A stretch of DNA of 59,002 nucleotides from Thermoproteota archaeon (GTDB taxonomy: Archaea; Korarchaeota; Korarchaeia; Korarchaeales; Korarchaeaceae). A model generated the notes under the pieces. The model was not told the DNA's origin. It worked only from the letters and a program-made list of their open reading frames with translations, and searched no databases. The stretch lies in NCBI GenBank assembly GCA_015522685.1, contig WALU01000016.1, positions 1-59,002 of the forward strand, written 5' to 3'. Of the stretch, positions 1 to 59,002 are shown piece after piece (position 1 is the first letter of the stretch; every line of letters starts with the position of its first letter). The translations under genes and the position numbers were made by a program.

Positions 1-939
1 AACCTAACAAGAATCACTCACATATATTCCAAAGAAGGAACATACGCAGTTAAAGTGAGAGTGCAGGATAACAAGGGAGCTTTCTCGGATTATGCAACAG
101 AAGATATATTTGTTAGTCTGGAGAGTAAGCCTAAGCCCAAGAATAAGCCTCCAGTGATTTATTCGGTTAAGTACACTCCAAAAGAGCCCAGCGTGGGTAG
201 CACAGTATATTTCAGAGCTACAGCTATGGATCCAGAAGGAGACAGGATATCATTTGAGTGGAATTTCGGTGATGGTACTATCCAGGAAGGAGGTGCTCAA
301 GTATCTCATATCTATAAAAAAGAAGGTGCTTTTACAGTGAAGATCAGAGCAATAGATTCTAAAGGAACTTCTCCTCCATATTATACCCTAAGTATAGCAG
401 TTAAGGGAAACAAGAGTCCTCAAGCATCCATAATCGAAGTAAGGACACTAGATAATAAGACATTTATCTTCCAAGGAATGGGGGTAGATCCAGATGGTCA
501 AGTAGTAGCTTACTATTGGGACTTTGGTGATGGAAAAGAGATAAGTGGATCACTCAAGGGTAATTCCATCCCTCATAATCCTCTGAATCATACCTATACA
601 AAGAGCGGAAACTATACTGTCAAGTTTAAGGTAAAGGATGATAAGGGCGCATGGTCTTCTTGGGTTTCTAAAGAGGTTAGAGTTCTGGTACCAGAAAAAG
701 TCAATTCTGCTAATTTGGGTGGGTTAAATTACAGCGATATTGGTATAGCTATTGGTATTGGAATGTCTATAGTCTTAGCTGCTGGATACATGGCATACAG
801 AGAGTCTAAAGGCAACGCGTTCATAGAGAGATCTAAAAGAAGGAAGAGATTTGTAGTTAAAAGGCCTAAATACGAAAAGAGCAGCAGAAGTAAGTTAAAT
901 AACATGAGGAAAGAGAGAAAGAAAAGGCCGTGGCCCTAA
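1..939 (+). CDS. PKD-domain surface protein with C-terminal membrane anchor (5' partial)
   Basis: Frame is open from base 1. Repeated PKD motifs (WNFGDG, WDFGDG, H-x-Y-x-x-x-G-x-Y/F-x-V), then a hydrophobic helix and a Lys/Arg-rich tail. Confidence 0.85.
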   Translation, partial: NLTRITHIYSKEGTYAVKVRVQDNKGAFSDYATEDIFVSLESKPKPKNKPPVIYSVKYTPKEPSVGSTVYFRATAMDPEGDRISFEWNFGDGTIQEGGAQVSHIYKKEGAFTVKIRAIDSKGTSPPYYTLSIAVKGNKSPQASIIEVRTLDNKTFIFQGMGVDPDGQVVAYYWDFGDGKEISGSLKGNSIPHNPLNHTYTKSGNYTVKFKVKDDKGAWSSWVSKEVRVLVPEKVNSANLGGLNYSDIGIAIGIGMSIVLAAGYMAYRESKGNAFIERSKRRKRFVVKRPKYEKSSRSKLNNMRKERKKRPWP

Positions 940-960
940 CTCAATATAAATCTTTTATTC

Positions 961-1515
961 TCATCTTTTCTTCCTATACTCCTTTACTAACTGTACTATC
1001 TTCCTAAAAGAGGGATGATCAGAACTGCCGATCATACTATATATCGCAAACTCTGATGTCACTATCTTTACTTCTTCCTTCGAAAGGCTATTAAGAGCTA
1101 CTTCCTTATCTTCCATAAAAGCGGATTCTGTTGCATCATATATCAAGTAGACATTGAAACCATAAGAGAGTGCGCTCAGAGCTGTTTGCATCACGCATAT
1201 ATGTGTCTCTATCCCGCTTAGGAGAACTTGTTTCCTGCCTAGGCCTAATAAGTATTCCTCTACCTTACCTTCTCTTAACGCATCAAAGGATCTCTTAGGA
1301 AACTTAATGTCATAATATACTTCTATCTCCTTTAATGTCCCTCCTAGATTCCTAGGTACCTGCTCTGTTCCGATTATCGGTACTCCTAACTCCTTTAAAG
1401 ATTTTTCAAGGAATATTATGGATTGAGCAACCTTATCGAATTCATGTATAGCGTTTCTGAAGTTCTCCTGCATATCGATCACTAATAAAACAGCATTAGA
1501 AGGATCTATCTTCAT
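961..1515 (-). CDS. Isochorismatase-family cysteine hydrolase
   Basis: LLVIDMQ, K-x-SF and GIETHICV motifs give the D-K-C triad. Start placed at ATG 1515, which overlaps the upstream stop (ATGA). Confidence 0.88.
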   Translation of the reverse strand: MKIDPSNAVLLVIDMQENFRNAIHEFDKVAQSIIFLEKSLKELGVPIIGTEQVPRNLGGTLKEIEVYYDIKFPKRSFDALREGKVEEYLLGLGRKQVLLSGIETHICVMQTALSALSYGFNVYLIYDATESAFMEDKEVALNSLSKEEVKIVTSEFAIYSMIGSSDHPSFRKIVQLVKEYRKKR

Positions 1516-2108
1516 GGTAATATTGCTTCTATGCATATGAAATTCGGAGAGACTTTATCTATTAATGTATGACATTCCCTCATTGGAAGCATATTAAGAG
1601 AGGTGAGAAGCTTTAGTACATCCTCTCTCATAAGGAAATTAGCTTTTGAATAAATAGGATCGCCTCTAACCCCTCTACGTGTATATTCGCTGCCTAACGG
1701 TGATCCACGTGGAATGAAACAAAGATACAGCCTACCTCTCCTACGAAGAACTCTCTTTACCTCCTTTAAAGCCTTAAGAGGATTATTAACAAAGCATAAA
1801 GTTACTACTATCAGTAGACACTTAAACGATGAATCTATAAAGGGCAGTTCCTCAGCCATGCCTCGAACAACCTCTATACCCCTTCTTCGAGCAATTAAGA
1901 GGGGAGAAAAAGCTGCATCTAACCCTATTTCTATATTAAGTGGGCCAGCAAATCTTCCAGTACCTACCCCCACTTCCAAACAAGGAGATTCTTTATTTCC
2001 TCCTATTAGCGAGCTTATACAAGAAAGTTCCATCTGATATATCTTTGAATTTCTATCATACCAGCTGTCATACTCCTCTGCCATTCCTTCAAAAATCTTC
2101 CAACTCAT
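1512..2108 (-). CDS. Class I SAM-dependent methyltransferase (type 11)
   Basis: LEVGVGTGRF motif I, AEELPF, and ALKEVKRVL. Confidence 0.9.
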   Translation of the reverse strand: MSWKIFEGMAEEYDSWYDRNSKIYQMELSCISSLIGGNKESPCLEVGVGTGRFAGPLNIEIGLDAAFSPLLIARRRGIEVVRGMAEELPFIDSSFKCLLIVVTLCFVNNPLKALKEVKRVLRRRGRLYLCFIPRGSPLGSEYTRRGVRGDPIYSKANFLMREDVLKLLTSLNMLPMRECHTLIDKVSPNFICIEAILP

Positions 2109-2376
2109 GGTGTAGCAAGCACCTCAGTAAATCTCTAACCTCATCCTTATCAGATAACCTATAGATTCTAACCCTCCCTAACTTAATTTCTTCAATTATA
2201 CCAGCCCTTCTAAGGGCCTCTAAATTATTTTCAGCTGAACTGTAAGAAAGATTAAGATTACGCGCTATTCTACTTATATTTATGCTCTTTGATTTCCAAA
2301 GAAGCTTGATTATCCTCAATCTAGCTTTACTAGAGAATGCTTCAACTAGAAAATCTTCCCAATTCAGTAGAATCAC
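2089..2376 (-). CDS. Winged-helix (ArsR-like) transcriptional regulator
   Basis: R-L-R-I-I-K-L-L helix, HTH (ISRIARNLNLSYS), L-x-x-AG-I-I, and a wing ending GRVRIYRL. Confidence 0.8.
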   Translation of the reverse strand: MILLNWEDFLVEAFSSKARLRIIKLLWKSKSINISRIARNLNLSYSSAENNLEALRRAGIIEEIKLGRVRIYRLSDKDEVRDLLRCLLHHELEDF

Positions 2377-3438
2377 CTAAGGTATGATCTCAGTGGTATT
2401 GTCATAGGGGGGATAGTAGAGTTCCTTCTTATTGATTATACCCTTCTCTATGAGTTTCTTAACCTTCTCTTCTGCCTTCAGGATATACCTTATAGTCTCT
2501 TTTGTTACATAACAGACCTCTTGAAATCCTTCTTCTCCCCAAAGTCTCTCCTTGTATGCATAGAGACATCTTCCACCACAGTATTTGAAGTACTTACAAC
2601 TCGTACAAGGCTCTCCTATCTCAACATGCCGTAATGATTGATCTGCCAAGTTACCTACATAGGCCCATGGACTGTCAACTGCTATAGGACAAGCTATAAT
2701 CTTACCATTGGGAAGAACCGTAAAGGTATCCTTTCCTGCTCCGCATGGGGGACTTCTCCATTCCCCAAAGAGTGCTACCTTCATTATACCCAAGAAAGGC
2801 ACAATACCCAGAACACAGCCTTTTTCCATCTCTTTCGCCCATAGAGAAACAAGTTTCTCTATACCAGGTAAATATGAATCTCTTGCCCATCTCATGAAAT
2901 TCCAATGTTCTGTCCATATCACATTAAGCTGCCAATGTACATGGTCAAATAGCCCTAAATTCAGTAAATGCGTGACATCTTGATAAACATCGCTCAGATA
3001 CCAAAGGGTCATTCTCGCAATAAGATCACCCTTATATTCTGCAGATCTAAGCATTTTTGCTGTTTTTAATACCGTCTTGTATACCCCTCCTCCTCTATAA
3101 TGATCATTTACATTCTCCCTCCCATCTATTGATAGTAATATAGAATCAAATCTTGACCAATAATCCAGAGGAAGATTTCTAAAGAGAGTTCCATTTGTCT
3201 GTATTATATAACGTCTATTATCACCAAGTTTATCCATGATTTTCATTATTAAACCTGGATTAAGTAGGGGCTCTCCTCCATAAAAGGCAACATCTGCTCT
3301 TAACTTCCTAATGAAATTGATGAGCATATCTAGATCGTAAGTTTCCCTTGCAGGTACTATTGCTGAGGGAAAACTTCCACCACAATATGAACAATTGAGA
3401 TTGCAGAGGCCTGTAGTTGTTACTATTACGAGAGTCAT
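2377..3438 (-). CDS. Radical SAM/SPASM-domain protein (AF0577/TIGR04084-like)
   Basis: CNLNCSYC, YGGEPLL and QTNG motifs; C-terminal SPASM cysteines (CGAG..., ACP, CTSC...CGGRC). Confidence 0.88.
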   Translation of the reverse strand: MTLVIVTTTGLCNLNCSYCGGSFPSAIVPARETYDLDMLINFIRKLRADVAFYGGEPLLNPGLIMKIMDKLGDNRRYIIQTNGTLFRNLPLDYWSRFDSILLSIDGRENVNDHYRGGGVYKTVLKTAKMLRSAEYKGDLIARMTLWYLSDVYQDVTHLLNLGLFDHVHWQLNVIWTEHWNFMRWARDSYLPGIEKLVSLWAKEMEKGCVLGIVPFLGIMKVALFGEWRSPPCGAGKDTFTVLPNGKIIACPIAVDSPWAYVGNLADQSLRHVEIGEPCTSCKYFKYCGGRCLYAYKERLWGEEGFQEVCYVTKETIRYILKAEEKVKKLIEKGIINKKELYYPPYDNTTEIIP

Positions 3439-3642
3439 CTTGCAACCATTTTTCCCACTAAAGCTTCATTAAAATAATTTCTGAGTAAAAGTGAACTATA
3501 AATCTTCTCTTTTTATAAAAAGCTTTGCTTTATACAAACTTCAATATAATCTTACTTAAAGGAATCTTTTATCGAAATAAAATATAAATATTAATTTAAT
3601 ATAGAAGGATAATTAACTATATGAAATTATTCTGTAGTAACA

Positions 3643-3650
3643 TTTAAATA
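3643..3650 (+). promoter_or_regulatory. Putative TATA box (TTTAAATA) upstream of the structured leader before mat
   Basis: Matches the archaeal TATA consensus in an AT-rich divergent intergenic region. Position only. Confidence 0.35.
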
Positions 3651-3824
3651 TGGCTTTTTGAAAAATATATACATGAAGAGGTAAAAGAGTGAGAACATGG
3701 TCCTTGGGGGGGGGATCAGACCTTAGTCTCCTCTTGAGGTAATCTTACCTCTCCTCAATTAGCTTCTTCTAGATCCTATGGAATGATTTATCAATTTTCT
3801 TGATGATCTCTCCCAGGTGATCTC

Positions 3825-5033
3825 ATGAGTTACCTCAAAGTTTCTAAATATAATAAGCTTCCAATGGATCTACAGCCAATTGAAATAGTGGAGAGAAAAG
3901 GGAGAGGGCATCCAGACACCATCACAGATGGTATAATGGAAAGAGTAGCCTTAGAACTCAATAAAGAGTATCTTAGGAAATTCGGTGGGATACTTCATTA
4001 CAATGCTGATAAATCACTCCTTGCAGCTGGTGCTACTAAGCCTCAATTTGGAGGTGGTAAGGTATTGGAACCAATGCTTATAGTGTTTGGCGATAGAGCA
4101 ACAACCTCCTTCGCTGGTGAAACCATAAATCTCGAGAACATTGTAGTAAATGCTGCAAAAGGATGGATAAGAGATAATCTGAGGTTTGTAAACCCAGATG
4201 AACATGTAAAATATCAAATAGAGCTCAAGCATGGAAGTGCTGAATTAACCGACATTTTCAGAAGAGAGAAAGGCCTTATGGGAGCTAATGATACATCCGC
4301 GGCTGTAGGATATGCGCCTCTATCAAGAACCGAAAGAATTGTTCTAGAGACAGAGAAATTCCTGAATTCCCATGGACTCAAGAAAGATTTTAAAGAGACA
4401 GGAGAAGATATCAAGGTTATGGGAAGCAGAAGTAATAATCACTTAGACCTAACCATAGCCCTAGCTTTTGTAGATCGCTTTATTTCGAATGAATCTGAAT
4501 ACTTTAGAAGTAAACAGGAGGTTCTTGAGAGATTAACTTCCTTTTTGAATGATAAATTTTCGAATGATTTTGAGAAAATTGATGTACACGTGAATACTCT
4601 TGATGCTAGAGGTAGGGGAGTCCAAGGAGTCTATCTGACCGTATTAGGCACCTCAGCTGAAGGTGGGGACTCGGGTCAGGTGGGAAGAGGAAATGGGGTG
4701 AATGGAGTAATCCCATTGATGAGGCCACGTAGTTCAGAAGCGGCAGCGGGTAAGAATCCGGTAAGTCATGTAGGTAAAATATACAATGCATATACCCATG
4801 AGATAGCAAAGAGGATAGTAGACGAGGTAGGTGAAGTCCAAGAAGTCTATGTGTGGCTTCTAAGCAAGATAGGATGGCCCATAGATAAGCCAGCTTTAGC
4901 GGCAGCAGAGGTTTACACAAGAGCTGATTTCTCTGAAATAAAGAAACAGGTAGAAGAGATAATAGGAGCAGAACTGGAGAATATGAGGGATTTTGTTAGT
5001 AGGTTGATAGATGGCATGGTAAAGGTTTACTGA
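3825..5033 (+). CDS. mat: Archaeal S-adenosylmethionine synthetase
   Basis: EIVERKGRGHPD, ANDTS, GEDIKVMG, GDSGQVGRGN and AGKNPVSHVGKIYN; GGTGA SD upstream. Confidence 0.96.
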   Translation: MSYLKVSKYNKLPMDLQPIEIVERKGRGHPDTITDGIMERVALELNKEYLRKFGGILHYNADKSLLAAGATKPQFGGGKVLEPMLIVFGDRATTSFAGETINLENIVVNAAKGWIRDNLRFVNPDEHVKYQIELKHGSAELTDIFRREKGLMGANDTSAAVGYAPLSRTERIVLETEKFLNSHGLKKDFKETGEDIKVMGSRSNNHLDLTIALAFVDRFISNESEYFRSKQEVLERLTSFLNDKFSNDFEKIDVHVNTLDARGRGVQGVYLTVLGTSAEGGDSGQVGRGNGVNGVIPLMRPRSSEAAAGKNPVSHVGKIYNAYTHEIAKRIVDEVGEVQEVYVWLLSKIGWPIDKPALAAAEVYTRADFSEIKKQVEEIIGAELENMRDFVSRLIDGMVKVY

Positions 5034-8000
5034 TCCTTAAGGGCGAGGAATGTGAGATAGATAGATCTGACCCTCTCCTCCAATATATCTTCAACTTTTT
5101 CTCTGAGATATCTCGTAGATCTCTGCCAATTCCAGCCTTTTTCCTCCTCTACTCGAATCATAGACCTCTTAGCCCTTACAATAGCTTCCTTCAATGGTCT
5201 ATTCATTTCCCACATACTTCGAGAGATCTCCTCTAAGGAAATTGGAGATATCCCCAAAAAACTCTCCACAATTGGCATCAGTTCGACCATTTTTCCTTCG
5301 GATTTCAGACCTTGAATGACGTAAATGAGAGCTTTCTGACCCAATAGACTGAGGTCTCTTAGTAAAGATTCAAAATCCCAGCAAACCAAGGTAAATCCAG
5401 AATTAACAGCATTTTCTATGATCTTTAGATCGAAGCCCTCAGCTTCATGAAACTCCTTTGAAATAGTCTTTGTTATCACATTTTCTCCATCATAAAGAGA
5501 AATTAATCCTAATACAATGGAATTAGAGAGAGGAACATCAGCAATATCTACGGATAGAATTTTATGATCCTTAGATGGCTTAGGAACTAAGAACCCCTTT
5601 CTCTTCAGTATCATAGGGATTCTCTGCCTCATCAGTATATATTCTACAGACCTTCTAGCAAATTTTTTCGCTAAATCCCATCTGAGGTCCGAAGTTACTA
5701 GCTTATAATGGGCTTGGCTATCTATTAGCATCATTAATATCTCTGAAAGATCATCAGGCTTGAAAGAGTCGATCTCTCTAGCTACCTCTACCCAATCTAG
5801 TTCTTTGATGAGTCCCGCTGCCTTCGGCTCATGAATCATCATGATCTTCTTATCTCCTATATTGGCGACATCATAGGCTAGAGCATCTATTGGAATGTTC
5901 ATGGCTACTTTGAGCACTAGCAATAAGGTGGCTAGGCCTATTCTAAGCCATGCCAGATCTTCATTAGGCTTTAACTCAACAGAGAGCCCATAGGTATAAT
6001 CTCTATATATCCCACCAGTAGGACCAATTACCGAGAGCGATTTACTTGCTCTAATGAAAAAAGTCTTACCTTTTATTGCAATTGGTCTTATCTTACCGGA
6101 GGTTATCCTCCAGTAAACCCTATTCGGAGTCTTCGTTCTTAAGCCAAATCCATCTGCCGGTGGATCAACAACACATAATACCTTACTTTCTAGCCTTCCT
6201 CTATAATAATCATCCACAAGATCGGCTCTTTCTCCCCAGTCGGTCTTAGTTTTTTCATATTCTTCTAAAACAAATGCTAATGGATCAAACGAATATATAG
6301 TAGAGTAGGAAAAGGGCTCTTCCAATATTCCCGTTATAATTCTTCCTCTTCTAAGGAAATCGGTTATTATTGAATCATTACTATAGTCAATGGATCCCGG
6401 CTGAAATCTCTCAACTAGATCACAGTGCCCTATATCCTCTAGATAGCGGAGGTTCTTCTTCTCCTTAAGGGCCCTCTTGAATCCATATGGAGGACCGAAT
6501 TCGTAAAAGTTGAGACTATCCCATACCCTCTTTCCTCTCCTCGTTAATGATCCATGAGAAATAAGACCAAGCTCCTTAAGTAAGTTAATCTCCTCCTCAG
6601 TAAGCTGATCCCTCAATTTAGGGTGAATAAACTTGTAAAGTCCCTCGAAAAGTACTGAATATCTATTTTTAGGATTAGCGAGAGCTATCTCCGGTGGAAA
6701 GCTCAACCATCTCTTTATAGTACTGGTTCCCCTAAGAAGAAGCTCCCTATCCCACCTATAAAGAGGAAACACTACTGTCTCAGTCCAGCCCAGTTCCTCC
6801 TTCCTTCCTTTTCTCCCCTCTCTCTGCCTAAACTCCCTAATGCTTTCAGGCAATCCTAGGTGAACTACCCTAACTACAGTTCCTATATCTAAACCTTGGG
6901 AGAGAGTCCTTGGGCTTATCAATATCTTTATACCTCCTTTTCTGGCAGCTTCCTCTATCTCCTCCCTTTCTTCCTTTGAAACTAGGTGGTGATGTGATGC
7001 AACATTTTCTAATCCGAATTCAGTCTTTAATCGTCTTTTAAGGCTCTCTGCTGATCTTATTCCTCTAGTGAAGACTAAGGTAACTCCATCATCTTCAGAA
7101 TAGTGACTTATTATCTCAGCCGGATCTAGCTCAGGTTGGGGTATATTAATCCCTGCAGATCGAAGAATTTCAACTATCCCATATATATGGCTCTCAAACT
7201 TCTTATAATTCTTAATAGCATCTCTTAAATCTTCTCCAATGGGAAGGCTAAGGAGCTCTTCCTTATGCTGCTGGACTATGTCCCATATCTTCCTGATGTT
7301 CTTCCCTAGTATCAGATATACATCGTTACGAACTCTGAACTGCCTTCCTCTTATTATCGCCGTTTCCCTACTATTTATAGAGGTTAAGCTACTTGCTAGG
7401 TCTTCAGGGTTGCCTAAGGTAGCTGTGAGTATAACAAACTGAGGAGATTTATCCATTAATAAGGGAATTATCCTTATCATGGATAGAAGCAGCGCTAACT
7501 CTCTTGGTCCATAAAAGTCGAATTCATCGATAACTAAGAGATCTACCTCCGCAAGGAAGTCAAATAAGTAGGATCCTTTAGTGGCTATTCTCTTCAAATC
7601 TGTCATTAAGAAGGCTGGATTCGTCACTAATAGGTCTAATTCAGAAATTTTTTCCTTGAGACGAGACCTACCTAGCTCCTTTATGAACTGGGTTCTCCTT
7701 CTTGCATCGATTACCCTAGATTTTAGATCTAGCGCCTTAGAATATTCTTCTAATCTCTTTATCTGATCACTAGCTAAAGCTAAGGTAGGATATATGACTA
7801 ATATCTTCTTTCCCCTGGAGGCGTAAAAGAACCAAGCCTCTGTCTTCCCGCTCCCTGTGCCAGATATAAGGACTAGATTCTTACCCTCTTCAAGGGATTT
7901 CAATGCCTCGGCTTGATGAGAGTAAAGCTTCATGCGAGAGATCTCTGCAGCCTTCCCTGGACGAGAGGAGATGAATGGAGATAGCTTTCTAAAAGTTAGG

Positions 8001-8092
8001 TTTATCCTATCAGGCCTTGCTCCTTCCTCTAAATAATGGTAATACTCATAGCCTAATATCTCCAGTAAAGTAGAAGTGGACACTCGGACCAA
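5027..8092 (-). CDS. Large SF2 helicase, Hrq/MrfA(YprA)-like, with a C-terminal RNase H-like region
   Basis: LYSHQ Q-motif, GTGSGKT, YPTLALASDQ, DEFD, TATLGNP, GLDIG and QREGRKGR. Confidence 0.85.
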   Translation of the reverse strand: MVRVSTSTLLEILGYEYYHYLEEGARPDRINLTFRKLSPFISSRPGKAAEISRMKLYSHQAEALKSLEEGKNLVLISGTGSGKTEAWFFYASRGKKILVIYPTLALASDQIKRLEEYSKALDLKSRVIDARRRTQFIKELGRSRLKEKISELDLLVTNPAFLMTDLKRIATKGSYLFDFLAEVDLLVIDEFDFYGPRELALLLSMIRIIPLLMDKSPQFVILTATLGNPEDLASSLTSINSRETAIIRGRQFRVRNDVYLILGKNIRKIWDIVQQHKEELLSLPIGEDLRDAIKNYKKFESHIYGIVEILRSAGINIPQPELDPAEIISHYSEDDGVTLVFTRGIRSAESLKRRLKTEFGLENVASHHHLVSKEEREEIEEAARKGGIKILISPRTLSQGLDIGTVVRVVHLGLPESIREFRQREGRKGRKEELGWTETVVFPLYRWDRELLLRGTSTIKRWLSFPPEIALANPKNRYSVLFEGLYKFIHPKLRDQLTEEEINLLKELGLISHGSLTRRGKRVWDSLNFYEFGPPYGFKRALKEKKNLRYLEDIGHCDLVERFQPGSIDYSNDSIITDFLRRGRIITGILEEPFSYSTIYSFDPLAFVLEEYEKTKTDWGERADLVDDYYRGRLESKVLCVVDPPADGFGLRTKTPNRVYWRITSGKIRPIAIKGKTFFIRASKSLSVIGPTGGIYRDYTYGLSVELKPNEDLAWLRIGLATLLLVLKVAMNIPIDALAYDVANIGDKKIMMIHEPKAAGLIKELDWVEVAREIDSFKPDDLSEILMMLIDSQAHYKLVTSDLRWDLAKKFARRSVEYILMRQRIPMILKRKGFLVPKPSKDHKILSVDIADVPLSNSIVLGLISLYDGENVITKTISKEFHEAEGFDLKIIENAVNSGFTLVCWDFESLLRDLSLLGQKALIYVIQGLKSEGKMVELMPIVESFLGISPISLEEISRSMWEMNRPLKEAIVRAKRSMIRVEEEKGWNWQRSTRYLREKVEDILEERVRSIYLTFLALKDQ

Positions 8093-8097
8093 GGGCT

Positions 8098-8559
8098 CTA
8101 CCTTCTAGGTATTCTCACCTCTAGAATGCCGTTCCTGTAAGTGGCCTTCGTTCTTTTAGGATCTATATCAATAGAGAGATGTAATCTCTTCATAAACTCA
8201 CCAGCCTTTATCGTTATATCTTTCCCCTTTACTCTAACGGAGATGTCATCTCTTCTCACGCCTGGAGCGTCCACCACTATTATTATTTCCTCATTCAGCT
8301 CAATAACATCTATCCCCTGCTCCTCTAGCTCCAAAGGAGCACCTCCCATCCCAACTCCAAATTCATCACCATTATTTAAGGGATAACCTGCTCCTATGCC
8401 GGGTTCATCCTTTGGAGGAGTATCATCATCCCAAGTAGTGACATCGCCATTTATGAATTTTGAGAGGTCATCATCCATCTTCTTAAGCAAATCAATCATA
8501 TCCCTTACAAAGTGATCAAAAGGATCATCATAAGGCTTTCTTTTCTTGTCCTCGTCCAA
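8098..8559 (-). CDS. Small heat shock protein Hsp20
   Basis: Alpha-crystallin domain: DAPGV-x-x-x-DI and ATYRNGILEV. Confidence 0.9.
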   Translation of the reverse strand: MDEDKKRKPYDDPFDHFVRDMIDLLKKMDDDLSKFINGDVTTWDDDTPPKDEPGIGAGYPLNNGDEFGVGMGGAPLELEEQGIDVIELNEEIIIVVDAPGVRRDDISVRVKGKDITIKAGEFMKRLHLSIDIDPKRTKATYRNGILEVRIPRR

Positions 8560-8592
8560 GGGATCCCCCTCTTACTATGTAGAAAGGACTAT

Positions 8593-11310
8593 TTAATCAC
8601 TAACATGCTCTTCCTCATCTAATATCTCGGTCCTCGAAACATCTCCAGATTTACTAACTAGTATTGAATGGGTAGCAATATCCCTAAATCTAGCTGAATG
8701 AGTTACAATTATCATCTGAGGGATATCAAGGGAAGATATAGCCTCTATTAGAGCATTTATCCTCTCCTCGTCTAGGTAAATGGTTGGTTCATCTAAAACA
8801 AATGTTTCCACACTGGCCATAAGGTAGCGAGCAATTGCAAGTCGTAGAGCGAGGGTTAACGATATCCTCTCCCCACCACTCAATCTATCAAAAGAAAAAG
8901 TAGGTTTTCCTCTCCTCAAATGAGGGGTAAAATCATCATCAAGAGTTATAGAATCATAATCAAAATTGAAGGAGCTGAATATACTGTTCAATTCCCTCTC
9001 TATTGAGGGTCTAGCTTTCTCCCTTATTAGCGTCTGTATCCCTCTATCTCTACTAAAAACTTCTCTAATCTTAGCAAGTTTGGATCTAAAGTTACTCAGA
9101 TTTTCTCTCTTAGCTCTCAGCTCCTTAAGCTGTTCTTTCTTACCTCTCAGCTGATTAGCTCTGGATTCCAGCTCCTCAATCTTACCAAGTATCTTGCTTT
9201 TTTCGGCTAAAATATTGTTAAATCTCTCTTCTAGTCTCTCTAACTCTTTTCTCAGGTTATACAGCCTACTGGGATCATAATTGAGGGAGGAAATCTCATC
9301 TTTTATGGATCTAATTTCCTTATCTATGCCATTAAAGTTCGCTTTCATCTTCTCTAGATCTCCTTTTATTGAATCTCTTGTAGATAGCAAGCCTCTCAGC
9401 TTTTGCACCTCTTTAAAAGCAGTGAGGGATTTGTTATACTCTTCATCTATAGATCCCTCACTTAAACCAATAGCCAATAGATCTTTCCTGATCTTTTTCT
9501 CCATATTCTTCAAGCTCTCTCTAAGGGAATCAATATTCTCCTCGCTTAACTCCTTTTTAATTTCCTCTATGATAGGTAAAAGACCCTCTTTCTTGGAAAT
9601 TTTGCTCCTTATCTCATTTACCCGTTGTATTAATTCATCTAGACAGGCTAACTTATCTTTTAGTGGCTTGGTAAGGGAGCTTATTCTATTCACCTCTTTC
9701 TCAACCTTCTCCAACTCCTTGGCGCTGCTCTCCAGTTCCTCCTTTGACCTATGAGCTTCAGAGAGGTTGAAGTCTTTCAACTTGCTCAGTCTACTCTTCA
9801 TCTCAGATATTCTACTAGCTAAAACTTCAATATCTTCCTTTGTGCTGTCATATTTCCCTTTCAGGGACTCTACTTCATTTAGTAATCTTCTCCTTAATCT
9901 TTCAATGGACTTTTTGTCCAGCTTGGAACCACAGAGGGGACATTTATTTATATCACCATTTAGATCTTCCAAATATCTCCTATTATGCTCTATTCTCTCA
10001 TATAACTTGGATTTCTCATCTTTGAGAGAGGATAAGGAGAACTCCAATCCATTAATACTAGTTTCTAAAGATCTGATCTCTCCGGTTATGATGCGATCTA
10101 TATCCTTGGATTCATCCAGCTCAAGACCTATCAAGCCAGACAATTCAGCTAGCGAGCTTCTGAACATATTTCTCTCCTCTATGATGTGTTCTCTGATCCG
10201 AGACGCTTTCTCCTCCAATATCTTTAGCTGCTCCTCTAATCTTATTAGCTCATCCTTTAGAGAGCTAAGCTCCCTGAACTTGATCTCTAAAGCTTCTCTC
10301 TCTTTTTTCAGGCTGCTAAGAGATGATATTCTCTTCTCATATGAGTTCAACTCATCTTTTCTCTTCTTCAAGTAGTTCAGTCTATCTCTGAGCCTCATGA
10401 TCCTAGTTATCTTCTCTTTAACTCCAGAGATTATCTCATATTTGGAAGCTATAGCTTCCAAATCAGGTAGCTTGACGAGCACCTCTTCAATTCTAATAAG
10501 CTCCTTCCTCTTACTCTCAATCTCCTTAGCTAATTGACTTGCACTTACTGAAAGATTTTCTTCCTTAGCTTTCAAGCTCATATATCTTTTATCTAACTTA
10601 TCCAGACTAGAAATTTCACTCTTAAGTGAATATATCTTAGAATTCAGCTCCTTCTCCTGTTTCTCTAGGATTCCTTTCTTCTCCTTTAGCCTCTCCAGTT
10701 CTTCTAGTAAGGAGGCTTCCTCCTTGAATACATCGCCAATTCCTTTCATTTCGCTTTCAATTGAATATAGCTTGGAGTCTAACCTACTGATTGCGTTCTT
10801 TAGCTCCTCCCATATACCTTCTAATGCTTCCATTCCCAGTAACCTGCCTATAAGCTCCTTCCTCTTGGCTGGCGCTTGCTCTAATAGATCAGCTATCTCT
10901 CCTTGCCTCACATATATAGCCTGAAGGAATGTCTCCCTTCCGACCCCTAAGAGGGCCTCTACTTGCTTCGATACTTTACTCTGATCCCTCTGAAGCAGTT
11001 TTCTTTGGTTCCCCAATAACTCATAGAGGAGAGCTGATGATCTGCCTTCTCTTTCCTTTTCCCTTACAATTAGGTAGTGATGGCCATTTAGCTCGAACTC
11101 TAGCTCGACCTTCAGTCCAGGAGATCCTGTTCTTATAATGCTTTCTTGATTCCTGACGCTCCTTGGGTATAATGCATAAGAGATCGCTTCTAGTATGGTC
11201 GTTTTACCAGCTCCATTTTCCCCTATTATTGCGTTTATTCCATCAGAAAATGTAAGTTCCGTTCCAGCATGAGAACCAAAATTGTGAAGGGAAATCCTCC
11301 TTATCCTCAA
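8593..11310 (-). CDS. rad50: DNA double-strand break repair ATPase Rad50
   Basis: GENGAGKT, RQGEI Q-loop, long coiled coil with CPLC zinc hook, LSGGE, LDEPT and VTH. Confidence 0.95.
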   Translation of the reverse strand: MRIRRISLHNFGSHAGTELTFSDGINAIIGENGAGKTTILEAISYALYPRSVRNQESIIRTGSPGLKVELEFELNGHHYLIVREKEREGRSSALLYELLGNQRKLLQRDQSKVSKQVEALLGVGRETFLQAIYVRQGEIADLLEQAPAKRKELIGRLLGMEALEGIWEELKNAISRLDSKLYSIESEMKGIGDVFKEEASLLEELERLKEKKGILEKQEKELNSKIYSLKSEISSLDKLDKRYMSLKAKEENLSVSASQLAKEIESKRKELIRIEEVLVKLPDLEAIASKYEIISGVKEKITRIMRLRDRLNYLKKRKDELNSYEKRISSLSSLKKEREALEIKFRELSSLKDELIRLEEQLKILEEKASRIREHIIEERNMFRSSLAELSGLIGLELDESKDIDRIITGEIRSLETSINGLEFSLSSLKDEKSKLYERIEHNRRYLEDLNGDINKCPLCGSKLDKKSIERLRRRLLNEVESLKGKYDSTKEDIEVLASRISEMKSRLSKLKDFNLSEAHRSKEELESSAKELEKVEKEVNRISSLTKPLKDKLACLDELIQRVNEIRSKISKKEGLLPIIEEIKKELSEENIDSLRESLKNMEKKIRKDLLAIGLSEGSIDEEYNKSLTAFKEVQKLRGLLSTRDSIKGDLEKMKANFNGIDKEIRSIKDEISSLNYDPSRLYNLRKELERLEERFNNILAEKSKILGKIEELESRANQLRGKKEQLKELRAKRENLSNFRSKLAKIREVFSRDRGIQTLIREKARPSIERELNSIFSSFNFDYDSITLDDDFTPHLRRGKPTFSFDRLSGGERISLTLALRLAIARYLMASVETFVLDEPTIYLDEERINALIEAISSLDIPQMIIVTHSARFRDIATHSILVSKSGDVSRTEILDEEEHVSD

Positions 11311-11313
11311 TTC

Positions 11314-12492
11314 TCATTCCTCCTCGGATAGTTTAAGCACTTCCTTAACGAAGGTATCTCTTCTCTTTCCTTCCCTATACCATAAATCGAAAATCCGCAA
11401 GGAGAGTCTTTTCTCATCTTCATCCAACTTCATGGATCCTATGGCATTTCGAACTAGCTCCTCCACACTAATCCCCGCAATAATATCCTTCTCCTCCACA
11501 TCGGCAGATTCTCTGAACTCTCTAACATTCACATGGAGGGACTTCTCCAATAAAGCTCTCCTAATCTCTATTGTAGGAAGGCCTGCCCTCAAATCGCCAG
11601 TTACTTGCACCTTACCTATAATAACAGGCTTCTCTTTGTAGCCGGATGCATTTTTTGAAAGTCTCTCTATCAATCCGTAAAGATCCTTTGTGTCTCCTAT
11701 TTTCTCCGAAAAGGAAATGAAAGGCCTTGTCTTTAACTTGATTTCTCTTATACTAATTCCATCTCGATCTATGTCAACTGATAGTATATACTTTCCCTCT
11801 CTAACGTATGTAGATACTTCTCTAGTCTCTATAACTTCCGTGGATCCGGAATATGCAAATACTCTCCTCCCACTCCTCCTCACAACCTTGTTGTGATAGT
11901 GGCCCATGGCCGTGTAATCGAAGGAGCTCCTAGCTATATCAGAAAAGTCTACCTCTGGATAAATAGCCTTAATCATACCTTTAACTCCTTGGTGTATCAT
12001 GAGAACAGAAGGACAGCTGCATAGATTCTTAGCTTTTTTATTTAGGTTTTCTACGGCATCAGCGACCCTTACTCCTCTACTCGCGTAAGGAATACCGGCT
12101 ACAACTAAATCCCCAAATCTCTTCAATCTAGGACTCAGTCTAACAAAGAGATCTCCATACCCTATCCTGTTAAAGATTTTCTCTAAGTTAATGAGAGGAG
12201 AAGTAATCCTCTTCCTAACAGTATCTGCTCCTAGCTCGTGATTCCCCTCTATTATAGCTATGGGTACTCCTTCCTCCAAGACCTTCAGGAATCCTTCGAA
12301 AGCCCTAACGAAAGCCCTTGGATGAGGTCTATAGCTATCGAATAGGTCACCTGTGTGCACTATTAAGTCAGGCTTCTCGCTTAAAGCTAGATCTATTGCT
12401 TGATTAAATGCTCTATACAGATCTTCCTCCCTTTCAGCTAGATGAAACTGAGCCTTTCCCAAATGATTATCTGATATATGTATGATCTTCAT
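11314..12492 (-). CDS. mre11: DNA double-strand break repair nuclease Mre11
   Basis: Phosphoesterase motifs SDNHLG, GDLFD, GNHE, HQG and GHYH; adjacent to rad50. Confidence 0.94.
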   Translation of the reverse strand: MKIIHISDNHLGKAQFHLAEREEDLYRAFNQAIDLALSEKPDLIVHTGDLFDSYRPHPRAFVRAFEGFLKVLEEGVPIAIIEGNHELGADTVRKRITSPLINLEKIFNRIGYGDLFVRLSPRLKRFGDLVVAGIPYASRGVRVADAVENLNKKAKNLCSCPSVLMIHQGVKGMIKAIYPEVDFSDIARSSFDYTAMGHYHNKVVRRSGRRVFAYSGSTEVIETREVSTYVREGKYILSVDIDRDGISIREIKLKTRPFISFSEKIGDTKDLYGLIERLSKNASGYKEKPVIIGKVQVTGDLRAGLPTIEIRRALLEKSLHVNVREFRESADVEEKDIIAGISVEELVRNAIGSMKLDEDEKRLSLRIFDLWYREGKRRDTFVKEVLKLSEEE

Positions 12493-12493
12493 T

Positions 12494-14116
12494 TTAGTCG
12501 CCTATAGAGCTATAATACTCATCTGGAGTGGCACTAAGCCTCTTTCTCAATCCCTCTCTCCACATCTCATATGCTTTCAAGCTTTCTCCTCCTCTTTTTC
12601 CTTTAAAGAAGCGAACTTTTACTAAGGCAGGGATCTTCACCATGGGTCCTACAACGATAGCCTCACCAACGTTGAGAGAGGGAAGATAAGAGATCATTTC
12701 TTCGCTTAGAAACTCCGTTGCTCTTCTTATGTAAGCCTGGTCATCAGGTTCAACCACACGGAGGATTATCTTATTTACCATTTGTGAGAGTACATCTGAG
12801 TTAAGACGCTTAGGTCTCTGGCTAACCAAGCAAAGTCCTACTCCAAATTTCCTTCCTTCTTTTGCTATAGAGCTTGCTGCTTGGGACGTGTAAGTATACT
12901 CTACTGAAGGGATGAGTGTATGAGCCTCCTCCAGCACAGCCAATACCGGTGTGGGAAAATCAAGGTAACCTCTACCAATTATTTTAGCTTTTGCTCTGTA
13001 GAGAATGGTATAAAGAGTTTTTCCCACTACCACATCTGTAAGATCCGAATCTAATTGGCCTAAATCTACTATCAGTAATTTTCCATAATTAAGATGATCT
13101 ACTGGCTCACCGGCGGCCGGTTTTAGCACTCTATCATACTTTGTCCTAATGAAGTCAACTTTGGCTAGAAGGCTTTCTATGCTTCCCCTATCATTAGATG
13201 AAAATTTAAGGAGATACGGATCATCCTCATTATTCTTCTCTTTCATAAGGGAAAGCTTAACTAATGCATGTATTCCGGCGAGCAGATCATCTCTATCTGC
13301 TCTTAGCTCAGCTTTATCCAAATATTCTCCGAGCTTCTCCCTAATGAGGAGTTCCTTAGCGGTTCTAAATGCAGCTTTTAGGTAAATAAATTGCTTTGGA
13401 GCATTATCATATGTTATCTTCATGAGCTTTCCTAATTCCTCTACTGACAGGGTGTTAGGATCCAGAATAGGATCTATAGTCTCTATTTCACAGTGGGGGC
13501 AGTCTAAAGTCATGCCGGCATATTCAGAGTGAACATCAAATAGAATGGCGACACCTCCCATTCTAATAATCTCATATAGAATTACAGCTACGGAGTTGGA
13601 TTTTCCTCCACCTGTAACCGCAAGTATGGCGAGATGCCTAGAAATGAGTTCATTTGGATCTAGATGGATAGTAACGTCTTCTCTAGTTAGGAGGTTCCCC
13701 AATTTTATTCCCTCTTTATCAGGAGGGGGAGCGAATATCTGCCGAAGCAGCTCTGCCGGGGCTCTTTTTACTAGAGCGCCCGTAGGCGGTGGTGCTCTAG
13801 GCAATCCAGCAAGCTTTTTACTCTTAAGCTTACCTATCATCCTTATCGTGGCTTTTAACCAATCAGATGGAGAGCCAACTACCTCGAGAATTGTGTCATA
13901 GTAATTAGCTTGAAGGAGATCACTTCTAGCTAATTCAAGGGCTCCTCTTACCACGTTACTAATCATCCCTAAGAGATCAGTTTCATCTCCTTCTACTACA
14001 ACATAATCTCCCACTTTAGGAACGACTCCCTGATAAGAGATCATATCAGCTTGAACAGGAGTAGAATTAGGTGCTATTCTCCCCAAAACATCATTCTCCA
14101 AGGATCTCCCTCCCAC
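12494..14116 (-). CDS. herA: HerA DNA translocase/helicase
   Basis: RHLAILAVTGGGKSN, LEEAH, EGRKFG and SQRP; operon context. Confidence 0.93.
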   Translation of the reverse strand: MGGRSLENDVLGRIAPNSTPVQADMISYQGVVPKVGDYVVVEGDETDLLGMISNVVRGALELARSDLLQANYYDTILEVVGSPSDWLKATIRMIGKLKSKKLAGLPRAPPPTGALVKRAPAELLRQIFAPPPDKEGIKLGNLLTREDVTIHLDPNELISRHLAILAVTGGGKSNSVAVILYEIIRMGGVAILFDVHSEYAGMTLDCPHCEIETIDPILDPNTLSVEELGKLMKITYDNAPKQFIYLKAAFRTAKELLIREKLGEYLDKAELRADRDDLLAGIHALVKLSLMKEKNNEDDPYLLKFSSNDRGSIESLLAKVDFIRTKYDRVLKPAAGEPVDHLNYGKLLIVDLGQLDSDLTDVVVGKTLYTILYRAKAKIIGRGYLDFPTPVLAVLEEAHTLIPSVEYTYTSQAASSIAKEGRKFGVGLCLVSQRPKRLNSDVLSQMVNKIILRVVEPDDQAYIRRATEFLSEEMISYLPSLNVGEAIVVGPMVKIPALVKVRFFKGKRGGESLKAYEMWREGLRKRLSATPDEYYSSIGD

Positions 14117-15212
14117 TTATCTCCACTATCTTAAGATTTCTTGCTAAATGAAGCATCATCTCCTTACTTATCTTCGTCATTTCATGAACCACCCTTAAGT
14201 GGTAGGGATACCCCCTCACAGAGTATCTAGCAAGGGAGCTGAGTAACATAGCTACCTCCTCATAATTTAAGCTCCCTACAATCTCTACCCTGAGTGGGTT
14301 AGCGTTCTTCTCTAACCTCACATAAGTGAGTGTTATTGGATAGCTATCTCCTATGCCAGAAAACTCCGGGAAGGTTAATTGAGTCACCTTTGGTAATAAA
14401 AAGCCTCTTTGATTAGAGTATCTTCTAATGATCTCTAAATCCGGCGTCCTATCGTCGAAATAGGAACTACTGCTTGATCTCTTAGCTATAGCTATTATGA
14501 TTGTTCTTCCTCCCTTAAGTAATTTGTTCAAACTCAGTAGTTTCTCATATCCTTCTATAAAGGCCTTGGCTCGCATGATCTCATCCTTCTTAGGGCTTCT
14601 CCTTAGCTCTTCCTCAAGTATGGATCCTACGATTGATCCTATAAGGTCCGATACCTCAGCTTGGTGGGTGATGGAAGATAGGCCATCGGTAAGGTCGTAC
14701 TTCAATTGATTCATCACCTCTTCTAGAATCCTTCTCATGTGATAAGGAACCCTCTGACCATAGGGAGTTGATAATCCTCTATTAATAGAGGCTATGAAAG
14801 AACCATCCATGAGAAGGATCTCAGAACCTAGATCTAGGGACTTCAGGCCCATTTTAACTTCCATCGTTTCTCTGCAAAACGAAATTCTCTCCTTGAGATA
14901 ATAGTCTTCAAGTACTCCTATCTGGTACTTTCTGGCCCTCACAGCTTCCTCATCTTTAAAGAAGAGGGATGCTGATGTTATGAACAGTACCTGCCCTAGT
15001 GTAAGATAATCGCTGTTATTGCTTCCATCTACCGCCGCTATCTTAGAGTATTCCGGCTCAGGTAACTCGGATATCCAGTTCCTCCGTAACATGGATATGG
15101 AGACTCTTTCTTTAATGTCATCATCTGTAGCTAGAAAAGAAGCTACATAGCTTTTAGCCCTCACAACAGCTTCCTCAATGGATTCAAATGGTAATTCAGG
15201 CATCAGGTGCAT
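14091..15212 (-). CDS. nurA: NurA nuclease
   Basis: AAVDGS, LMDGS and GYPYHL-x-x-VH motifs; first gene of the operon. Confidence 0.92.
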   Translation of the reverse strand: MHLMPELPFESIEEAVVRAKSYVASFLATDDDIKERVSISMLRRNWISELPEPEYSKIAAVDGSNNSDYLTLGQVLFITSASLFFKDEEAVRARKYQIGVLEDYYLKERISFCRETMEVKMGLKSLDLGSEILLMDGSFIASINRGLSTPYGQRVPYHMRRILEEVMNQLKYDLTDGLSSITHQAEVSDLIGSIVGSILEEELRRSPKKDEIMRAKAFIEGYEKLLSLNKLLKGGRTIIIAIAKRSSSSSYFDDRTPDLEIIRRYSNQRGFLLPKVTQLTFPEFSGIGDSYPITLTYVRLEKNANPLRVEIVGSLNYEEVAMLLSSLARYSVRGYPYHLRVVHEMTKISKEMMLHLARNLKIVEISGREILGE

Positions 15213-15243
15213 TCATTTATAATGGTGTGTACTAGATTTTAAC

Positions 15244-16665
15244 GTGTTCCTGTTGATAATTGGGGATAACTTGACAGACTTAGATATATTCTTCAAGCCT
15301 AAATCTGTAGCTGTAATAGGAGCTTCTAGAAATCCAGAAAGAGTGGGGCACATTATCTTAAAGAGAATGATAGAAATAGAATATCCTGGCAAGTTATATC
15401 CCGTTAATCCAAAAGCAGAGAAGATATTAGGGATTAAATGTTATTCTAGCGTTGAGGAAATACCGGATGAGATATATCTCGCTGTAATCGCATTGAGAGC
15501 AGATCTAACGCCTTCAGCATTAGAGGAATCGGCTAAGAAAGGCGCTAAAGGTGCAATAGTTATATCGGGAGGTTTCTCCGAGATAGGAAACTATGGACTA
15601 GAGGCTCAACTGCTGTCGATTGCTAAAAAGTATGGGATTAGAATCATTGGACCTAACTGCTTAGGTGTTTTCGATCCTAAGAATAAGATAGATACTCTCT
15701 TCTTGCCTAAGGAGGTTATACCAAGACCTAGAGCCGGAGAGGTATCCATAATAACGCAAAGTGGCAGTTTAGGCAGTACTCTCCTAACGATGATAAGAAA
15801 AGAGGGCAGAGGACTGAGCAAATTCATAAGCTATGGTAACAGGATCGATGTTGATGAAGGAGACTTGGTAAGCTATCTGTCGGAGGATAATGACACGAAG
15901 GTCATAGCTGCTTATATAGAAGGGGTCATAGATGGCCGAAAATTCATGGACACCATAAGATCTGCCTCAGCCAAGAAACCCGTAGTTGTTCTTAAAGGTG
16001 GAAGAACTGCTTCAGGAGATAGAGCTGTTAAAAGTCATACCGGATCCCTTGCTGGTAGAAGTGATATATTTGAGGCGGCTGTCAAGCAGAGCAGGGGTAT
16101 AATAGTCGGCACTCTCGATGAGTTCATGGATGTGCCGGCTGCTCTTTCTACACAGCCACCTATGTATGGAGATAAGGTAGCTGTTCTAACTAACGGAGGA
16201 GGTTTCGGTATACTTGCTGTGGATGCCCTCGAAATGAGGGGCTTTAAAGTGACTCCTCCTTCATCAGAGCTAATGAGAAAGTTGAAGGAAATACTTCCCC
16301 TATACTATCCTGTAAGTAATCCTACAGATCTAACTGGAGATTCTACTCCCGAGCAATTCTTAGATGCTGGATTAGCAATAGTCGAGAGTTGTGAATACGA
16401 CGCGCTGTTCTTAATACCTCTATTAGGAGTCCCTGGTATGGTGCCAGAGAAAACGGAGAGCATGCTCATACAACTGGTTAAGAGTTCAAATATACCAATA
16501 GTTGCTACAGCAGTTCCTACTACACCTAACGTGGAGGAGGTCTTACATAAAATGGAGAAGAAGGGCCTGCCAATATATCCAACCCCAGAGAGGGCAGCAT
16601 CTTCTCTCTACGGTCTTAGACAGTATGGTAAAATGAGGGATACATCTCCAATAGAACATTTTTAA
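15244..16665 (+). CDS. acdA: ADP-forming acetate/acyl-CoA synthetase alpha subunit
   Basis: CoA-binding VAVIGAS, IIGPNCLG, TQSG, phospho-His motif SHTGSLAG and NPTDLTGD. The start may be TTG 15271. Confidence 0.92.
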   Translation: MFLLIIGDNLTDLDIFFKPKSVAVIGASRNPERVGHIILKRMIEIEYPGKLYPVNPKAEKILGIKCYSSVEEIPDEIYLAVIALRADLTPSALEESAKKGAKGAIVISGGFSEIGNYGLEAQLLSIAKKYGIRIIGPNCLGVFDPKNKIDTLFLPKEVIPRPRAGEVSIITQSGSLGSTLLTMIRKEGRGLSKFISYGNRIDVDEGDLVSYLSEDNDTKVIAAYIEGVIDGRKFMDTIRSASAKKPVVVLKGGRTASGDRAVKSHTGSLAGRSDIFEAAVKQSRGIIVGTLDEFMDVPAALSTQPPMYGDKVAVLTNGGGFGILAVDALEMRGFKVTPPSSELMRKLKEILPLYYPVSNPTDLTGDSTPEQFLDAGLAIVESCEYDALFLIPLLGVPGMVPEKTESMLIQLVKSSNIPIVATAVPTTPNVEEVLHKMEKKGLPIYPTPERAASSLYGLRQYGKMRDTSPIEHF

Positions 16666-16687
16666 AAGAAGATATCTTAATTCAAAG

Positions 16688-17404
16688 GTGGTAAGCCTGT
16701 CTAGCTTCTGGGATAGACTTAAGACTAATATTGAGGCTAAATTGAATAAACTTCTCGATAATTTCGAGGATCCAAGAGAGCAGCTAGACTATGCATATAA
16801 TAAATTAGTGCAACAGCTTCATGATGTAGAAATGGCTCTATCTAGGGCTATAACTGCAAGAAAGAAGCTTGAATTTGAGCTCGAAAGCATGAACGAGAGG
16901 ATAAGTGATTTAGATGGAAAGGCTAAGAGAGCTATGAGGCTTGGTAGAGAGGGCCTAGCTAGAAAAGCGCTGGAGAGAAAGCTAGTTTTAATATCGCAAA
17001 AGAAGACTCTTGAAGAGAAAATAAAAGAGATGAAAGAAGATGAGGAAAATCTTATGGAAGTAAGAGATAAGTTGAAGACAAAGATAGACTTATTTAAGGC
17101 AAAGAAGGAGCAACTTAAGGCAGAATATGAAGCCTCCAAGGCCCAAGTTGAGGTTCAGGGGATGGTCACAGGTCTCTCTAATGACTTTGCATCAGCAGCT
17201 GAGATAGTAGACAGGGCAGAAAGCAAGGTCAATGATATGAAGGCTAGAGCTGCTGCGCTGGATGAACTTGTGGCAACTGGAGGAGCTCTGGATGTTCTCG
17301 AACCTGAAGAAAAGGATGAAATAGAGAAGAAATTAGATAAAATAGAGCTGAATAGTCAGCTAGAGGAAGAAATGAAGAAACTTAAGGAAGAAGTGAGGAG
17401 CTGA
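16688..17404 (+). CDS. pspA: PspA/IM30 (ESCRT-III superfamily) protein
   Basis: LDNFEDPREQLD, AMRLGREGLARKAL, coiled coil, and ARAAALDEL. Confidence 0.9.
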   Translation: MVSLSSFWDRLKTNIEAKLNKLLDNFEDPREQLDYAYNKLVQQLHDVEMALSRAITARKKLEFELESMNERISDLDGKAKRAMRLGREGLARKALERKLVLISQKKTLEEKIKEMKEDEENLMEVRDKLKTKIDLFKAKKEQLKAEYEASKAQVEVQGMVTGLSNDFASAAEIVDRAESKVNDMKARAAALDELVATGGALDVLEPEEKDEIEKKLDKIELNSQLEEEMKKLKEEVRS

Positions 17405-17411
17405 TCTTCTC

Positions 17412-17804
17412 TTGCCTTCCATCAGGGATTTTTTATCTTATGGTGCCAGCGCTATTCTGATATTTTTTGGGCTAATTTTTCTCATAGCAAGTAGTATAGA
17501 GCCCTTTAGAGTTATTCCTGGGCTTACGATGCTAATTCTGGGATTAGGCGTTATATATACTAACATGAAATTGAAAAAGGCCGAATTATCCAAGGAGATG
17601 CTTGAATCTAAGGTGATAAATCTCGCCAGAAGGAAGGAAGGATATGTAACAGTTGCTGATGTATCTGCTGGCCTCAATGTACCAGTAGATATAGCAGAGG
17701 AGGTACTACATAGTCTTGAAAGGAAAGGAATAGCCTTTCTTGATTTCAAAAGAATTGGAGATGAAGGAGTCGAAGTATATAGGATACTAGGTGCTAAAAG
17801 CTAG
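17412..17804 (+). CDS. Two-TM membrane protein with a C-terminal winged-helix domain
   Basis: Two hydrophobic helices followed by GYVTVADVSAGLNVPVDIAEEVLHSLERKG (wHTH-like); 7 nt after pspA. Confidence 0.7.
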   Translation: MPSIRDFLSYGASAILIFFGLIFLIASSIEPFRVIPGLTMLILGLGVIYTNMKLKKAELSKEMLESKVINLARRKEGYVTVADVSAGLNVPVDIAEEVLHSLERKGIAFLDFKRIGDEGVEVYRILGAKS

Positions 17805-17805
17805 A

Positions 17806-18150
17806 CTAGGATACGGGCGTTCCTGGAGGAACCTTCTCCTCTGGTGAGAGGAGTACAGGCCTTCCATTAACAACTGCTGCAAGCAACATTCCCTGAGATT
17901 CTATTCCCATGAACTTTCTAGGTTGGAGGTTAGCAATTATAACTATTTGCTTCCCAACTAGATCTCTAGGGTCATAGTACTCAGCCACTCCAGCTACTAA
18001 TTGCCTACGTTCGTTGCCTAAATCAACAGTCAACCTTACGAGCTTCCTACTCCCCTCCACCCTCTCAGCCTCGACTATCTCTCCAACCCTCAAACAGAGC
18101 TTCTTAAAATCGGAAAACGAAATATAGCTCATAGATGCCACCCGTCTCAT
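17806..18150 (-). CDS. Free-standing tRNA-binding OB-fold protein (Trbp111 / MetRS C-terminal-like)
   Basis: LRVGEIVEAE, LTVDLG, RQLVAG and NLQPRKFMGIESQGMLLAA. The start may be 18132. Confidence 0.92.
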   Translation of the reverse strand: MRRVASMSYISFSDFKKLCLRVGEIVEAERVEGSRKLVRLTVDLGNERRQLVAGVAEYYDPRDLVGKQIVIIANLQPRKFMGIESQGMLLAAVVNGRPVLLSPEEKVPPGTPVS

Positions 18151-18200
18151 AGTAAGTGTACTATTTTTAAATCAGTAATATGCAAAGTACTCCTGTAAAG

Positions 18201-18217
18201 GACCGCTTCGAGCGGTC
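18201..18217. repeat. GC-rich inverted repeat GACCGCT-TCG-AGCGGTC in the divergent intergenic region
   Basis: Perfect 7-bp arms seen directly, just upstream of the GAGGTGA SD of the beta-CASP gene. Confidence 0.6.
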
Positions 18218-18241
18218 TAAAATTAGAGGTGAAATGTAAAG

Positions 18242-19513
18242 ATGGGAAAGATATCGATAGCCGCGTTAGGTGGCACACGTGAAGTGGGTAAGAGTGCTGT
18301 ATTACTGGAGGCTGGTGAAACTAGAGTATTGCTAGATTACGGCATGAAACTAATACCTAAAGAACATCCCGAGTTTCCACCAATACCTGAAAGGGTAGAT
18401 GCAGTTCTTCTGACTCACGCGCACTTAGATCACTCTGGCTCCTTACCTAGACTAGTTAGCCATGGTAAGAATGTTCCGGTATATGGTATAGATGTCACTA
18501 GGGAGTACACCGAGCTGCTACTTTACGACACTATAAAAGTAGCTAAGATGAGGAAGCATAACATAGGTTACGGTCCAAAGGATGTCAGAAAGATGTTGAA
18601 TAACTTTAGGCCAGTGGAGTTCAACGTTCCATTTAAAATAGGTAACTTGGAAGTAATGGCTATAAACGCTGGTCATATACCGGGCAGCGCTATGTTCTAC
18701 CTCAAGTACGATGGTAGATCCGTCCTATACACAGGAGATTTTAATATGATACTGTCTAGACTCATGCCTCCAGCTAGCATTGAGGACATACCTCCCACAG
18801 ATATCCTAATTACAGAATCAACTTATGCAATGAAAGAACATCCACCTAGATCAAAGCAAGAAGCTCTTCTGAAGGAGATAGTGGTAGAAACCTTGAAATC
18901 TGGTGGTACAGCGATAGTAGCGGGGTTTGCAATCGGGAGGCTGCTTGAGGTTGCCATGGCCCTTAGATCTAGAGGATTCAGAGGAAGACTCTTCTTGGAT
19001 GGAATGGCTAGAAAGAGCACAGAAATAACGGAATACTTCTCTAACAGGGTGAGAGATTCGGATGATCTGAGGTTGGCTATTAGGAGCATAACATCTGTGA
19101 GAAATTGGTATGTGAGGAAGAAAATAGCAAAGAAATCAGACGTTATCTTAACTACATCTGGAATGTTGGAGGGAGGACCCGTCCACTACTACCTAAAGGA
19201 GAAGAAGGAGGATGAGAATAGCACAGTAACCCTGACAGGTTATCAGGTGGAAGGCACGGAAGGGAGGAGGCTTTTAGAGGAAGGAAAAATGGAAATAGAA
19301 GGAGAAGAAACTTGGATAATGATGAAAGTAAATCAGCTTAACTTCTCGGCTCATACGGGCAGATCTGGAATATTGAGTCTGATAAAGGAGCTCAGGCCTG
19401 AAAGTGTTATGGTGGTTCATGGAGAGAATTCAGACATGTTTGCAAATGAGCTAGAGGAAAAGATGGGTGTATCTGCCTTCTCTCCAGAGATAGAAGAGGA
19501 AGCAATATTCTAA
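18242..19513 (+). CDS. Beta-CASP metallo-beta-lactamase ribonuclease (aCPSF2-like, no KH domains)
   Basis: GG-x-REVGKS, THAHLDHSG, AGHIPGS, YTGDF, ESTY, SGMLEGG, FSAH and VHGE. Confidence 0.92.
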   Translation: MGKISIAALGGTREVGKSAVLLEAGETRVLLDYGMKLIPKEHPEFPPIPERVDAVLLTHAHLDHSGSLPRLVSHGKNVPVYGIDVTREYTELLLYDTIKVAKMRKHNIGYGPKDVRKMLNNFRPVEFNVPFKIGNLEVMAINAGHIPGSAMFYLKYDGRSVLYTGDFNMILSRLMPPASIEDIPPTDILITESTYAMKEHPPRSKQEALLKEIVVETLKSGGTAIVAGFAIGRLLEVAMALRSRGFRGRLFLDGMARKSTEITEYFSNRVRDSDDLRLAIRSITSVRNWYVRKKIAKKSDVILTTSGMLEGGPVHYYLKEKKEDENSTVTLTGYQVEGTEGRRLLEEGKMEIEGEETWIMMKVNQLNFSAHTGRSGILSLIKELRPESVMVVHGENSDMFANELEEKMGVSAFSPEIEEEAIF

Positions 19514-19757
19514 TAATCTAACTTTGGGATAATAACTTTCACTTTGGCCTCCTTTACTCCATCGACTTTTTCCGCTGCCCTTTTTATTGCTAAGACTAGA
19601 AAGTTGAGAAAAGGGCATTTAAAACAAAATCTATCCAAACTACCTCATTCTCTTCTCTAACATTCCTTACTAAACCAGCCTCCACAACATCCTCCCTCAG
19701 CTCAGAATCCCTTATCTTCTTGAGTGCCTCCCAAACTCTCCTTTCAACATCATTCAT
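19510..19757 (-). pseudogene. DUF59/SufT (MIP18-like) Fe-S assembly protein, split by a frameshift
   Basis: Not in the ORF track. Frame 0 reads [33 protein letters not shown]...WIDFV and stops at 19596. The -1 frame continues KCPFLNFLVLAIKRAAEKVDGVKEAKVKVIIPKLDY*. Confidence 0.75.
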
Positions 19758-20838
19758 CGGTTTTTTCCCTCAGTACAAAGTCTAAGGGAAATACTTGCAA
19801 TACTTTCCTATTATCTGTGGGTATAACTTCAACGAGCCTTCCAATGAGACCAAGGTCCTTTATTTCTTCTGCTATCTCTTGGAACTTATACGCATCTATG
19901 AGAAGTTTTTCCTCCCTAAGAATTCCCCCATACTCTGTGTAGAGGTACATAAGAGTCTCTTTAGGTCCTTGGACCTCGCCATAAATAAGTGTACCCTCAT
20001 CAGTGGGAATTTCATACTCACGTGCGACATTACCTGATCTTCTTGTCCATCTCATTCTAACTTGGTATTCCTTCTGGAGAGCAGGACAAAAGTATCCCAT
20101 TATTGAAGTTTCCTTTTCTATGAACCTGAGGACGTCTATTGCAGCTTCTCTGCTCTCCAAAACTGCGACCTCGCTGTCAGGTTTTGGCCTAAATCCCATA
20201 GATAAAAGTCTTTTTCTATTAGATGGGGTGAATTCAAGCTCATTTAAATTCATGAAACTTGCATCTATTTTATCTAGGTAAGAAGCAAGTTCCTTAAGGG
20301 ATCTTATCCACTTTTTCCCTGGTATAGAAGGCATCTCAGCTCCCACGTAGAATCCCATATCCAAAGCCATCTTAACTTTCTTCCATAGCCTTTTATCCCA
20401 TACATGGAATCTTATCTCATCTAATCCAGCTTTAATAAGCATTTTTAAGCTACTCTCGTTTATTTTCCAAGCATTAGTATACATATGAATATGAAAACCC
20501 TTGCCGAATCGGTCCTTTAACAGTTCAATATAATGAGCTACCTTATGCAGTACAAGAGAGGGCTCTCCTCCTGTTATTCCAGCACCTAGGGCGGAAATTA
20601 ATTCTGCTTCTCTTATTATATCCTCTTCCTTTCTAACTGGATTCTCATCCACCATAACTAGATTCTTGTTTCTCCTCCAATTCGATATGGTGCAATAAGG
20701 GCATCTCTCATATAGAGGACACTTTCCAGTGACGAAAAGGACTAATTTAGCTCCTCTCCAGCAAAGATCGCATCCTCTGCTCCATCCCCTAACCCTAAGT
20801 GCTCCTAAAGGAAGCTCTTCCATACCTATCCACGCCAA
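19750..20838 (-). CDS. Radical SAM protein (COG2108-like)
   Basis: GCDLC[14 protein letters not shown], [29 protein letters not shown] and NLNELEF. Confidence 0.85.
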
Positions 20839-22064
20839 CTGGAGAGATATCTTTCCTGCTCTGGAGCCAAATTGTCAATCTCTATACCCATTGATTTTAG
20901 CTTAAGCCTAGCTACTTTCTCGTCTATGTCCCTGGGAACTGGAAGAACTTTAGGAGGTAGGTTCTTTCCTTCCTTCACTAGATATTCGACAGCTAAAGCT
21001 TGATTGGAGAAGCTCATGTCCATGACTTCACTTGGATGTCCCTCGGCAGCTACCAAATTAACTAACCTTCCTTCTCCTAGCAGATATACCCTTCTACCAT
21101 TAGGCAATAGGTACTCCTTAACGTTCTCTCTTATCTGTCTGCTGGATAGCGCCATAAGCTCAAGATCATTTACAGAGACTTCTACATCAAAATGACCGGC
21201 ATTGGCAAGGATAGTTCCCTCCTTCATAAGACTTATATGTTCTGCTTTTATGATATCCTTATCACCAGTTGCTGTCACGAAGATATCACCAATCTCAGCC
21301 GCTTTCTTCATGGGCATAACTATATAGCCATCCATTGCTGCGAGGAGAGCTTTTATCGGATCAACTTCTGTTACTATCACCTTGGCTCCCATCCCACGAG
21401 CTCTCATTGCAATACCTCTTCCTACATGTCCATAGCCAGCAACTACAAACCACTTCCCAGCTATCATGATATTCGTGGCTCTTAGTATGCCATCTATGGT
21501 ACTCTGACCGGTTCCGTAAACATTATCAAAGTTCCACTTTGTCTCAGCATTATTTACTGCTATGAGGGGATATCTCAAGGCCCCTTCATCGGCCAATGAT
21601 CTTATCCTTATTACTCCCGTAGTGGTTTCCTCAGTCCCTCCTAAAATATTGGAAGCATATCTCTTTTCATGGGCCATTACGGTTATATCTCCTCCATCAT
21701 CCATAGTTATCTGGGGATTACATGATAAATTGCTCTCTATAGCCCTATAATAATCATTCTTAGACATTCCTCTCCAAGCATACACATCTATACCCTCATC
21801 AACAAGGGCAGCGGCCACATCATCTTGGGTAGAAAGCGGATTCGAGGCAGAAAGGCAAACTTCGGCCCCCCCCTCCTTCAAAGTTAGGGCTAGTACTGCC
21901 GTCTCCTTGGTGACATGCAGACATGCGGAGACCCTCACATCCTTTAATGGCTTTTCGCTGGAAAACCTCTCAGCTATGCTAGAAAGAACTGGCATATGAG
22001 CCTTAGCCCACTCAATCTTCAATCCTCCCTTCTCAGCCAACTTATGGTCCTTTACTCTCGGCAT
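20826..22064 (-). CDS. ahcY: Adenosylhomocysteinase
   Basis: [38 protein letters not shown] and GRLVNL...[11 protein letters not shown]. Start taken at ATG 22064. Confidence 0.97.
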
Positions 22065-22099
22065 AACGCATCGATGTTCTAATCTTTTGGGAAATAAAA

Positions 22100-22321
22100 T
22101 CACTTCCTTTTAGTTATCTGAATGCTCCAATAATCTCCCTTCCTAACTACCCCTTTAAGGATGTGACCCGTCCTCTTAACCCACTCATACACGTCATCTA
22201 TTGAATTCCTGTCATTAACGAGGAAATTCAGAGTTTCTCCAGAATCTGCTTTCTTAATGGTCTTAGCTATCTGTATTATTGGATACGGACTTCTCTTACC
22301 TCTAAGGTCCATGGTCCTCAT
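22100..22321 (-). CDS. TusA/SirA-like protein lacking the catalytic cysteine
   Basis: DLRG-x-x-SPYP aligns to D-x-RG-x-x-CPxP; size and fold pattern fit TusA. Confidence 0.8.
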
Positions 22322-22851
22322 GGGCTCATTACCCTCTTACCTAGTGCCTCCCAAATGGCTTCATCACCTATGGATTCTCCAACTATCTTATACATAAGGT
22401 AAGCATCTTCTCCATCGGCATAATAGGAATGTATTGCTCCAAGTTTCCTGTATCCAAGCCCCCCATATAACAATATAGCAGGATCGTTGGATACCCTCAC
22501 CTCCAAATAAATAGCATCTGCTCCATAGCTCTTCAAACCCCCTTCGGCCCTAATCATCAAGGCTCTACCTACTCCCCTTCTTCTATGCTTCTTGCTAACT
22601 GCTATAGAGAGGACATGGCCAAATAGAAGGGTCATTTTCTTTGTATAATAATTCTCAACTCTACACATTACGTAACCGATCACTTTTCCTTCATCATTTT
22701 CGGCAACAAGGAAGCTGCTAGGAAATCTTCTGTAATTCTCTATAAAGAAGTAACTAGGGTAGTTCTCAGGAAGGAATATCCTATTTATCCTCTCAACTTC
22801 ATCAAGGTCCTCAGGTCCAAAAGGCCTAATTCTATATTCCTGTAGAATCAC
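22318..22851 (-). CDS. N-terminal acetyltransferase Ard1/RimI family
   Basis: LPENY, IGYVM, GHVLSIAV, RRRGVG, LEVRVSN and YYADGEDA. Start placed at GTG 22851; the longer track ORF looks like an unrelated extension. Confidence 0.9.
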   Translation of the reverse strand: MILQEYRIRPFGPEDLDEVERINRIFLPENYPSYFFIENYRRFPSSFLVAENDEGKVIGYVMCRVENYYTKKMTLLFGHVLSIAVSKKHRRRGVGRALMIRAEGGLKSYGADAIYLEVRVSNDPAILLYGGLGYRKLGAIHSYYADGEDAYLMYKIVGESIGDEAIWEALGKRVMSP

Positions 22852-23258
22852 AATAGATCTTAAAAAAGGTATATTTTTAAACAAGTGGTATATACTTATG
22901 TCGAAAATACCATCGTCGATAGAGAAAGTATCTGAGAGCCTTGGAGTTATAAATGCTAATCTACTATTCAGGCTAGGCTCCATAAAATTCATCTTATCAG
23001 ATATATTATCTAAAGATTTTAGAGAGAAATTCATGGAAGTTCTAAGTAAAGTATAACTCATGAGATTAAACGCTGATCTTGGGGACGCTGTGATGCTCCT
23101 AGCAATATTCTTGTAATTCAAATCAATATCTTTAGATGATATAATAAGATATCTAGTATCTAAGAAGAGGAAGGGATTTACGGCATATATCCTTATACTT
23201 TTTCTCTTCCTTCTTATCACCCAATAAATTAAAATCTAACTTTTACCATTTTTCTAGA

Positions 23259-24074
23259 ATGAATCACGAAGATTACGATGAAAAAATAGCAGAGAAGGAA
23301 GAGCTTGATGAGAGAATTCATGAGTTGAGGAACTTAGTGAACAAGCTTAGGCAAGAAGTTGAATCCCTGAATAATAAGCATGAAACCCTCATTAAGGAAG
23401 TGAAAGAGCTTCAACAGAAGAAGCTCAAGCTTGAGGAGGAAATATCAAAAAATGAGGTGAAATTAGGAAGTCTAAGGACGCAAATAGATGAGCTAGAGGG
23501 GGACTTAGATTCTCTGAAGGAAGGCAAAGAGAGAATAAAGGCTGAACTAAATTCTCTAGAATCAAGTAAATCTGTAATCAATGCTGAAGTTTCTTCCCTC
23601 CAATCAAAGAGATCGGCGATAAAGGAGCAGGAGGAGTCTCTTAAGCAACATGTTAATGAGCTGGCTACCCAAAAAAACAAATTAGAGTCGCAAAAAGCTA
23701 TTCTTGTAGGAGAAATAGAGGAGTTGAGAAGAATAAGGAAAGACCTAAGCGATGACATACACAGGATGTCCAGTCAGATGAAGGAAACATCTTCCCTAAT
23801 TGTTGAGAAGGTACTGCCTCTATCCAGCAATCTATCTAAACTCATGGACCTCTTAATGGCTAATAATGAGAAGTTAGGTATAATATCTAAATCGCTGGGG
23901 GAGCTAAATTCCTTCTTAAATGATTTAGAGTCCAAGCAAAAAATACTAGATAGCTTGGATAGTGAAATAGAGTATAAAAGAGACAGAGTGGATCTTCTTA
24001 GGGCTGAAGAGGAGAGATTGAGGAGATCTATATCTAAGGTAAGAGATGAAGGTAATTCTGCTGAAGACAGTTAA
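23259..24074 (+). CDS. Long coiled-coil protein of unknown function
   Basis: Continuous heptad pattern rich in L/E/K; no recognisable catalytic motif. Confidence 0.75.
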   Translation: MNHEDYDEKIAEKEELDERIHELRNLVNKLRQEVESLNNKHETLIKEVKELQQKKLKLEEEISKNEVKLGSLRTQIDELEGDLDSLKEGKERIKAELNSLESSKSVINAEVSSLQSKRSAIKEQEESLKQHVNELATQKNKLESQKAILVGEIEELRRIRKDLSDDIHRMSSQMKETSSLIVEKVLPLSSNLSKLMDLLMANNEKLGIISKSLGELNSFLNDLESKQKILDSLDSEIEYKRDRVDLLRAEEERLRRSISKVRDEGNSAEDS

Positions 24075-24113
24075 GTTAAAAATAGGACATCCACCTAAAT
24101 TAGGGTATCTAAT

Positions 24114-24371
24114 ATGAATGCAGAAAAGGCAGAAAAGATAGTAAGAGATATTGAGATAAAACCCTCTATATTTGAGCAGATAAAGAAGGAAGTTCAAAGA
24201 TCGAAGGTGGTTACTCCCCAATCCTTAGCTCTAAAGTATAATATCAGAGTGAGCATAGCTAAACGATTACTCAGACAATTTGAGAAGGAAGGTCTAGTGA
24301 TATACATCAATGGCAACTCGAGGGTAAGGATTTATAGGAGAGCTAGGTCAAAAACTCCGAAGGAGGGTTAA
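24114..24371 (+). CDS. rps25e: 30S ribosomal protein S25e
   Basis: KEV-x-x-x-KVVTP-x-x-LA-x-KY-x-I-x-VSIAKRLLR...GLV...RIY. Confidence 0.85.
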   Translation: MNAEKAEKIVRDIEIKPSIFEQIKKEVQRSKVVTPQSLALKYNIRVSIAKRLLRQFEKEGLVIYINGNSRVRIYRRARSKTPKEG

Positions 24372-24403
24372 AGTTCTCGTTATACAAATTATAAATTTCC
24401 TCC

Positions 24404-24808
24404 TTGGGGGTGAAACATTATTTGAGGAATAGATCAGAAGGCATAGAGAAGTACCTAATATACATAAAATCAGACTTATTACTAAAAGAAATTTCAATAG
24501 AATTGATAAGGCATCTCTCACCTATAACAATAGAGAGACTTTATCGCCATCTTCCCATGATAAGCATGGTGGTAAGGGACAGTAATTTGCTCTACATATC
24601 AGCTCCCATAGATACGAGGCTTGAAAAACCTAGGACTTGGCTTAAGAAGGGGTTTGTAGCATATTCTCCAGCTAAAAAGATGATATTAATAGCTTTGGAT
24701 GATATTAGACTGAATGAGAGCATCAATTCCCTTGGTAAAGTCGTGGATGGTCTAGATGAGCTAATAAAATTAAGAACAGGGCATATGGTAAGGTTAGAAA
24801 GGATATGA
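24404..24808 (+). CDS. Cyclophilin-like fold protein (DUF3830-like)
   Basis: ELIRHLSPITIE...LP, EKPR-x-x-L-x-KG-x-VAY-x-P and N-x-LGKVVDG. Confidence 0.6.
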   Translation: MGVKHYLRNRSEGIEKYLIYIKSDLLLKEISIELIRHLSPITIERLYRHLPMISMVVRDSNLLYISAPIDTRLEKPRTWLKKGFVAYSPAKKMILIALDDIRLNESINSLGKVVDGLDELIKLRTGHMVRLERI

Positions 24809-25464
24809 TATCATTTCTATGGAAAGGCTGCTCTGCGATCTCTCTTAAGTTAGATAACTTAAATATACTCATTGATCCTGGCAATATTCTCTCATTGGAG
24901 GAGCTAGAAAGCTTCCTTAGTGATGGAAACTTGAATATCGTAATGTACACTCATGAGCATAGCGGACACTTCAATCCTATCTTACTGAAGGAAATCGTTA
25001 GCAAATATGATCCCTATATAATAGCTAATAAGGGAGTCTTTAGGCTCATAAGAAGATGGATTAATAGAGATAAAGTCATGAAACTCAAAGGGGGAGAGAT
25101 GGTTACCATACTAGAGACTACAATACATGCTTTAAGAGCAGTCCATCCCGGGGTGCATCCACTGGTATTCCTCATAGAACATGGTGGTAAGGCTATCTTT
25201 CATGGAGACGGCACGGGATTCTCTCAGATATTCGAAGCATTCTCACCGGTGGATTTAGCTTTTGTACCAGCTGGAAATCCATCCCCCAATGCAAGCCCTA
25301 ATGAAGCAGTAAGGATCATTAAGGTACTTGCACCTAAAGTAGCTGTTCCCATTCATGGCACTGATGAGGAACTGTCAGATGTTGAACACAAGATAAGGAG
25401 AGCAGGCTTTGATGTTGAGGTAGTAAAGCCAGAAAAAGGTAAATTTACTAATATTGAGATTTGA
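24805..25464 (+). CDS. Metallo-beta-lactamase-fold hydrolase with a variant metal motif
   Basis: ILIDP, THEHSGH (Gly in place of Asp), FHGDGT and VPIH. Confidence 0.8.
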   Translation: MISFLWKGCSAISLKLDNLNILIDPGNILSLEELESFLSDGNLNIVMYTHEHSGHFNPILLKEIVSKYDPYIIANKGVFRLIRRWINRDKVMKLKGGEMVTILETTIHALRAVHPGVHPLVFLIEHGGKAIFHGDGTGFSQIFEAFSPVDLAFVPAGNPSPNASPNEAVRIIKVLAPKVAVPIHGTDEELSDVEHKIRRAGFDVEVVKPEKGKFTNIEI

Positions 25465-26410
25465 AATGTTCCCATCCGCCTTCAATTACCTCATTTCCTC
25501 TACTGATGAAAACTCCTGGCTTATCAATGACGACTCCTATCTCAAGCAAGCTATATCCTCCTCTAGAGAATTCTCTCTCGAGATGAGGTAGGTCCTCCTC
25601 AGGAACCGTAAAAACTATGTGATACTCTTCTCCTCCATGAAATATAGCATCTATCTTGCCTAGTCTCTTATCCTCAAGGAATTTGGATATTTTAGGATCT
25701 AATGGGAGCTTATTTACTAGAAAACCATTTCCACTAGCTCTTGACAGTTCCTTCAGCGACCAGTAAAGCCCATCACTGCTATCTATGGACGAGGTTGCAT
25801 AACGTGATATTAAAATTCCCTCATTTACCTTAGCTTCAGGCTCATAAACAGCTTTAATTGCTAGGTTCCTCAGATCTTCAGGAAGGCTCATTCCTCTGAG
25901 AAGATGCTGAAATCCCAGCCAAGTTATGCCAAAAGTCCCCGTAGTCATTATCAAATCCCCAGGCCTAGATCCCTTTCTGCTAACTAACCTGTTAACCACT
26001 CTCCCAACGGAGAATCCAGCTATCACCAACTCCTCTGACTCTCCTAGGTCTCCTCCAGTGAAATATGCCTTATATTCACTAGATCCTCTCTCTAATCCTC
26101 TTATAATGGAGATGAAATCGCTATCTCTCATACTAATAGGCAGCCCAATAGAAGCCATGAAAAATAAGGGACTGGCCCCTTTCGCAGCTAGGTCCGAGAA
26201 ATTGGAAACTACGCATTTTCTGGCAAAATTTTCTAAACCTATCCCAGGAAGCAAGTCCGTGGATGATTCCATCATATCAGTATTAAAGACATAAATATCA
26301 TCGGAAAGCCTCCTAGCAGAAGCATCATCTCTTCCTAACTCTAGCATTTCATCAGGATCCTTAACAAGCAATTTCCTTATTAGATCAATGAGTTCCCTCT
26401 CAGGTCTCAC
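25448..26410 (-). CDS. thiL: Thiamine-monophosphate kinase
   Basis: G-x-DDA, SNFSDLAAKGA, GGDL, IDSSDGL and GGEEY. Confidence 0.92.
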   Translation of the reverse strand: MRPERELIDLIRKLLVKDPDEMLELGRDDASARRLSDDIYVFNTDMMESSTDLLPGIGLENFARKCVVSNFSDLAAKGASPLFFMASIGLPISMRDSDFISIIRGLERGSSEYKAYFTGGDLGESEELVIAGFSVGRVVNRLVSRKGSRPGDLIMTTGTFGITWLGFQHLLRGMSLPEDLRNLAIKAVYEPEAKVNEGILISRYATSSIDSSDGLYWSLKELSRASGNGFLVNKLPLDPKISKFLEDKRLGKIDAIFHGGEEYHIVFTVPEEDLPHLEREFSRGGYSLLEIGVVIDKPGVFISRGNEVIEGGWEHFKSQY

Positions 26411-26469
26411 GCTACGAACTTGTGAACTAAATGTTAAATCCTTTTCCCAGCAGGAGTATTGGTGATTCC

Positions 26470-27792
26470 GTGGTTAGGAAAGTCATTATCATGGGGGCTG
26501 CTGGACGAGATTTCCACAATTTTAACGTCTTTTTCAGGGGTAATGAGGAATATAGAGTCGTAGCCTTTACGGCGGCCCAGCTTCCAGATATAGCAGGCCG
26601 GACTTATCCACCAGAGCTAGCCGGACGACTATATCCAAATGGAATACCTATCTTGCCTGAGGAGAAGCTTCCAGAATTGATAAGAGAGAATAATGTTGAC
26701 CTAGTTGTCTTCTCTTATAGCGATGTTTCCTATCAGTACCTGATGGAAAGGGCAGCTATAGCTCAGGCAAATGGAGCCGATTTCATGCTATTAGGTCCCA
26801 AGAGCACGATGCTGGAATCTAAAAAGCCAGTTATAGCTGTTACAGCTGTCCGGACGGGTTCTGGTAAGAGTCCTACAAGTCGGAGGGTATCCGAGATTCT
26901 CAAGGAGAAGGGCCTAAAGGTAGCTGTAGTGAGGCATCCCATGCCGTACGGTGATCTGAGAAAGCAGATAATACAGAAGTTCATGACATTGGAGGATCTA
27001 GATAAATATAATACAACTGTAGAGGAGAGAGAGGATTATGAGCCTCATCTGATTCTAGGGAATGTTGTATTCGCCGGTGTAGATTATGAGAAAATACTGA
27101 GAGAAGCCGAAAAAGAGGCAGATATAATCCTATGGGATGGAGGTAACAATGACTTTTCATTCTACAAGCCCAACCTTATGATAACTGTAGCAGATCCCCT
27201 TAGAGCTGGTCATGAATTAACCTACTGGCCAGGAAGTGTAAATATCAGAATAGCAGACGTAATTATAATAAATAAGATTGATACAGCCTGCTATTCTGAT
27301 ATATACGAGGTTCTAAGCAATGTTGAGAGGGTCAACCCCAAGGCCAAGATAGTGATGGCTGCAATGCCATACACAGTAGATAAGCCTGAGCTAATTGCTG
27401 GTAAAAAGGTGCTCGTGGTCGAAGATGGTCCTACGGTTACTCATGGTGAGATGGGATATGGAGCTGGATTCCTGATAGCAAAGAAACTTAACGCCGAGAT
27501 AATAGATCCTAGACCATATGCTGTAGGGTCTATAAAGGAGACCTATAAGAAGTATGCTCACCTAGAATCGGTCCTACCCGCCATAGGCTACAGCAATAGG
27601 CAGATGAGAGAGCTTGAAGAGACAATAAATGCGGCTCCAGTGGATGCTGTTATCCTAGGGACCCCAACAGATCTCAGTAGGTATCTAAAGATAAACAAGC
27701 CAGCGGCTCATGTTAAATATGAGATTCAGGAAATAGGTTCTCTCACACTCGACCAGATAATTAATGAGTTCCTTGGCAGGGTGGGGCTATGA
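26470..27792 (+). CDS. COG2403 P-loop protein (cyclic 2,3-diphosphoglycerate synthetase / arginine synthetase-like family)
   Basis: MGAAGRDFHNFN, AVRTGSGKS, RHPMPYG, EEREDYEPH, WDGGNND and VEDGPTVTHG. GTG 26470 follows a GGTGA SD. Confidence 0.85.
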   Translation: MVRKVIIMGAAGRDFHNFNVFFRGNEEYRVVAFTAAQLPDIAGRTYPPELAGRLYPNGIPILPEEKLPELIRENNVDLVVFSYSDVSYQYLMERAAIAQANGADFMLLGPKSTMLESKKPVIAVTAVRTGSGKSPTSRRVSEILKEKGLKVAVVRHPMPYGDLRKQIIQKFMTLEDLDKYNTTVEEREDYEPHLILGNVVFAGVDYEKILREAEKEADIILWDGGNNDFSFYKPNLMITVADPLRAGHELTYWPGSVNIRIADVIIINKIDTACYSDIYEVLSNVERVNPKAKIVMAAMPYTVDKPELIAGKKVLVVEDGPTVTHGEMGYGAGFLIAKKLNAEIIDPRPYAVGSIKETYKKYAHLESVLPAIGYSNRQMRELEETINAAPVDAVILGTPTDLSRYLKINKPAAHVKYEIQEIGSLTLDQIINEFLGRVGL

Positions 27793-28547
27793 GCGAAGAA
27801 CCTAGAGAGAGAAGAATGTGGCTGCTTAATTGGAAGGAGTTCAGGGGGGCTATTGAAGATACCGATCTAGCTATACTGTCCATAGGGGTGAATGAAGCAC
27901 ATGGTCCACATCTTCCTCTAGGAGCAGACTTCATCATACCTGAGTGGATAGCGGAGCAGTTGGCTGAGGACTTAAATGCGCTAATAGCTCCTCCCATAAG
28001 ATACGGAGTAGTAACTGGCCTATCTGGCTACTGGGGATCCCTAAGCATAAGTGAAGGGACTCTGGAGTCCCTAGTTTATGATGCCCTCAAAGGATTATCT
28101 GATAATGGCTTTGAGAAGGTCATAATACTAAATGGCCATGGAGGATCAGGGCAAGTTAATGCCATAGAAAATGCAATGAAAAAAGCATGGAGAGAGCTAG
28201 GGATCAGGAGTGCAGCAATATCCTGGTGGGTTCTATCATCTGAGCTTACAACCCAATTCTTTGGAGGAAGTGGCGGTCATGCAGGAGTGGATGAGACTGC
28301 TATGATAATGGCGGTAGATCGAGCCCTAGTTAGAGGCCATATGGAAGATGGCGAAATATATAAAGTGAGGAAAGGTTCATCCCCCACCCCTCTTCCTGGC
28401 TCTATACTGGCATACGATGACAGGTTTATCTCTAAGATTCCATCGCCAGAGCAGGCTAAAGAGTTCGCTAATAGGGTTCTTCAAATAATTGGGGAGGAGA
28501 TCGAAAAGATTTTAGATGGATGGGAAAATCAGGAGTTTCTCCCCTAA
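27789..28547 (+). CDS. Creatininase-family amidohydrolase
   Basis: E-x-HGPHLP-x-G-x-D, NGHGG and HAG-x-DET; start overlaps the upstream stop. Confidence 0.9.
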   Translation: MSEEPRERRMWLLNWKEFRGAIEDTDLAILSIGVNEAHGPHLPLGADFIIPEWIAEQLAEDLNALIAPPIRYGVVTGLSGYWGSLSISEGTLESLVYDALKGLSDNGFEKVIILNGHGGSGQVNAIENAMKKAWRELGIRSAAISWWVLSSELTTQFFGGSGGHAGVDETAMIMAVDRALVRGHMEDGEIYKVRKGSSPTPLPGSILAYDDRFISKIPSPEQAKEFANRVLQIIGEEIEKILDGWENQEFLP

Positions 28548-28552
28548 TAGCC

Positions 28553-29272
28553 TCAAATAAGACTATCCCTCCAATTTTTTGCCTTAATGATAATTCTCCT
28601 TAATTCATCAGTGTTATATAAATGTCTCCTCCTAGGATAAACTAGAATATATGGCATTTCGCTTCTAAGCCCTGGTATTACCTTCCTAGGTGGCTTTTCC
28701 TCCTCTACATAGATTGAAAGTCCTACAAGTTTTCTATGGCTTAAGAGTTTAGGAGAAGACATCTCATGCAGATAAATAACACCCATCCTAGGATCGTCCA
28801 TTAGATTATCCGCTATATCTGAAGAATTATCTCCAAGTAACTCAAAAGCCATGTATTGCCCTCTTCCAACTCTAGATGAGATCATCTGGAGCTTTTTAGC
28901 CGCTATTATGGGATTACTATTGAAAGGCCTGTATGAAGGTCTTATAATAACGAAATCAGCGTCAATAATCCTCGCAAGTTTGCTGGCTTCCTCAATACTT
29001 TTGGCGGAGGCTTCAGAGATATATGGATTATAGCTAAACAGATTAACATCCGCTTCAGGCGATCTAACTGCAACGATCGTACTCAATACTTCTAATGTGG
29101 ACTTAAGGGATGATAAGGAGGATCTATGTATCGTCGACGGAAGATAGTAAGGAGGTTCCGTGGATATGACTAATCCCTCACATCCCAGCTTATTTAGGAG
29201 CTTAACTGCCTCTGACAGCTCAACTCCCCAGAGAAATTCAGTTGAACAAAGCACTTTTATAGTATTAGCCAA
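28553..29272 (-). CDS. Degenerate xylose-isomerase/AP-endonuclease-2-like TIM barrel protein
   Basis: RSP-x-x-DVNL-x-S-x-N...S-x-x-SI-x-x-A-x-x-LA...IIRP resembles the HAP...FHP pattern of the family, with His replaced by Arg. Confidence 0.55.
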   Translation of the reverse strand: MANTIKVLCSTEFLWGVELSEAVKLLNKLGCEGLVISTEPPYYLPSTIHRSSLSSLKSTLEVLSTIVAVRSPEADVNLFSYNPYISEASAKSIEEASKLARIIDADFVIIRPSYRPFNSNPIIAAKKLQMISSRVGRGQYMAFELLGDNSSDIADNLMDDPRMGVIYLHEMSSPKLLSHRKLVGLSIYVEEEKPPRKVIPGLRSEMPYILVYPRRRHLYNTDELRRIIIKAKNWRDSLI

Positions 29273-29869
29273 GGCTCATCCCTCAACATATTCAAATAGG
29301 TTTCAGGGGTATATAATTTTGATTTTTAAATTCAATTTTTAAATCTATTTACTCAGATAGGCTCGAGATAATTTTTTCATAAAGGCAAATAAATGGAAAT
29401 TATGATGATAACCTCAAAGATAAGCTAATCCATTGAATCACTGCTATGTAGAAGTGATGAAGGCAATAGTTAGTATATTATATAGCTATATAAGACAATA
29501 CATCATATAAGTAGCTATTCTGATAAGAAAGGTAATGTATACTCCATATGTCATTATTGAATCTTTAATATAGCACATCCATAAAACTAACATTAAATTC
29601 TAATTCTATGAATTAAATTACATTAATATAATAATTATGTAAATAAATAATTAATATATAACCTTGAAAATACATATTATTTCGAAAATGAATGAGAGAC
29701 TATTGAGTGAAGAGGCTCTATAAGTACCCTCTTAATTTGATCATACCAACTGAAACGATAATAAATGTATAGATCAAACAAGATCATGCCTAGTTAATAG
29801 TAAAGCTTATATTTATATCCTTATCATAAAATTACGGCCCTATAAGGGTTTATCAAGAGGTGAGACTAT

Positions 29870-30100
29870 ATGCCGCAAAAGCCTGCCAAGCATCTACCAT
29901 TGGCACCTGTGTATAGGATCATAAAGGAGGCTGGCGCAGAGAGAGTTAGTGATGACGCTAAGGCTAGGCTAGCCTACTATCTCGAGAAGTTTGGCTACGA
30001 AGTAGGTAAATATGCCGTTGATCTAGCTCGACATGCTAAGAGAAAGACTGTAACTGATAGAGACATCGAGCTGGCTGTAGAGGCTATCTGGAAGAAGTAA
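29870..30100 (+). CDS. Archaeal histone (HMf-type)
   Basis: LPLAPVYRIIK-x-AGAERVS-x-DA...A-x-HAKRKTV-x-x-x-DI-x-LA; GAGGTGA SD. Confidence 0.96.
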   Translation: MPQKPAKHLPLAPVYRIIKEAGAERVSDDAKARLAYYLEKFGYEVGKYAVDLARHAKRKTVTDRDIELAVEAIWKK

Positions 30101-30120
30101 GCCGGCCTCTTCTCTCATCC

Positions 30121-30136
30121 TTTTTCTTTTATTCTT
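30121..30136 (+). terminator. Oligo-T tract after the histone gene
   Basis: TTTTTCTTTTATTCTT about 20 nt after the stop, between convergent genes. Confidence 0.5.
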
Positions 30137-30168
30137 TAAAACAAGTCCAATTAGTAACTATATTTTAA

Positions 30169-30243
30169 CGGACCCGGGGGGACTTGAACCCTCGACCTGC
30201 GGCTCCGAAGGCCGCCGCTCTATCCTTGCTGAGCTACGGGCCC
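30169..30243 (-). tRNA. tRNA-Arg (anticodon UCG), no intron, CCA not encoded
   Basis: Cloverleaf with acceptor GGGCCCG/CGGGTCC, anticodon arm GCGGC-CTTCGGA-GCCGC and T-loop TTCAAGT. Confidence 0.95.
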
Positions 30244-30280
30244 CCATACTAAATAAGTGATAGTTTTAATAATATTCCCT

Positions 30281-31480
30281 TTACTCTCTTGCCTCCTGCG
30301 CCTTCTTTCCCCTAACTACTTGCTTGCTGAATATATATGCTCCAACAAGCAACAGGATTATTGATATTGATATGAAAGCCCAATCACCTTCCGCTAACCT
30401 AGCTCCCATGAATCCAAAGAAAGTTGCTCTAGGTATCGTAGCTAACATATTGGCGAGTATAAATATGAGGAGATCCATGCCAACCGCTCCAGCTATATAG
30501 GATATTATGTCCAATGGAAGGAAAGGAATGAGCCTAGTAAGGAAGACGAGCCAACCACCCCATCTATCAAACCATGAATAAACTTTCTCTAGGAGATCTC
30601 CCCTTATATAATACTCTAAGATTTTCTTCCCTACAGCCCTTGCTATGAAATAGTTTATGAGAGAGCCAACGGCTATTCCCATCCCGCCATATATTCCTAC
30701 CTCGAGAGGAGTTATCCCAAGGGCACCAGCAGCTACTAAGACAGCATCTGCAGGTATGGGAGAAATTACAGCCTGCAAAATCATGGCCGAAAAGAGGCCT
30801 ATGGGTCCATACTCCTTGACGAATTTTGAGATCTCCTCGGCAATTGCTTGGTACTGTCTCATTCTTTCCTCTATGAATTTGACCTGTACTATATTCACCA
30901 TGAATATAGAAGAAAGGATCCCTCCAAATGAACTCGGTCTTATATTCACCTTAGAGATCAAGATCACTATGAATACTCCTTCTACTACATAAAGCAACCA
31001 TGCCATCTTAGGAGGATTGAGCAGCACTTGAATTATGGCTGGTGGTAAAGATGCCACAGAAGAGAGCAACAAAGCCTTCCTGATGGAAACTCCTGAAGAA
31101 GTAAGGAGGGCCAGCGATAGACCACTGCCACCAAATCCTAACGGACTTACTCCCTGAACAAAGCCTGATACAAATCCATCCATTATATCAGGAGATCTAT
31201 TATCATTTACAGCTAAGAGACCCCATCTAAGAAATATTGCAGCCAATATTCCTATGAAAGAGAGTCCTGCTACGATCAATCCCCCGATCACTGTGTTGGT
31301 ATAATTAAGCCATCCCTTAATAATTGCCGCTAAGAATGAGGAAGTAGTAAGCGCGGATATAACTGGCCAGGGCTCTACCCCATCGCCTATTAAAATAAGC
31401 CCAGAGATCCCAGCTATATGGCCCGAGGCTTCAGGCCATATAGGGAGCCACTCTAGGAGCCCTGCAATATATTCAAACAT
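30281..31480 (-). CDS. Membrane protein: divergent UppP/BacA-like N-terminal half fused to a DedA/VTT (TVP38) domain
   Basis: N-terminal GLLEWLPI...SGH and GFVQG...G...SG resemble the two UppP motifs. C-terminal LQAVISPIP, GSLINYFIAR and RLIPFLP-x-D-x-ISY-x-AG are DedA/VTT motifs. Confidence 0.75.
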   Translation of the reverse strand: MFEYIAGLLEWLPIWPEASGHIAGISGLILIGDGVEPWPVISALTTSSFLAAIIKGWLNYTNTVIGGLIVAGLSFIGILAAIFLRWGLLAVNDNRSPDIMDGFVSGFVQGVSPLGFGGSGLSLALLTSSGVSIRKALLLSSVASLPPAIIQVLLNPPKMAWLLYVVEGVFIVILISKVNIRPSSFGGILSSIFMVNIVQVKFIEERMRQYQAIAEEISKFVKEYGPIGLFSAMILQAVISPIPADAVLVAAGALGITPLEVGIYGGMGIAVGSLINYFIARAVGKKILEYYIRGDLLEKVYSWFDRWGGWLVFLTRLIPFLPLDIISYIAGAVGMDLLIFILANMLATIPRATFFGFMGARLAEGDWAFISISIILLLVGAYIFSKQVVRGKKAQEARE

Positions 31481-31488
31481 TATGTTAG

Positions 31489-32319
31489 GTGAGTAAGTTT
31501 CAAATATTAATGGTGAATACTAAGGTGATGTTCAATTTCATCTATGGAGGTATGAACAATCCTCATAGGGAGCTAAAGAGCGAAATTGAACCTATACTAA
31601 AGTTAGGTATGGATTATATTGAGATAACGGTGGAATGGCCTCTTTCTTGGGTAGATTCAATAAAAAAGAATTTTAGGTATCTCATAGATCTAGCAGAAAC
31701 CTATAATTCATTTTATCTAGTGCATTCCCCTTGGTATCTAGAGATAGGGCATCCATATCAGGATGTAAGGAAAGGTGCCCTAAAAGAAGCATTTAGAGTA
31801 ATAGATATAGCTTCTAAGCTCGAATCTCCATATGCGACATTTCACCCATTCACTCCTGGCTGGCTTGCGGCTTTGAAGGAGAGTGCTAGAGAGTTCAATA
31901 TGAAGGGATTCAGGGAACTGGTAAAATACTCTCAGGATAAGGGAGTAAAGATCCTAATAGAGAATATTGATCATGGTGCCTTTAAATCTCCTTCGGATAT
32001 AAGATACCTAACAGATAAGGTTCCAGACCTTTATGTGACTCTCGATGTAGGACATGCCTTCTTGAACGGAGGTACTAGTAAATTAAAGTCCTATTTGAGC
32101 AAGCTGAAGAGAAAGATAATGCACTTACATGTTCATGATAATGATCTAAGTAAGGACCTTCATTTACCAGTAGGAGCCGGCAGAATACCATGGAAAGAAG
32201 TTGCGGAGGAGATAAGATCCATCGGTTATAGGGGTACAGTAACGCTCGAGCCTCATGTATCAGATCTCGATTACTTAAAGATCTCCAGAGATAAAATATC
32301 CGCCTTATTTGAAGCTTAA
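31489..32319 (+). CDS. Sugar phosphate isomerase/epimerase (AP endonuclease 2 family) TIM barrel
   Basis: VHSP, TFHP, IEN, LDVGHA, HLHVHDN...DLHLPVG-x-G-x-IPW and TLE. The start may be 31528. Confidence 0.88.
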   Translation: MSKFQILMVNTKVMFNFIYGGMNNPHRELKSEIEPILKLGMDYIEITVEWPLSWVDSIKKNFRYLIDLAETYNSFYLVHSPWYLEIGHPYQDVRKGALKEAFRVIDIASKLESPYATFHPFTPGWLAALKESAREFNMKGFRELVKYSQDKGVKILIENIDHGAFKSPSDIRYLTDKVPDLYVTLDVGHAFLNGGTSKLKSYLSKLKRKIMHLHVHDNDLSKDLHLPVGAGRIPWKEVAEEIRSIGYRGTVTLEPHVSDLDYLKISRDKISALFEA

Positions 32320-32871
32320 AAGAGTTAAGCATACCACCAAAGTAATGATTAAGGATACTATCGCGCCGAGGATTACCTGCTTTAGTGTATGAGACTCAGA
32401 TTTCCACCTAGACCAAGCTAGTAACGGCGCTAGGAATAATAGGAGAATACCCAGCCAATAGCTACCAATGTAAAGGAGGAAAGTATCTGGTCCAATAAGT
32501 CCTGCCATGTGAACACTGACTTTCGTGACACGAGCATTAAGTATGGCTATTGCTAAACTGACTGACAAATATGACAGCGACAATACTGCCATATAAAAAT
32601 CTTCAAGTAATATTAGGAGCACAGAGGCCGCAGAATAACAAATAATGGCCTGTAGAAAGAAAGGCTCCCTAGAAAATCTATCAGGTACTAGAATATCTAT
32701 CTCACCTTTCAATGATTTTCTGATGACGTTAATAACCGGACAAAAGGCTATCAGTATTAGAGCTATTACTAAACTAAAGAGGTCTGGCTCCACGTAGTAG
32801 GTACCTAGAGAGGATACTAGAGTTATTGTTACTGGGGAGAGTAGAAGAGCAACGGCTTTATGAAGATTCAT
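32305..32871 (-). CDS. PAP2-superfamily-like integral membrane protein
   Basis: Several TM helices; KVSVH (C2-like) and SRWKSESHTLKQV (SR-x5-H-x3-Q, C3 motif). Confidence 0.65.
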   Translation of the reverse strand: MNLHKAVALLLSPVTITLVSSLGTYYVEPDLFSLVIALILIAFCPVINVIRKSLKGEIDILVPDRFSREPFFLQAIICYSAASVLLILLEDFYMAVLSLSYLSVSLAIAILNARVTKVSVHMAGLIGPDTFLLYIGSYWLGILLLFLAPLLAWSRWKSESHTLKQVILGAIVSLIITLVVCLTLLSFK

Positions 32872-32921
32872 CCATCCTTGTAGATGATGATTTAAAAAAG
32901 AATTTCCACCTGAGTGGTCTG

Positions 32922-33764
32922 ATGAAAACTAAGATAGTCCTTTTATACTCGAAGATGGATCTAGCTGGGTTAAATATGGCTAAAGAAATAGAAGATAGCA
33001 TGGGTGAGCAGTTTGAATTGAAAAATAAGAAGATAGAGCTCATATCGTTTGAAAGGGAAGTTCTATATGCTAGGAGTGAGGAGGAATTAGGAGTGAAAGA
33101 ATTCGACTTTGTAGTAGTGCTTTCGAGGCATAGCGGTACACCACATCATCCAATATTTACCGCGCATGTCCCTGGGAACTTTGGAAGAGCTAAGTATGGA
33201 GGAAAATCTTTCAAACTTGGTGTTGCTATTCCTTCATTAATGAAGGAATACTTACAAGAGGTAAGCAAAAAGGCTCCTTCGATCGGATATTGGGTAGGTT
33301 TCGAGCCGACTCACCACGGTCCTACACTTGATATTCCTATGGCATTCTTAGAAATAGGATGCGATGAAACTTCTTGGAATGACCCTAATGGTGTTAATGT
33401 AGCAGCGAATTCCGTTATAAGAGGATTAGAAAATTGGGAAACTGGAAAATACATCCCAGCTATAGCATTTGGTGGGCCTCACATAAATGAACACTTTACA
33501 AATATAGCTCTGCACACAGATATCGCATTGGGTCATACTGCTAGGAAACTAGATGCTGAATGGGTAGATAAGGTGATGATCCAGCAAGCCATCGATAAGA
33601 ATGGCGAGAATCCTCAATTGGCCATAATAGATAATAAAGGCCTTAAAGGAGAGGATAGAAGGAGAATAGAGTCAGCTCTGAGAGATCTTGACATAAAGGC
33701 TATTAGGGTGAAGAAGTTATTGAGGGAGAAAATTGAGAATTCGAAAGAAAGAGAAGAAGTATAA
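32922..33764 (+). CDS. dtdA: Archaeal D-aminoacyl-tRNA deacylase (DTD2)
   Basis: D-x-AG-x-N, LSRHS, TAHVPGN, E-x-THHGPT, EIG and FGGPH. Start taken at ATG 32922. Confidence 0.93.
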   Translation: MKTKIVLLYSKMDLAGLNMAKEIEDSMGEQFELKNKKIELISFEREVLYARSEEELGVKEFDFVVVLSRHSGTPHHPIFTAHVPGNFGRAKYGGKSFKLGVAIPSLMKEYLQEVSKKAPSIGYWVGFEPTHHGPTLDIPMAFLEIGCDETSWNDPNGVNVAANSVIRGLENWETGKYIPAIAFGGPHINEHFTNIALHTDIALGHTARKLDAEWVDKVMIQQAIDKNGENPQLAIIDNKGLKGEDRRRIESALRDLDIKAIRVKKLLREKIENSKEREEV

Positions 33765-34083
33765 AACGCTTTTTTTCTTTGATAGGACTGTCTCAAGAGA
33801 ATTCTACTTTTCTATTCAAAGAAGACTGAATTACCTAGGATATGGTGGCGTTTGGCAACCGAGGAGTGCTGTTAGAGGGAAGGATAGAGAGATTGATGAG
33901 ATACTAAATTATTGCATAGCTAGAGGTATAAGAGTCTACGTCACCTTCTCTAAGAAAATTGAAGTCTCGCCTGAATATCAAGAAAAAATGAAAATAATTA
34001 AACTCAAAGGAGGGAAGAAAAAGACTGTGAATAAGGTAATAGCGATCCTTTTTATGAAACTTAAGAGCGAGGAAAAGAATTAA
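33733..34083 (+). CDS. Possible PIN-like (DUF5615/VapC45-like) protein
   Basis: FFFD...L-x-x-LGY...D-x-x-I-x-EI...G-x-x-V-x-VT pattern; weak similarity only. Confidence 0.4.
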   Translation: MRIRKKEKKYKTLFFFDRTVSREFYFSIQRRLNYLGYGGVWQPRSAVRGKDREIDEILNYCIARGIRVYVTFSKKIEVSPEYQEKMKIIKLKGGKKKTVNKVIAILFMKLKSEEKN

Positions 34084-34104
34084 AAATATCCTTTTCACAC
34101 TAAA

Positions 34105-34434
34105 GTGGGAGGATATAAAGGATTGCTGAGTTTCCGATCTTCATCCTCCGAGGATGAGGAAGGAGAAGGTAAACGTATCGTGGTGAGGAGGCTTGTTCTT
34201 GACGTTGTTAAACCACATAATCCTAATATAGTAGACATGGCTGAGGGTCTCTCGGAACTTAAGGGAATAAAGAAAGTGAATATAGAGGTAAAAGATTACG
34301 ACTCTACTATTGAGAGATTAAAGATAATATTAGAAGGGGAAGATCTAGACTACGAGGAGATAGTGAAAGTCATTAGGTATTATGGAGGGAATGTTGCGAG
34401 CCTCGATGGCGTCACAGTCGAGTCAGAGGAATAA
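34105..34434 (+). CDS. DUF211-family protein
   Basis: RRLVLDVVKPH-x-P...L-x-I-x-LEG-x-DLDY-x-x-I...GG-x-V-x-SLD-x-V. Confidence 0.8.
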   Translation: MGGYKGLLSFRSSSSEDEEGEGKRIVVRRLVLDVVKPHNPNIVDMAEGLSELKGIKKVNIEVKDYDSTIERLKIILEGEDLDYEEIVKVIRYYGGNVASLDGVTVESEE

Positions 34435-34441
34435 TAATCGA

Positions 34442-35764
34442 ATGTTGTTCTATATAGAGACGCATGGTTGCGCTATGAATAGATCTGATTCTCAAATAAT
34501 GGATTCACTTCTCAGAAGAGCTGGTTGGAAGAGAGCCTCAAGGCCAGAAGATGCAAATGTAATAATACTCAATACCTGCAATGTGAAAATGCCAACAGAG
34601 CAAAGAATGATTCATAGAGCTAAGGTTCTCTCTAGGATAGCTCCTCTAGTTGCTGCTGGCTGTATGGCTAAGTCCCAACCGGAACTCCTAAGATCCTATG
34701 CAAAAGCGTTGGTGGCTCCAAGGGCTATAACTCATATAGTTGAGGCTGCATATTCTGCACTAAAAGGAACTAGAGCTGAATTCTTGAATTGGGAGACGCC
34801 TAACAAGGCTGAATTTAATAGAGAGCCAACTGGATTTATCGGGATAGTACCTATAGCCGAGGGATGCTTGGGCTCATGTACCTACTGCATAACGAAACTT
34901 GCTAGAGGGCGCTTGACAAGCTTCCCCGCCAAAAGCGTTATTCGTAGGGCTAAAGAGTTCCTGAATAAAGGAGCTGTGGAGATATGGCTCACAGCAGAAG
35001 ATACTGGAGTATATGGATGGGATAAAGGAGAGAATCTGCCCATGCTTCTCAATAAGATATCTTCCTTGGATGGAGATTTTAGGGTAAGGGTAGGGATGAT
35101 GACGCCCGATTCTGCTTTAAAGATAGTAGACAGCTTAATAGACTCATTTAAGGATAAAAAAATGTACAAATTCTTTCATATACCAGTTCAAAGTGGATCT
35201 GATAAAATACTCAAACTTATGGGAAGGAAATATACTGCAGAGCAATTCATGAGACTTATCTATGAAATAAGAGAGCACTTCGATGATGTTACCATAAGCA
35301 CAGATGTGATAGTTGGATTCCCAGGCGAGGAAGAAGGTGATTTCCAAGATACTCTGAAGCTACTAGAGGTAACTAAACCAGATGTCGTAAACTTGAGTAG
35401 GTTTGGGCCTAGGCCCAAAACTTTAGCAGCGAATATGAAGCAGCTTTCTCCTAAGGTCATTAAGAGGAGAAGCAAGGAAGCCGCAGCAATCATAGAGGAA
35501 ATAAAAGAGAGGAATAATGAGAGATTTCTTGGTAGAAAATTAACTGTATTAGCTTCAGAGGTTACATCTAAGGGAGTTCAGGGGAGAACCCAATGCTATA
35601 AGCCAGTAGCTCTTGGAAATGTTACTCCCGGGGTATTCTACAGGGTAAAAATAGTAGACTTCAGAGGGAATTACCTGATTGGGAGATTAAGAGAGAAAGA
35701 AGGAAGGCGGACAGGAATCGCTGTTAGATGTAGAACTAGATTATCTCGGGATTTACCTAGTTAA
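34442..35764 (+). CDS. tRNA t6A37 methylthiotransferase (MiaB-like, archaeal e-MtaB)
   Basis: ETHGCAMN, NTC-x-V, AGCMA, CLGSCTYC, HIPVQSGSD, DVIVGFPGE and a TRAM-like end. Confidence 0.92.
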   Translation: MLFYIETHGCAMNRSDSQIMDSLLRRAGWKRASRPEDANVIILNTCNVKMPTEQRMIHRAKVLSRIAPLVAAGCMAKSQPELLRSYAKALVAPRAITHIVEAAYSALKGTRAEFLNWETPNKAEFNREPTGFIGIVPIAEGCLGSCTYCITKLARGRLTSFPAKSVIRRAKEFLNKGAVEIWLTAEDTGVYGWDKGENLPMLLNKISSLDGDFRVRVGMMTPDSALKIVDSLIDSFKDKKMYKFFHIPVQSGSDKILKLMGRKYTAEQFMRLIYEIREHFDDVTISTDVIVGFPGEEEGDFQDTLKLLEVTKPDVVNLSRFGPRPKTLAANMKQLSPKVIKRRSKEAAAIIEEIKERNNERFLGRKLTVLASEVTSKGVQGRTQCYKPVALGNVTPGVFYRVKIVDFRGNYLIGRLREKEGRRTGIAVRCRTRLSRDLPS

Positions 35765-35784
35765 GTTAAGTTAAGTTTACCTAG
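35752..35784. repeat. 9-bp direct repeat TTTACCTAG flanking (TTAAG)3
   Basis: Seen directly at 35752-35760 and 35776-35784, at the junction of convergent genes. Confidence 0.7.
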
Positions 35785-36145
35785 AATTCAGTCCACTCTT
35801 GACCTCTACTGCATTCTGCTGTTTTGGTCTTAGCAACCTAATTAGCGTCTTATATACATTCCATGCCCATGTTTCGTCTGAAAAGCCTATCACATTAGCT
35901 GTTGCATATGAATGCTCGGGCCATGTATGGATCGCTACATACCCTTTCTCCATCATAAGGAATCCGCTGACACCATAGGGCTCGAATTCGTGGACGTGTA
36001 TGTGAATTCTCTCTTCGCCCACTATATTAGCTAATTTTCTTAATATATCTTCCATTAGGGCAGGCGAGTCCAATAAATCCCTCTCAGATATGTCGTATAG
36101 CTCAGCAACAACCTGTGTCTCTTTAGGCCTCAATTCAAAGTTCAT
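35777..36145 (-). CDS. AdoMet decarboxylase (SpeD/SpeH class 1B)-like protein lacking the pyruvoyl cleavage site
   Basis: H-x-FEP-x-GVSG...IHTWPE is retained, but ESH reads KGY. Confidence 0.85.
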   Translation of the reverse strand: MNFELRPKETQVVAELYDISERDLLDSPALMEDILRKLANIVGEERIHIHVHEFEPYGVSGFLMMEKGYVAIHTWPEHSYATANVIGFSDETWAWNVYKTLIRLLRPKQQNAVEVKSGLNSR

Positions 36146-36806
36146 AGCTCTCTCCTGGTTTAAGAACTATCACATCAACTTCTAAACCTTTCTCCTTTAG
36201 TAAACTTACGAACTCATTTGGTTTTCCTTTAAGAACTGGGAATGTTCCATAGTGCATTGGGATAACTTTTTTCACTCCTAATAGCTCCACAGCTTTAGCT
36301 GCCTCTAAAGGCCCCATCACGAAATGACCTCCTATTGGAAGAAGAGCCAAATCGGGCTTATATAACTTGCCAATTAGCTTCATATCATAAAATACTCCTG
36401 TGTCCCCAGCATGATAAATCCTTTTTCCATCAAGCTCTACAATAGCTCCGGTAGGTGCTCCAATCGGACTGCTATGTGTTGCCATTGTGAGAACAATCTT
36501 CACACCGTTGACATCGAAAAAGCTCCCTATATTTGCTCCTACTGTATCCTTAGCCCCTCTACTGCTTGCCTCAAGAGCTATCTCATATATACTAACTATC
36601 GTACCCCCTTGCCTCTTAGCTAGCTTAATAGCATCTTCTAGCCCATGATCCCCATGAGCATGAGTTACAATGTATACATCAGCTCCTCCACACTGATCTA
36701 GGGTTATTGGAGACTGGGGATTGCCCTCTATCCAAGGATCTAATAATACTCTCTTGCTGCCCTCAAGAAGGAACGCTGAATGCCCCAAATAAGTAATCTT
36801 AACCAT
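36135..36806 (-). CDS. UPF0173 metal-dependent hydrolase (MBL fold)
   Basis: LGHSAF, LDPW, THAHGDH, YHAGDT, LPIGG and PMHYGTFP. Confidence 0.92.
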   Translation of the reverse strand: MVKITYLGHSAFLLEGSKRVLLDPWIEGNPQSPITLDQCGGADVYIVTHAHGDHGLEDAIKLAKRQGGTIVSIYEIALEASSRGAKDTVGANIGSFFDVNGVKIVLTMATHSSPIGAPTGAIVELDGKRIYHAGDTGVFYDMKLIGKLYKPDLALLPIGGHFVMGPLEAAKAVELLGVKKVIPMHYGTFPVLKGKPNEFVSLLKEKGLEVDVIVLKPGESYEL

Positions 36807-36881
36807 AACAATCACCCTGAAGGGGGAGGCTCATCTAAGAGATAATGGTTTCGTTAGGCACTAAGGCTTTTTCTCAGCAGC

Positions 36882-37514
36882 TTATCCAACAAGCCTTCTC
36901 CTCTTTTTCTTCTTATCCCCCTCTAGAGATTCAGAGAGGACATCAAGTATTTTGGATCTTATACTGTTTTTCTTCTCTCTACTTAGCATCTCTATGAGGA
37001 TGTCAATAACTTCTTTCTTGTTAATATGGAAAGCAAGGAAGGAGACCAACATATCCCTTACCCTAGGAGATGGATCTAAAATAAACTTAGAGATCTCCTC
37101 TGATCCAATGATGCCCTCATCATAGAGCTTCATCAGGCATTTCAAATAAGCTATCCTTACAACAGGCTCTGGATCATTTGACCAGCTTGAAACAATTTCC
37201 ATAAACCTTTTGTCGCATATTTCTCTCACCATTAAAATGGAGATACCTGCGATATTTTTTCCTGAGATAAGCTCTTTATACAGACAATTTGCCAAAGAAG
37301 ATTTGTCTATATTACCTTTAACATATGCTTCGATCGCATCAGAGAGACGAAGTATTTCATCACTAAGTTCTTTCTCGCATGCGCCTGTAGCTCTGCATTC
37401 ACCTACGATCCTTAAAATGGATTTTTTCCCATGAGTTGTCTCCCCTAATAGTAACTGTGAGAATGACAGGTATAATAGCTGAACGTAATGTTCAAATCCT
37501 TCTCTAGGCATCAA
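36882..37514 (-). CDS. HEAT-repeat protein
   Basis: DPEPVVR, DPSPRVR and EKKNSIR repeat ends. Confidence 0.7.
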   Translation of the reverse strand: MMPREGFEHYVQLLYLSFSQLLLGETTHGKKSILRIVGECRATGACEKELSDEILRLSDAIEAYVKGNIDKSSLANCLYKELISGKNIAGISILMVREICDKRFMEIVSSWSNDPEPVVRIAYLKCLMKLYDEGIIGSEEISKFILDPSPRVRDMLVSFLAFHINKKEVIDILIEMLSREKKNSIRSKILDVLSESLEGDKKKKRRRLVG

Positions 37515-37710
37515 TAGTGAGGTGATTTGTTTTATTATAAGTTAGATAGTGCACTCAGAGTGGAGAAATCTAATTAATGGGTTCTCTCGATCCTGTGTGT
37601 AGGAAGTCTACTTGTCCCTCCAAATATAGCGGAAAAGTATAAGGAAGTTAGGTAATTCATATATTCGAAAGGATCAAGAAGACAGTAGTTGATGTGAAAA
37701 GTGAGCTAAA

Positions 37711-38874
37711 TTGTATGATGTGGCCGTAATAGGTGCAGGTCCTGCAGGATCCTCTCTAACATATTTCCTAGCTGCTAAAGGATTTAAAGTCCTTATTCTC
37801 GAAAGAGATCGCATTCCTGCCTTAAGGACGATCTGCGGCGAATATTTACCAGATCCTAGCTCAATGAATATTGGTGGAGATGTGGCCTCGGCATATTACT
37901 CCTTTTTCGAGCCATTTATCTTGCATAAAATATCAAGAATAACCCTGAAAATGGGAAGTAGAGAATTCTCCTCAAACTTCATTGGTTATTCCATAGATAG
38001 AAAATCGATAATTAGAGAAAGGTTGAAAGAAGCTGTAGATGAAGGAGCAGAACTTAAGACGGGAGAAGCCTTCATTAATATCAATAAGTCGGACGAAGGC
38101 CTTTATATAAAAACTCTAAAGGGAGAATATGAGGCTCGATATCTCGTAGGCGCTGATGGTTTTGAAAGCAGAGTATCTAAAATCTTTGGGCTATATAACG
38201 AATTAAAATGTGATAATGTTGCTCTGGCATTTTCTGAGGAAGTTAGTCTGGATATGGAGGGACCTGAAGAAATGCAGCTCTTCATAGATGAAACCCTATC
38301 TCCTGGCACTTACGCTTGGGTCATTCCTCGCTCGCCGAAAAGAGCTAACATAGGGGTCGGTGTCAGATTAAACCTGATGAAGAGATTTAATGCCAGATTA
38401 TCTCTCAGAGAGCTGCTCAGAACTCTCAATGTTAGGGAGAATCTAAAAATTAGGATAAAGGGTAGATTTGTTCCAGTTAGTGGCATGAAGAAAGATATCG
38501 CGAAGGGGAGGATATTTCTCATAGGAGATGCTGCAGGGATGACCATCCCATCAAATGGAGGAGGAATGCACACTAGTATTATTGCGGCCTATCTGCTTGC
38601 TCAGTCAATGGAAAGTAGTGATTCGGTTGGCTCTTACACAAAGAAGGTGTATGAAATCATCCTACCTATGGTAACAACGGGACTAGTTCATAGAAAGGCG
38701 GCTGATTTCTTAACAAAGACCGGATTGCTCTGGAAGACTATTGATATGCTACCAGAGGAGATAGTCCGAGAGGTGATCGAAGTTAGGAAGGGAAGGTACT
38801 TTCCACTGCTTAGAGCCTTAGCGGCTTTTTATGAAATTGTAAGAGGCAAAGTCGGTAATTATCCACTTTGCTGA
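37711..38874 (+). CDS. Geranylgeranyl reductase-family flavoprotein
   Basis: YDVAVIGAGPAGS, ICG, GADG, PGTYAWVIP and IGDAAG-x-x-x-P-x-x-GGG. Confidence 0.9.
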   Translation: MYDVAVIGAGPAGSSLTYFLAAKGFKVLILERDRIPALRTICGEYLPDPSSMNIGGDVASAYYSFFEPFILHKISRITLKMGSREFSSNFIGYSIDRKSIIRERLKEAVDEGAELKTGEAFININKSDEGLYIKTLKGEYEARYLVGADGFESRVSKIFGLYNELKCDNVALAFSEEVSLDMEGPEEMQLFIDETLSPGTYAWVIPRSPKRANIGVGVRLNLMKRFNARLSLRELLRTLNVRENLKIRIKGRFVPVSGMKKDIAKGRIFLIGDAAGMTIPSNGGGMHTSIIAAYLLAQSMESSDSVGSYTKKVYEIILPMVTTGLVHRKAADFLTKTGLLWKTIDMLPEEIVREVIEVRKGRYFPLLRALAAFYEIVRGKVGNYPLC

Positions 38875-39895
38875 TGGGATTTTCGCACCCATTGCACTCC
38901 ATCTTACTGTCAAACTCATCATAGTAGAGTATGCTCTCTCTTGTACTCACTATGAATGCCCCTCCATTAGAGAGAGATGATATCATCCATCGAATTTCAT
39001 CCTGTAATGTTTTAGGTAGCTTAGGATCAGTCAAAGGGCTAAGCAAAGGGACTATAACCAAAAAATCTCTATTCTCATATACTATTGACTGTAAGAGTGC
39101 TATCAGGGACGCAAGATCTTTCCCGGTGGCTGGGAGATCTGATACATCTACAATTAATGTCCCTGCTGTTTCTGGCAGGGCCTCATGTAGCAGGGGCCCT
39201 TTCTCCCCCAAGATCATTAACAAGATGGATCTAGATGGCTCTGGTACTCTCATGTCCTCTAGTAGTGAAGTATCGCCCGTCTTTAGTACTCTATCTATTA
39301 TGAATGCATTGGTATTTGTAAGATAAGATAGAAGGTTCGATACCGTCATATGATAGGATGGTCCTAAGTTGCCAGCATATCCGAACCATGTATCTCCAGT
39401 ATTCGCGATCTTCACATTACCTGATTTAATTCTGCTCAATGCTTTACCAGTCCAATCTACCAGAACGACTCTTCTATGCCTAGATAGCTCCTTAGCTATT
39501 GAAATGGAGATAGAACATGCGAGCCCTATCGAATCACAGACTACTAAGTTAGATGAGAAGGATCTCCTCAACAGACTATCCTTACTACCGATTTTCTCTG
39601 GCATCCTCTGGGGTTTAGGAATATACGAGATGAATACTATGGGAGGGAATAGGAGGGATGCCAGAAAGATTGGTATAAAAATCTTATGATCCACCCTCAG
39701 CTTTAGCCTGAGTCCTAAGTATATGAAAGCGCTTCCTAAGACAACATTATATACTCTATGAGAATCAGGAATTATCAAACCCCTAGGTGCTTCAACGAGG
39801 ATAAATAAAACGCCGATGAAAGAGAGCAGTAGAAATACAAGATCTCTTGGGGATCTAATCAAACTTTCTACGGACCTAGAGAGAATGAAGATCAC
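38810..39895 (-). CDS. Membrane-anchored protein with a probable degenerate HerA/FtsK-like domain
   Basis: About three N-terminal TM helices, then SSNLVVCDSIGLACS...VVLVDWTG and GTLIVDVSDL, which align by eye with the HerA in this window. Confidence 0.5.
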   Translation of the reverse strand: MIFILSRSVESLIRSPRDLVFLLLSFIGVLFILVEAPRGLIIPDSHRVYNVVLGSAFIYLGLRLKLRVDHKIFIPIFLASLLFPPIVFISYIPKPQRMPEKIGSKDSLLRRSFSSNLVVCDSIGLACSISISIAKELSRHRRVVLVDWTGKALSRIKSGNVKIANTGDTWFGYAGNLGPSYHMTVSNLLSYLTNTNAFIIDRVLKTGDTSLLEDMRVPEPSRSILLMILGEKGPLLHEALPETAGTLIVDVSDLPATGKDLASLIALLQSIVYENRDFLVIVPLLSPLTDPKLPKTLQDEIRWMISSLSNGGAFIVSTRESILYYDEFDSKMECNGCENPISKVDNYRLCLLQFHKKPLRL

Positions 39896-39916
39896 CCTTT
39901 TCTCCTCACTATCCTT

Positions 39917-41581
39917 CTAGAGAGTCCTAAAATAACGGTCTAGATCCCTAACTTTCCTTAATAGATATCTCATCTCAGCTTTGCTTACTTCATCTAGCAG
40001 TTCGCTCAATCTTTCCTCATCTACGCAGAATCCATCAATTCTTCCATCAATTAAATTCTCTATCAGATCCACTTGGATCTTAGCATTAGTTAAATCGGCT
40101 ATTATATAATCGAAGTAGTTGGATGAGAAAGATAAGCTAGCCTTAATGGCATTCCTTCCCCCAAATTCGGAAATCCTTCCTATATCAAGCACTGCTCCAT
40201 CAAAGAACTCAGATAAACTCTCAGATAGTAATACAGAACTGGCATCTTTCAAGTATACTAATAGATCGAATGAAGGGAAGAGAGAGTATAGTTGAAGAAC
40301 ATTCTCTCTTGCGTTATTTAAATCGTTAATTTCCAATAAAATCTTCAGTTCACCTTTCTTGCCAGAAACGCTTATCTTTTCTTCCCAATTAGGATGAACC
40401 AATGCCAAATACGTCTTATCTTCCTCCATTAACTCTTCTTTTAAATTATCTATGTCAAGAAGGTATCCATCAACACTCTCAATCTCATGCATTTTCTTCA
40501 GCTTTACAAAAATCTTAGAGGCGATTGGTCTTATTTTCGGTATCTCCATTGCACTTTCGGCAATTTCCTTATGTGCTTCCAACTTCTCAGGCAATTCTCT
40601 ATAGCTGCTCATCTCCTCAAGCATTTTCATTACTCTCTTCTCTATAACTTTGGTAGGTGGCCTTTCTGACTCCCTGTGGGCTTGAATCACAAAAAATGAA
40701 TTGCTTCCTTCCTGAATAATCCATTCCATGAGTGTTGGAGTACCTAATATAAGAGATAGATTCGATGAGATCTCAGCTATACTCCTAGCTTCCTCTCCCC
40801 TTAATGAGGGCTCCACCCAAAGATCACGGGGTACTTCTACCTCTCTTGGACCTTGAGGGCTGGGAGCTAACTTAACTTTCTTCTCACTAAGTTCACTTTC
40901 TACTATATCCATAAGATCTATGCTTATCCGAAATTTATCCTTTGGCATAGAGTCCATGGCTCCCCAAGTCGATTCTACAAGTATTTCATTCTTCCTCCTA
41001 GCTGGACAGCATATAGCTAAACCAGATGATCTAGGAAAGATGACCTCCTGAAGCATAATGGCTAGATTCATATCTTCCGGGTATATACCCAGATCTAAGA
41101 GCCTTGCCATTGATCTAAGGGAAAATGCTCTGCTAATTACTTGTTGCACTGATCTCATAATCCCTTCTCTAGTTGGCTCATCATACCATACGGACATCCT
41201 CCCCTTCAGATCGCCATCTCTCAGCTCTGAAGCATAGGGAGATGGTCTAGCTATAACTATCTTACCTATATTACCAGCTATCGAGTCCAAAACCTCACTA
41301 ACGAGCTCTTCAGGAACGCTGAGTGATAGAATACTCGATCTTAAGTCCCTTTCTAGCTCTAGAACCTTATTTAAATCCTCCTCATCTAGTAAGGCTCTAG
41401 ATAATCTGAAAACTTTATGCCTAATTCCATACTCCAATAGAAAATCTGATATATCCTCGCTAGGTATTATAATCGTGAATGGTATACTCACTTCAGCCTC
41501 TTTTACTTTAGATAAATTCATCGCTTTAAATCCAACATTAATCTCAAATCTGGCTAAAGGATCATCTATACCTATTATCAT
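39917..41581 (-). CDS. Divergent PEP/pyruvate-binding (PEP synthase N-terminal ATP-grasp-like) protein
   Basis: VGFKAMNL, LAIMLQEVI-x-P-x-x-SG, ILVESTWG and MEW...FVIQAH; no phospho-His domain is visible. Confidence 0.7.
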   Translation of the reverse strand: MIIGIDDPLARFEINVGFKAMNLSKVKEAEVSIPFTIIIPSEDISDFLLEYGIRHKVFRLSRALLDEEDLNKVLELERDLRSSILSLSVPEELVSEVLDSIAGNIGKIVIARPSPYASELRDGDLKGRMSVWYDEPTREGIMRSVQQVISRAFSLRSMARLLDLGIYPEDMNLAIMLQEVIFPRSSGLAICCPARRKNEILVESTWGAMDSMPKDKFRISIDLMDIVESELSEKKVKLAPSPQGPREVEVPRDLWVEPSLRGEEARSIAEISSNLSLILGTPTLMEWIIQEGSNSFFVIQAHRESERPPTKVIEKRVMKMLEEMSSYRELPEKLEAHKEIAESAMEIPKIRPIASKIFVKLKKMHEIESVDGYLLDIDNLKEELMEEDKTYLALVHPNWEEKISVSGKKGELKILLEINDLNNARENVLQLYSLFPSFDLLVYLKDASSVLLSESLSEFFDGAVLDIGRISEFGGRNAIKASLSFSSNYFDYIIADLTNAKIQVDLIENLIDGRIDGFCVDEERLSELLDEVSKAEMRYLLRKVRDLDRYFRTL

Positions 41582-41585
41582 AAGA

Positions 41586-42353
41586 TCATCTCCAGTCTAA
41601 CCTCATATTATCTCCTACATCGGCTTCTAGGAAATCGGCAGCGCTTCCTTTAGCTAAGGAGAGTTCAAGAAGTTCTGTACTTCCCTTTATCATAAGTAAT
41701 CCTTTTCCACTGTAACTGGATGATTTAAATGCTTTGGCTGAAAGCCTCCTTATATTTACTATAGCATGATTGGATTTTACGTTCTCCCAGCTTATGTTAG
41801 TCATTATATTTCCGAATCTATCTATGTTCATAACCTCCCCTTCGATGAAATTCTCACCCAACTTTACCTTCCAAATATCTATAACTTCCATTGATTTTTT
41901 CCTAAATCCTAATTCATCTGGTGATTTACCACATGCAAGCATGGCTGCAATCGGAGCAAATATATCCCTCCCATCAAAAGTTCCCGTCCTTCTATGTATT
42001 AATTCAGTCCCCTTCAGATCTATCTTGTATAGATCGAACTCTGATTCCTGTATTGAAGGATAGAAAAGTCCATTATCTGGCCCAACAAAAGTATAATCTC
42101 TCGATTTTACGATTATAGGGTCTCTAGCAGTCCCAACTCCTGGATCAATGACTCCTAATACTATAGACTCTTTCTCTATCCATCTAAGAGCCTGCCATAA
42201 GATGAACGATCCATGCTTCACGTTAAACTTCCTTACATTGTTCGTTATCTCGATAATCTCGGCTTTCGGACACAAGGTCCTAACAACGCCTTTCATGGCA
42301 CATACATAATAATCATTATTGCCGAAATCGGTAAGAAAATATATGGAGACCAT
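41586..42353 (-). CDS. SAM hydroxide adenosyltransferase (DUF62 family)
   Basis: LTDFG, VIDPGVGT-x-R, VGPDNG, TF-x-GRDIFAP and IDRFGNI-x-TN. Confidence 0.92.
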   Translation of the reverse strand: MVSIYFLTDFGNNDYYVCAMKGVVRTLCPKAEIIEITNNVRKFNVKHGSFILWQALRWIEKESIVLGVIDPGVGTARDPIIVKSRDYTFVGPDNGLFYPSIQESEFDLYKIDLKGTELIHRRTGTFDGRDIFAPIAAMLACGKSPDELGFRKKSMEVIDIWKVKLGENFIEGEVMNIDRFGNIMTNISWENVKSNHAIVNIRRLSAKAFKSSSYSGKGLLMIKGSTELLELSLAKGSAADFLEADVGDNMRLDWR

Positions 42354-42408
42354 CAGGATCCTTCTATTCCATATTATTTTTAATTATGATGGAAGGAGGA
42401 GAACTTTC

Positions 42409-42618
42409 ATGATGCTAAAGGGAATTGCTATTGGAGCTATAGGCCTCGCACTATTATTGTTAGCCATTTCCATCCCTCTCCTCGACGAATATGATTTCAT
42501 ACTTGTTCTAAAAGCTCTTTCACTATTTAGCCTTGTTTTAATTTCTTTAATCCTGCTTATAATTGCATGGAAGCTGATAAGATTCAATCCTCCTCCGCCA
42601 GCGGCTTCTCTAACCTAG
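42409..42618 (+). CDS. Small two-TM membrane protein
   Basis: GGAGG SD before ATG 42409; two hydrophobic helices. Confidence 0.55.
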   Translation: MMLKGIAIGAIGLALLLLAISIPLLDEYDFILVLKALSLFSLVLISLILLIIAWKLIRFNPPPPAASLT

Positions 42619-43168
42619 CTGAATATAAAGTCTCATAGATTGGTCCCTTAAGAGTTAATATGCTCTTTTTGAATCTTATCTCATCTACTCCTATAGTCCC
42701 TATTTCCATGTCACTCATCTCCCTTAAGATATCTGGCAGGTTGTCGGAGTATCTTCTTACCCTAGCTATAGTCAGATGGGGCTCGAATGATTTATTCTCT
42801 CTCTTAAAACCTAGCTTAACTAGAGACCTATCTAGCTCTCTTGCAATTTCTATAAAATTTTCTCTGCCATCAAGGACTCCTACCCATACGACGTTAGGTC
42901 TGCTTATTCTAGGGAATGCACCAATGCCATGCAGCATCATAGTAAACGGAGAATAGCCTTCAGCAATACTGCTTATTATGGATCTAATTAGATCTAACCT
43001 ACTTTCCTCCACATTACCCAAGAACTTCAGCGTGAAGTGAAGATTACATCTCTCAACTATCTTGAGCTTCACGTTGGAGTTTAGTATCTTCTTTTGTATC
43101 CCTGCTATTTTACTTACTACTTCTTCATCCTCAACATCAACGGCGATAAAACTCCTTATGCTGGACAC
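42584..43168 (-). CDS. thpR: RNA 2',3'-cyclic phosphodiesterase (2H family)
   Basis: RSFIAV, LHFTLKFLG, PHLTIARV and S-x-L-x-x-x-GP-x-Y. Confidence 0.93.
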   Translation of the reverse strand: MSSIRSFIAVDVEDEEVVSKIAGIQKKILNSNVKLKIVERCNLHFTLKFLGNVEESRLDLIRSIISSIAEGYSPFTMMLHGIGAFPRISRPNVVWVGVLDGRENFIEIARELDRSLVKLGFKRENKSFEPHLTIARVRRYSDNLPDILREMSDMEIGTIGVDEIRFKKSILTLKGPIYETLYSARLEKPLAEED

Positions 43169-43525
43169 TCATCTCAGCTCCGGAGGAACTCCTTTGTTCG
43201 GAATCATGCAGAGGAATAAAATCTCCTCATAAGCATAGTACTCATGGGGCTCATCTGGAGGTATGTATACAACATCCCCCTCTTCAACCTCATATTCCTT
43301 TCCTCTTATCCTAATCTTGCCTCTGCCCTTAAGCACTAAGATCTCATGCTCCCATGGGTGACTATGCTCAGGTATCTTTCCCCCAGCCTTCACCTTGAAT
43401 ATCCTCATGGAGAAATTGGGAACGCCATCTTTCGGGGAAAAAATCCACTTGATGTAAGTGGATTCAGCCTGTGGGACTCGTTCAAAAGGAATCTCATCAA
43501 TGTGCTTCAATATCGGCTCAGGCAT
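43169..43525 (-). CDS. Cupin-domain protein
   Basis: GG-x-IP-x-H-x-HPWEHE and GDVVYIPP-x-EPH. Confidence 0.9.
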   Translation of the reverse strand: MPEPILKHIDEIPFERVPQAESTYIKWIFSPKDGVPNFSMRIFKVKAGGKIPEHSHPWEHEILVLKGRGKIRIRGKEYEVEEGDVVYIPPDEPHEYYAYEEILFLCMIPNKGVPPELR

Positions 43526-43630
43526 ATACTTAGTAACATTGATAGCGTATAAAGATAGGGCTCAGCCTTGAAGCGATAATTATTCATGACTCATGGATCA
43601 CCTCCAATATCGCCACTCCAGCAATCTTCC

Positions 43631-44515
43631 TCACACTGATATTAACTCCACTCTTAGCTGCTTCCTGACCATTTTCAGAAGTCTATCCATATCGGAGGGC
43701 ATTATTAAGGCTCCCGCTGCATTCTTATGTCCTCCTCCTCTAGCCTCTACAACCTTTAGTGCAGATAGAGGGGAATTGGGCTGGCTCCTAATGGATATCC
43801 TAAAAGCACCATCAGATCCAGACGTTATGGTACCAAAGAGGAGGTATCTTTTAGCGGCTAGCTGAATAATGGGAACAAGGTATGCAGGAATGCTTTCTAA
43901 CTTCACCAGGAGAGCTTCTCCTCCACTCATAGACGTTATCTTCTCAATGAGATCTCCATATTCCTTCTCTATCAGATGAGTTTCCCTTCTTATTGAGGGT
44001 AAATCAACTAAATCACTGCTTGTTGCTGGCGGATGAAGAAGGAGATCTCTAGATACCTTAGCTAAGTACTTCCTCTTCACTTTGAATATCTTTCTTATGG
44101 CTGAAGTGAAAAGGGCAGAAGAAAGATCCAAGTTCCCAGTATCTGTTTCATCAACCAGGGTTATTGTCCCCTCATAGTTCTCAATCGATGGCTCCTGCCC
44201 CTTTACTAGATCGTAGAGGAGTCGAGCTGTAGATGGATACTCTGGCTTCAAATAAGCCCTTTGGACACGATTAGTGAGGAGAATATTAGATTCATGATGA
44301 TCTACTAAGATTCTTGCTCCGCCTTGCGGCGGAGGGAGGTCTAAGACTATATCGTAGCCTTCTTCTATTGTTTTTATCTCATACGGAGCCGTAAACTTGA
44401 GCTTTAATTTACTTGGGTGCAGCAAGATCACAATAGCTGCTGAAAATAATCCATCCAGATCTTCGCCATGGCTTACAATGGAGAGTTTTTCACTCTTAGA
44501 TATGAACTCGAACAT
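43631..44515 (-). CDS. DHH/DHHA1-family phosphoesterase
   Basis: H-x-x-DLDG, VLDLP, VDHH, DTG and GGGHKNAAG. Start taken at ATG 44515. Confidence 0.87.
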   Translation of the reverse strand: MFEFISKSEKLSIVSHGEDLDGLFSAAIVILLHPSKLKLKFTAPYEIKTIEEGYDIVLDLPPPQGGARILVDHHESNILLTNRVQRAYLKPEYPSTARLLYDLVKGQEPSIENYEGTITLVDETDTGNLDLSSALFTSAIRKIFKVKRKYLAKVSRDLLLHPPATSSDLVDLPSIRRETHLIEKEYGDLIEKITSMSGGEALLVKLESIPAYLVPIIQLAAKRYLLFGTITSGSDGAFRISIRSQPNSPLSALKVVEARGGGHKNAAGALIMPSDMDRLLKMVRKQLRVELISV

Positions 44516-44581
44516 TAGAAATGCTCTCCTCGTTAGTATAGTTGGATAATGATTTAAAATATTAACATTAACAGTTACGGG

Positions 44582-45043
44582 ATGGGACGCAGGGTAGTCG
44601 TGGCGGGTACGTTTGATATAATTCATGAAGGGCATATTAAGATGCTATGGAAAGCGAAGGAAATCGCTGGAGATGATGGAGAATTAATTGTAATAATTGC
44701 TAGGGATGAAAATGTCAAGAGGTTCAAGGGAAGATCTCCTATAATAAGGGAATCATCCCGGGCTTATATAGTCAAGAGCTTCAAACCAGTTGATAGGGTA
44801 GTTCTGGGAGAGAAGGATCCCTTAGATTCCATAGTTAAGCTGAGACCTGATATTATCGTCTTGGGATATGATCAGTGGGCGGGAGAAAAATGGCTGAAGG
44901 AGGAGCTGAAGAAAAGAGGTTTAGAAGTAGAGGTAATTAGGCTTCCTAGGTTTGGAGATAGCTCCTCTTCTTTCATAATAGATAGAGTCATCAAGCTGTT
45001 TTGTTCATTTAAGAAGGCTGAGGATAGATCTAGAGACCTCTAG
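44582..45043 (+). CDS. ribL: Archaeal FAD synthase (cytidylyltransferase family)
   Basis: VAGTFDIIHEGH, IIARD, PDIIVLGYDQ and SSS-x-I. Confidence 0.85.
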   Translation: MGRRVVVAGTFDIIHEGHIKMLWKAKEIAGDDGELIVIIARDENVKRFKGRSPIIRESSRAYIVKSFKPVDRVVLGEKDPLDSIVKLRPDIIVLGYDQWAGEKWLKEELKKRGLEVEVIRLPRFGDSSSSFIIDRVIKLFCSFKKAEDRSRDL

Positions 45044-45469
45044 CGAAAGAGTTTTAACCTCTCTTCTATCCCCTAGGTTCTCATAATCAAGTTTCGTCCA
45101 TAATTTCGAACCAAGCTTGTATAGATCCTCATTGAAGTTCCATCTCTTCATTAGAATAAACATAGTATCTAAAATGTCCCTTGATATTCCGCAAATGGTC
45201 TCTTGATCGCCATCTGTTGCTTCGTAGCAAAGCTTTACGCTTTGAACTATTAAGTAAGACAAGCCACAGATGAGGGATCTTAGATCTCCTCCTCTCCAAT
45301 CCTTTATATTGTACCCTATTAATTCAAAAAGGAGATATCTAAGATACCCCTCTGCTCTGCTGAGTTTCTTAATCTTCTCTCTTAAATCCTTCTCTTCTAA
45401 AAATTCTCTAATATACATTAAAAGGTTCTCATCAGCTTCAAATAAGCACTCGTTAGAATGGTCGGTCAC
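45005..45469 (-). CDS. Hypothetical protein
   Basis: 154-aa ORF with native-looking composition filling the gap; no motif recognised. Confidence 0.6.
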   Translation of the reverse strand: MTDHSNECLFEADENLLMYIREFLEEKDLREKIKKLSRAEGYLRYLLFELIGYNIKDWRGGDLRSLICGLSYLIVQSVKLCYEATDGDQETICGISRDILDTMFILMKRWNFNEDLYKLGSKLWTKLDYENLGDRREVKTLSLEVSRSILSLLK

Positions 45470-45534
45470 TGCAATTCAGGGATACTTGAGCACATCCTTA
45501 AAATCCTTAAGAATCACATTTACGAGAGTTAAAC

Positions 45535-47214
45535 ATGAGATGGATAATAGCTTCGGCTTGGCCCTATATAAATGCTGTTCCTCATCTGGGAACCTTAATA
45601 CAGGTACTCTCATCCGATGTATATGCTCGCTATAGAAGGAAAGCCGGTGATGAGGTAGTCTTTGTTTCAGGCTCCGATGAGCACGGAACTCCCATAGAGA
45701 TAGAAGCTATTAAAAGGGGAATAAGTCCGAGGGAGTTAACTGATAAGATGCATGAATATGTTTCTGGGTTATTTAGGAAATTTGGCATAAGTTATGATAA
45801 TTACACCAGGACAGAAAGCCCCACACATGTGGAATTCGTCAAGGAGTTCTATCTAAAAGTCTATAAGAATGGACACATATTTGAAAAGGAAACTGAGCAG
45901 CTTTACTGTCCAAACGATAAGATATTTTTGCCAGATAGATTTGTTGTGGGTACTTGCCCATATTGTGGTTATGAAAAGGCTCATGGAGACCAATGCGATA
46001 GATGTGGGAGGCTCCTTAATCCAACTGATCTAATAAATCCAAGATGCGCTATCTGCGGAGCCACGCCTATAATAAAGAGAACAAAGCACTGGTTCTTCGA
46101 TCTCCCTAAGTTCTCCGATCAGCTCAAGGAATATATCGAAGGAAATGATCAGCTTCCAGATAATGCTAGATCCACATCCCTTGCCATGATTAACGATGGC
46201 CTTAAACCAAGGTCTCTAACTAGGGATAATAAGTGGGGAATCCCCGCTCCCTTCTCTGGGGCTAAGGGAAAGACTATATACGTTTGGATGGAAGCTGTCC
46301 TTGGGTATGTATCTGCTGTGAAAGAGCATTTCAATCAGATTGAAAAACCAGAAGAATTTGAGAAATTCTGGAAGAACAAAGAGACAAAATCTGTTTACTT
46401 TATAGGGAAGGATAACATTCCCTTCCATACCATAATCTTCCCAGCTCTACTTATAGCAAGCAATGAAGGTTATATCCTTCCCTATAATGTTGCATCGACA
46501 GAATTCCTCCTTTATGAAGGAGATAAGTTCTCCAAGAGCGAAAGAAGAGGAATTTGGATGGATGAGGCTCTAGTCCTTCTACCAGCTGATTACTGGAGGT
46601 TTTATATGATCTACATAAGACCTGAGCATAAGGACTCTAACTTCTCTTGGGAGGACTTTGAGGCAAAGATAAACGATGAACTCAATGACACACTAGGCAA
46701 CCTAATCCATAGGGTCTTATCCTTTATATCCTCCAAATATGGAGGGGAAGTCCCAGGTACCTGTCTAGACGGGGAATCAAAGAAAATGCTTGAGGAAGCT
46801 AAGGAATTAGCTAAAAATATTGAGGATAGCTTGGAGGACTTTAAGCTCAGAGATTCTCTGAGAAATTTCCTTGAGATGGCTAGGATAGGCAATAGGTTCT
46901 TTAACTCCAGAGAGCCTTGGAAGGATATCAAGGAGAACAAGAAGAGGACTGATTCAACGGTATTAGCTTCCTACAATTTGCTAAGAGCAATGACCTGCTA
47001 TATGCATGTGTTCATGCCCTTCTCTGCGGAGAAGCTCTGGAATATGATGGGGCTCCAGAAGAAGCCAGCTAATTTCTCTGAGGCATTTGGTATAGTTAAA
47101 AGTATCAAGATAGGGAAAGTAAAGCCACTATTTCATAAAGTGAGCAAAGAAGAACTCATAAAGAAGCTTGAAGACATAAGAGAGAGAAAAAAGATTTTGT
47201 CATCCATAGAATGA
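45535..47214 (+). CDS. metG: Methionyl-tRNA synthetase (short form without the C-terminal OB domain)
   Basis: AWPYIN-x-x-PHLG, GSDEHG, zinc-knuckle cysteines, YVW, IGKDNIPFH and KFSKS. Confidence 0.97.
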   Translation: MRWIIASAWPYINAVPHLGTLIQVLSSDVYARYRRKAGDEVVFVSGSDEHGTPIEIEAIKRGISPRELTDKMHEYVSGLFRKFGISYDNYTRTESPTHVEFVKEFYLKVYKNGHIFEKETEQLYCPNDKIFLPDRFVVGTCPYCGYEKAHGDQCDRCGRLLNPTDLINPRCAICGATPIIKRTKHWFFDLPKFSDQLKEYIEGNDQLPDNARSTSLAMINDGLKPRSLTRDNKWGIPAPFSGAKGKTIYVWMEAVLGYVSAVKEHFNQIEKPEEFEKFWKNKETKSVYFIGKDNIPFHTIIFPALLIASNEGYILPYNVASTEFLLYEGDKFSKSERRGIWMDEALVLLPADYWRFYMIYIRPEHKDSNFSWEDFEAKINDELNDTLGNLIHRVLSFISSKYGGEVPGTCLDGESKKMLEEAKELAKNIEDSLEDFKLRDSLRNFLEMARIGNRFFNSREPWKDIKENKKRTDSTVLASYNLLRAMTCYMHVFMPFSAEKLWNMMGLQKKPANFSEAFGIVKSIKIGKVKPLFHKVSKEELIKKLEDIRERKKILSSIE

Positions 47215-47226
47215 TCCATTAGATAT

Positions 47227-47937
47227 TTAACTCCCCTTCCTGACATTTACCTTTATCTGAACTTCTCCAGAAGCTATGGGATGGCCAGGTTTCACTGCTT
47301 GAACTACGACGGAATATGTTTCATTATTCGTCACATTAGCCTTCCAATATATAACCCCCTCCCCACTAGAATTAGTGTAAGCAACATCTGTAACAGTCGC
47401 ATTTCTACCCAATGTTAATGCAAGAAGCTTTGCATTCTCTACAGGCTTACCATTCATCATAACCTTCACTTTTGCTTCATCACTTACCTCAGCATACTGC
47501 TTCTTTGAAGTGATGTTAATGAAGGTATTTATCTCAGGTTTTTTCACCTTTAAAGTCAAGTTAAGAGGAGAGCCTCCGAATACATTAAAGAAGCTTTCTT
47601 CCTCAACTAAATTCCCATCCAATGTAGCTTGCATCTTAATGGCATAGTGACCTATCCTATATCTCCCTTCATTTATGCTGAGCTTCGCAGAAACCTCCTT
47701 GGCAGGCTTAAGATTTATTGCATCGACAGTTTTGTTAAGCTCTAGATCAATTACATACAGCTTTATGGATGATGGCTCATTAGAAAACATCGTTCTCACC
47801 TCTAATTCACCTCCTAAAGGAACTGTTTCTTTATTTAGGCTTATTCGGAATTTAGGAGCATTTATTATGGGCCAGAAGAGAAGAATAACTATGAAGGTCA
47901 GGTTAAGCAATAATACAACTTTTGTTTTTGCATCCAT
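47227..47937 (-). CDS. N-terminally anchored or secreted beta-rich (Ig-like) protein
   Basis: N-terminal hydrophobic helix; GKPVENA...YTNSSG motif; several N-x-S/T sequons. Confidence 0.65.
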   Translation of the reverse strand: MDAKTKVVLLLNLTFIVILLFWPIINAPKFRISLNKETVPLGGELEVRTMFSNEPSSIKLYVIDLELNKTVDAINLKPAKEVSAKLSINEGRYRIGHYAIKMQATLDGNLVEEESFFNVFGGSPLNLTLKVKKPEINTFINITSKKQYAEVSDEAKVKVMMNGKPVENAKLLALTLGRNATVTDVAYTNSSGEGVIYWKANVTNNETYSVVVQAVKPGHPIASGEVQIKVNVRKGS

Positions 47938-48025
47938 GTCTCAATCCCATTGTAAATGGGCTTCCCTTAATTAATGATTATCGTTGTGAACGAATCTTAT
48001 TATTTTCCTCTAGGTTCTTATTAGG

Positions 48026-49126
48026 GTGCATGGAAAACTGACTTCTGGCAAGGGATTAGAAAAGATAGAGAGCCCTAGATATATAATATTCGGGCCTAAT
48101 GCGATAAATCACACTATGGATATACTCTACAATCTTGGAATGACTGGTACAGCTATTATAGTGAGTGGATCCAGTATCACCGCAAAAATAGCGGAGGATC
48201 TAACATCATCCTTAGATGGCGAAATCAGCGTATATCATGTGGTTACTGCTGGAGGAAGAATAAATGATGTGATGAAAGTGATAGAAGAGGCCCTAAAAGT
48301 GAAAGCAGATTTTTTAATAGGTGTAGGAGGAGGAAGGCCTCTAGATGTAACAAAACTTGCAGCTGCAAAGTTGGGAGTTAGGTATACTGTTGTACCAACA
48401 TCAGCTAGCCATGACGGTATTGCCTCCCCGGCAGTGAATTTCTCGCTATCCAAACAAGCCGAACTGAAATTTGGGGACTCCATTAATGGAATGGAAGCTC
48501 CTACGGCTGTCATAGCTGATACTAACATAATAAATAGAGCACCCCTAATTGCATTTAAATCTGGATTTGGGGACCTAGTAGCGAAATTCACAGCAGTTAG
48601 AGATTGGGAGCTAGCCTATAAGCTAAAGGATGAGCCATATAGCGAATATGCGGCATCGATGTCTCTTCTAAGTGCTAAAATAGCGATGGATCACGCCTCA
48701 GAGATAAAATTCAGGTTGGAAGAGTCTACTCGCATACTAGTTAAGGCACTTATAGGAAGTGGCGTTGCCATCAGCATAGCAGGCAGCTCTAGGCCAGCAA
48801 GTGGAAGCGAGCATATGTTCAGTCACGCTCTAGATAAGATATCCGAAAGGGAAGGAGTTAAATCAGCCCCTCATGGCATACAGTGCGCTCTAGGGACAAT
48901 AATGATGGCCTATCTCCAAGGCCAAGACTGGATGTGGATAAGAGATAAGTTAAAAAAAGCAGGAGTTCCGACTACTGCAGAGGAAGCAGGAATTAAGCCA
49001 GATATGGTAGTGAAAGCCCTTACGATTGCTCATAAGATAAGGGACAGATATACTATCTTGGGAGTATCTGGTCTTACACCTAGGGCTGCTGAAAAATTAG
49101 CTAGATCTACTAGAGTAATACAATAA
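48026..49126 (+). CDS. egsA: Glycerol-1-phosphate dehydrogenase
   Basis: GVGGG-x-x-LD, PTSASHDGIASP, SSRPASGSEHMFSHALD, HG-x-QC and RDRYTILG. Confidence 0.96.
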   Translation: MHGKLTSGKGLEKIESPRYIIFGPNAINHTMDILYNLGMTGTAIIVSGSSITAKIAEDLTSSLDGEISVYHVVTAGGRINDVMKVIEEALKVKADFLIGVGGGRPLDVTKLAAAKLGVRYTVVPTSASHDGIASPAVNFSLSKQAELKFGDSINGMEAPTAVIADTNIINRAPLIAFKSGFGDLVAKFTAVRDWELAYKLKDEPYSEYAASMSLLSAKIAMDHASEIKFRLEESTRILVKALIGSGVAISIAGSSRPASGSEHMFSHALDKISEREGVKSAPHGIQCALGTIMMAYLQGQDWMWIRDKLKKAGVPTTAEEAGIKPDMVVKALTIAHKIRDRYTILGVSGLTPRAAEKLARSTRVIQ

Positions 49127-49778
49127 TTAAGGCTAGTATAAGGCTGGCAATAAGAATAAGGCCTACGAAAAGTGAAGTAAGGCTGATTGAGTAATTGAGA
49201 GAGTTCCCTCTTGGTAAACCTAAAGTGATCCTGTAGATCCTATAAATCAAATAGGTGAACCAAAACAGAGAAAATATTGTAACAAAAGTGGAGATTATCG
49301 GAGGAAAGGAAAGGAGATATGAGACTATCTCAGAGAGTGTTCGGAAGAGAAGGGATCTCCAAGATCCTCCCTCACAACTGAGTATTCTACCAGGAGAAAT
49401 CGCCAATATAAACGTATTCATAATGCCAGCTATAGCAAATGGTATAGAACAGATCCCAGCTAGGTAGCTATGCTTCCTTAATTTCATATTAGACTTTCTA
49501 GACACCTTAATGCCTATAATGGTAGAGGAAATTAACCAGCTGAGGGCTGTTATCAGCCACATATAGAGAAGTAGCAGCTGTTTTGCTTCAATGAATAGTA
49601 AAATTCTCTCGCTGATGACAGTAGATGAGCAGGTTAATCTAATCTCAAGAATGGATAGAGAGAGAGCATGGAAGGCTAAAAAAAGAGAGACAGCTACTAA
49701 TGAGTAGGTAATGTGGGCATTTAGGCCTAGATCTCTAAGCTCTTCCCTCCTTCCAATAAGTAGATCTCGAAGTTTCAA
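49110..49778 (-). CDS. Multi-pass membrane protein (possibly Yip1-like)
   Basis: About five hydrophobic segments; coupled to the stop of the ABCE1 gene. Confidence 0.6.
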   Translation of the reverse strand: MKLRDLLIGRREELRDLGLNAHITYSLVAVSLFLAFHALSLSILEIRLTCSSTVISERILLFIEAKQLLLLYMWLITALSWLISSTIIGIKVSRKSNMKLRKHSYLAGICSIPFAIAGIMNTFILAISPGRILSCEGGSWRSLLFRTLSEIVSYLLSFPPIISTFVTIFSLFWFTYLIYRIYRITLGLPRGNSLNYSISLTSLFVGLILIASLILALIIVLL

Positions 49779-51553
49779 GGGTAATATCTCCCCTCAGCTC
49801 TTGCTATCTGATCAATCTTGGATCCAGGTTTGTTTACCCTCGGTCTACCAGTGTTGGGATCTCTCCTGAAAGTGATACCTACATCCTTAAGAAATATATT
49901 TAGACCCTTCCTTGGGTCCATAGGCTCTGAAGCATATCCTTCTCTCCCAGGCGTTCCCCTAAATACCATTATTCTATCGGCTACAGCCTCTATAGTAAGT
50001 AAGTCGTGCTCAACAACTATTACAGCTTTATTTTCTCCTTTAATCCTTCTCCTTATTGCTTTTGCGGCTGCAAATCTAGCCTCAACATCAAGAAATGCGC
50101 TAGGTTCATCGATCAGATAGATATCAGCATCTCTCCCTAGACAAGATGCAATAGCGACCTTTTGAAGCTCTCCTCCGCTAATCTCATCCAAATATCTATC
50201 TAAAAGCTTCTCTATACCTAACCTCTTAATCACCTCTGTTCTAAAGTAAGGGCTCGAATAATTGGATCCTGCGGTCTTCTTTAGAAGAGATTCAACGGTT
50301 CCCTTGTATGTCGGTTTTACATGTTGCGGCTTATAAGATACCCTAACTCCTTCAGTTAGAACAACTCCTTCCTCAAGCTTCAGTTCTCCGGCTAATATCC
50401 TTACGAAAGTTGTTTTACCTATTCCATTAGGTCCAACAGCAACTACAACTTCTCCGGAATGAATTTCACCTCCTTTTACATAAAGGCCGAATCCATTGAG
50501 TCTCTTCACCAGCTTCGTATAGGAAACCACAATATTTTCCGATATATCTGGTGCTCCTACCCTCTGAAGGAAGGAAATAGGCTCATCCCTGAACCTAACA
50601 TTATCATCCGGCAAATAGCCATCTAGGAATATGTTTACCCCTTCTCTAGTAGAATGTGGGTAACTTACCACACCATAAACACTAGGTTTTCCATAAAGTA
50701 CATGAATATAGTCACTAAGATAGTCAAGAACTGCTAAATCATGCTCTACTAAGATAACAGATTTCCCTCTCTCCTGCAGCCTTCTTATAAGCTTTGCAGC
50801 GCTCATTCTCTGGTATACATCTAAGTAATTGGATGGTTCATCTAGAACGTATACCTCTCCTTCTCTTATATAAGCAGCTGCTAGAGCTATTCTCTGCAAT
50901 TCTCCTCCACTTAACTCTCTTACCTCTCTGTCTAATACTTCTCTCAAGGATAAGAGATCAATGGCTTCGTCTAATAGGTTCCTCTCATTTATCTTCTCCA
51001 AAATCGTTTTTACCTTGCCTTTTACTATTTTTGGTATCTTATCTATCCTCTCTGGCTTATTAATAACGGTTATTTCTCCATTAGATAGCCTTCTAAGGTA
51101 ATCCTGAAGCTCAGATCCTCTAAATCTCTTTATTATCTCTTCCCAATCGGGTTCCTGACCTACCCTACCTAAGTTAGGCTTCAACTTACCGGATAGTATT
51201 GATATGGAAGTTGTCTTACCTACGCCATTGGGACCTACTAGCCCAACTATTTTTCTCAGCCTAATGATGGGAAGCCTGAAGAGAGTAAATCCATTGATCC
51301 CATATCTATGTATCTCTTCCCCCTCCACTGGAGCTGGTAGATTCACTATCGATATGGCAGAAAAGGGGCATTTCTTGACACATATACCACATCCGGTACA
51401 TAGCTCCTCATCTATCACTAACATACCATCTACAAGCTTTATTGTGTCTTCAGCGCCCATCCTAACCTCTGGACAATACTTTATACATTCGAGGCCGCAT
51501 TTTTTTGGATTGCAACGATCTCTATCCACTACAGCTATCCTTCTAGCAGGCAA
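49775..51553 (-). CDS. Ribosome recycling ATPase ABCE1/Rli1
   Basis: N-terminal Fe-S domain (C-x-P-x-KC...CTGCGICVKKCPF), two ABC domains and ITFRRD...RPRVNK. TTG 51553 follows a GGTGA SD. Confidence 0.97.
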   Translation of the reverse strand: MPARRIAVVDRDRCNPKKCGLECIKYCPEVRMGAEDTIKLVDGMLVIDEELCTGCGICVKKCPFSAISIVNLPAPVEGEEIHRYGINGFTLFRLPIIRLRKIVGLVGPNGVGKTTSISILSGKLKPNLGRVGQEPDWEEIIKRFRGSELQDYLRRLSNGEITVINKPERIDKIPKIVKGKVKTILEKINERNLLDEAIDLLSLREVLDREVRELSGGELQRIALAAAYIREGEVYVLDEPSNYLDVYQRMSAAKLIRRLQERGKSVILVEHDLAVLDYLSDYIHVLYGKPSVYGVVSYPHSTREGVNIFLDGYLPDDNVRFRDEPISFLQRVGAPDISENIVVSYTKLVKRLNGFGLYVKGGEIHSGEVVVAVGPNGIGKTTFVRILAGELKLEEGVVLTEGVRVSYKPQHVKPTYKGTVESLLKKTAGSNYSSPYFRTEVIKRLGIEKLLDRYLDEISGGELQKVAIASCLGRDADIYLIDEPSAFLDVEARFAAAKAIRRRIKGENKAVIVVEHDLLTIEAVADRIMVFRGTPGREGYASEPMDPRKGLNIFLKDVGITFRRDPNTGRPRVNKPGSKIDQIARAEGRYYP

Positions 51554-51557
51554 AAGA

Positions 51558-52166
51558 TCACCTTGGGAGAGATACAGCTTCCCTCCCGAGGTCAAATGCC
51601 TTTAAATTTAAATTCCTATACTCCTCTGAAGAGACCTCCTTAAGAGCCTCTCTGAGTGCACCTTCAGGGAATGGCAAAGCTCCTGATGCTTCAGCTGCAC
51701 CTAGCATAACAGTATCAGCTACTATATAATCTCCTGCCTTTTCAGCGAGCTTATAGGCACTTAACGTTATTAGATCCTTTGGATTAAGGCTTCTCATAAG
51801 ATCCAATACTTCCTCAAAGCTAGGTATAGGGAATCTCTCTATGTAAGCGCTCACTGGTGGTATTATATGATCATTCATCACAACAGTAGTTCTCTCAGAT
51901 ACATAAGGTGCCTGTCTTAACCCCTCCAAAGGCTCCAGCGATATTAGAAGATCTAAAGTACCTTCTAGTATTAAAGGACTTGAGACATTTTCTCCTATCC
52001 TCAACTCTGTTCTTATTGAACCATATCTCTGAGAAAGTCCATGAACCTCACTCTGGACGAAGTTCAATCCTAGCTTTAGGGTAGCTCTCGCTATAACATC
52101 CATGGTGAACAGTATACCTTGTCCCCCGACACCAGATACTATAATGTTAAACTCCTTAACGTTCAT
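51558..52166 (-). CDS. iorB: Indolepyruvate:ferredoxin oxidoreductase beta subunit
   Basis: GVGGQG, SEVHGLSQR-x-GS and N-x-KAF-x-LG. Confidence 0.94.
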   Translation of the reverse strand: MNVKEFNIIVSGVGGQGILFTMDVIARATLKLGLNFVQSEVHGLSQRYGSIRTELRIGENVSSPLILEGTLDLLISLEPLEGLRQAPYVSERTTVVMNDHIIPPVSAYIERFPIPSFEEVLDLMRSLNPKDLITLSAYKLAEKAGDYIVADTVMLGAAEASGALPFPEGALREALKEVSSEEYRNLNLKAFDLGREAVSLPR

Positions 52167-52170
52167 GCTC

Positions 52171-54066
52171 TCACACCCCTATCCCCTGCTCCCGCCAGTT
52201 TAGTGACCCTTTCTGAGGTATTATGGCATCATAGGGACACACCTGAGTACAAGCTCCGCATCCAAAGCAGATGGTAGGATCTATCTCGACTATTGAACCA
52301 GTATCAACAAATGCTGGGCATGCGAAGGTATTCATGCAGACTCTACAGTAGGTACACTTATCAGGATCTACTATGTAAGGTTCTCCTACTCTACCCTCTC
52401 TTCTTAGTCTCCTAACAGTAAGTAAGGCGCACTCTCTCCTAGAAATTATGACAGAGACTCCATCTCTCTTCAAAGCTTCCCTTATCGTCTTCTCCATCTC
52501 GGCATGATTATATGGATCTACTACCTTAACATAGTCAACCCCTATAGACCTGACAACATCCTCTATATCTACGGCAGGGGCTTTTTCGCCCATTGCATTA
52601 AAATCACTCCCTGGATGTGGTTGATGTCCTGTCATGGCTGTTATCTTGTTATCCATTATCATTACAGTCATCTTCCTCTTATTATGGACAGCGTTGATCA
52701 GTGCTGGAATCCCAGCATGGAAGAATGTTGAATCTCCAATTAGCGCTACTACATCTTCTCCAGTAGCAAGGCTGATGCCATTTCCTATTCCTATAGATGA
52801 ACCCATGGCATGAGTTACCTGTTCTACCCTGAAAGGTTTCTCAAAGAGAAGAGCATAGCATCCTATATCTCCTATAAATGCTGCTCCTCCAGCCGCTCTT
52901 CTGAGAGCATAGCCGGCTGATCTATGTGGGCAGGCAGGGCATAACACAGGAGGTCTTGGAGGTACCTTGCTTAGGACCTTGGAGCTTCTCTCATCTATTT
53001 TTGCGAAATCTATTGGAGAAGCTATACCAGTGGCCTTAGATAGGCCCTCCAAAACGGTTCTCATGGTATATTCCCCAACTCTAGGCATATGTCCAGTGAG
53101 CTTACCGAGTATCCTGACATCTGGAGCATAATCCTTCGCTACAGCTTTAGCTCTAAGCTCTAAATATGGGTCAAGCTCCTCAACTACAAAAGCGGTCGTA
53201 ACTGAAGACAGGAAATCGCCTATTACCTTCTCTGGAAGGGGATAGGTCATAGTTAATTTCAGGATTTTTGCATTGAGATTGGCCAATTTTACTGCTTCTT
53301 TGGCATAAGAGTAAGCGACTCCTGATGTTAAGATACCAAAATCTGAATCAGGCGAACCTTCAATCTTATAAAACCTAGGAGATACATTCATCTGTATTTC
53401 CTTCAGTTTCCTGAGCAATTCGCTATGATGCTTCCTAGCTATCGCTCCCACCTGGAGGTATCTATCTGGTTCTTTAGGCGCAAACTTGCCCTTTCCTGGG
53501 CCAGCAGTTATCTCTCCAAGCTTAACAGGAGTTCTTTGATGACTTATCCGAGTTGTAGTTCTAATTAGGATAGGCACCTTGAACCTATCAGATATACCAA
53601 ATGCCTCCTTGATTAGGTCCTTCGCTTCCTGTGAATTGGAAGGTTCAAGCATGGGAAGGCCAATAGCTTCGCTATAATGCCTATTGTCCTGCTCATTTTG
53701 ACTGCTATGCGCATGAGGATCGTCTGCAGATACTATAACCATGGCTCCTGCAATTCCTGCATAGGCTAGAGTGAATATTGCATCTGTTGCAACGTTAAAG
53801 CCTACATGCTTCATCATTGTTAGGGATCTAAGGCCCGACCATGCTGCTCCCATGGCTACTTCTGTTGCAACCTTCTCATTTACTGACCACTCAAAATAGA
53901 TTCCCAATTTCTTAGCTACTTTCGATAGGGCTTCACCTATTTCAGTGCTAGGAGTACCAGGATATGCAGCGGCTACATTCAAGCCTGCTTCTAAAGATCC
54001 TCTTGCTATTGCTTCATTTCCGAGGAGAACTTCAAAGGTGTCAGCTGGAGCAAGTAGATCTCCCAT
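52171..54066 (-). CDS. iorA: Indolepyruvate:ferredoxin oxidoreductase alpha subunit
   Basis: GNEAIARG, YPGTPSTEI, MKHVG, SSQNEQD, CPACPH, GDSTFFH and a C-terminal ferredoxin domain. Confidence 0.96.
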   Translation of the reverse strand: MGDLLAPADTFEVLLGNEAIARGSLEAGLNVAAAYPGTPSTEIGEALSKVAKKLGIYFEWSVNEKVATEVAMGAAWSGLRSLTMMKHVGFNVATDAIFTLAYAGIAGAMVIVSADDPHAHSSQNEQDNRHYSEAIGLPMLEPSNSQEAKDLIKEAFGISDRFKVPILIRTTTRISHQRTPVKLGEITAGPGKGKFAPKEPDRYLQVGAIARKHHSELLRKLKEIQMNVSPRFYKIEGSPDSDFGILTSGVAYSYAKEAVKLANLNAKILKLTMTYPLPEKVIGDFLSSVTTAFVVEELDPYLELRAKAVAKDYAPDVRILGKLTGHMPRVGEYTMRTVLEGLSKATGIASPIDFAKIDERSSKVLSKVPPRPPVLCPACPHRSAGYALRRAAGGAAFIGDIGCYALLFEKPFRVEQVTHAMGSSIGIGNGISLATGEDVVALIGDSTFFHAGIPALINAVHNKRKMTVMIMDNKITAMTGHQPHPGSDFNAMGEKAPAVDIEDVVRSIGVDYVKVVDPYNHAEMEKTIREALKRDGVSVIISRRECALLTVRRLRREGRVGEPYIVDPDKCTYCRVCMNTFACPAFVDTGSIVEIDPTICFGCGACTQVCPYDAIIPQKGSLNWREQGIGV

Positions 54067-54201
54067 AAAAGTAACCCATAAAACGATAACCTCGCTAATT
54101 TATAATTATGCGAAAATTAGTTTATATAATATCCAGTAGAGGTTAGATGAATCATATAAACAAAAAGAGCCTTATCCAGCAAATTATCAGCTACTTGGTG
54201 A

Positions 54202-55503
54202 TTATTGATTTGAGAATGAGGATATTTTTATGAGAGAGTCGATCGCCCTCATGGCTCTACATGGACTTGAGTAGGCGGGGATTCCCTTACGTCTTAGCTG
54301 AAGTACTGCCTCCTTGGATTTCTCTCCTCCCATCATAACAGGGATAATTGGCTTCTCATACAATTCCCATAATTCATAGAACATGCTAGCTAATCTAAGA
54401 GGATCAGATAGAGCCGTTTCGCAATATATAGCTATTATGCCATCAAAGTCATCGCTTGATAGCACTACATCCAGAATGCCCCTATATATGTCGGTCCCAG
54501 CTCTTCCCGTTATATCAATAGGATTTGATGAGCATATACCTCCCTCAGGGACGAACTGCCTTATCTGATCTATTAGGTCTTCACTAGGACGTGAAAGCTT
54601 GATCTTTGTTTGATTAGATAATCCCGTAATTAGCTTACCGGCTCCACCGCTGTTAGTTACAATGAGCACTCTATTTCCTTTGATTCTTTTTCCTGCCATA
54701 ACTAAGACAAGATCTAGGGCCTGTTCAACATCGTCAACTATTGGGATATATCCATCAAAGCTCTCTAACTTCTCTCTAACATCGCTCGCTGATGAAAGGA
54801 TGACTACTGGCTTTGAATTAATGGAGTTTTTTAGTATATCTATGAGGCTCTCCGGGTCATTTATCTTCTCTAAATGCATTAGAATAGATCTAGTAGACCT
54901 GTCCCTCATTAGAAAATCTAATATATCTGATTCATTTATATCAAGCTTATCTCCGAGCCCTACCACTGCTGAAAGCCCGATTCCCTCTACTGTGGTTAGT
55001 CCCATTAATGCCATACCGAGAGTTCTAGATTCCATTATCAATCCTACACTACCCTCTATAACTGAAAGGGGTCCTAAAGCTGCATTGAGCTTGCTTCCTG
55101 CATGGAAAATCCCCATGGAAGATGGACCTAGAATCTTTATTCCATACTTCCTAGCCAACTCCACTATAGGTAAGGATGATAGATCGCCCCTCCTCCCGGA
55201 AATTACAACAGCAACCTTAACGCCTTTAGCCTTCAACTCACCCAGAATTTTCGGTATTCTCTCAATGGGCGAGACTAATATTGCTAGATCGATATCATCT
55301 GTTATATCCAATATCGTCTTATAGCAACGAATATCATGTATCTCCTTATACTTAGGATTAACGGGGAAAATTGGACCTTGAAAACCATATCTCACTATAT
55401 TCGTCAGGATTTCATATCCCATCTTACCTGGGGTCTTTGATACCCCTATAACAGCTATAGATTTAGGTCTGAATAAGTAACTTAGGTAGATATCATCTTC
55501 CAA
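54202..55503 (-). CDS. ADP-forming acyl-CoA synthetase alpha-like protein lacking the phospho-His loop
   Basis: Collinear with the 15244 AcdA (PKSIAVIG, PVNP, TNSGG, NPIDITG), but the SHTGSLAG segment is absent. Confidence 0.8.
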   Translation of the reverse strand: MEDDIYLSYLFRPKSIAVIGVSKTPGKMGYEILTNIVRYGFQGPIFPVNPKYKEIHDIRCYKTILDITDDIDLAILVSPIERIPKILGELKAKGVKVAVVISGRRGDLSSLPIVELARKYGIKILGPSSMGIFHAGSKLNAALGPLSVIEGSVGLIMESRTLGMALMGLTTVEGIGLSAVVGLGDKLDINESDILDFLMRDRSTRSILMHLEKINDPESLIDILKNSINSKPVVILSSASDVREKLESFDGYIPIVDDVEQALDLVLVMAGKRIKGNRVLIVTNSGGAGKLITGLSNQTKIKLSRPSEDLIDQIRQFVPEGGICSSNPIDITGRAGTDIYRGILDVVLSSDDFDGIIAIYCETALSDPLRLASMFYELWELYEKPIIPVMMGGEKSKEAVLQLRRKGIPAYSSPCRAMRAIDSLIKISSFSNQ

Positions 55504-55509
55504 TGAGCC

Positions 55510-56022
55510 TCACCTCCTCTCATCTGATGCAACGGCTCGCCAAATGGAATCTCCAGCATGATGCAGGTTATAGATAGTTCTTCCCTTATCTTTAACTTCA
55601 TTAGATGATCTTAGAGCCTTCCCTACAGCTAATGCTGCACCGAGCCTCTCATCAACCACCACTACCAGATCTCCCTTAGAAAACTCTCCCTTAACGTCTC
55701 TTATCCCTGGACCCATAATATGAGCTCCATTGGCTATCGGCTTGACGGCTCCTAGATCGACGACAACCCTAGGAATTGGCAGGTCAAATTTTTCGACAGA
55801 TGTGAGGAATGGAATGAGGTCGCCAGTAGGCAATTCCACTAGAAGAGGATACCCATTATAGTAGTAAACCTTTGCAGTTTTCCCTTTCCATGGAACCTCG
55901 AGTACTTGGAGAGAAACCTTTCTACTTATTATAACATTCTCCAGCCCAGGTATTTCTCTCAATGCCCTGTCAATTACTGATTTGCTTTCCTTTACTGTGA
56001 TAGCATATTTATGCTTGGAGAT
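55510..56022 (-). CDS. PUA-domain RNA-binding protein (DUF1947/MCT-1-like)
   Basis: VVVDLGAVKPIANGAHIMGPGI...GDLVVVVDE...HHAGD-x-IW. The frame stays open upstream of the track start (55962) to ATC 56022, behind a GGTGA SD. Confidence 0.85.
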   Translation of the reverse strand: MSKHKYAITVKESKSVIDRALREIPGLENVIISRKVSLQVLEVPWKGKTAKVYYYNGYPLLVELPTGDLIPFLTSVEKFDLPIPRVVVDLGAVKPIANGAHIMGPGIRDVKGEFSKGDLVVVVDERLGAALAVGKALRSSNEVKDKGRTIYNLHHAGDSIWRAVASDERR

Positions 56023-56045
56023 AAAGCCTCACCCTTAAGATCTAA

Positions 56046-56122
56046 TGGCGCCCGGGCTGGGATTTGAACCCAGGTCTGAGGCTCGACAGGCCCCAATGCT
56101 AGCCGGGCTACACCACCCGGGC
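56046..56122 (-). tRNA. tRNA-Asp (anticodon GUC), CCA encoded
   Basis: Acceptor GCCCGGG/CCCGGGC followed by GCCA; anticodon arm GGGGC-CTGTCGA-GCCTC; T-loop TTCAAAT. Confidence 0.96.
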
Positions 56123-56294
56123 ACTGGGTAGAGGAGGCTCCTGCCTATTATAAATATTTCACTGGTACCTCTTAAGGTAACCTCATAGATCTTCTTCGTC
56201 TTCAAGGAATTCCCCTAATAATGGTGACTCAGAAATTCCCAGTCACTTTACCTCCTATATTATTAATGGAAAACTTGGCAGAGAGAATGAAAAG

Positions 56295-56625
56295 AGGGTG
56301 AAGGTCGCATGTCTAGCACAATTTTTACTAGCCGCTTTAGCGGTCCTTAGAATTATCTCTATGCTGTTTCCTCTTAGCTTCGTCTCCTGAAGCTATGTTC
56401 GTGGCATAGGGAGCGCATAACAATAGAATTATATCATTAGCTTCGGCCTCTTCTCTTATTCAAGTGAGCAATTCTTCATTTTTGGATATAGATCTTACGA
56501 CTTGATATTCCATTCCACCGAATTCCATGCTCCTAAGATATGAGAAAGCCTTCCTTCCTCCCTTCTTAGAAGCATCCATCGGATAGCCTGCAGGTCCGGA
56601 TCTTATCTTATCTTAGTTTATCGAT
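56295..56625 (-). pseudogene. Decayed archaeal endonuclease IV (Nfo-like) fragment
   Basis: Manual translation KIRSGPAGYP...YLRSM...MEYQVVRS...*IREEAEANDIILLLCAPYATNIASGDEAKRK matches the IRFGPAG/ME-x-x-FVRG/HAPY-x-x-NL pattern. It contains a stop and frameshifts and is 3'-truncated. Boundaries approximate. Confidence 0.75.
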
Positions 56626-56703
56626 TAATACCTCGCATCCAGTTGAGACTATCTTTTCGCTTGGTAGCAGTCAATCTCTTGATCTACAGGGGGTCATATC
56701 ATG

Positions 56704-56719
56704 TAGAAAGGTTATATAT
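56704..56719 (+). promoter_or_regulatory. BRE plus TATA box (TAGAAAGG-TTATATAT) for the putative ncRNA
   Basis: Purine-rich BRE immediately 5' of TTATATAT, centred about 25 nt upstream of G56741. Confidence 0.7.
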
Positions 56720-56740
56720 GCTCCAACTAGTTCATATACT

Positions 56741-56875
56741 GGGGATCGCCTAGTCTTGGCGGGCTTAGCCCAACTGAGGGCTATGGCTCTATGGATGTGG
56801 AAGGGGTCCTTAATTGACCCCGATCTTAGGCGTCCATTGGGCGCCTACCTCTGAACGTAAAGCTGGGCGATCCCC
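56741..56875 (+). ncRNA. Unidentified 135-nt structured RNA
   Basis: GC-rich island with a 14-bp closing stem and four internal hairpins. All non-Watson-Crick pairs are G-U on the + strand. Promoter upstream and pyrimidine tract downstream. Confidence 0.7.
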
Positions 56876-56919
56876 CTGTCTACTTTCTTCTCAATGGTAA
56901 GATAGTGGATCCTAAGGCC

Positions 56920-57664
56920 TGATGTATTAAGGATATTTGATAACGAAGAAAAGAGATGGCCCCCCGTCACCTTAGCATATAAGATGTAGCTGAACCTAGA
57001 ATTATAAGAGTCTTAATTCGCATGAGGGAGGAATCACCGATAACTCTCCCTAGAACGGTCTTCTTCTTGAGATTAACTTCAAATGAGCCTTCTGCCAAAA
57101 ATGGGGCGTTATTTCATGGTTTTCTCTTAGATATGCCTACAAATGAGAAATACATGGCTAGTACCATAAATAGGCTTGAGAGAGCCTAAAAACATTAACT
57201 TAGTAGAAGAACCTATTCCAAATATACACGTAATACTAAGAGTTCTTAAGCTAGTCGAGAAGGATTTTCTGGTAATTTGGGACTCTAATGCATATATGAA
57301 TGAAAAACAACGAAGCTATTTCTTGGTATAACCGATCTCTAACTATCTAATTAATTTTCAAATACTGGAGTTATAATTGCACTAAAGTATATAATCAATT
57401 CCTAAACATAGAGATGTCGTAACTAGAAATCTAATAATAAGGCATTTGGCTCTCTCGGGACATATAGATTGATATACGAAACCAATATTAAGTGGATATC
57501 CTTAGAATGACTGATGCTTTAGTTAATATAATTGGATTAATACATCGAATACATGGCAGATAAGTATCTTGAGATAAATAGGATAGGAGAAGTCAAGGGA
57601 GAAGATCAGAGAAACATATAGATTTGCAGAGAGCCTAGGTCTTAGGCGGAGATCTATAAGTTAG
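56920..57664 (+). pseudogene. Heavily decayed PflX-like (COG1313) radical SAM gene
   Basis: Collinear fragments across frames: MREESPI...TVFF, CQKW, NINLVEEPIPNIH, VIWDSNAYM, FKYW, VVTRNLIIRHLALSGHID*YTKPIL, ADKYLEINR, FAESLGL. Many stops and frameshifts; 5' boundary approximate. Confidence 0.8.
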
Positions 57665-57670
57665 CTAATT

Positions 57671-58234
57671 TTAAGAGTTTAATACTATCGATATTATCTT
57701 CCATTTCAACTCCTCCAAACTCCCCTCATTTAGAACGAAGTGATCGGCCATGGCAATGGCATCTCCCATATGAAAAGTCTTTATTTCTCTCTCGTCTTCC
57801 TTCAGAAACTTGAAGTATTCTGATTCATCGAAACCAGATCTCCTTCTTTTGAATTGTCTTAAGAATCTCAGTTTTTTCGAAGCAAATATAGCGAGAGTTA
57901 TTGCCTCTTCCCCAAATTCTCTCTTAAATTCCTCTATCTCTTCTACATTTCTTATACCATTCACCACGAAATGGCTGGCATTCGAATTTTTCGCTTTTGA
58001 AATAACGAGCTTTGCTATTGCAGCCATCCCCATCTCTTTCCTAAGCTCCATCCCAATCTTTCTCATATTTTCCCGTGTAATAGGGAGCTCTTTCCTCATT
58101 AGCTTCTCTAATAGCTCATCACTCATTCTAAAGACTTTATATCCAAGCTCTTCTTCAATTATCTTAGCTGCTACATCTTTTCCGCTTCCAGGAAGCCCTA
58201 CAATCAATATCACTCTTTTGCCCAGTTGATTCAT
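57671..58234 (-). CDS. P-loop nucleotide kinase (UPF0200 / dephospho-CoA kinase-like)
   Basis: IVGLPGSGKD, TREN...G-x-ELR, GIRN-x-EE and AD-x-x-V-x-NEGSLEEL. Confidence 0.85.
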   Translation of the reverse strand: MNQLGKRVILIVGLPGSGKDVAAKIIEEELGYKVFRMSDELLEKLMRKELPITRENMRKIGMELRKEMGMAAIAKLVISKAKNSNASHFVVNGIRNVEEIEEFKREFGEEAITLAIFASKKLRFLRQFKRRRSGFDESEYFKFLKEDEREIKTFHMGDAIAMADHFVLNEGSLEELKWKIISIVLNS

Positions 58235-58334
58235 TGGGAGACCATCCTCCTACTTCTAAAAAAGATCCACCTTAATTATTGAAGCAGAGGAGTAGTTTTA
58301 TAGAAGATCCATTAGCATGAAAGGGGATTAAAAG

Positions 58335-59002
58335 ATGATCTCTATAATAGAAATCGAAACAGTAAGTCAAGGAGAAGGGATCATCCCTTTTGCAGGACCT
58401 CCTTTAAGAAAAGCGCTCTTTAAAGCAGTTTCTTCTCAGAATTCGCTCCTAGCTAGGGCCTTAGAAATGTCATCAAACAAAATATTTGTGGAAGCTCTGC
58501 TTAGAGATAAAAAACAACTTCCTTGCGGCTTTCAAGATGAACTTGTATATATAGGCTCCGAGTATAGAGGATCTATAATAATATTTGATAACAGCACAAT
58601 TGCGGATGCTGTGAGGAGGTGGGTATATAAGAAACCTCTTATTAGAATAAAGGATGTAACATTTAAGATAGTTGGACATTCCTACCAGGAGATAAATATA
58701 GAGGACTTTATACAGGATCAACCATGTAAAAATTTTAGGATAAGGTTTCTTACTCCTACTTGCTTTAGAAGGTCTTCCACCCCTTACTGCTACCTATATC
58801 CTAATTCAAAGATAATAGCATCATCGGCATCATCTGTTTGGAATGCTCTTTCCCCTAAAAAAGGGCCTGAAACAAGAATAATGTCTATATGGACTGATCT
58901 AAGTGTCATTGAAACAGGATATGAGATATGTACTACAAAACCCATCGAGATAAGTGAGGGAAGAACACTAGTTGGTTTCATGGGGTGGGTGAATTACAAG
59001 GT
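58335..59002 (+). CDS. cas6: CRISPR-associated endoribonuclease Cas6 (3' partial)
   Basis: Not in the ORF track because there is no stop in the window. Open frame from ATG 58335 with FRIRFLTPTCFR, YLYP, S-x-x-x-x-WNA and VGFMGWVNY; the Gly-rich loop lies beyond the window. Confidence 0.8.
   Translation, partial: MISIIEIETVSQGEGIIPFAGPPLRKALFKAVSSQNSLLARALEMSSNKIFVEALLRDKKQLPCGFQDELVYIGSEYRGSIIIFDNSTIADAVRRWVYKKPLIRIKDVTFKIVGHSYQEINIEDFIQDQPCKNFRIRFLTPTCFRRSSTPYCYLYPNSKIIASSASSVWNALSPKKGPETRIMSIWTDLSVIETGYEICTTKPIEISEGRTLVGFMGWVNYK

Follow-up and report, generated by a model that had tools for sequence, protein, structure and literature searches.

An intact, richly folded RNA lying between two genes in decay raises the question of what the RNA is, which gene, if any, it serves, and why it should have been kept. 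The locus is part of a stretch of 59,002 nucleotides (the window), the rest of which is ordinary dense coding sequence. It is also the subject of an earlier prediction, made from the letters alone, according to which a promoter-equipped element of 135 nt is a probably functional, independently transcribed and possibly undescribed archaeal RNA.

The structured RNA occupies positions 56741-56875 on the + strand (135 nt). As originally predicted, it is closed by a 14-bp helix with two G-U pairs, P1, in which the 5' strand (56741-56754) pairs with the 3' strand (56862-56875); covariance-model matches extend the end of the RNA by one C, to 56876. The minimum free energy of the + strand is -73.5 kcal/mol, compared with -50.2 ± 3.9 for 200 dinucleotide shuffles (z = -6.0, 0/200 as good), while the complementary strand folds worse (-58.5, z = -4.0). 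In a model of 37 pairs that comprises P1, P2, P3, P4 and P5, every pair is standard in the window copy and five are G-U; on the other strand these G-U pairs would be A-C mismatches, in line with the earlier argument that imperfect pairs of this kind suggest selection at the RNA level. The RNA stands out from its surroundings in composition (59% G+C, versus 36-41% in the flanks), has a single copy in the 1.48-Mb assembly, and is matched by both of the covariance models described below, with 126 bits for the model of its own genus (R1) and 108 bits for that of the whole archaeal family (R2).

Reading from P1 inwards on the + strand, the junction J1/2 (CTTGGC, 56755-56760), which in alignments is CCUUGG- or CCAUGG-like in the relatives, leads into the hairpin P2, GGGC-TTA-GCCC (56761-56771). 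P2 is invariant in 18/18 aligned copies of the genus and is kept in the divergent copy G003 by a compensatory change at its top pair, from C-G to U-A. Four hairpins had been proposed inside the closing stem, and three of them (56761-56771, 56803-56821 and 56827-56847, here P2, P4 and P5) are kept in relatives. The second, AGGGC-TATG-GCTCT (56777-56790), is present in the window copy, but the second clade of the genus does not keep it. Overlapping it lies a better conserved, small and variable hairpin, P3 (CTAT-GGAT-GTGG, 56789-56800), which in the nearest relatives reads CCAC-NGAN-GTGG and in which two C>T changes give G-U pairs in the window copy; between genera this middle region varies in length and shape. 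P4, GGGGTC-CTTAATT-GACCCC (56803-56821), has 6 bp and a 7-nt loop ending in ATT, and is the most conserved feature of the RNA family, in which it has 6-7 bp and a loop of 7-8 nt with AUU at the loop end in most copies. P5, TAGGCGTCC-ATT-GGGCGCCTA (56827-56847), has 9 bp in the window copy and is conserved in the genus as GGCGTCC/GGACGCC, and other complementary sequences replace it in G003 and in other genera. The pyrimidine-rich junction J5/1 (56848-56861), with a conserved G-N-A-C in the alignments, then leads back to the 3' strand of P1. Loop and junction nucleotides that do not vary among the 18/18 copies of the genus include the P2 loop, a GGAA and the loop of P4 with its terminal ATT. 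Behind P1, where a pyrimidine tract had been noted, we find a T/C-rich tract at 56876-56892, which from its composition is possibly a weak archaeal stop signal. Two competing pairings bear on the middle of the RNA: the GCCC of P2 can also pair with a downstream GGGCTA, a pairing preferred by energy over P2, and in one clade the C-rich J5/1 can pair with the G-run 5' of P4. The exact fold here could take either form, P2 or the GCCC/GGGC pairing, and P3 or the long-range pairing with J5/1.

An Rfam scan had been proposed as the first check on whether the RNA is undescribed. At gathering thresholds, Rfam 15 yields only two tRNAs in the whole window (30169-30243 and 56046-56122). At E<=10, positions 56600-57000 give three chance matches, all far under the cut-off, and at E<=1 nine homologous loci from five genera return tRNAs and chance matches only. 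The hallmarks of tRNA, 5S rRNA, SRP RNA, RNase P RNA and guide RNAs, which the original prediction had by eye found to be lacking, are likewise absent from the element when each class is taken in turn. Neither the tRNA covariance model (RF00005) nor ARAGORN calls a tRNA there. The 5S rRNA (RF00001) is found above cut-off elsewhere in the window genome (G000) and in 4/4 relatives, and the element itself does not match it at E<=10 either. The archaeal RNase P RNA (RF00373; 164-180 bits) and the archaeal SRP RNA (RF01857; 149-185 bits) each lie elsewhere in 5/5 genomes, and RF00373 has no match at the element. C/D box sRNAs carry conserved C (RUGAUGA) and D (CUGA) boxes near their ends; the element has no C box, its CUGA occurs twice in the window copy and is lost in relatives, and the best Rfam snoRNA match falls outside the element, with 19 bits against a cut-off of 70. 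H/ACA sRNAs have an ANA box immediately 3' of the lower stem and only one upper stem, which contains a K-turn. Here the three bases after P1 vary (CTG, GCA, ACC, CCA and others), and the upper part of the RNA is a multi-hairpin junction. As for Y RNAs, the Ro/TROVE partner protein (PF05731) is found in 0/36 genomes of the family, with a positive control in two known genomes. The P4 motif occurs once per genome in 5/5 genomes, and a search of these five genomes for P4-like hairpins outside the element returned none save a single further place in G019, with one mismatch. By eye, the alignments give no support for a K-turn, for T-loop or anticodon-loop mimicry in P4, for a BHB motif in P1 or for loop-loop pairing between P2 and P4. 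Literature searches brought up general papers on motif discovery, none of which describes the RNA; supplements might list archaeal motifs.

The first homologues came from a DNA search and belong to the same genus. R1, the covariance model of 18 genus copies, finds one copy in 19 of the 21 genomes of this genus, the window genome counted. With the radical-SAM gene that adjoins the RNA as a handle, we reached elements of 132-159 nt in the other four genera of the archaeal family, which are rich in G+C, share the layout and are located before the orthologous radical-SAM gene. A second covariance model, R2, built from 22 sequences of all five genera, detects a single copy, on the sense strand, in 33 of the family's 36 genomes, and the three genomes that have no match are 70-72% complete. 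These matches include genomes outside the model (G045, G048, G050, G041 and seven of the genus). The single copy in each of the 33 genomes, always at the same locus, speaks against the mobile element (MITE) that dispersed copies would have implied. R2 gave no match in the four sister families sampled from the phylum (7 genomes), in a second archaeal phylum (151 genomes) or at 25 orthologous radical-SAM loci of other lineages, where one locus of the family served as positive control. A pattern scan of metagenome contigs added 10 loci, mostly of the same species as known genomes, and none of these ten presents a new orphan context. As far as searched, then, the RNA family is confined to one family of uncultured archaea. 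The only sequencing run that contains the window stretch is a DNA run labelled hydrothermal vent metagenome; this label and a tRNA G+C of about 0.7 suggest a hot habitat.

Covariation in homologues had been named as a further check on the predicted RNA, and in an alignment of 22 family sequences (A3), with 22 assigned pairs that represent P1, P4 and the base of P5, all three helices covary. The cells of these pairs are paired in 88.8% of cases versus 80.7% for shuffles, both sides have changed in 11 of the 22 pairs versus 6.2 for shuffles, and the covariation score is 0.272 versus 0.139 in shuffled alignments (0/500 reach 0.272); sliding the partners by 1-3 columns lowers it to 0.098 or less. 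RNAalifold, run on the same alignment, yields 16 pairs and shows compensatory changes in 9. Across the family, P1 ranges from 10 to 17 GC-rich bp and has exchanged G-C for A-U at two columns and C-G for U-A at another. In P4, 94.7% of cells are paired, three of the six pairs have changed on both sides, and none of the 22 sequences departs from the loop T or the flanking G and C residues. P4 and the core of P1 are the most conserved features across genera, which differ in their junctions and in the number of hairpins. Within the genus many unpaired bases do not vary, whereas across genera the stems are better conserved than the junctions. That this is a genuine, conserved and undescribed RNA we regard as close to certain.

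How is this RNA made? The BRE/TATA-like promoter that had been placed at about -25 is present at 56705-56719 (+), where the purine-rich GAAAGG is followed by TTATATAT at 56712-56719, about 26 nt before the first G of the RNA. All 30 homologues, GC-rich genera included, have a TATA-like box about 29 nt upstream, in the form of a pure A/T heptamer (with variants TTATATA, TATTTAT, TTTATTA, TTTAATT and TTAAAAT) whose start lies 26-37 nt ahead of the first P1 pair, in most cases behind a purine-rich stretch. The promoter block of the window hardly differs from that of G019, the nearest relative. Because of the position of this TATA-like box and the usual archaeal spacing between TATA box and start, we infer that transcription starts at the foot of P1.

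What lies behind the RNA is equally constant. In 32/32 other genomes that have the RNA, a PflA-like radical-SAM gene follows directly downstream on the same strand, and the RNA adjoins this gene or its remnant in 33/33 genomes and is never found elsewhere. The same adjacency is seen in held-out genomes and in 8/8 metagenome contigs that extend far enough. P1 and the ORF are 12-36 nt apart in three genera (g1, g3 and g5), and in the other two (g2 and g4) the gap is about 110-120 nt. Since a gap of 12-36 nt leaves no room for a second promoter, the RNA is, on the arrangement of these loci, the predicted 5' leader of the radical-SAM mRNA in most relatives, which is also the location generally expected of a riboswitch. 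With a promoter before the RNA and the gene behind it, the radical-SAM protein would be translated from a transcript that begins with the RNA. The idea of an independently transcribed element therefore stands in part: the RNA has its own promoter and is read from the + strand, but it is not simply an independent gene, being a predicted leader in most relatives. In the spacer of genus g1, two CCUCC repeats, which are anti-Shine-Dalgarno-like, pair with the Shine-Dalgarno sequence of the radical-SAM gene in a hairpin whose length differs between two clades (7 bp versus 4 bp), and this hairpin is absent or different in g3 and g5. In most relatives the CCUCC repeats and the hairpin occupy the place of the tract at 56876-56892 in the window; alternative pairings with G-rich strands are conceivable by eye. 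T/C-rich tracts after P1 occur in the window copy, in genus g3 and in G003.

The radical-SAM protein of the intact relatives has 355 aa, with the Pfam domains PF04055 and PF13353 and weak NCBIfam matches of the NrdG/PflA type. Its fold model (pLDDT 84.7) is closest to the E. coli PFL-activating enzyme (3c8f, TMt 0.74), a likeness with which a profile-based sequence search of PDB chains agrees, and neither the fold model nor the PDB searches revealed a recognisable RNA-binding domain. The radical-SAM family is widespread in archaea and bacteria, and a literature search on PflX/COG1313 radical-SAM proteins in archaea found nothing. Upstream of the RNA and divergent from it, an EndoIV-like (AP_endonuc_2) gene is present in 12/12 family loci, and no such gene was found beside radical-SAM loci outside the archaeal family.

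In the window, both of these genes are dead. Alignment to the intact G019 gene places the radical-SAM (PflA-like) remnant at about 56899-57665 (+); it has lost its Shine-Dalgarno sequence and ATG, carries deletions of about 38, 225 and 33 nt as well as frameshifts, and differs from G019 at 32% of positions, and the CCUCC tail has gone as well. The EndoIV-like remnant, at about 56159-56621 (-), has a deletion of about 390 nt, has lost its start codon and shows 35% differences from G019. No other radical-SAM copy of the PflA-like type was found in the window assembly, which is 92% complete. The badly eroded neighbours of the original prediction are thus real, and so is the decay around the element, although the decayed region turns out to consist of the RNA's own downstream gene and its divergent partner.

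Between these remnants the RNA is 89% identical to that of G019. Polarising the lineage-specific changes with three outgroups, we counted 137 changes on the window lineage and 64 on the sister lineage in the radical-SAM remnant (866 sites), 72 and 32 in the EndoIV-like remnant (438 sites), 46 and 32 in an intact left-flank block that comprises tRNA-Asp, a PUA gene and the 3' part of the EndoIV-like remnant (496 sites), and 8 and 1 in the RNA (136 sites). At the per-base rates of the pseudogene, 27.5 changes would be expected in the RNA on the window branch. Counted since gene death, at least 14.7 are expected against the 8 observed (P = 0.027), these 8 being undated relative to that death. Of 15 differences between the window RNA and G019, 7 fall in stems, and every one of these 7 either retains a standard pair or makes a new one; with the substitution spectrum of the pseudogene, a stem change under neutrality would leave pairing intact with p = 0.389, which gives P = 0.0013 for 7/7, again for differences undated relative to the death of the radical-SAM gene. 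In the adjoining pseudogene, G>A changes (50) exceed C>T changes (34) on the + strand, so the G-U pattern is not a mutational bias. The 8:1 asymmetry between the window and sister lineages (P = 0.063 against the ratio of intact genes) makes some relaxation of the RNA after gene loss possible. Taken from these comparisons of aligned copies, there is evidence that the fold of the window RNA is probably still under purifying selection despite its dead genes, as the earlier emphasis on an intact element between two eroded pseudogenes had implied.

The best reading of these data, which we put forward tentatively, is that of an undescribed sensor or leader RNA that may also have a gene-independent role. 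A trans-acting factor, whether protein or small ligand, would dock on the folded domain or be sensed by it, and the occupancy of this domain would set the translation of the radical-SAM gene, whose Shine-Dalgarno sequence would sit in the small hairpin with the CCUCC repeats right behind P1. Since the fold has been kept though both genes are dead, we infer an ORF-independent role; the orphan RNA might, for example, bind or titrate the same factor in trans, a role drawn from one genome, that of the window. Against this reading, a P1 of 10-17 GC-rich bp is too stable for a switching helix, and conservation centred on stems, with varying junctions and hairpin number, is unlike that of most metabolite aptamers. 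In addition, the hairpin that masks the Shine-Dalgarno sequence is clear in genus g1 only, which likewise speaks against a classical metabolite riboswitch, and the spacer in g2 and g4 is long. A bolder form of this reading, which strikes us as rather unlikely, is that the RNA represents the first riboswitch-like or RNP-forming RNA class to have arisen within, and to be specific to, an archaeal lineage, gating a PflA-like enzyme in cis and having in addition a role in trans, because of which the RNA would outlive its gene.

The RNA might instead be a stand-alone, stable non-coding RNA, probably part of an RNP, from whose promoter the radical-SAM gene borrows by read-through while being unregulated by the RNA. 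This too is a serious possibility, held with a little less conviction than a sensing leader. It would account for the intactness of the RNA and the selection on its fold where the radical-SAM gene is dead, for a terminal helix of 5' and 3' ends that begins exactly at the predicted start, as is typical of stable RNAs, and for a spacer to the ORF that ranges from 12 to about 120 nt. The T/C-rich tracts behind P1 in the window copy, g3 and G003 could be read in the same way, the conserved stem sequences suggest recognition by a protein, and some archaeal genes do use the promoter of a preceding tRNA or C/D sRNA. It sits uneasily, however, with the placement of the RNA beside the radical-SAM gene or its remnant in all 33 genomes, with the lack of a clear oligo-T terminator in most of genus g1 and with the conserved CCUCC/Shine-Dalgarno hairpin directly behind P1. 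Nor is there a candidate partner protein, Ro/TROVE being missing from the 36 genomes and the P4 motif not recurring.

That the RNA is purely a cis-acting leader, whether riboswitch or protein-binding element, and the window copy a functionless relic that has not yet decayed, appears improbable. The strict tie to one gene family is what orphan riboswitch candidates show, the window copy has changed faster than its sister (8 versus 1 polarised changes), and its Shine-Dalgarno sequence, ATG and CCUCC tail have already gone. A relic would not, however, be expected to preserve pairing at every one of its seven stem differences under the spectrum of the neighbouring pseudogene, nor to show fewer changes than the neutral expectation, nor to retain its promoter while the flanking genes bear four large deletions.

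More doubtful still is a structural 5' cap without sensing, which would shield the mRNA from 5'-3' exonucleases when hot or mark a processing site. P1 is GC-rich, very stable and begins at the 5' end, and a hot habitat is suggested by the G+C of the tRNAs and by the vent label; but a cap needs neither the invariant loop and junction nucleotides of the 18 genus copies nor a conserved multi-hairpin architecture, and leaves unexplained why it should be retained when there is no mRNA to protect.

Finally, although a long inverted repeat flanks the element, and small ORFs for precursor peptides often precede radical-SAM genes and are common in peptide-modification clusters, a DNA palindrome or MITE, a small ORF or a divergent known RNA is contradicted, and next to inconceivable, given one copy per genome at the same syntenic locus in 33 genomes, G-U pairs on the + strand only, stops in all three + frames in 9 of 30 homologues with clades separated by frame-breaking indels that are not multiples of three, and the tRNA, 5S, RNase P and SRP RNAs accounted for elsewhere without an Rfam match here.

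Returning to the reading of a sensor or leader RNA with a possible second role, its interest lies in the fact that very little is known of structured regulatory RNAs in archaea, and in comparative support that is strong, with 33 genomes, covariation and a conserved promoter. A dead gene beside a kept RNA amounts to a natural 'knock-out', an unusual handle, which argues for more than a passive leader and makes the choice between a leader and an independent RNA directly testable. If the reading is true, the ligand or partner of the RNA would reveal the roles of the radical-SAM family and of its EndoIV-like partner.

Among known systems, the yjdF and nadA motifs of bacteria (PMC4793209, PMC6859854) are orphan riboswitch candidates, each linked to one gene family. 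As in those candidates, a conserved, covarying structured domain is here nearly confined to the 5' leader of the genes of one family, and, as for yjdF, the function of the downstream gene is also unknown, so that the ligand cannot be guessed from the gene. Unlike those motifs, the RNA is archaeal and limited to one uncultured family, has no sequence or structure match in Rfam, has a GC-rich P1 of 10-17 bp and a hairpin number that varies between genera, and has been kept under selection where its gene is dead. Within the archaea, PMC8241225 names the fluoride riboswitch of Thermococcus kodakarensis as the sole natural riboswitch that had been established there by experiment up to 2021. Like the RNA described here, it belongs to an archaeal 5' leader and has a proposed action on translation. 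The fluoride (crcB) riboswitch is a small pseudoknot that also occurs in bacteria, whereas the present RNA is a lineage-specific multi-hairpin junction; the crcB motif is in Rfam, and the RNA does not match it.

With Y RNAs and other stable small RNAs the RNA shares its size range (about 100-150 nt), an extended terminal helix that encloses hairpins, and a constant place beside one protein gene, but the family genomes have no Ro/TROVE protein, and the neighbour here is a radical-SAM enzyme that resembles the PFL activase. Hgc RNAs were reportedly found as G+C-rich islands in the A+T-rich genomes of hyperthermophiles, and like these islands and the structural RNAs of thermophiles, the RNA is much richer in G+C than its flanks; the Hgc families, however, are in Rfam, and the RNA does not match them. 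By analogy, the RNA would in function most resemble the orphan riboswitch candidates. What is new is an RNA family outside Rfam that is tied to one radical-SAM gene, while the kind to which it belongs, a structured leader or small RNA, is already known.

The structured RNA lies between a divergently oriented pair of genes, one encoding an EndoIV-like protein (AP_endonuc_2) and the other a PflA-like radical-SAM protein, in 12/12 loci of the archaeal family (L003-L019, L084-L096), a pairing found at none of the examined loci from outside the family. In the window, both genes are dead, the EndoIV-like remnant lying at 56159-56621 (-) and the radical-SAM remnant at 56899-57665 (+). The death of both members of the divergent pair in this one genome suggests that their products function together. 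At an outside locus, from a Desulfurococcaceae MAG, a hairpin-like, G+C-rich element of ~70 nt (L097:~1065-1135) precedes the orthologous radical-SAM gene; it is distinct from the RNA and gave no match to R2, the covariance model of the RNA family.

Elsewhere, the window carries three further radical-SAM genes (2377-3438 (-), 19750-20838 (-) and 34382-35764 (+)), together with genes for an archaeal SAM synthetase (3825-5033 (+)) and a SAH hydrolase (20826-22103 (-)). A complete HerA-NurA-Mre11-Rad50-type cluster (SMC/AAA_23, Metallophos, HerA (DUF87) and NurA) occupies 8593-15212 (-), and two long ORFs, of 453 aa at 26431-27792 (+) and 334 aa at 43631-44635 (-), match no Pfam family at E<=1e-5. 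At 58335-59000 (+), an ORF for a CRISPR endoribonuclease of Cas6-like type (PF10040, E 9e-8) continues past the end of the window, suggesting that a CRISPR-Cas locus starts just beyond it.

Immediately 5' of the closing helix P1, a second TATA-like motif, TTCATATAC at 56731-56739 in the window and CTATATAG in relatives, is present in one clade of the genus and absent from the other. Between the RNA and the radical-SAM start codon, the G+C-rich genera g2 (L085, L087, L089, L090) and g4 (L092) carry ~110-120 nt of extra G+C-rich sequence, a spacer that is apparently structured. In most of the window's own genus, two CCUCC repeats follow immediately 3' of P1 (e.g. L009:1677-1705, L017:1621-1640), a tail that is gone from the window copy and mostly different in G019, its nearest relative. 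These repeats are similar to the 3' end of 16S rRNA and, in relatives within the genus, base-pair with the radical-SAM gene's Shine-Dalgarno sequence, GGUG(A/G).
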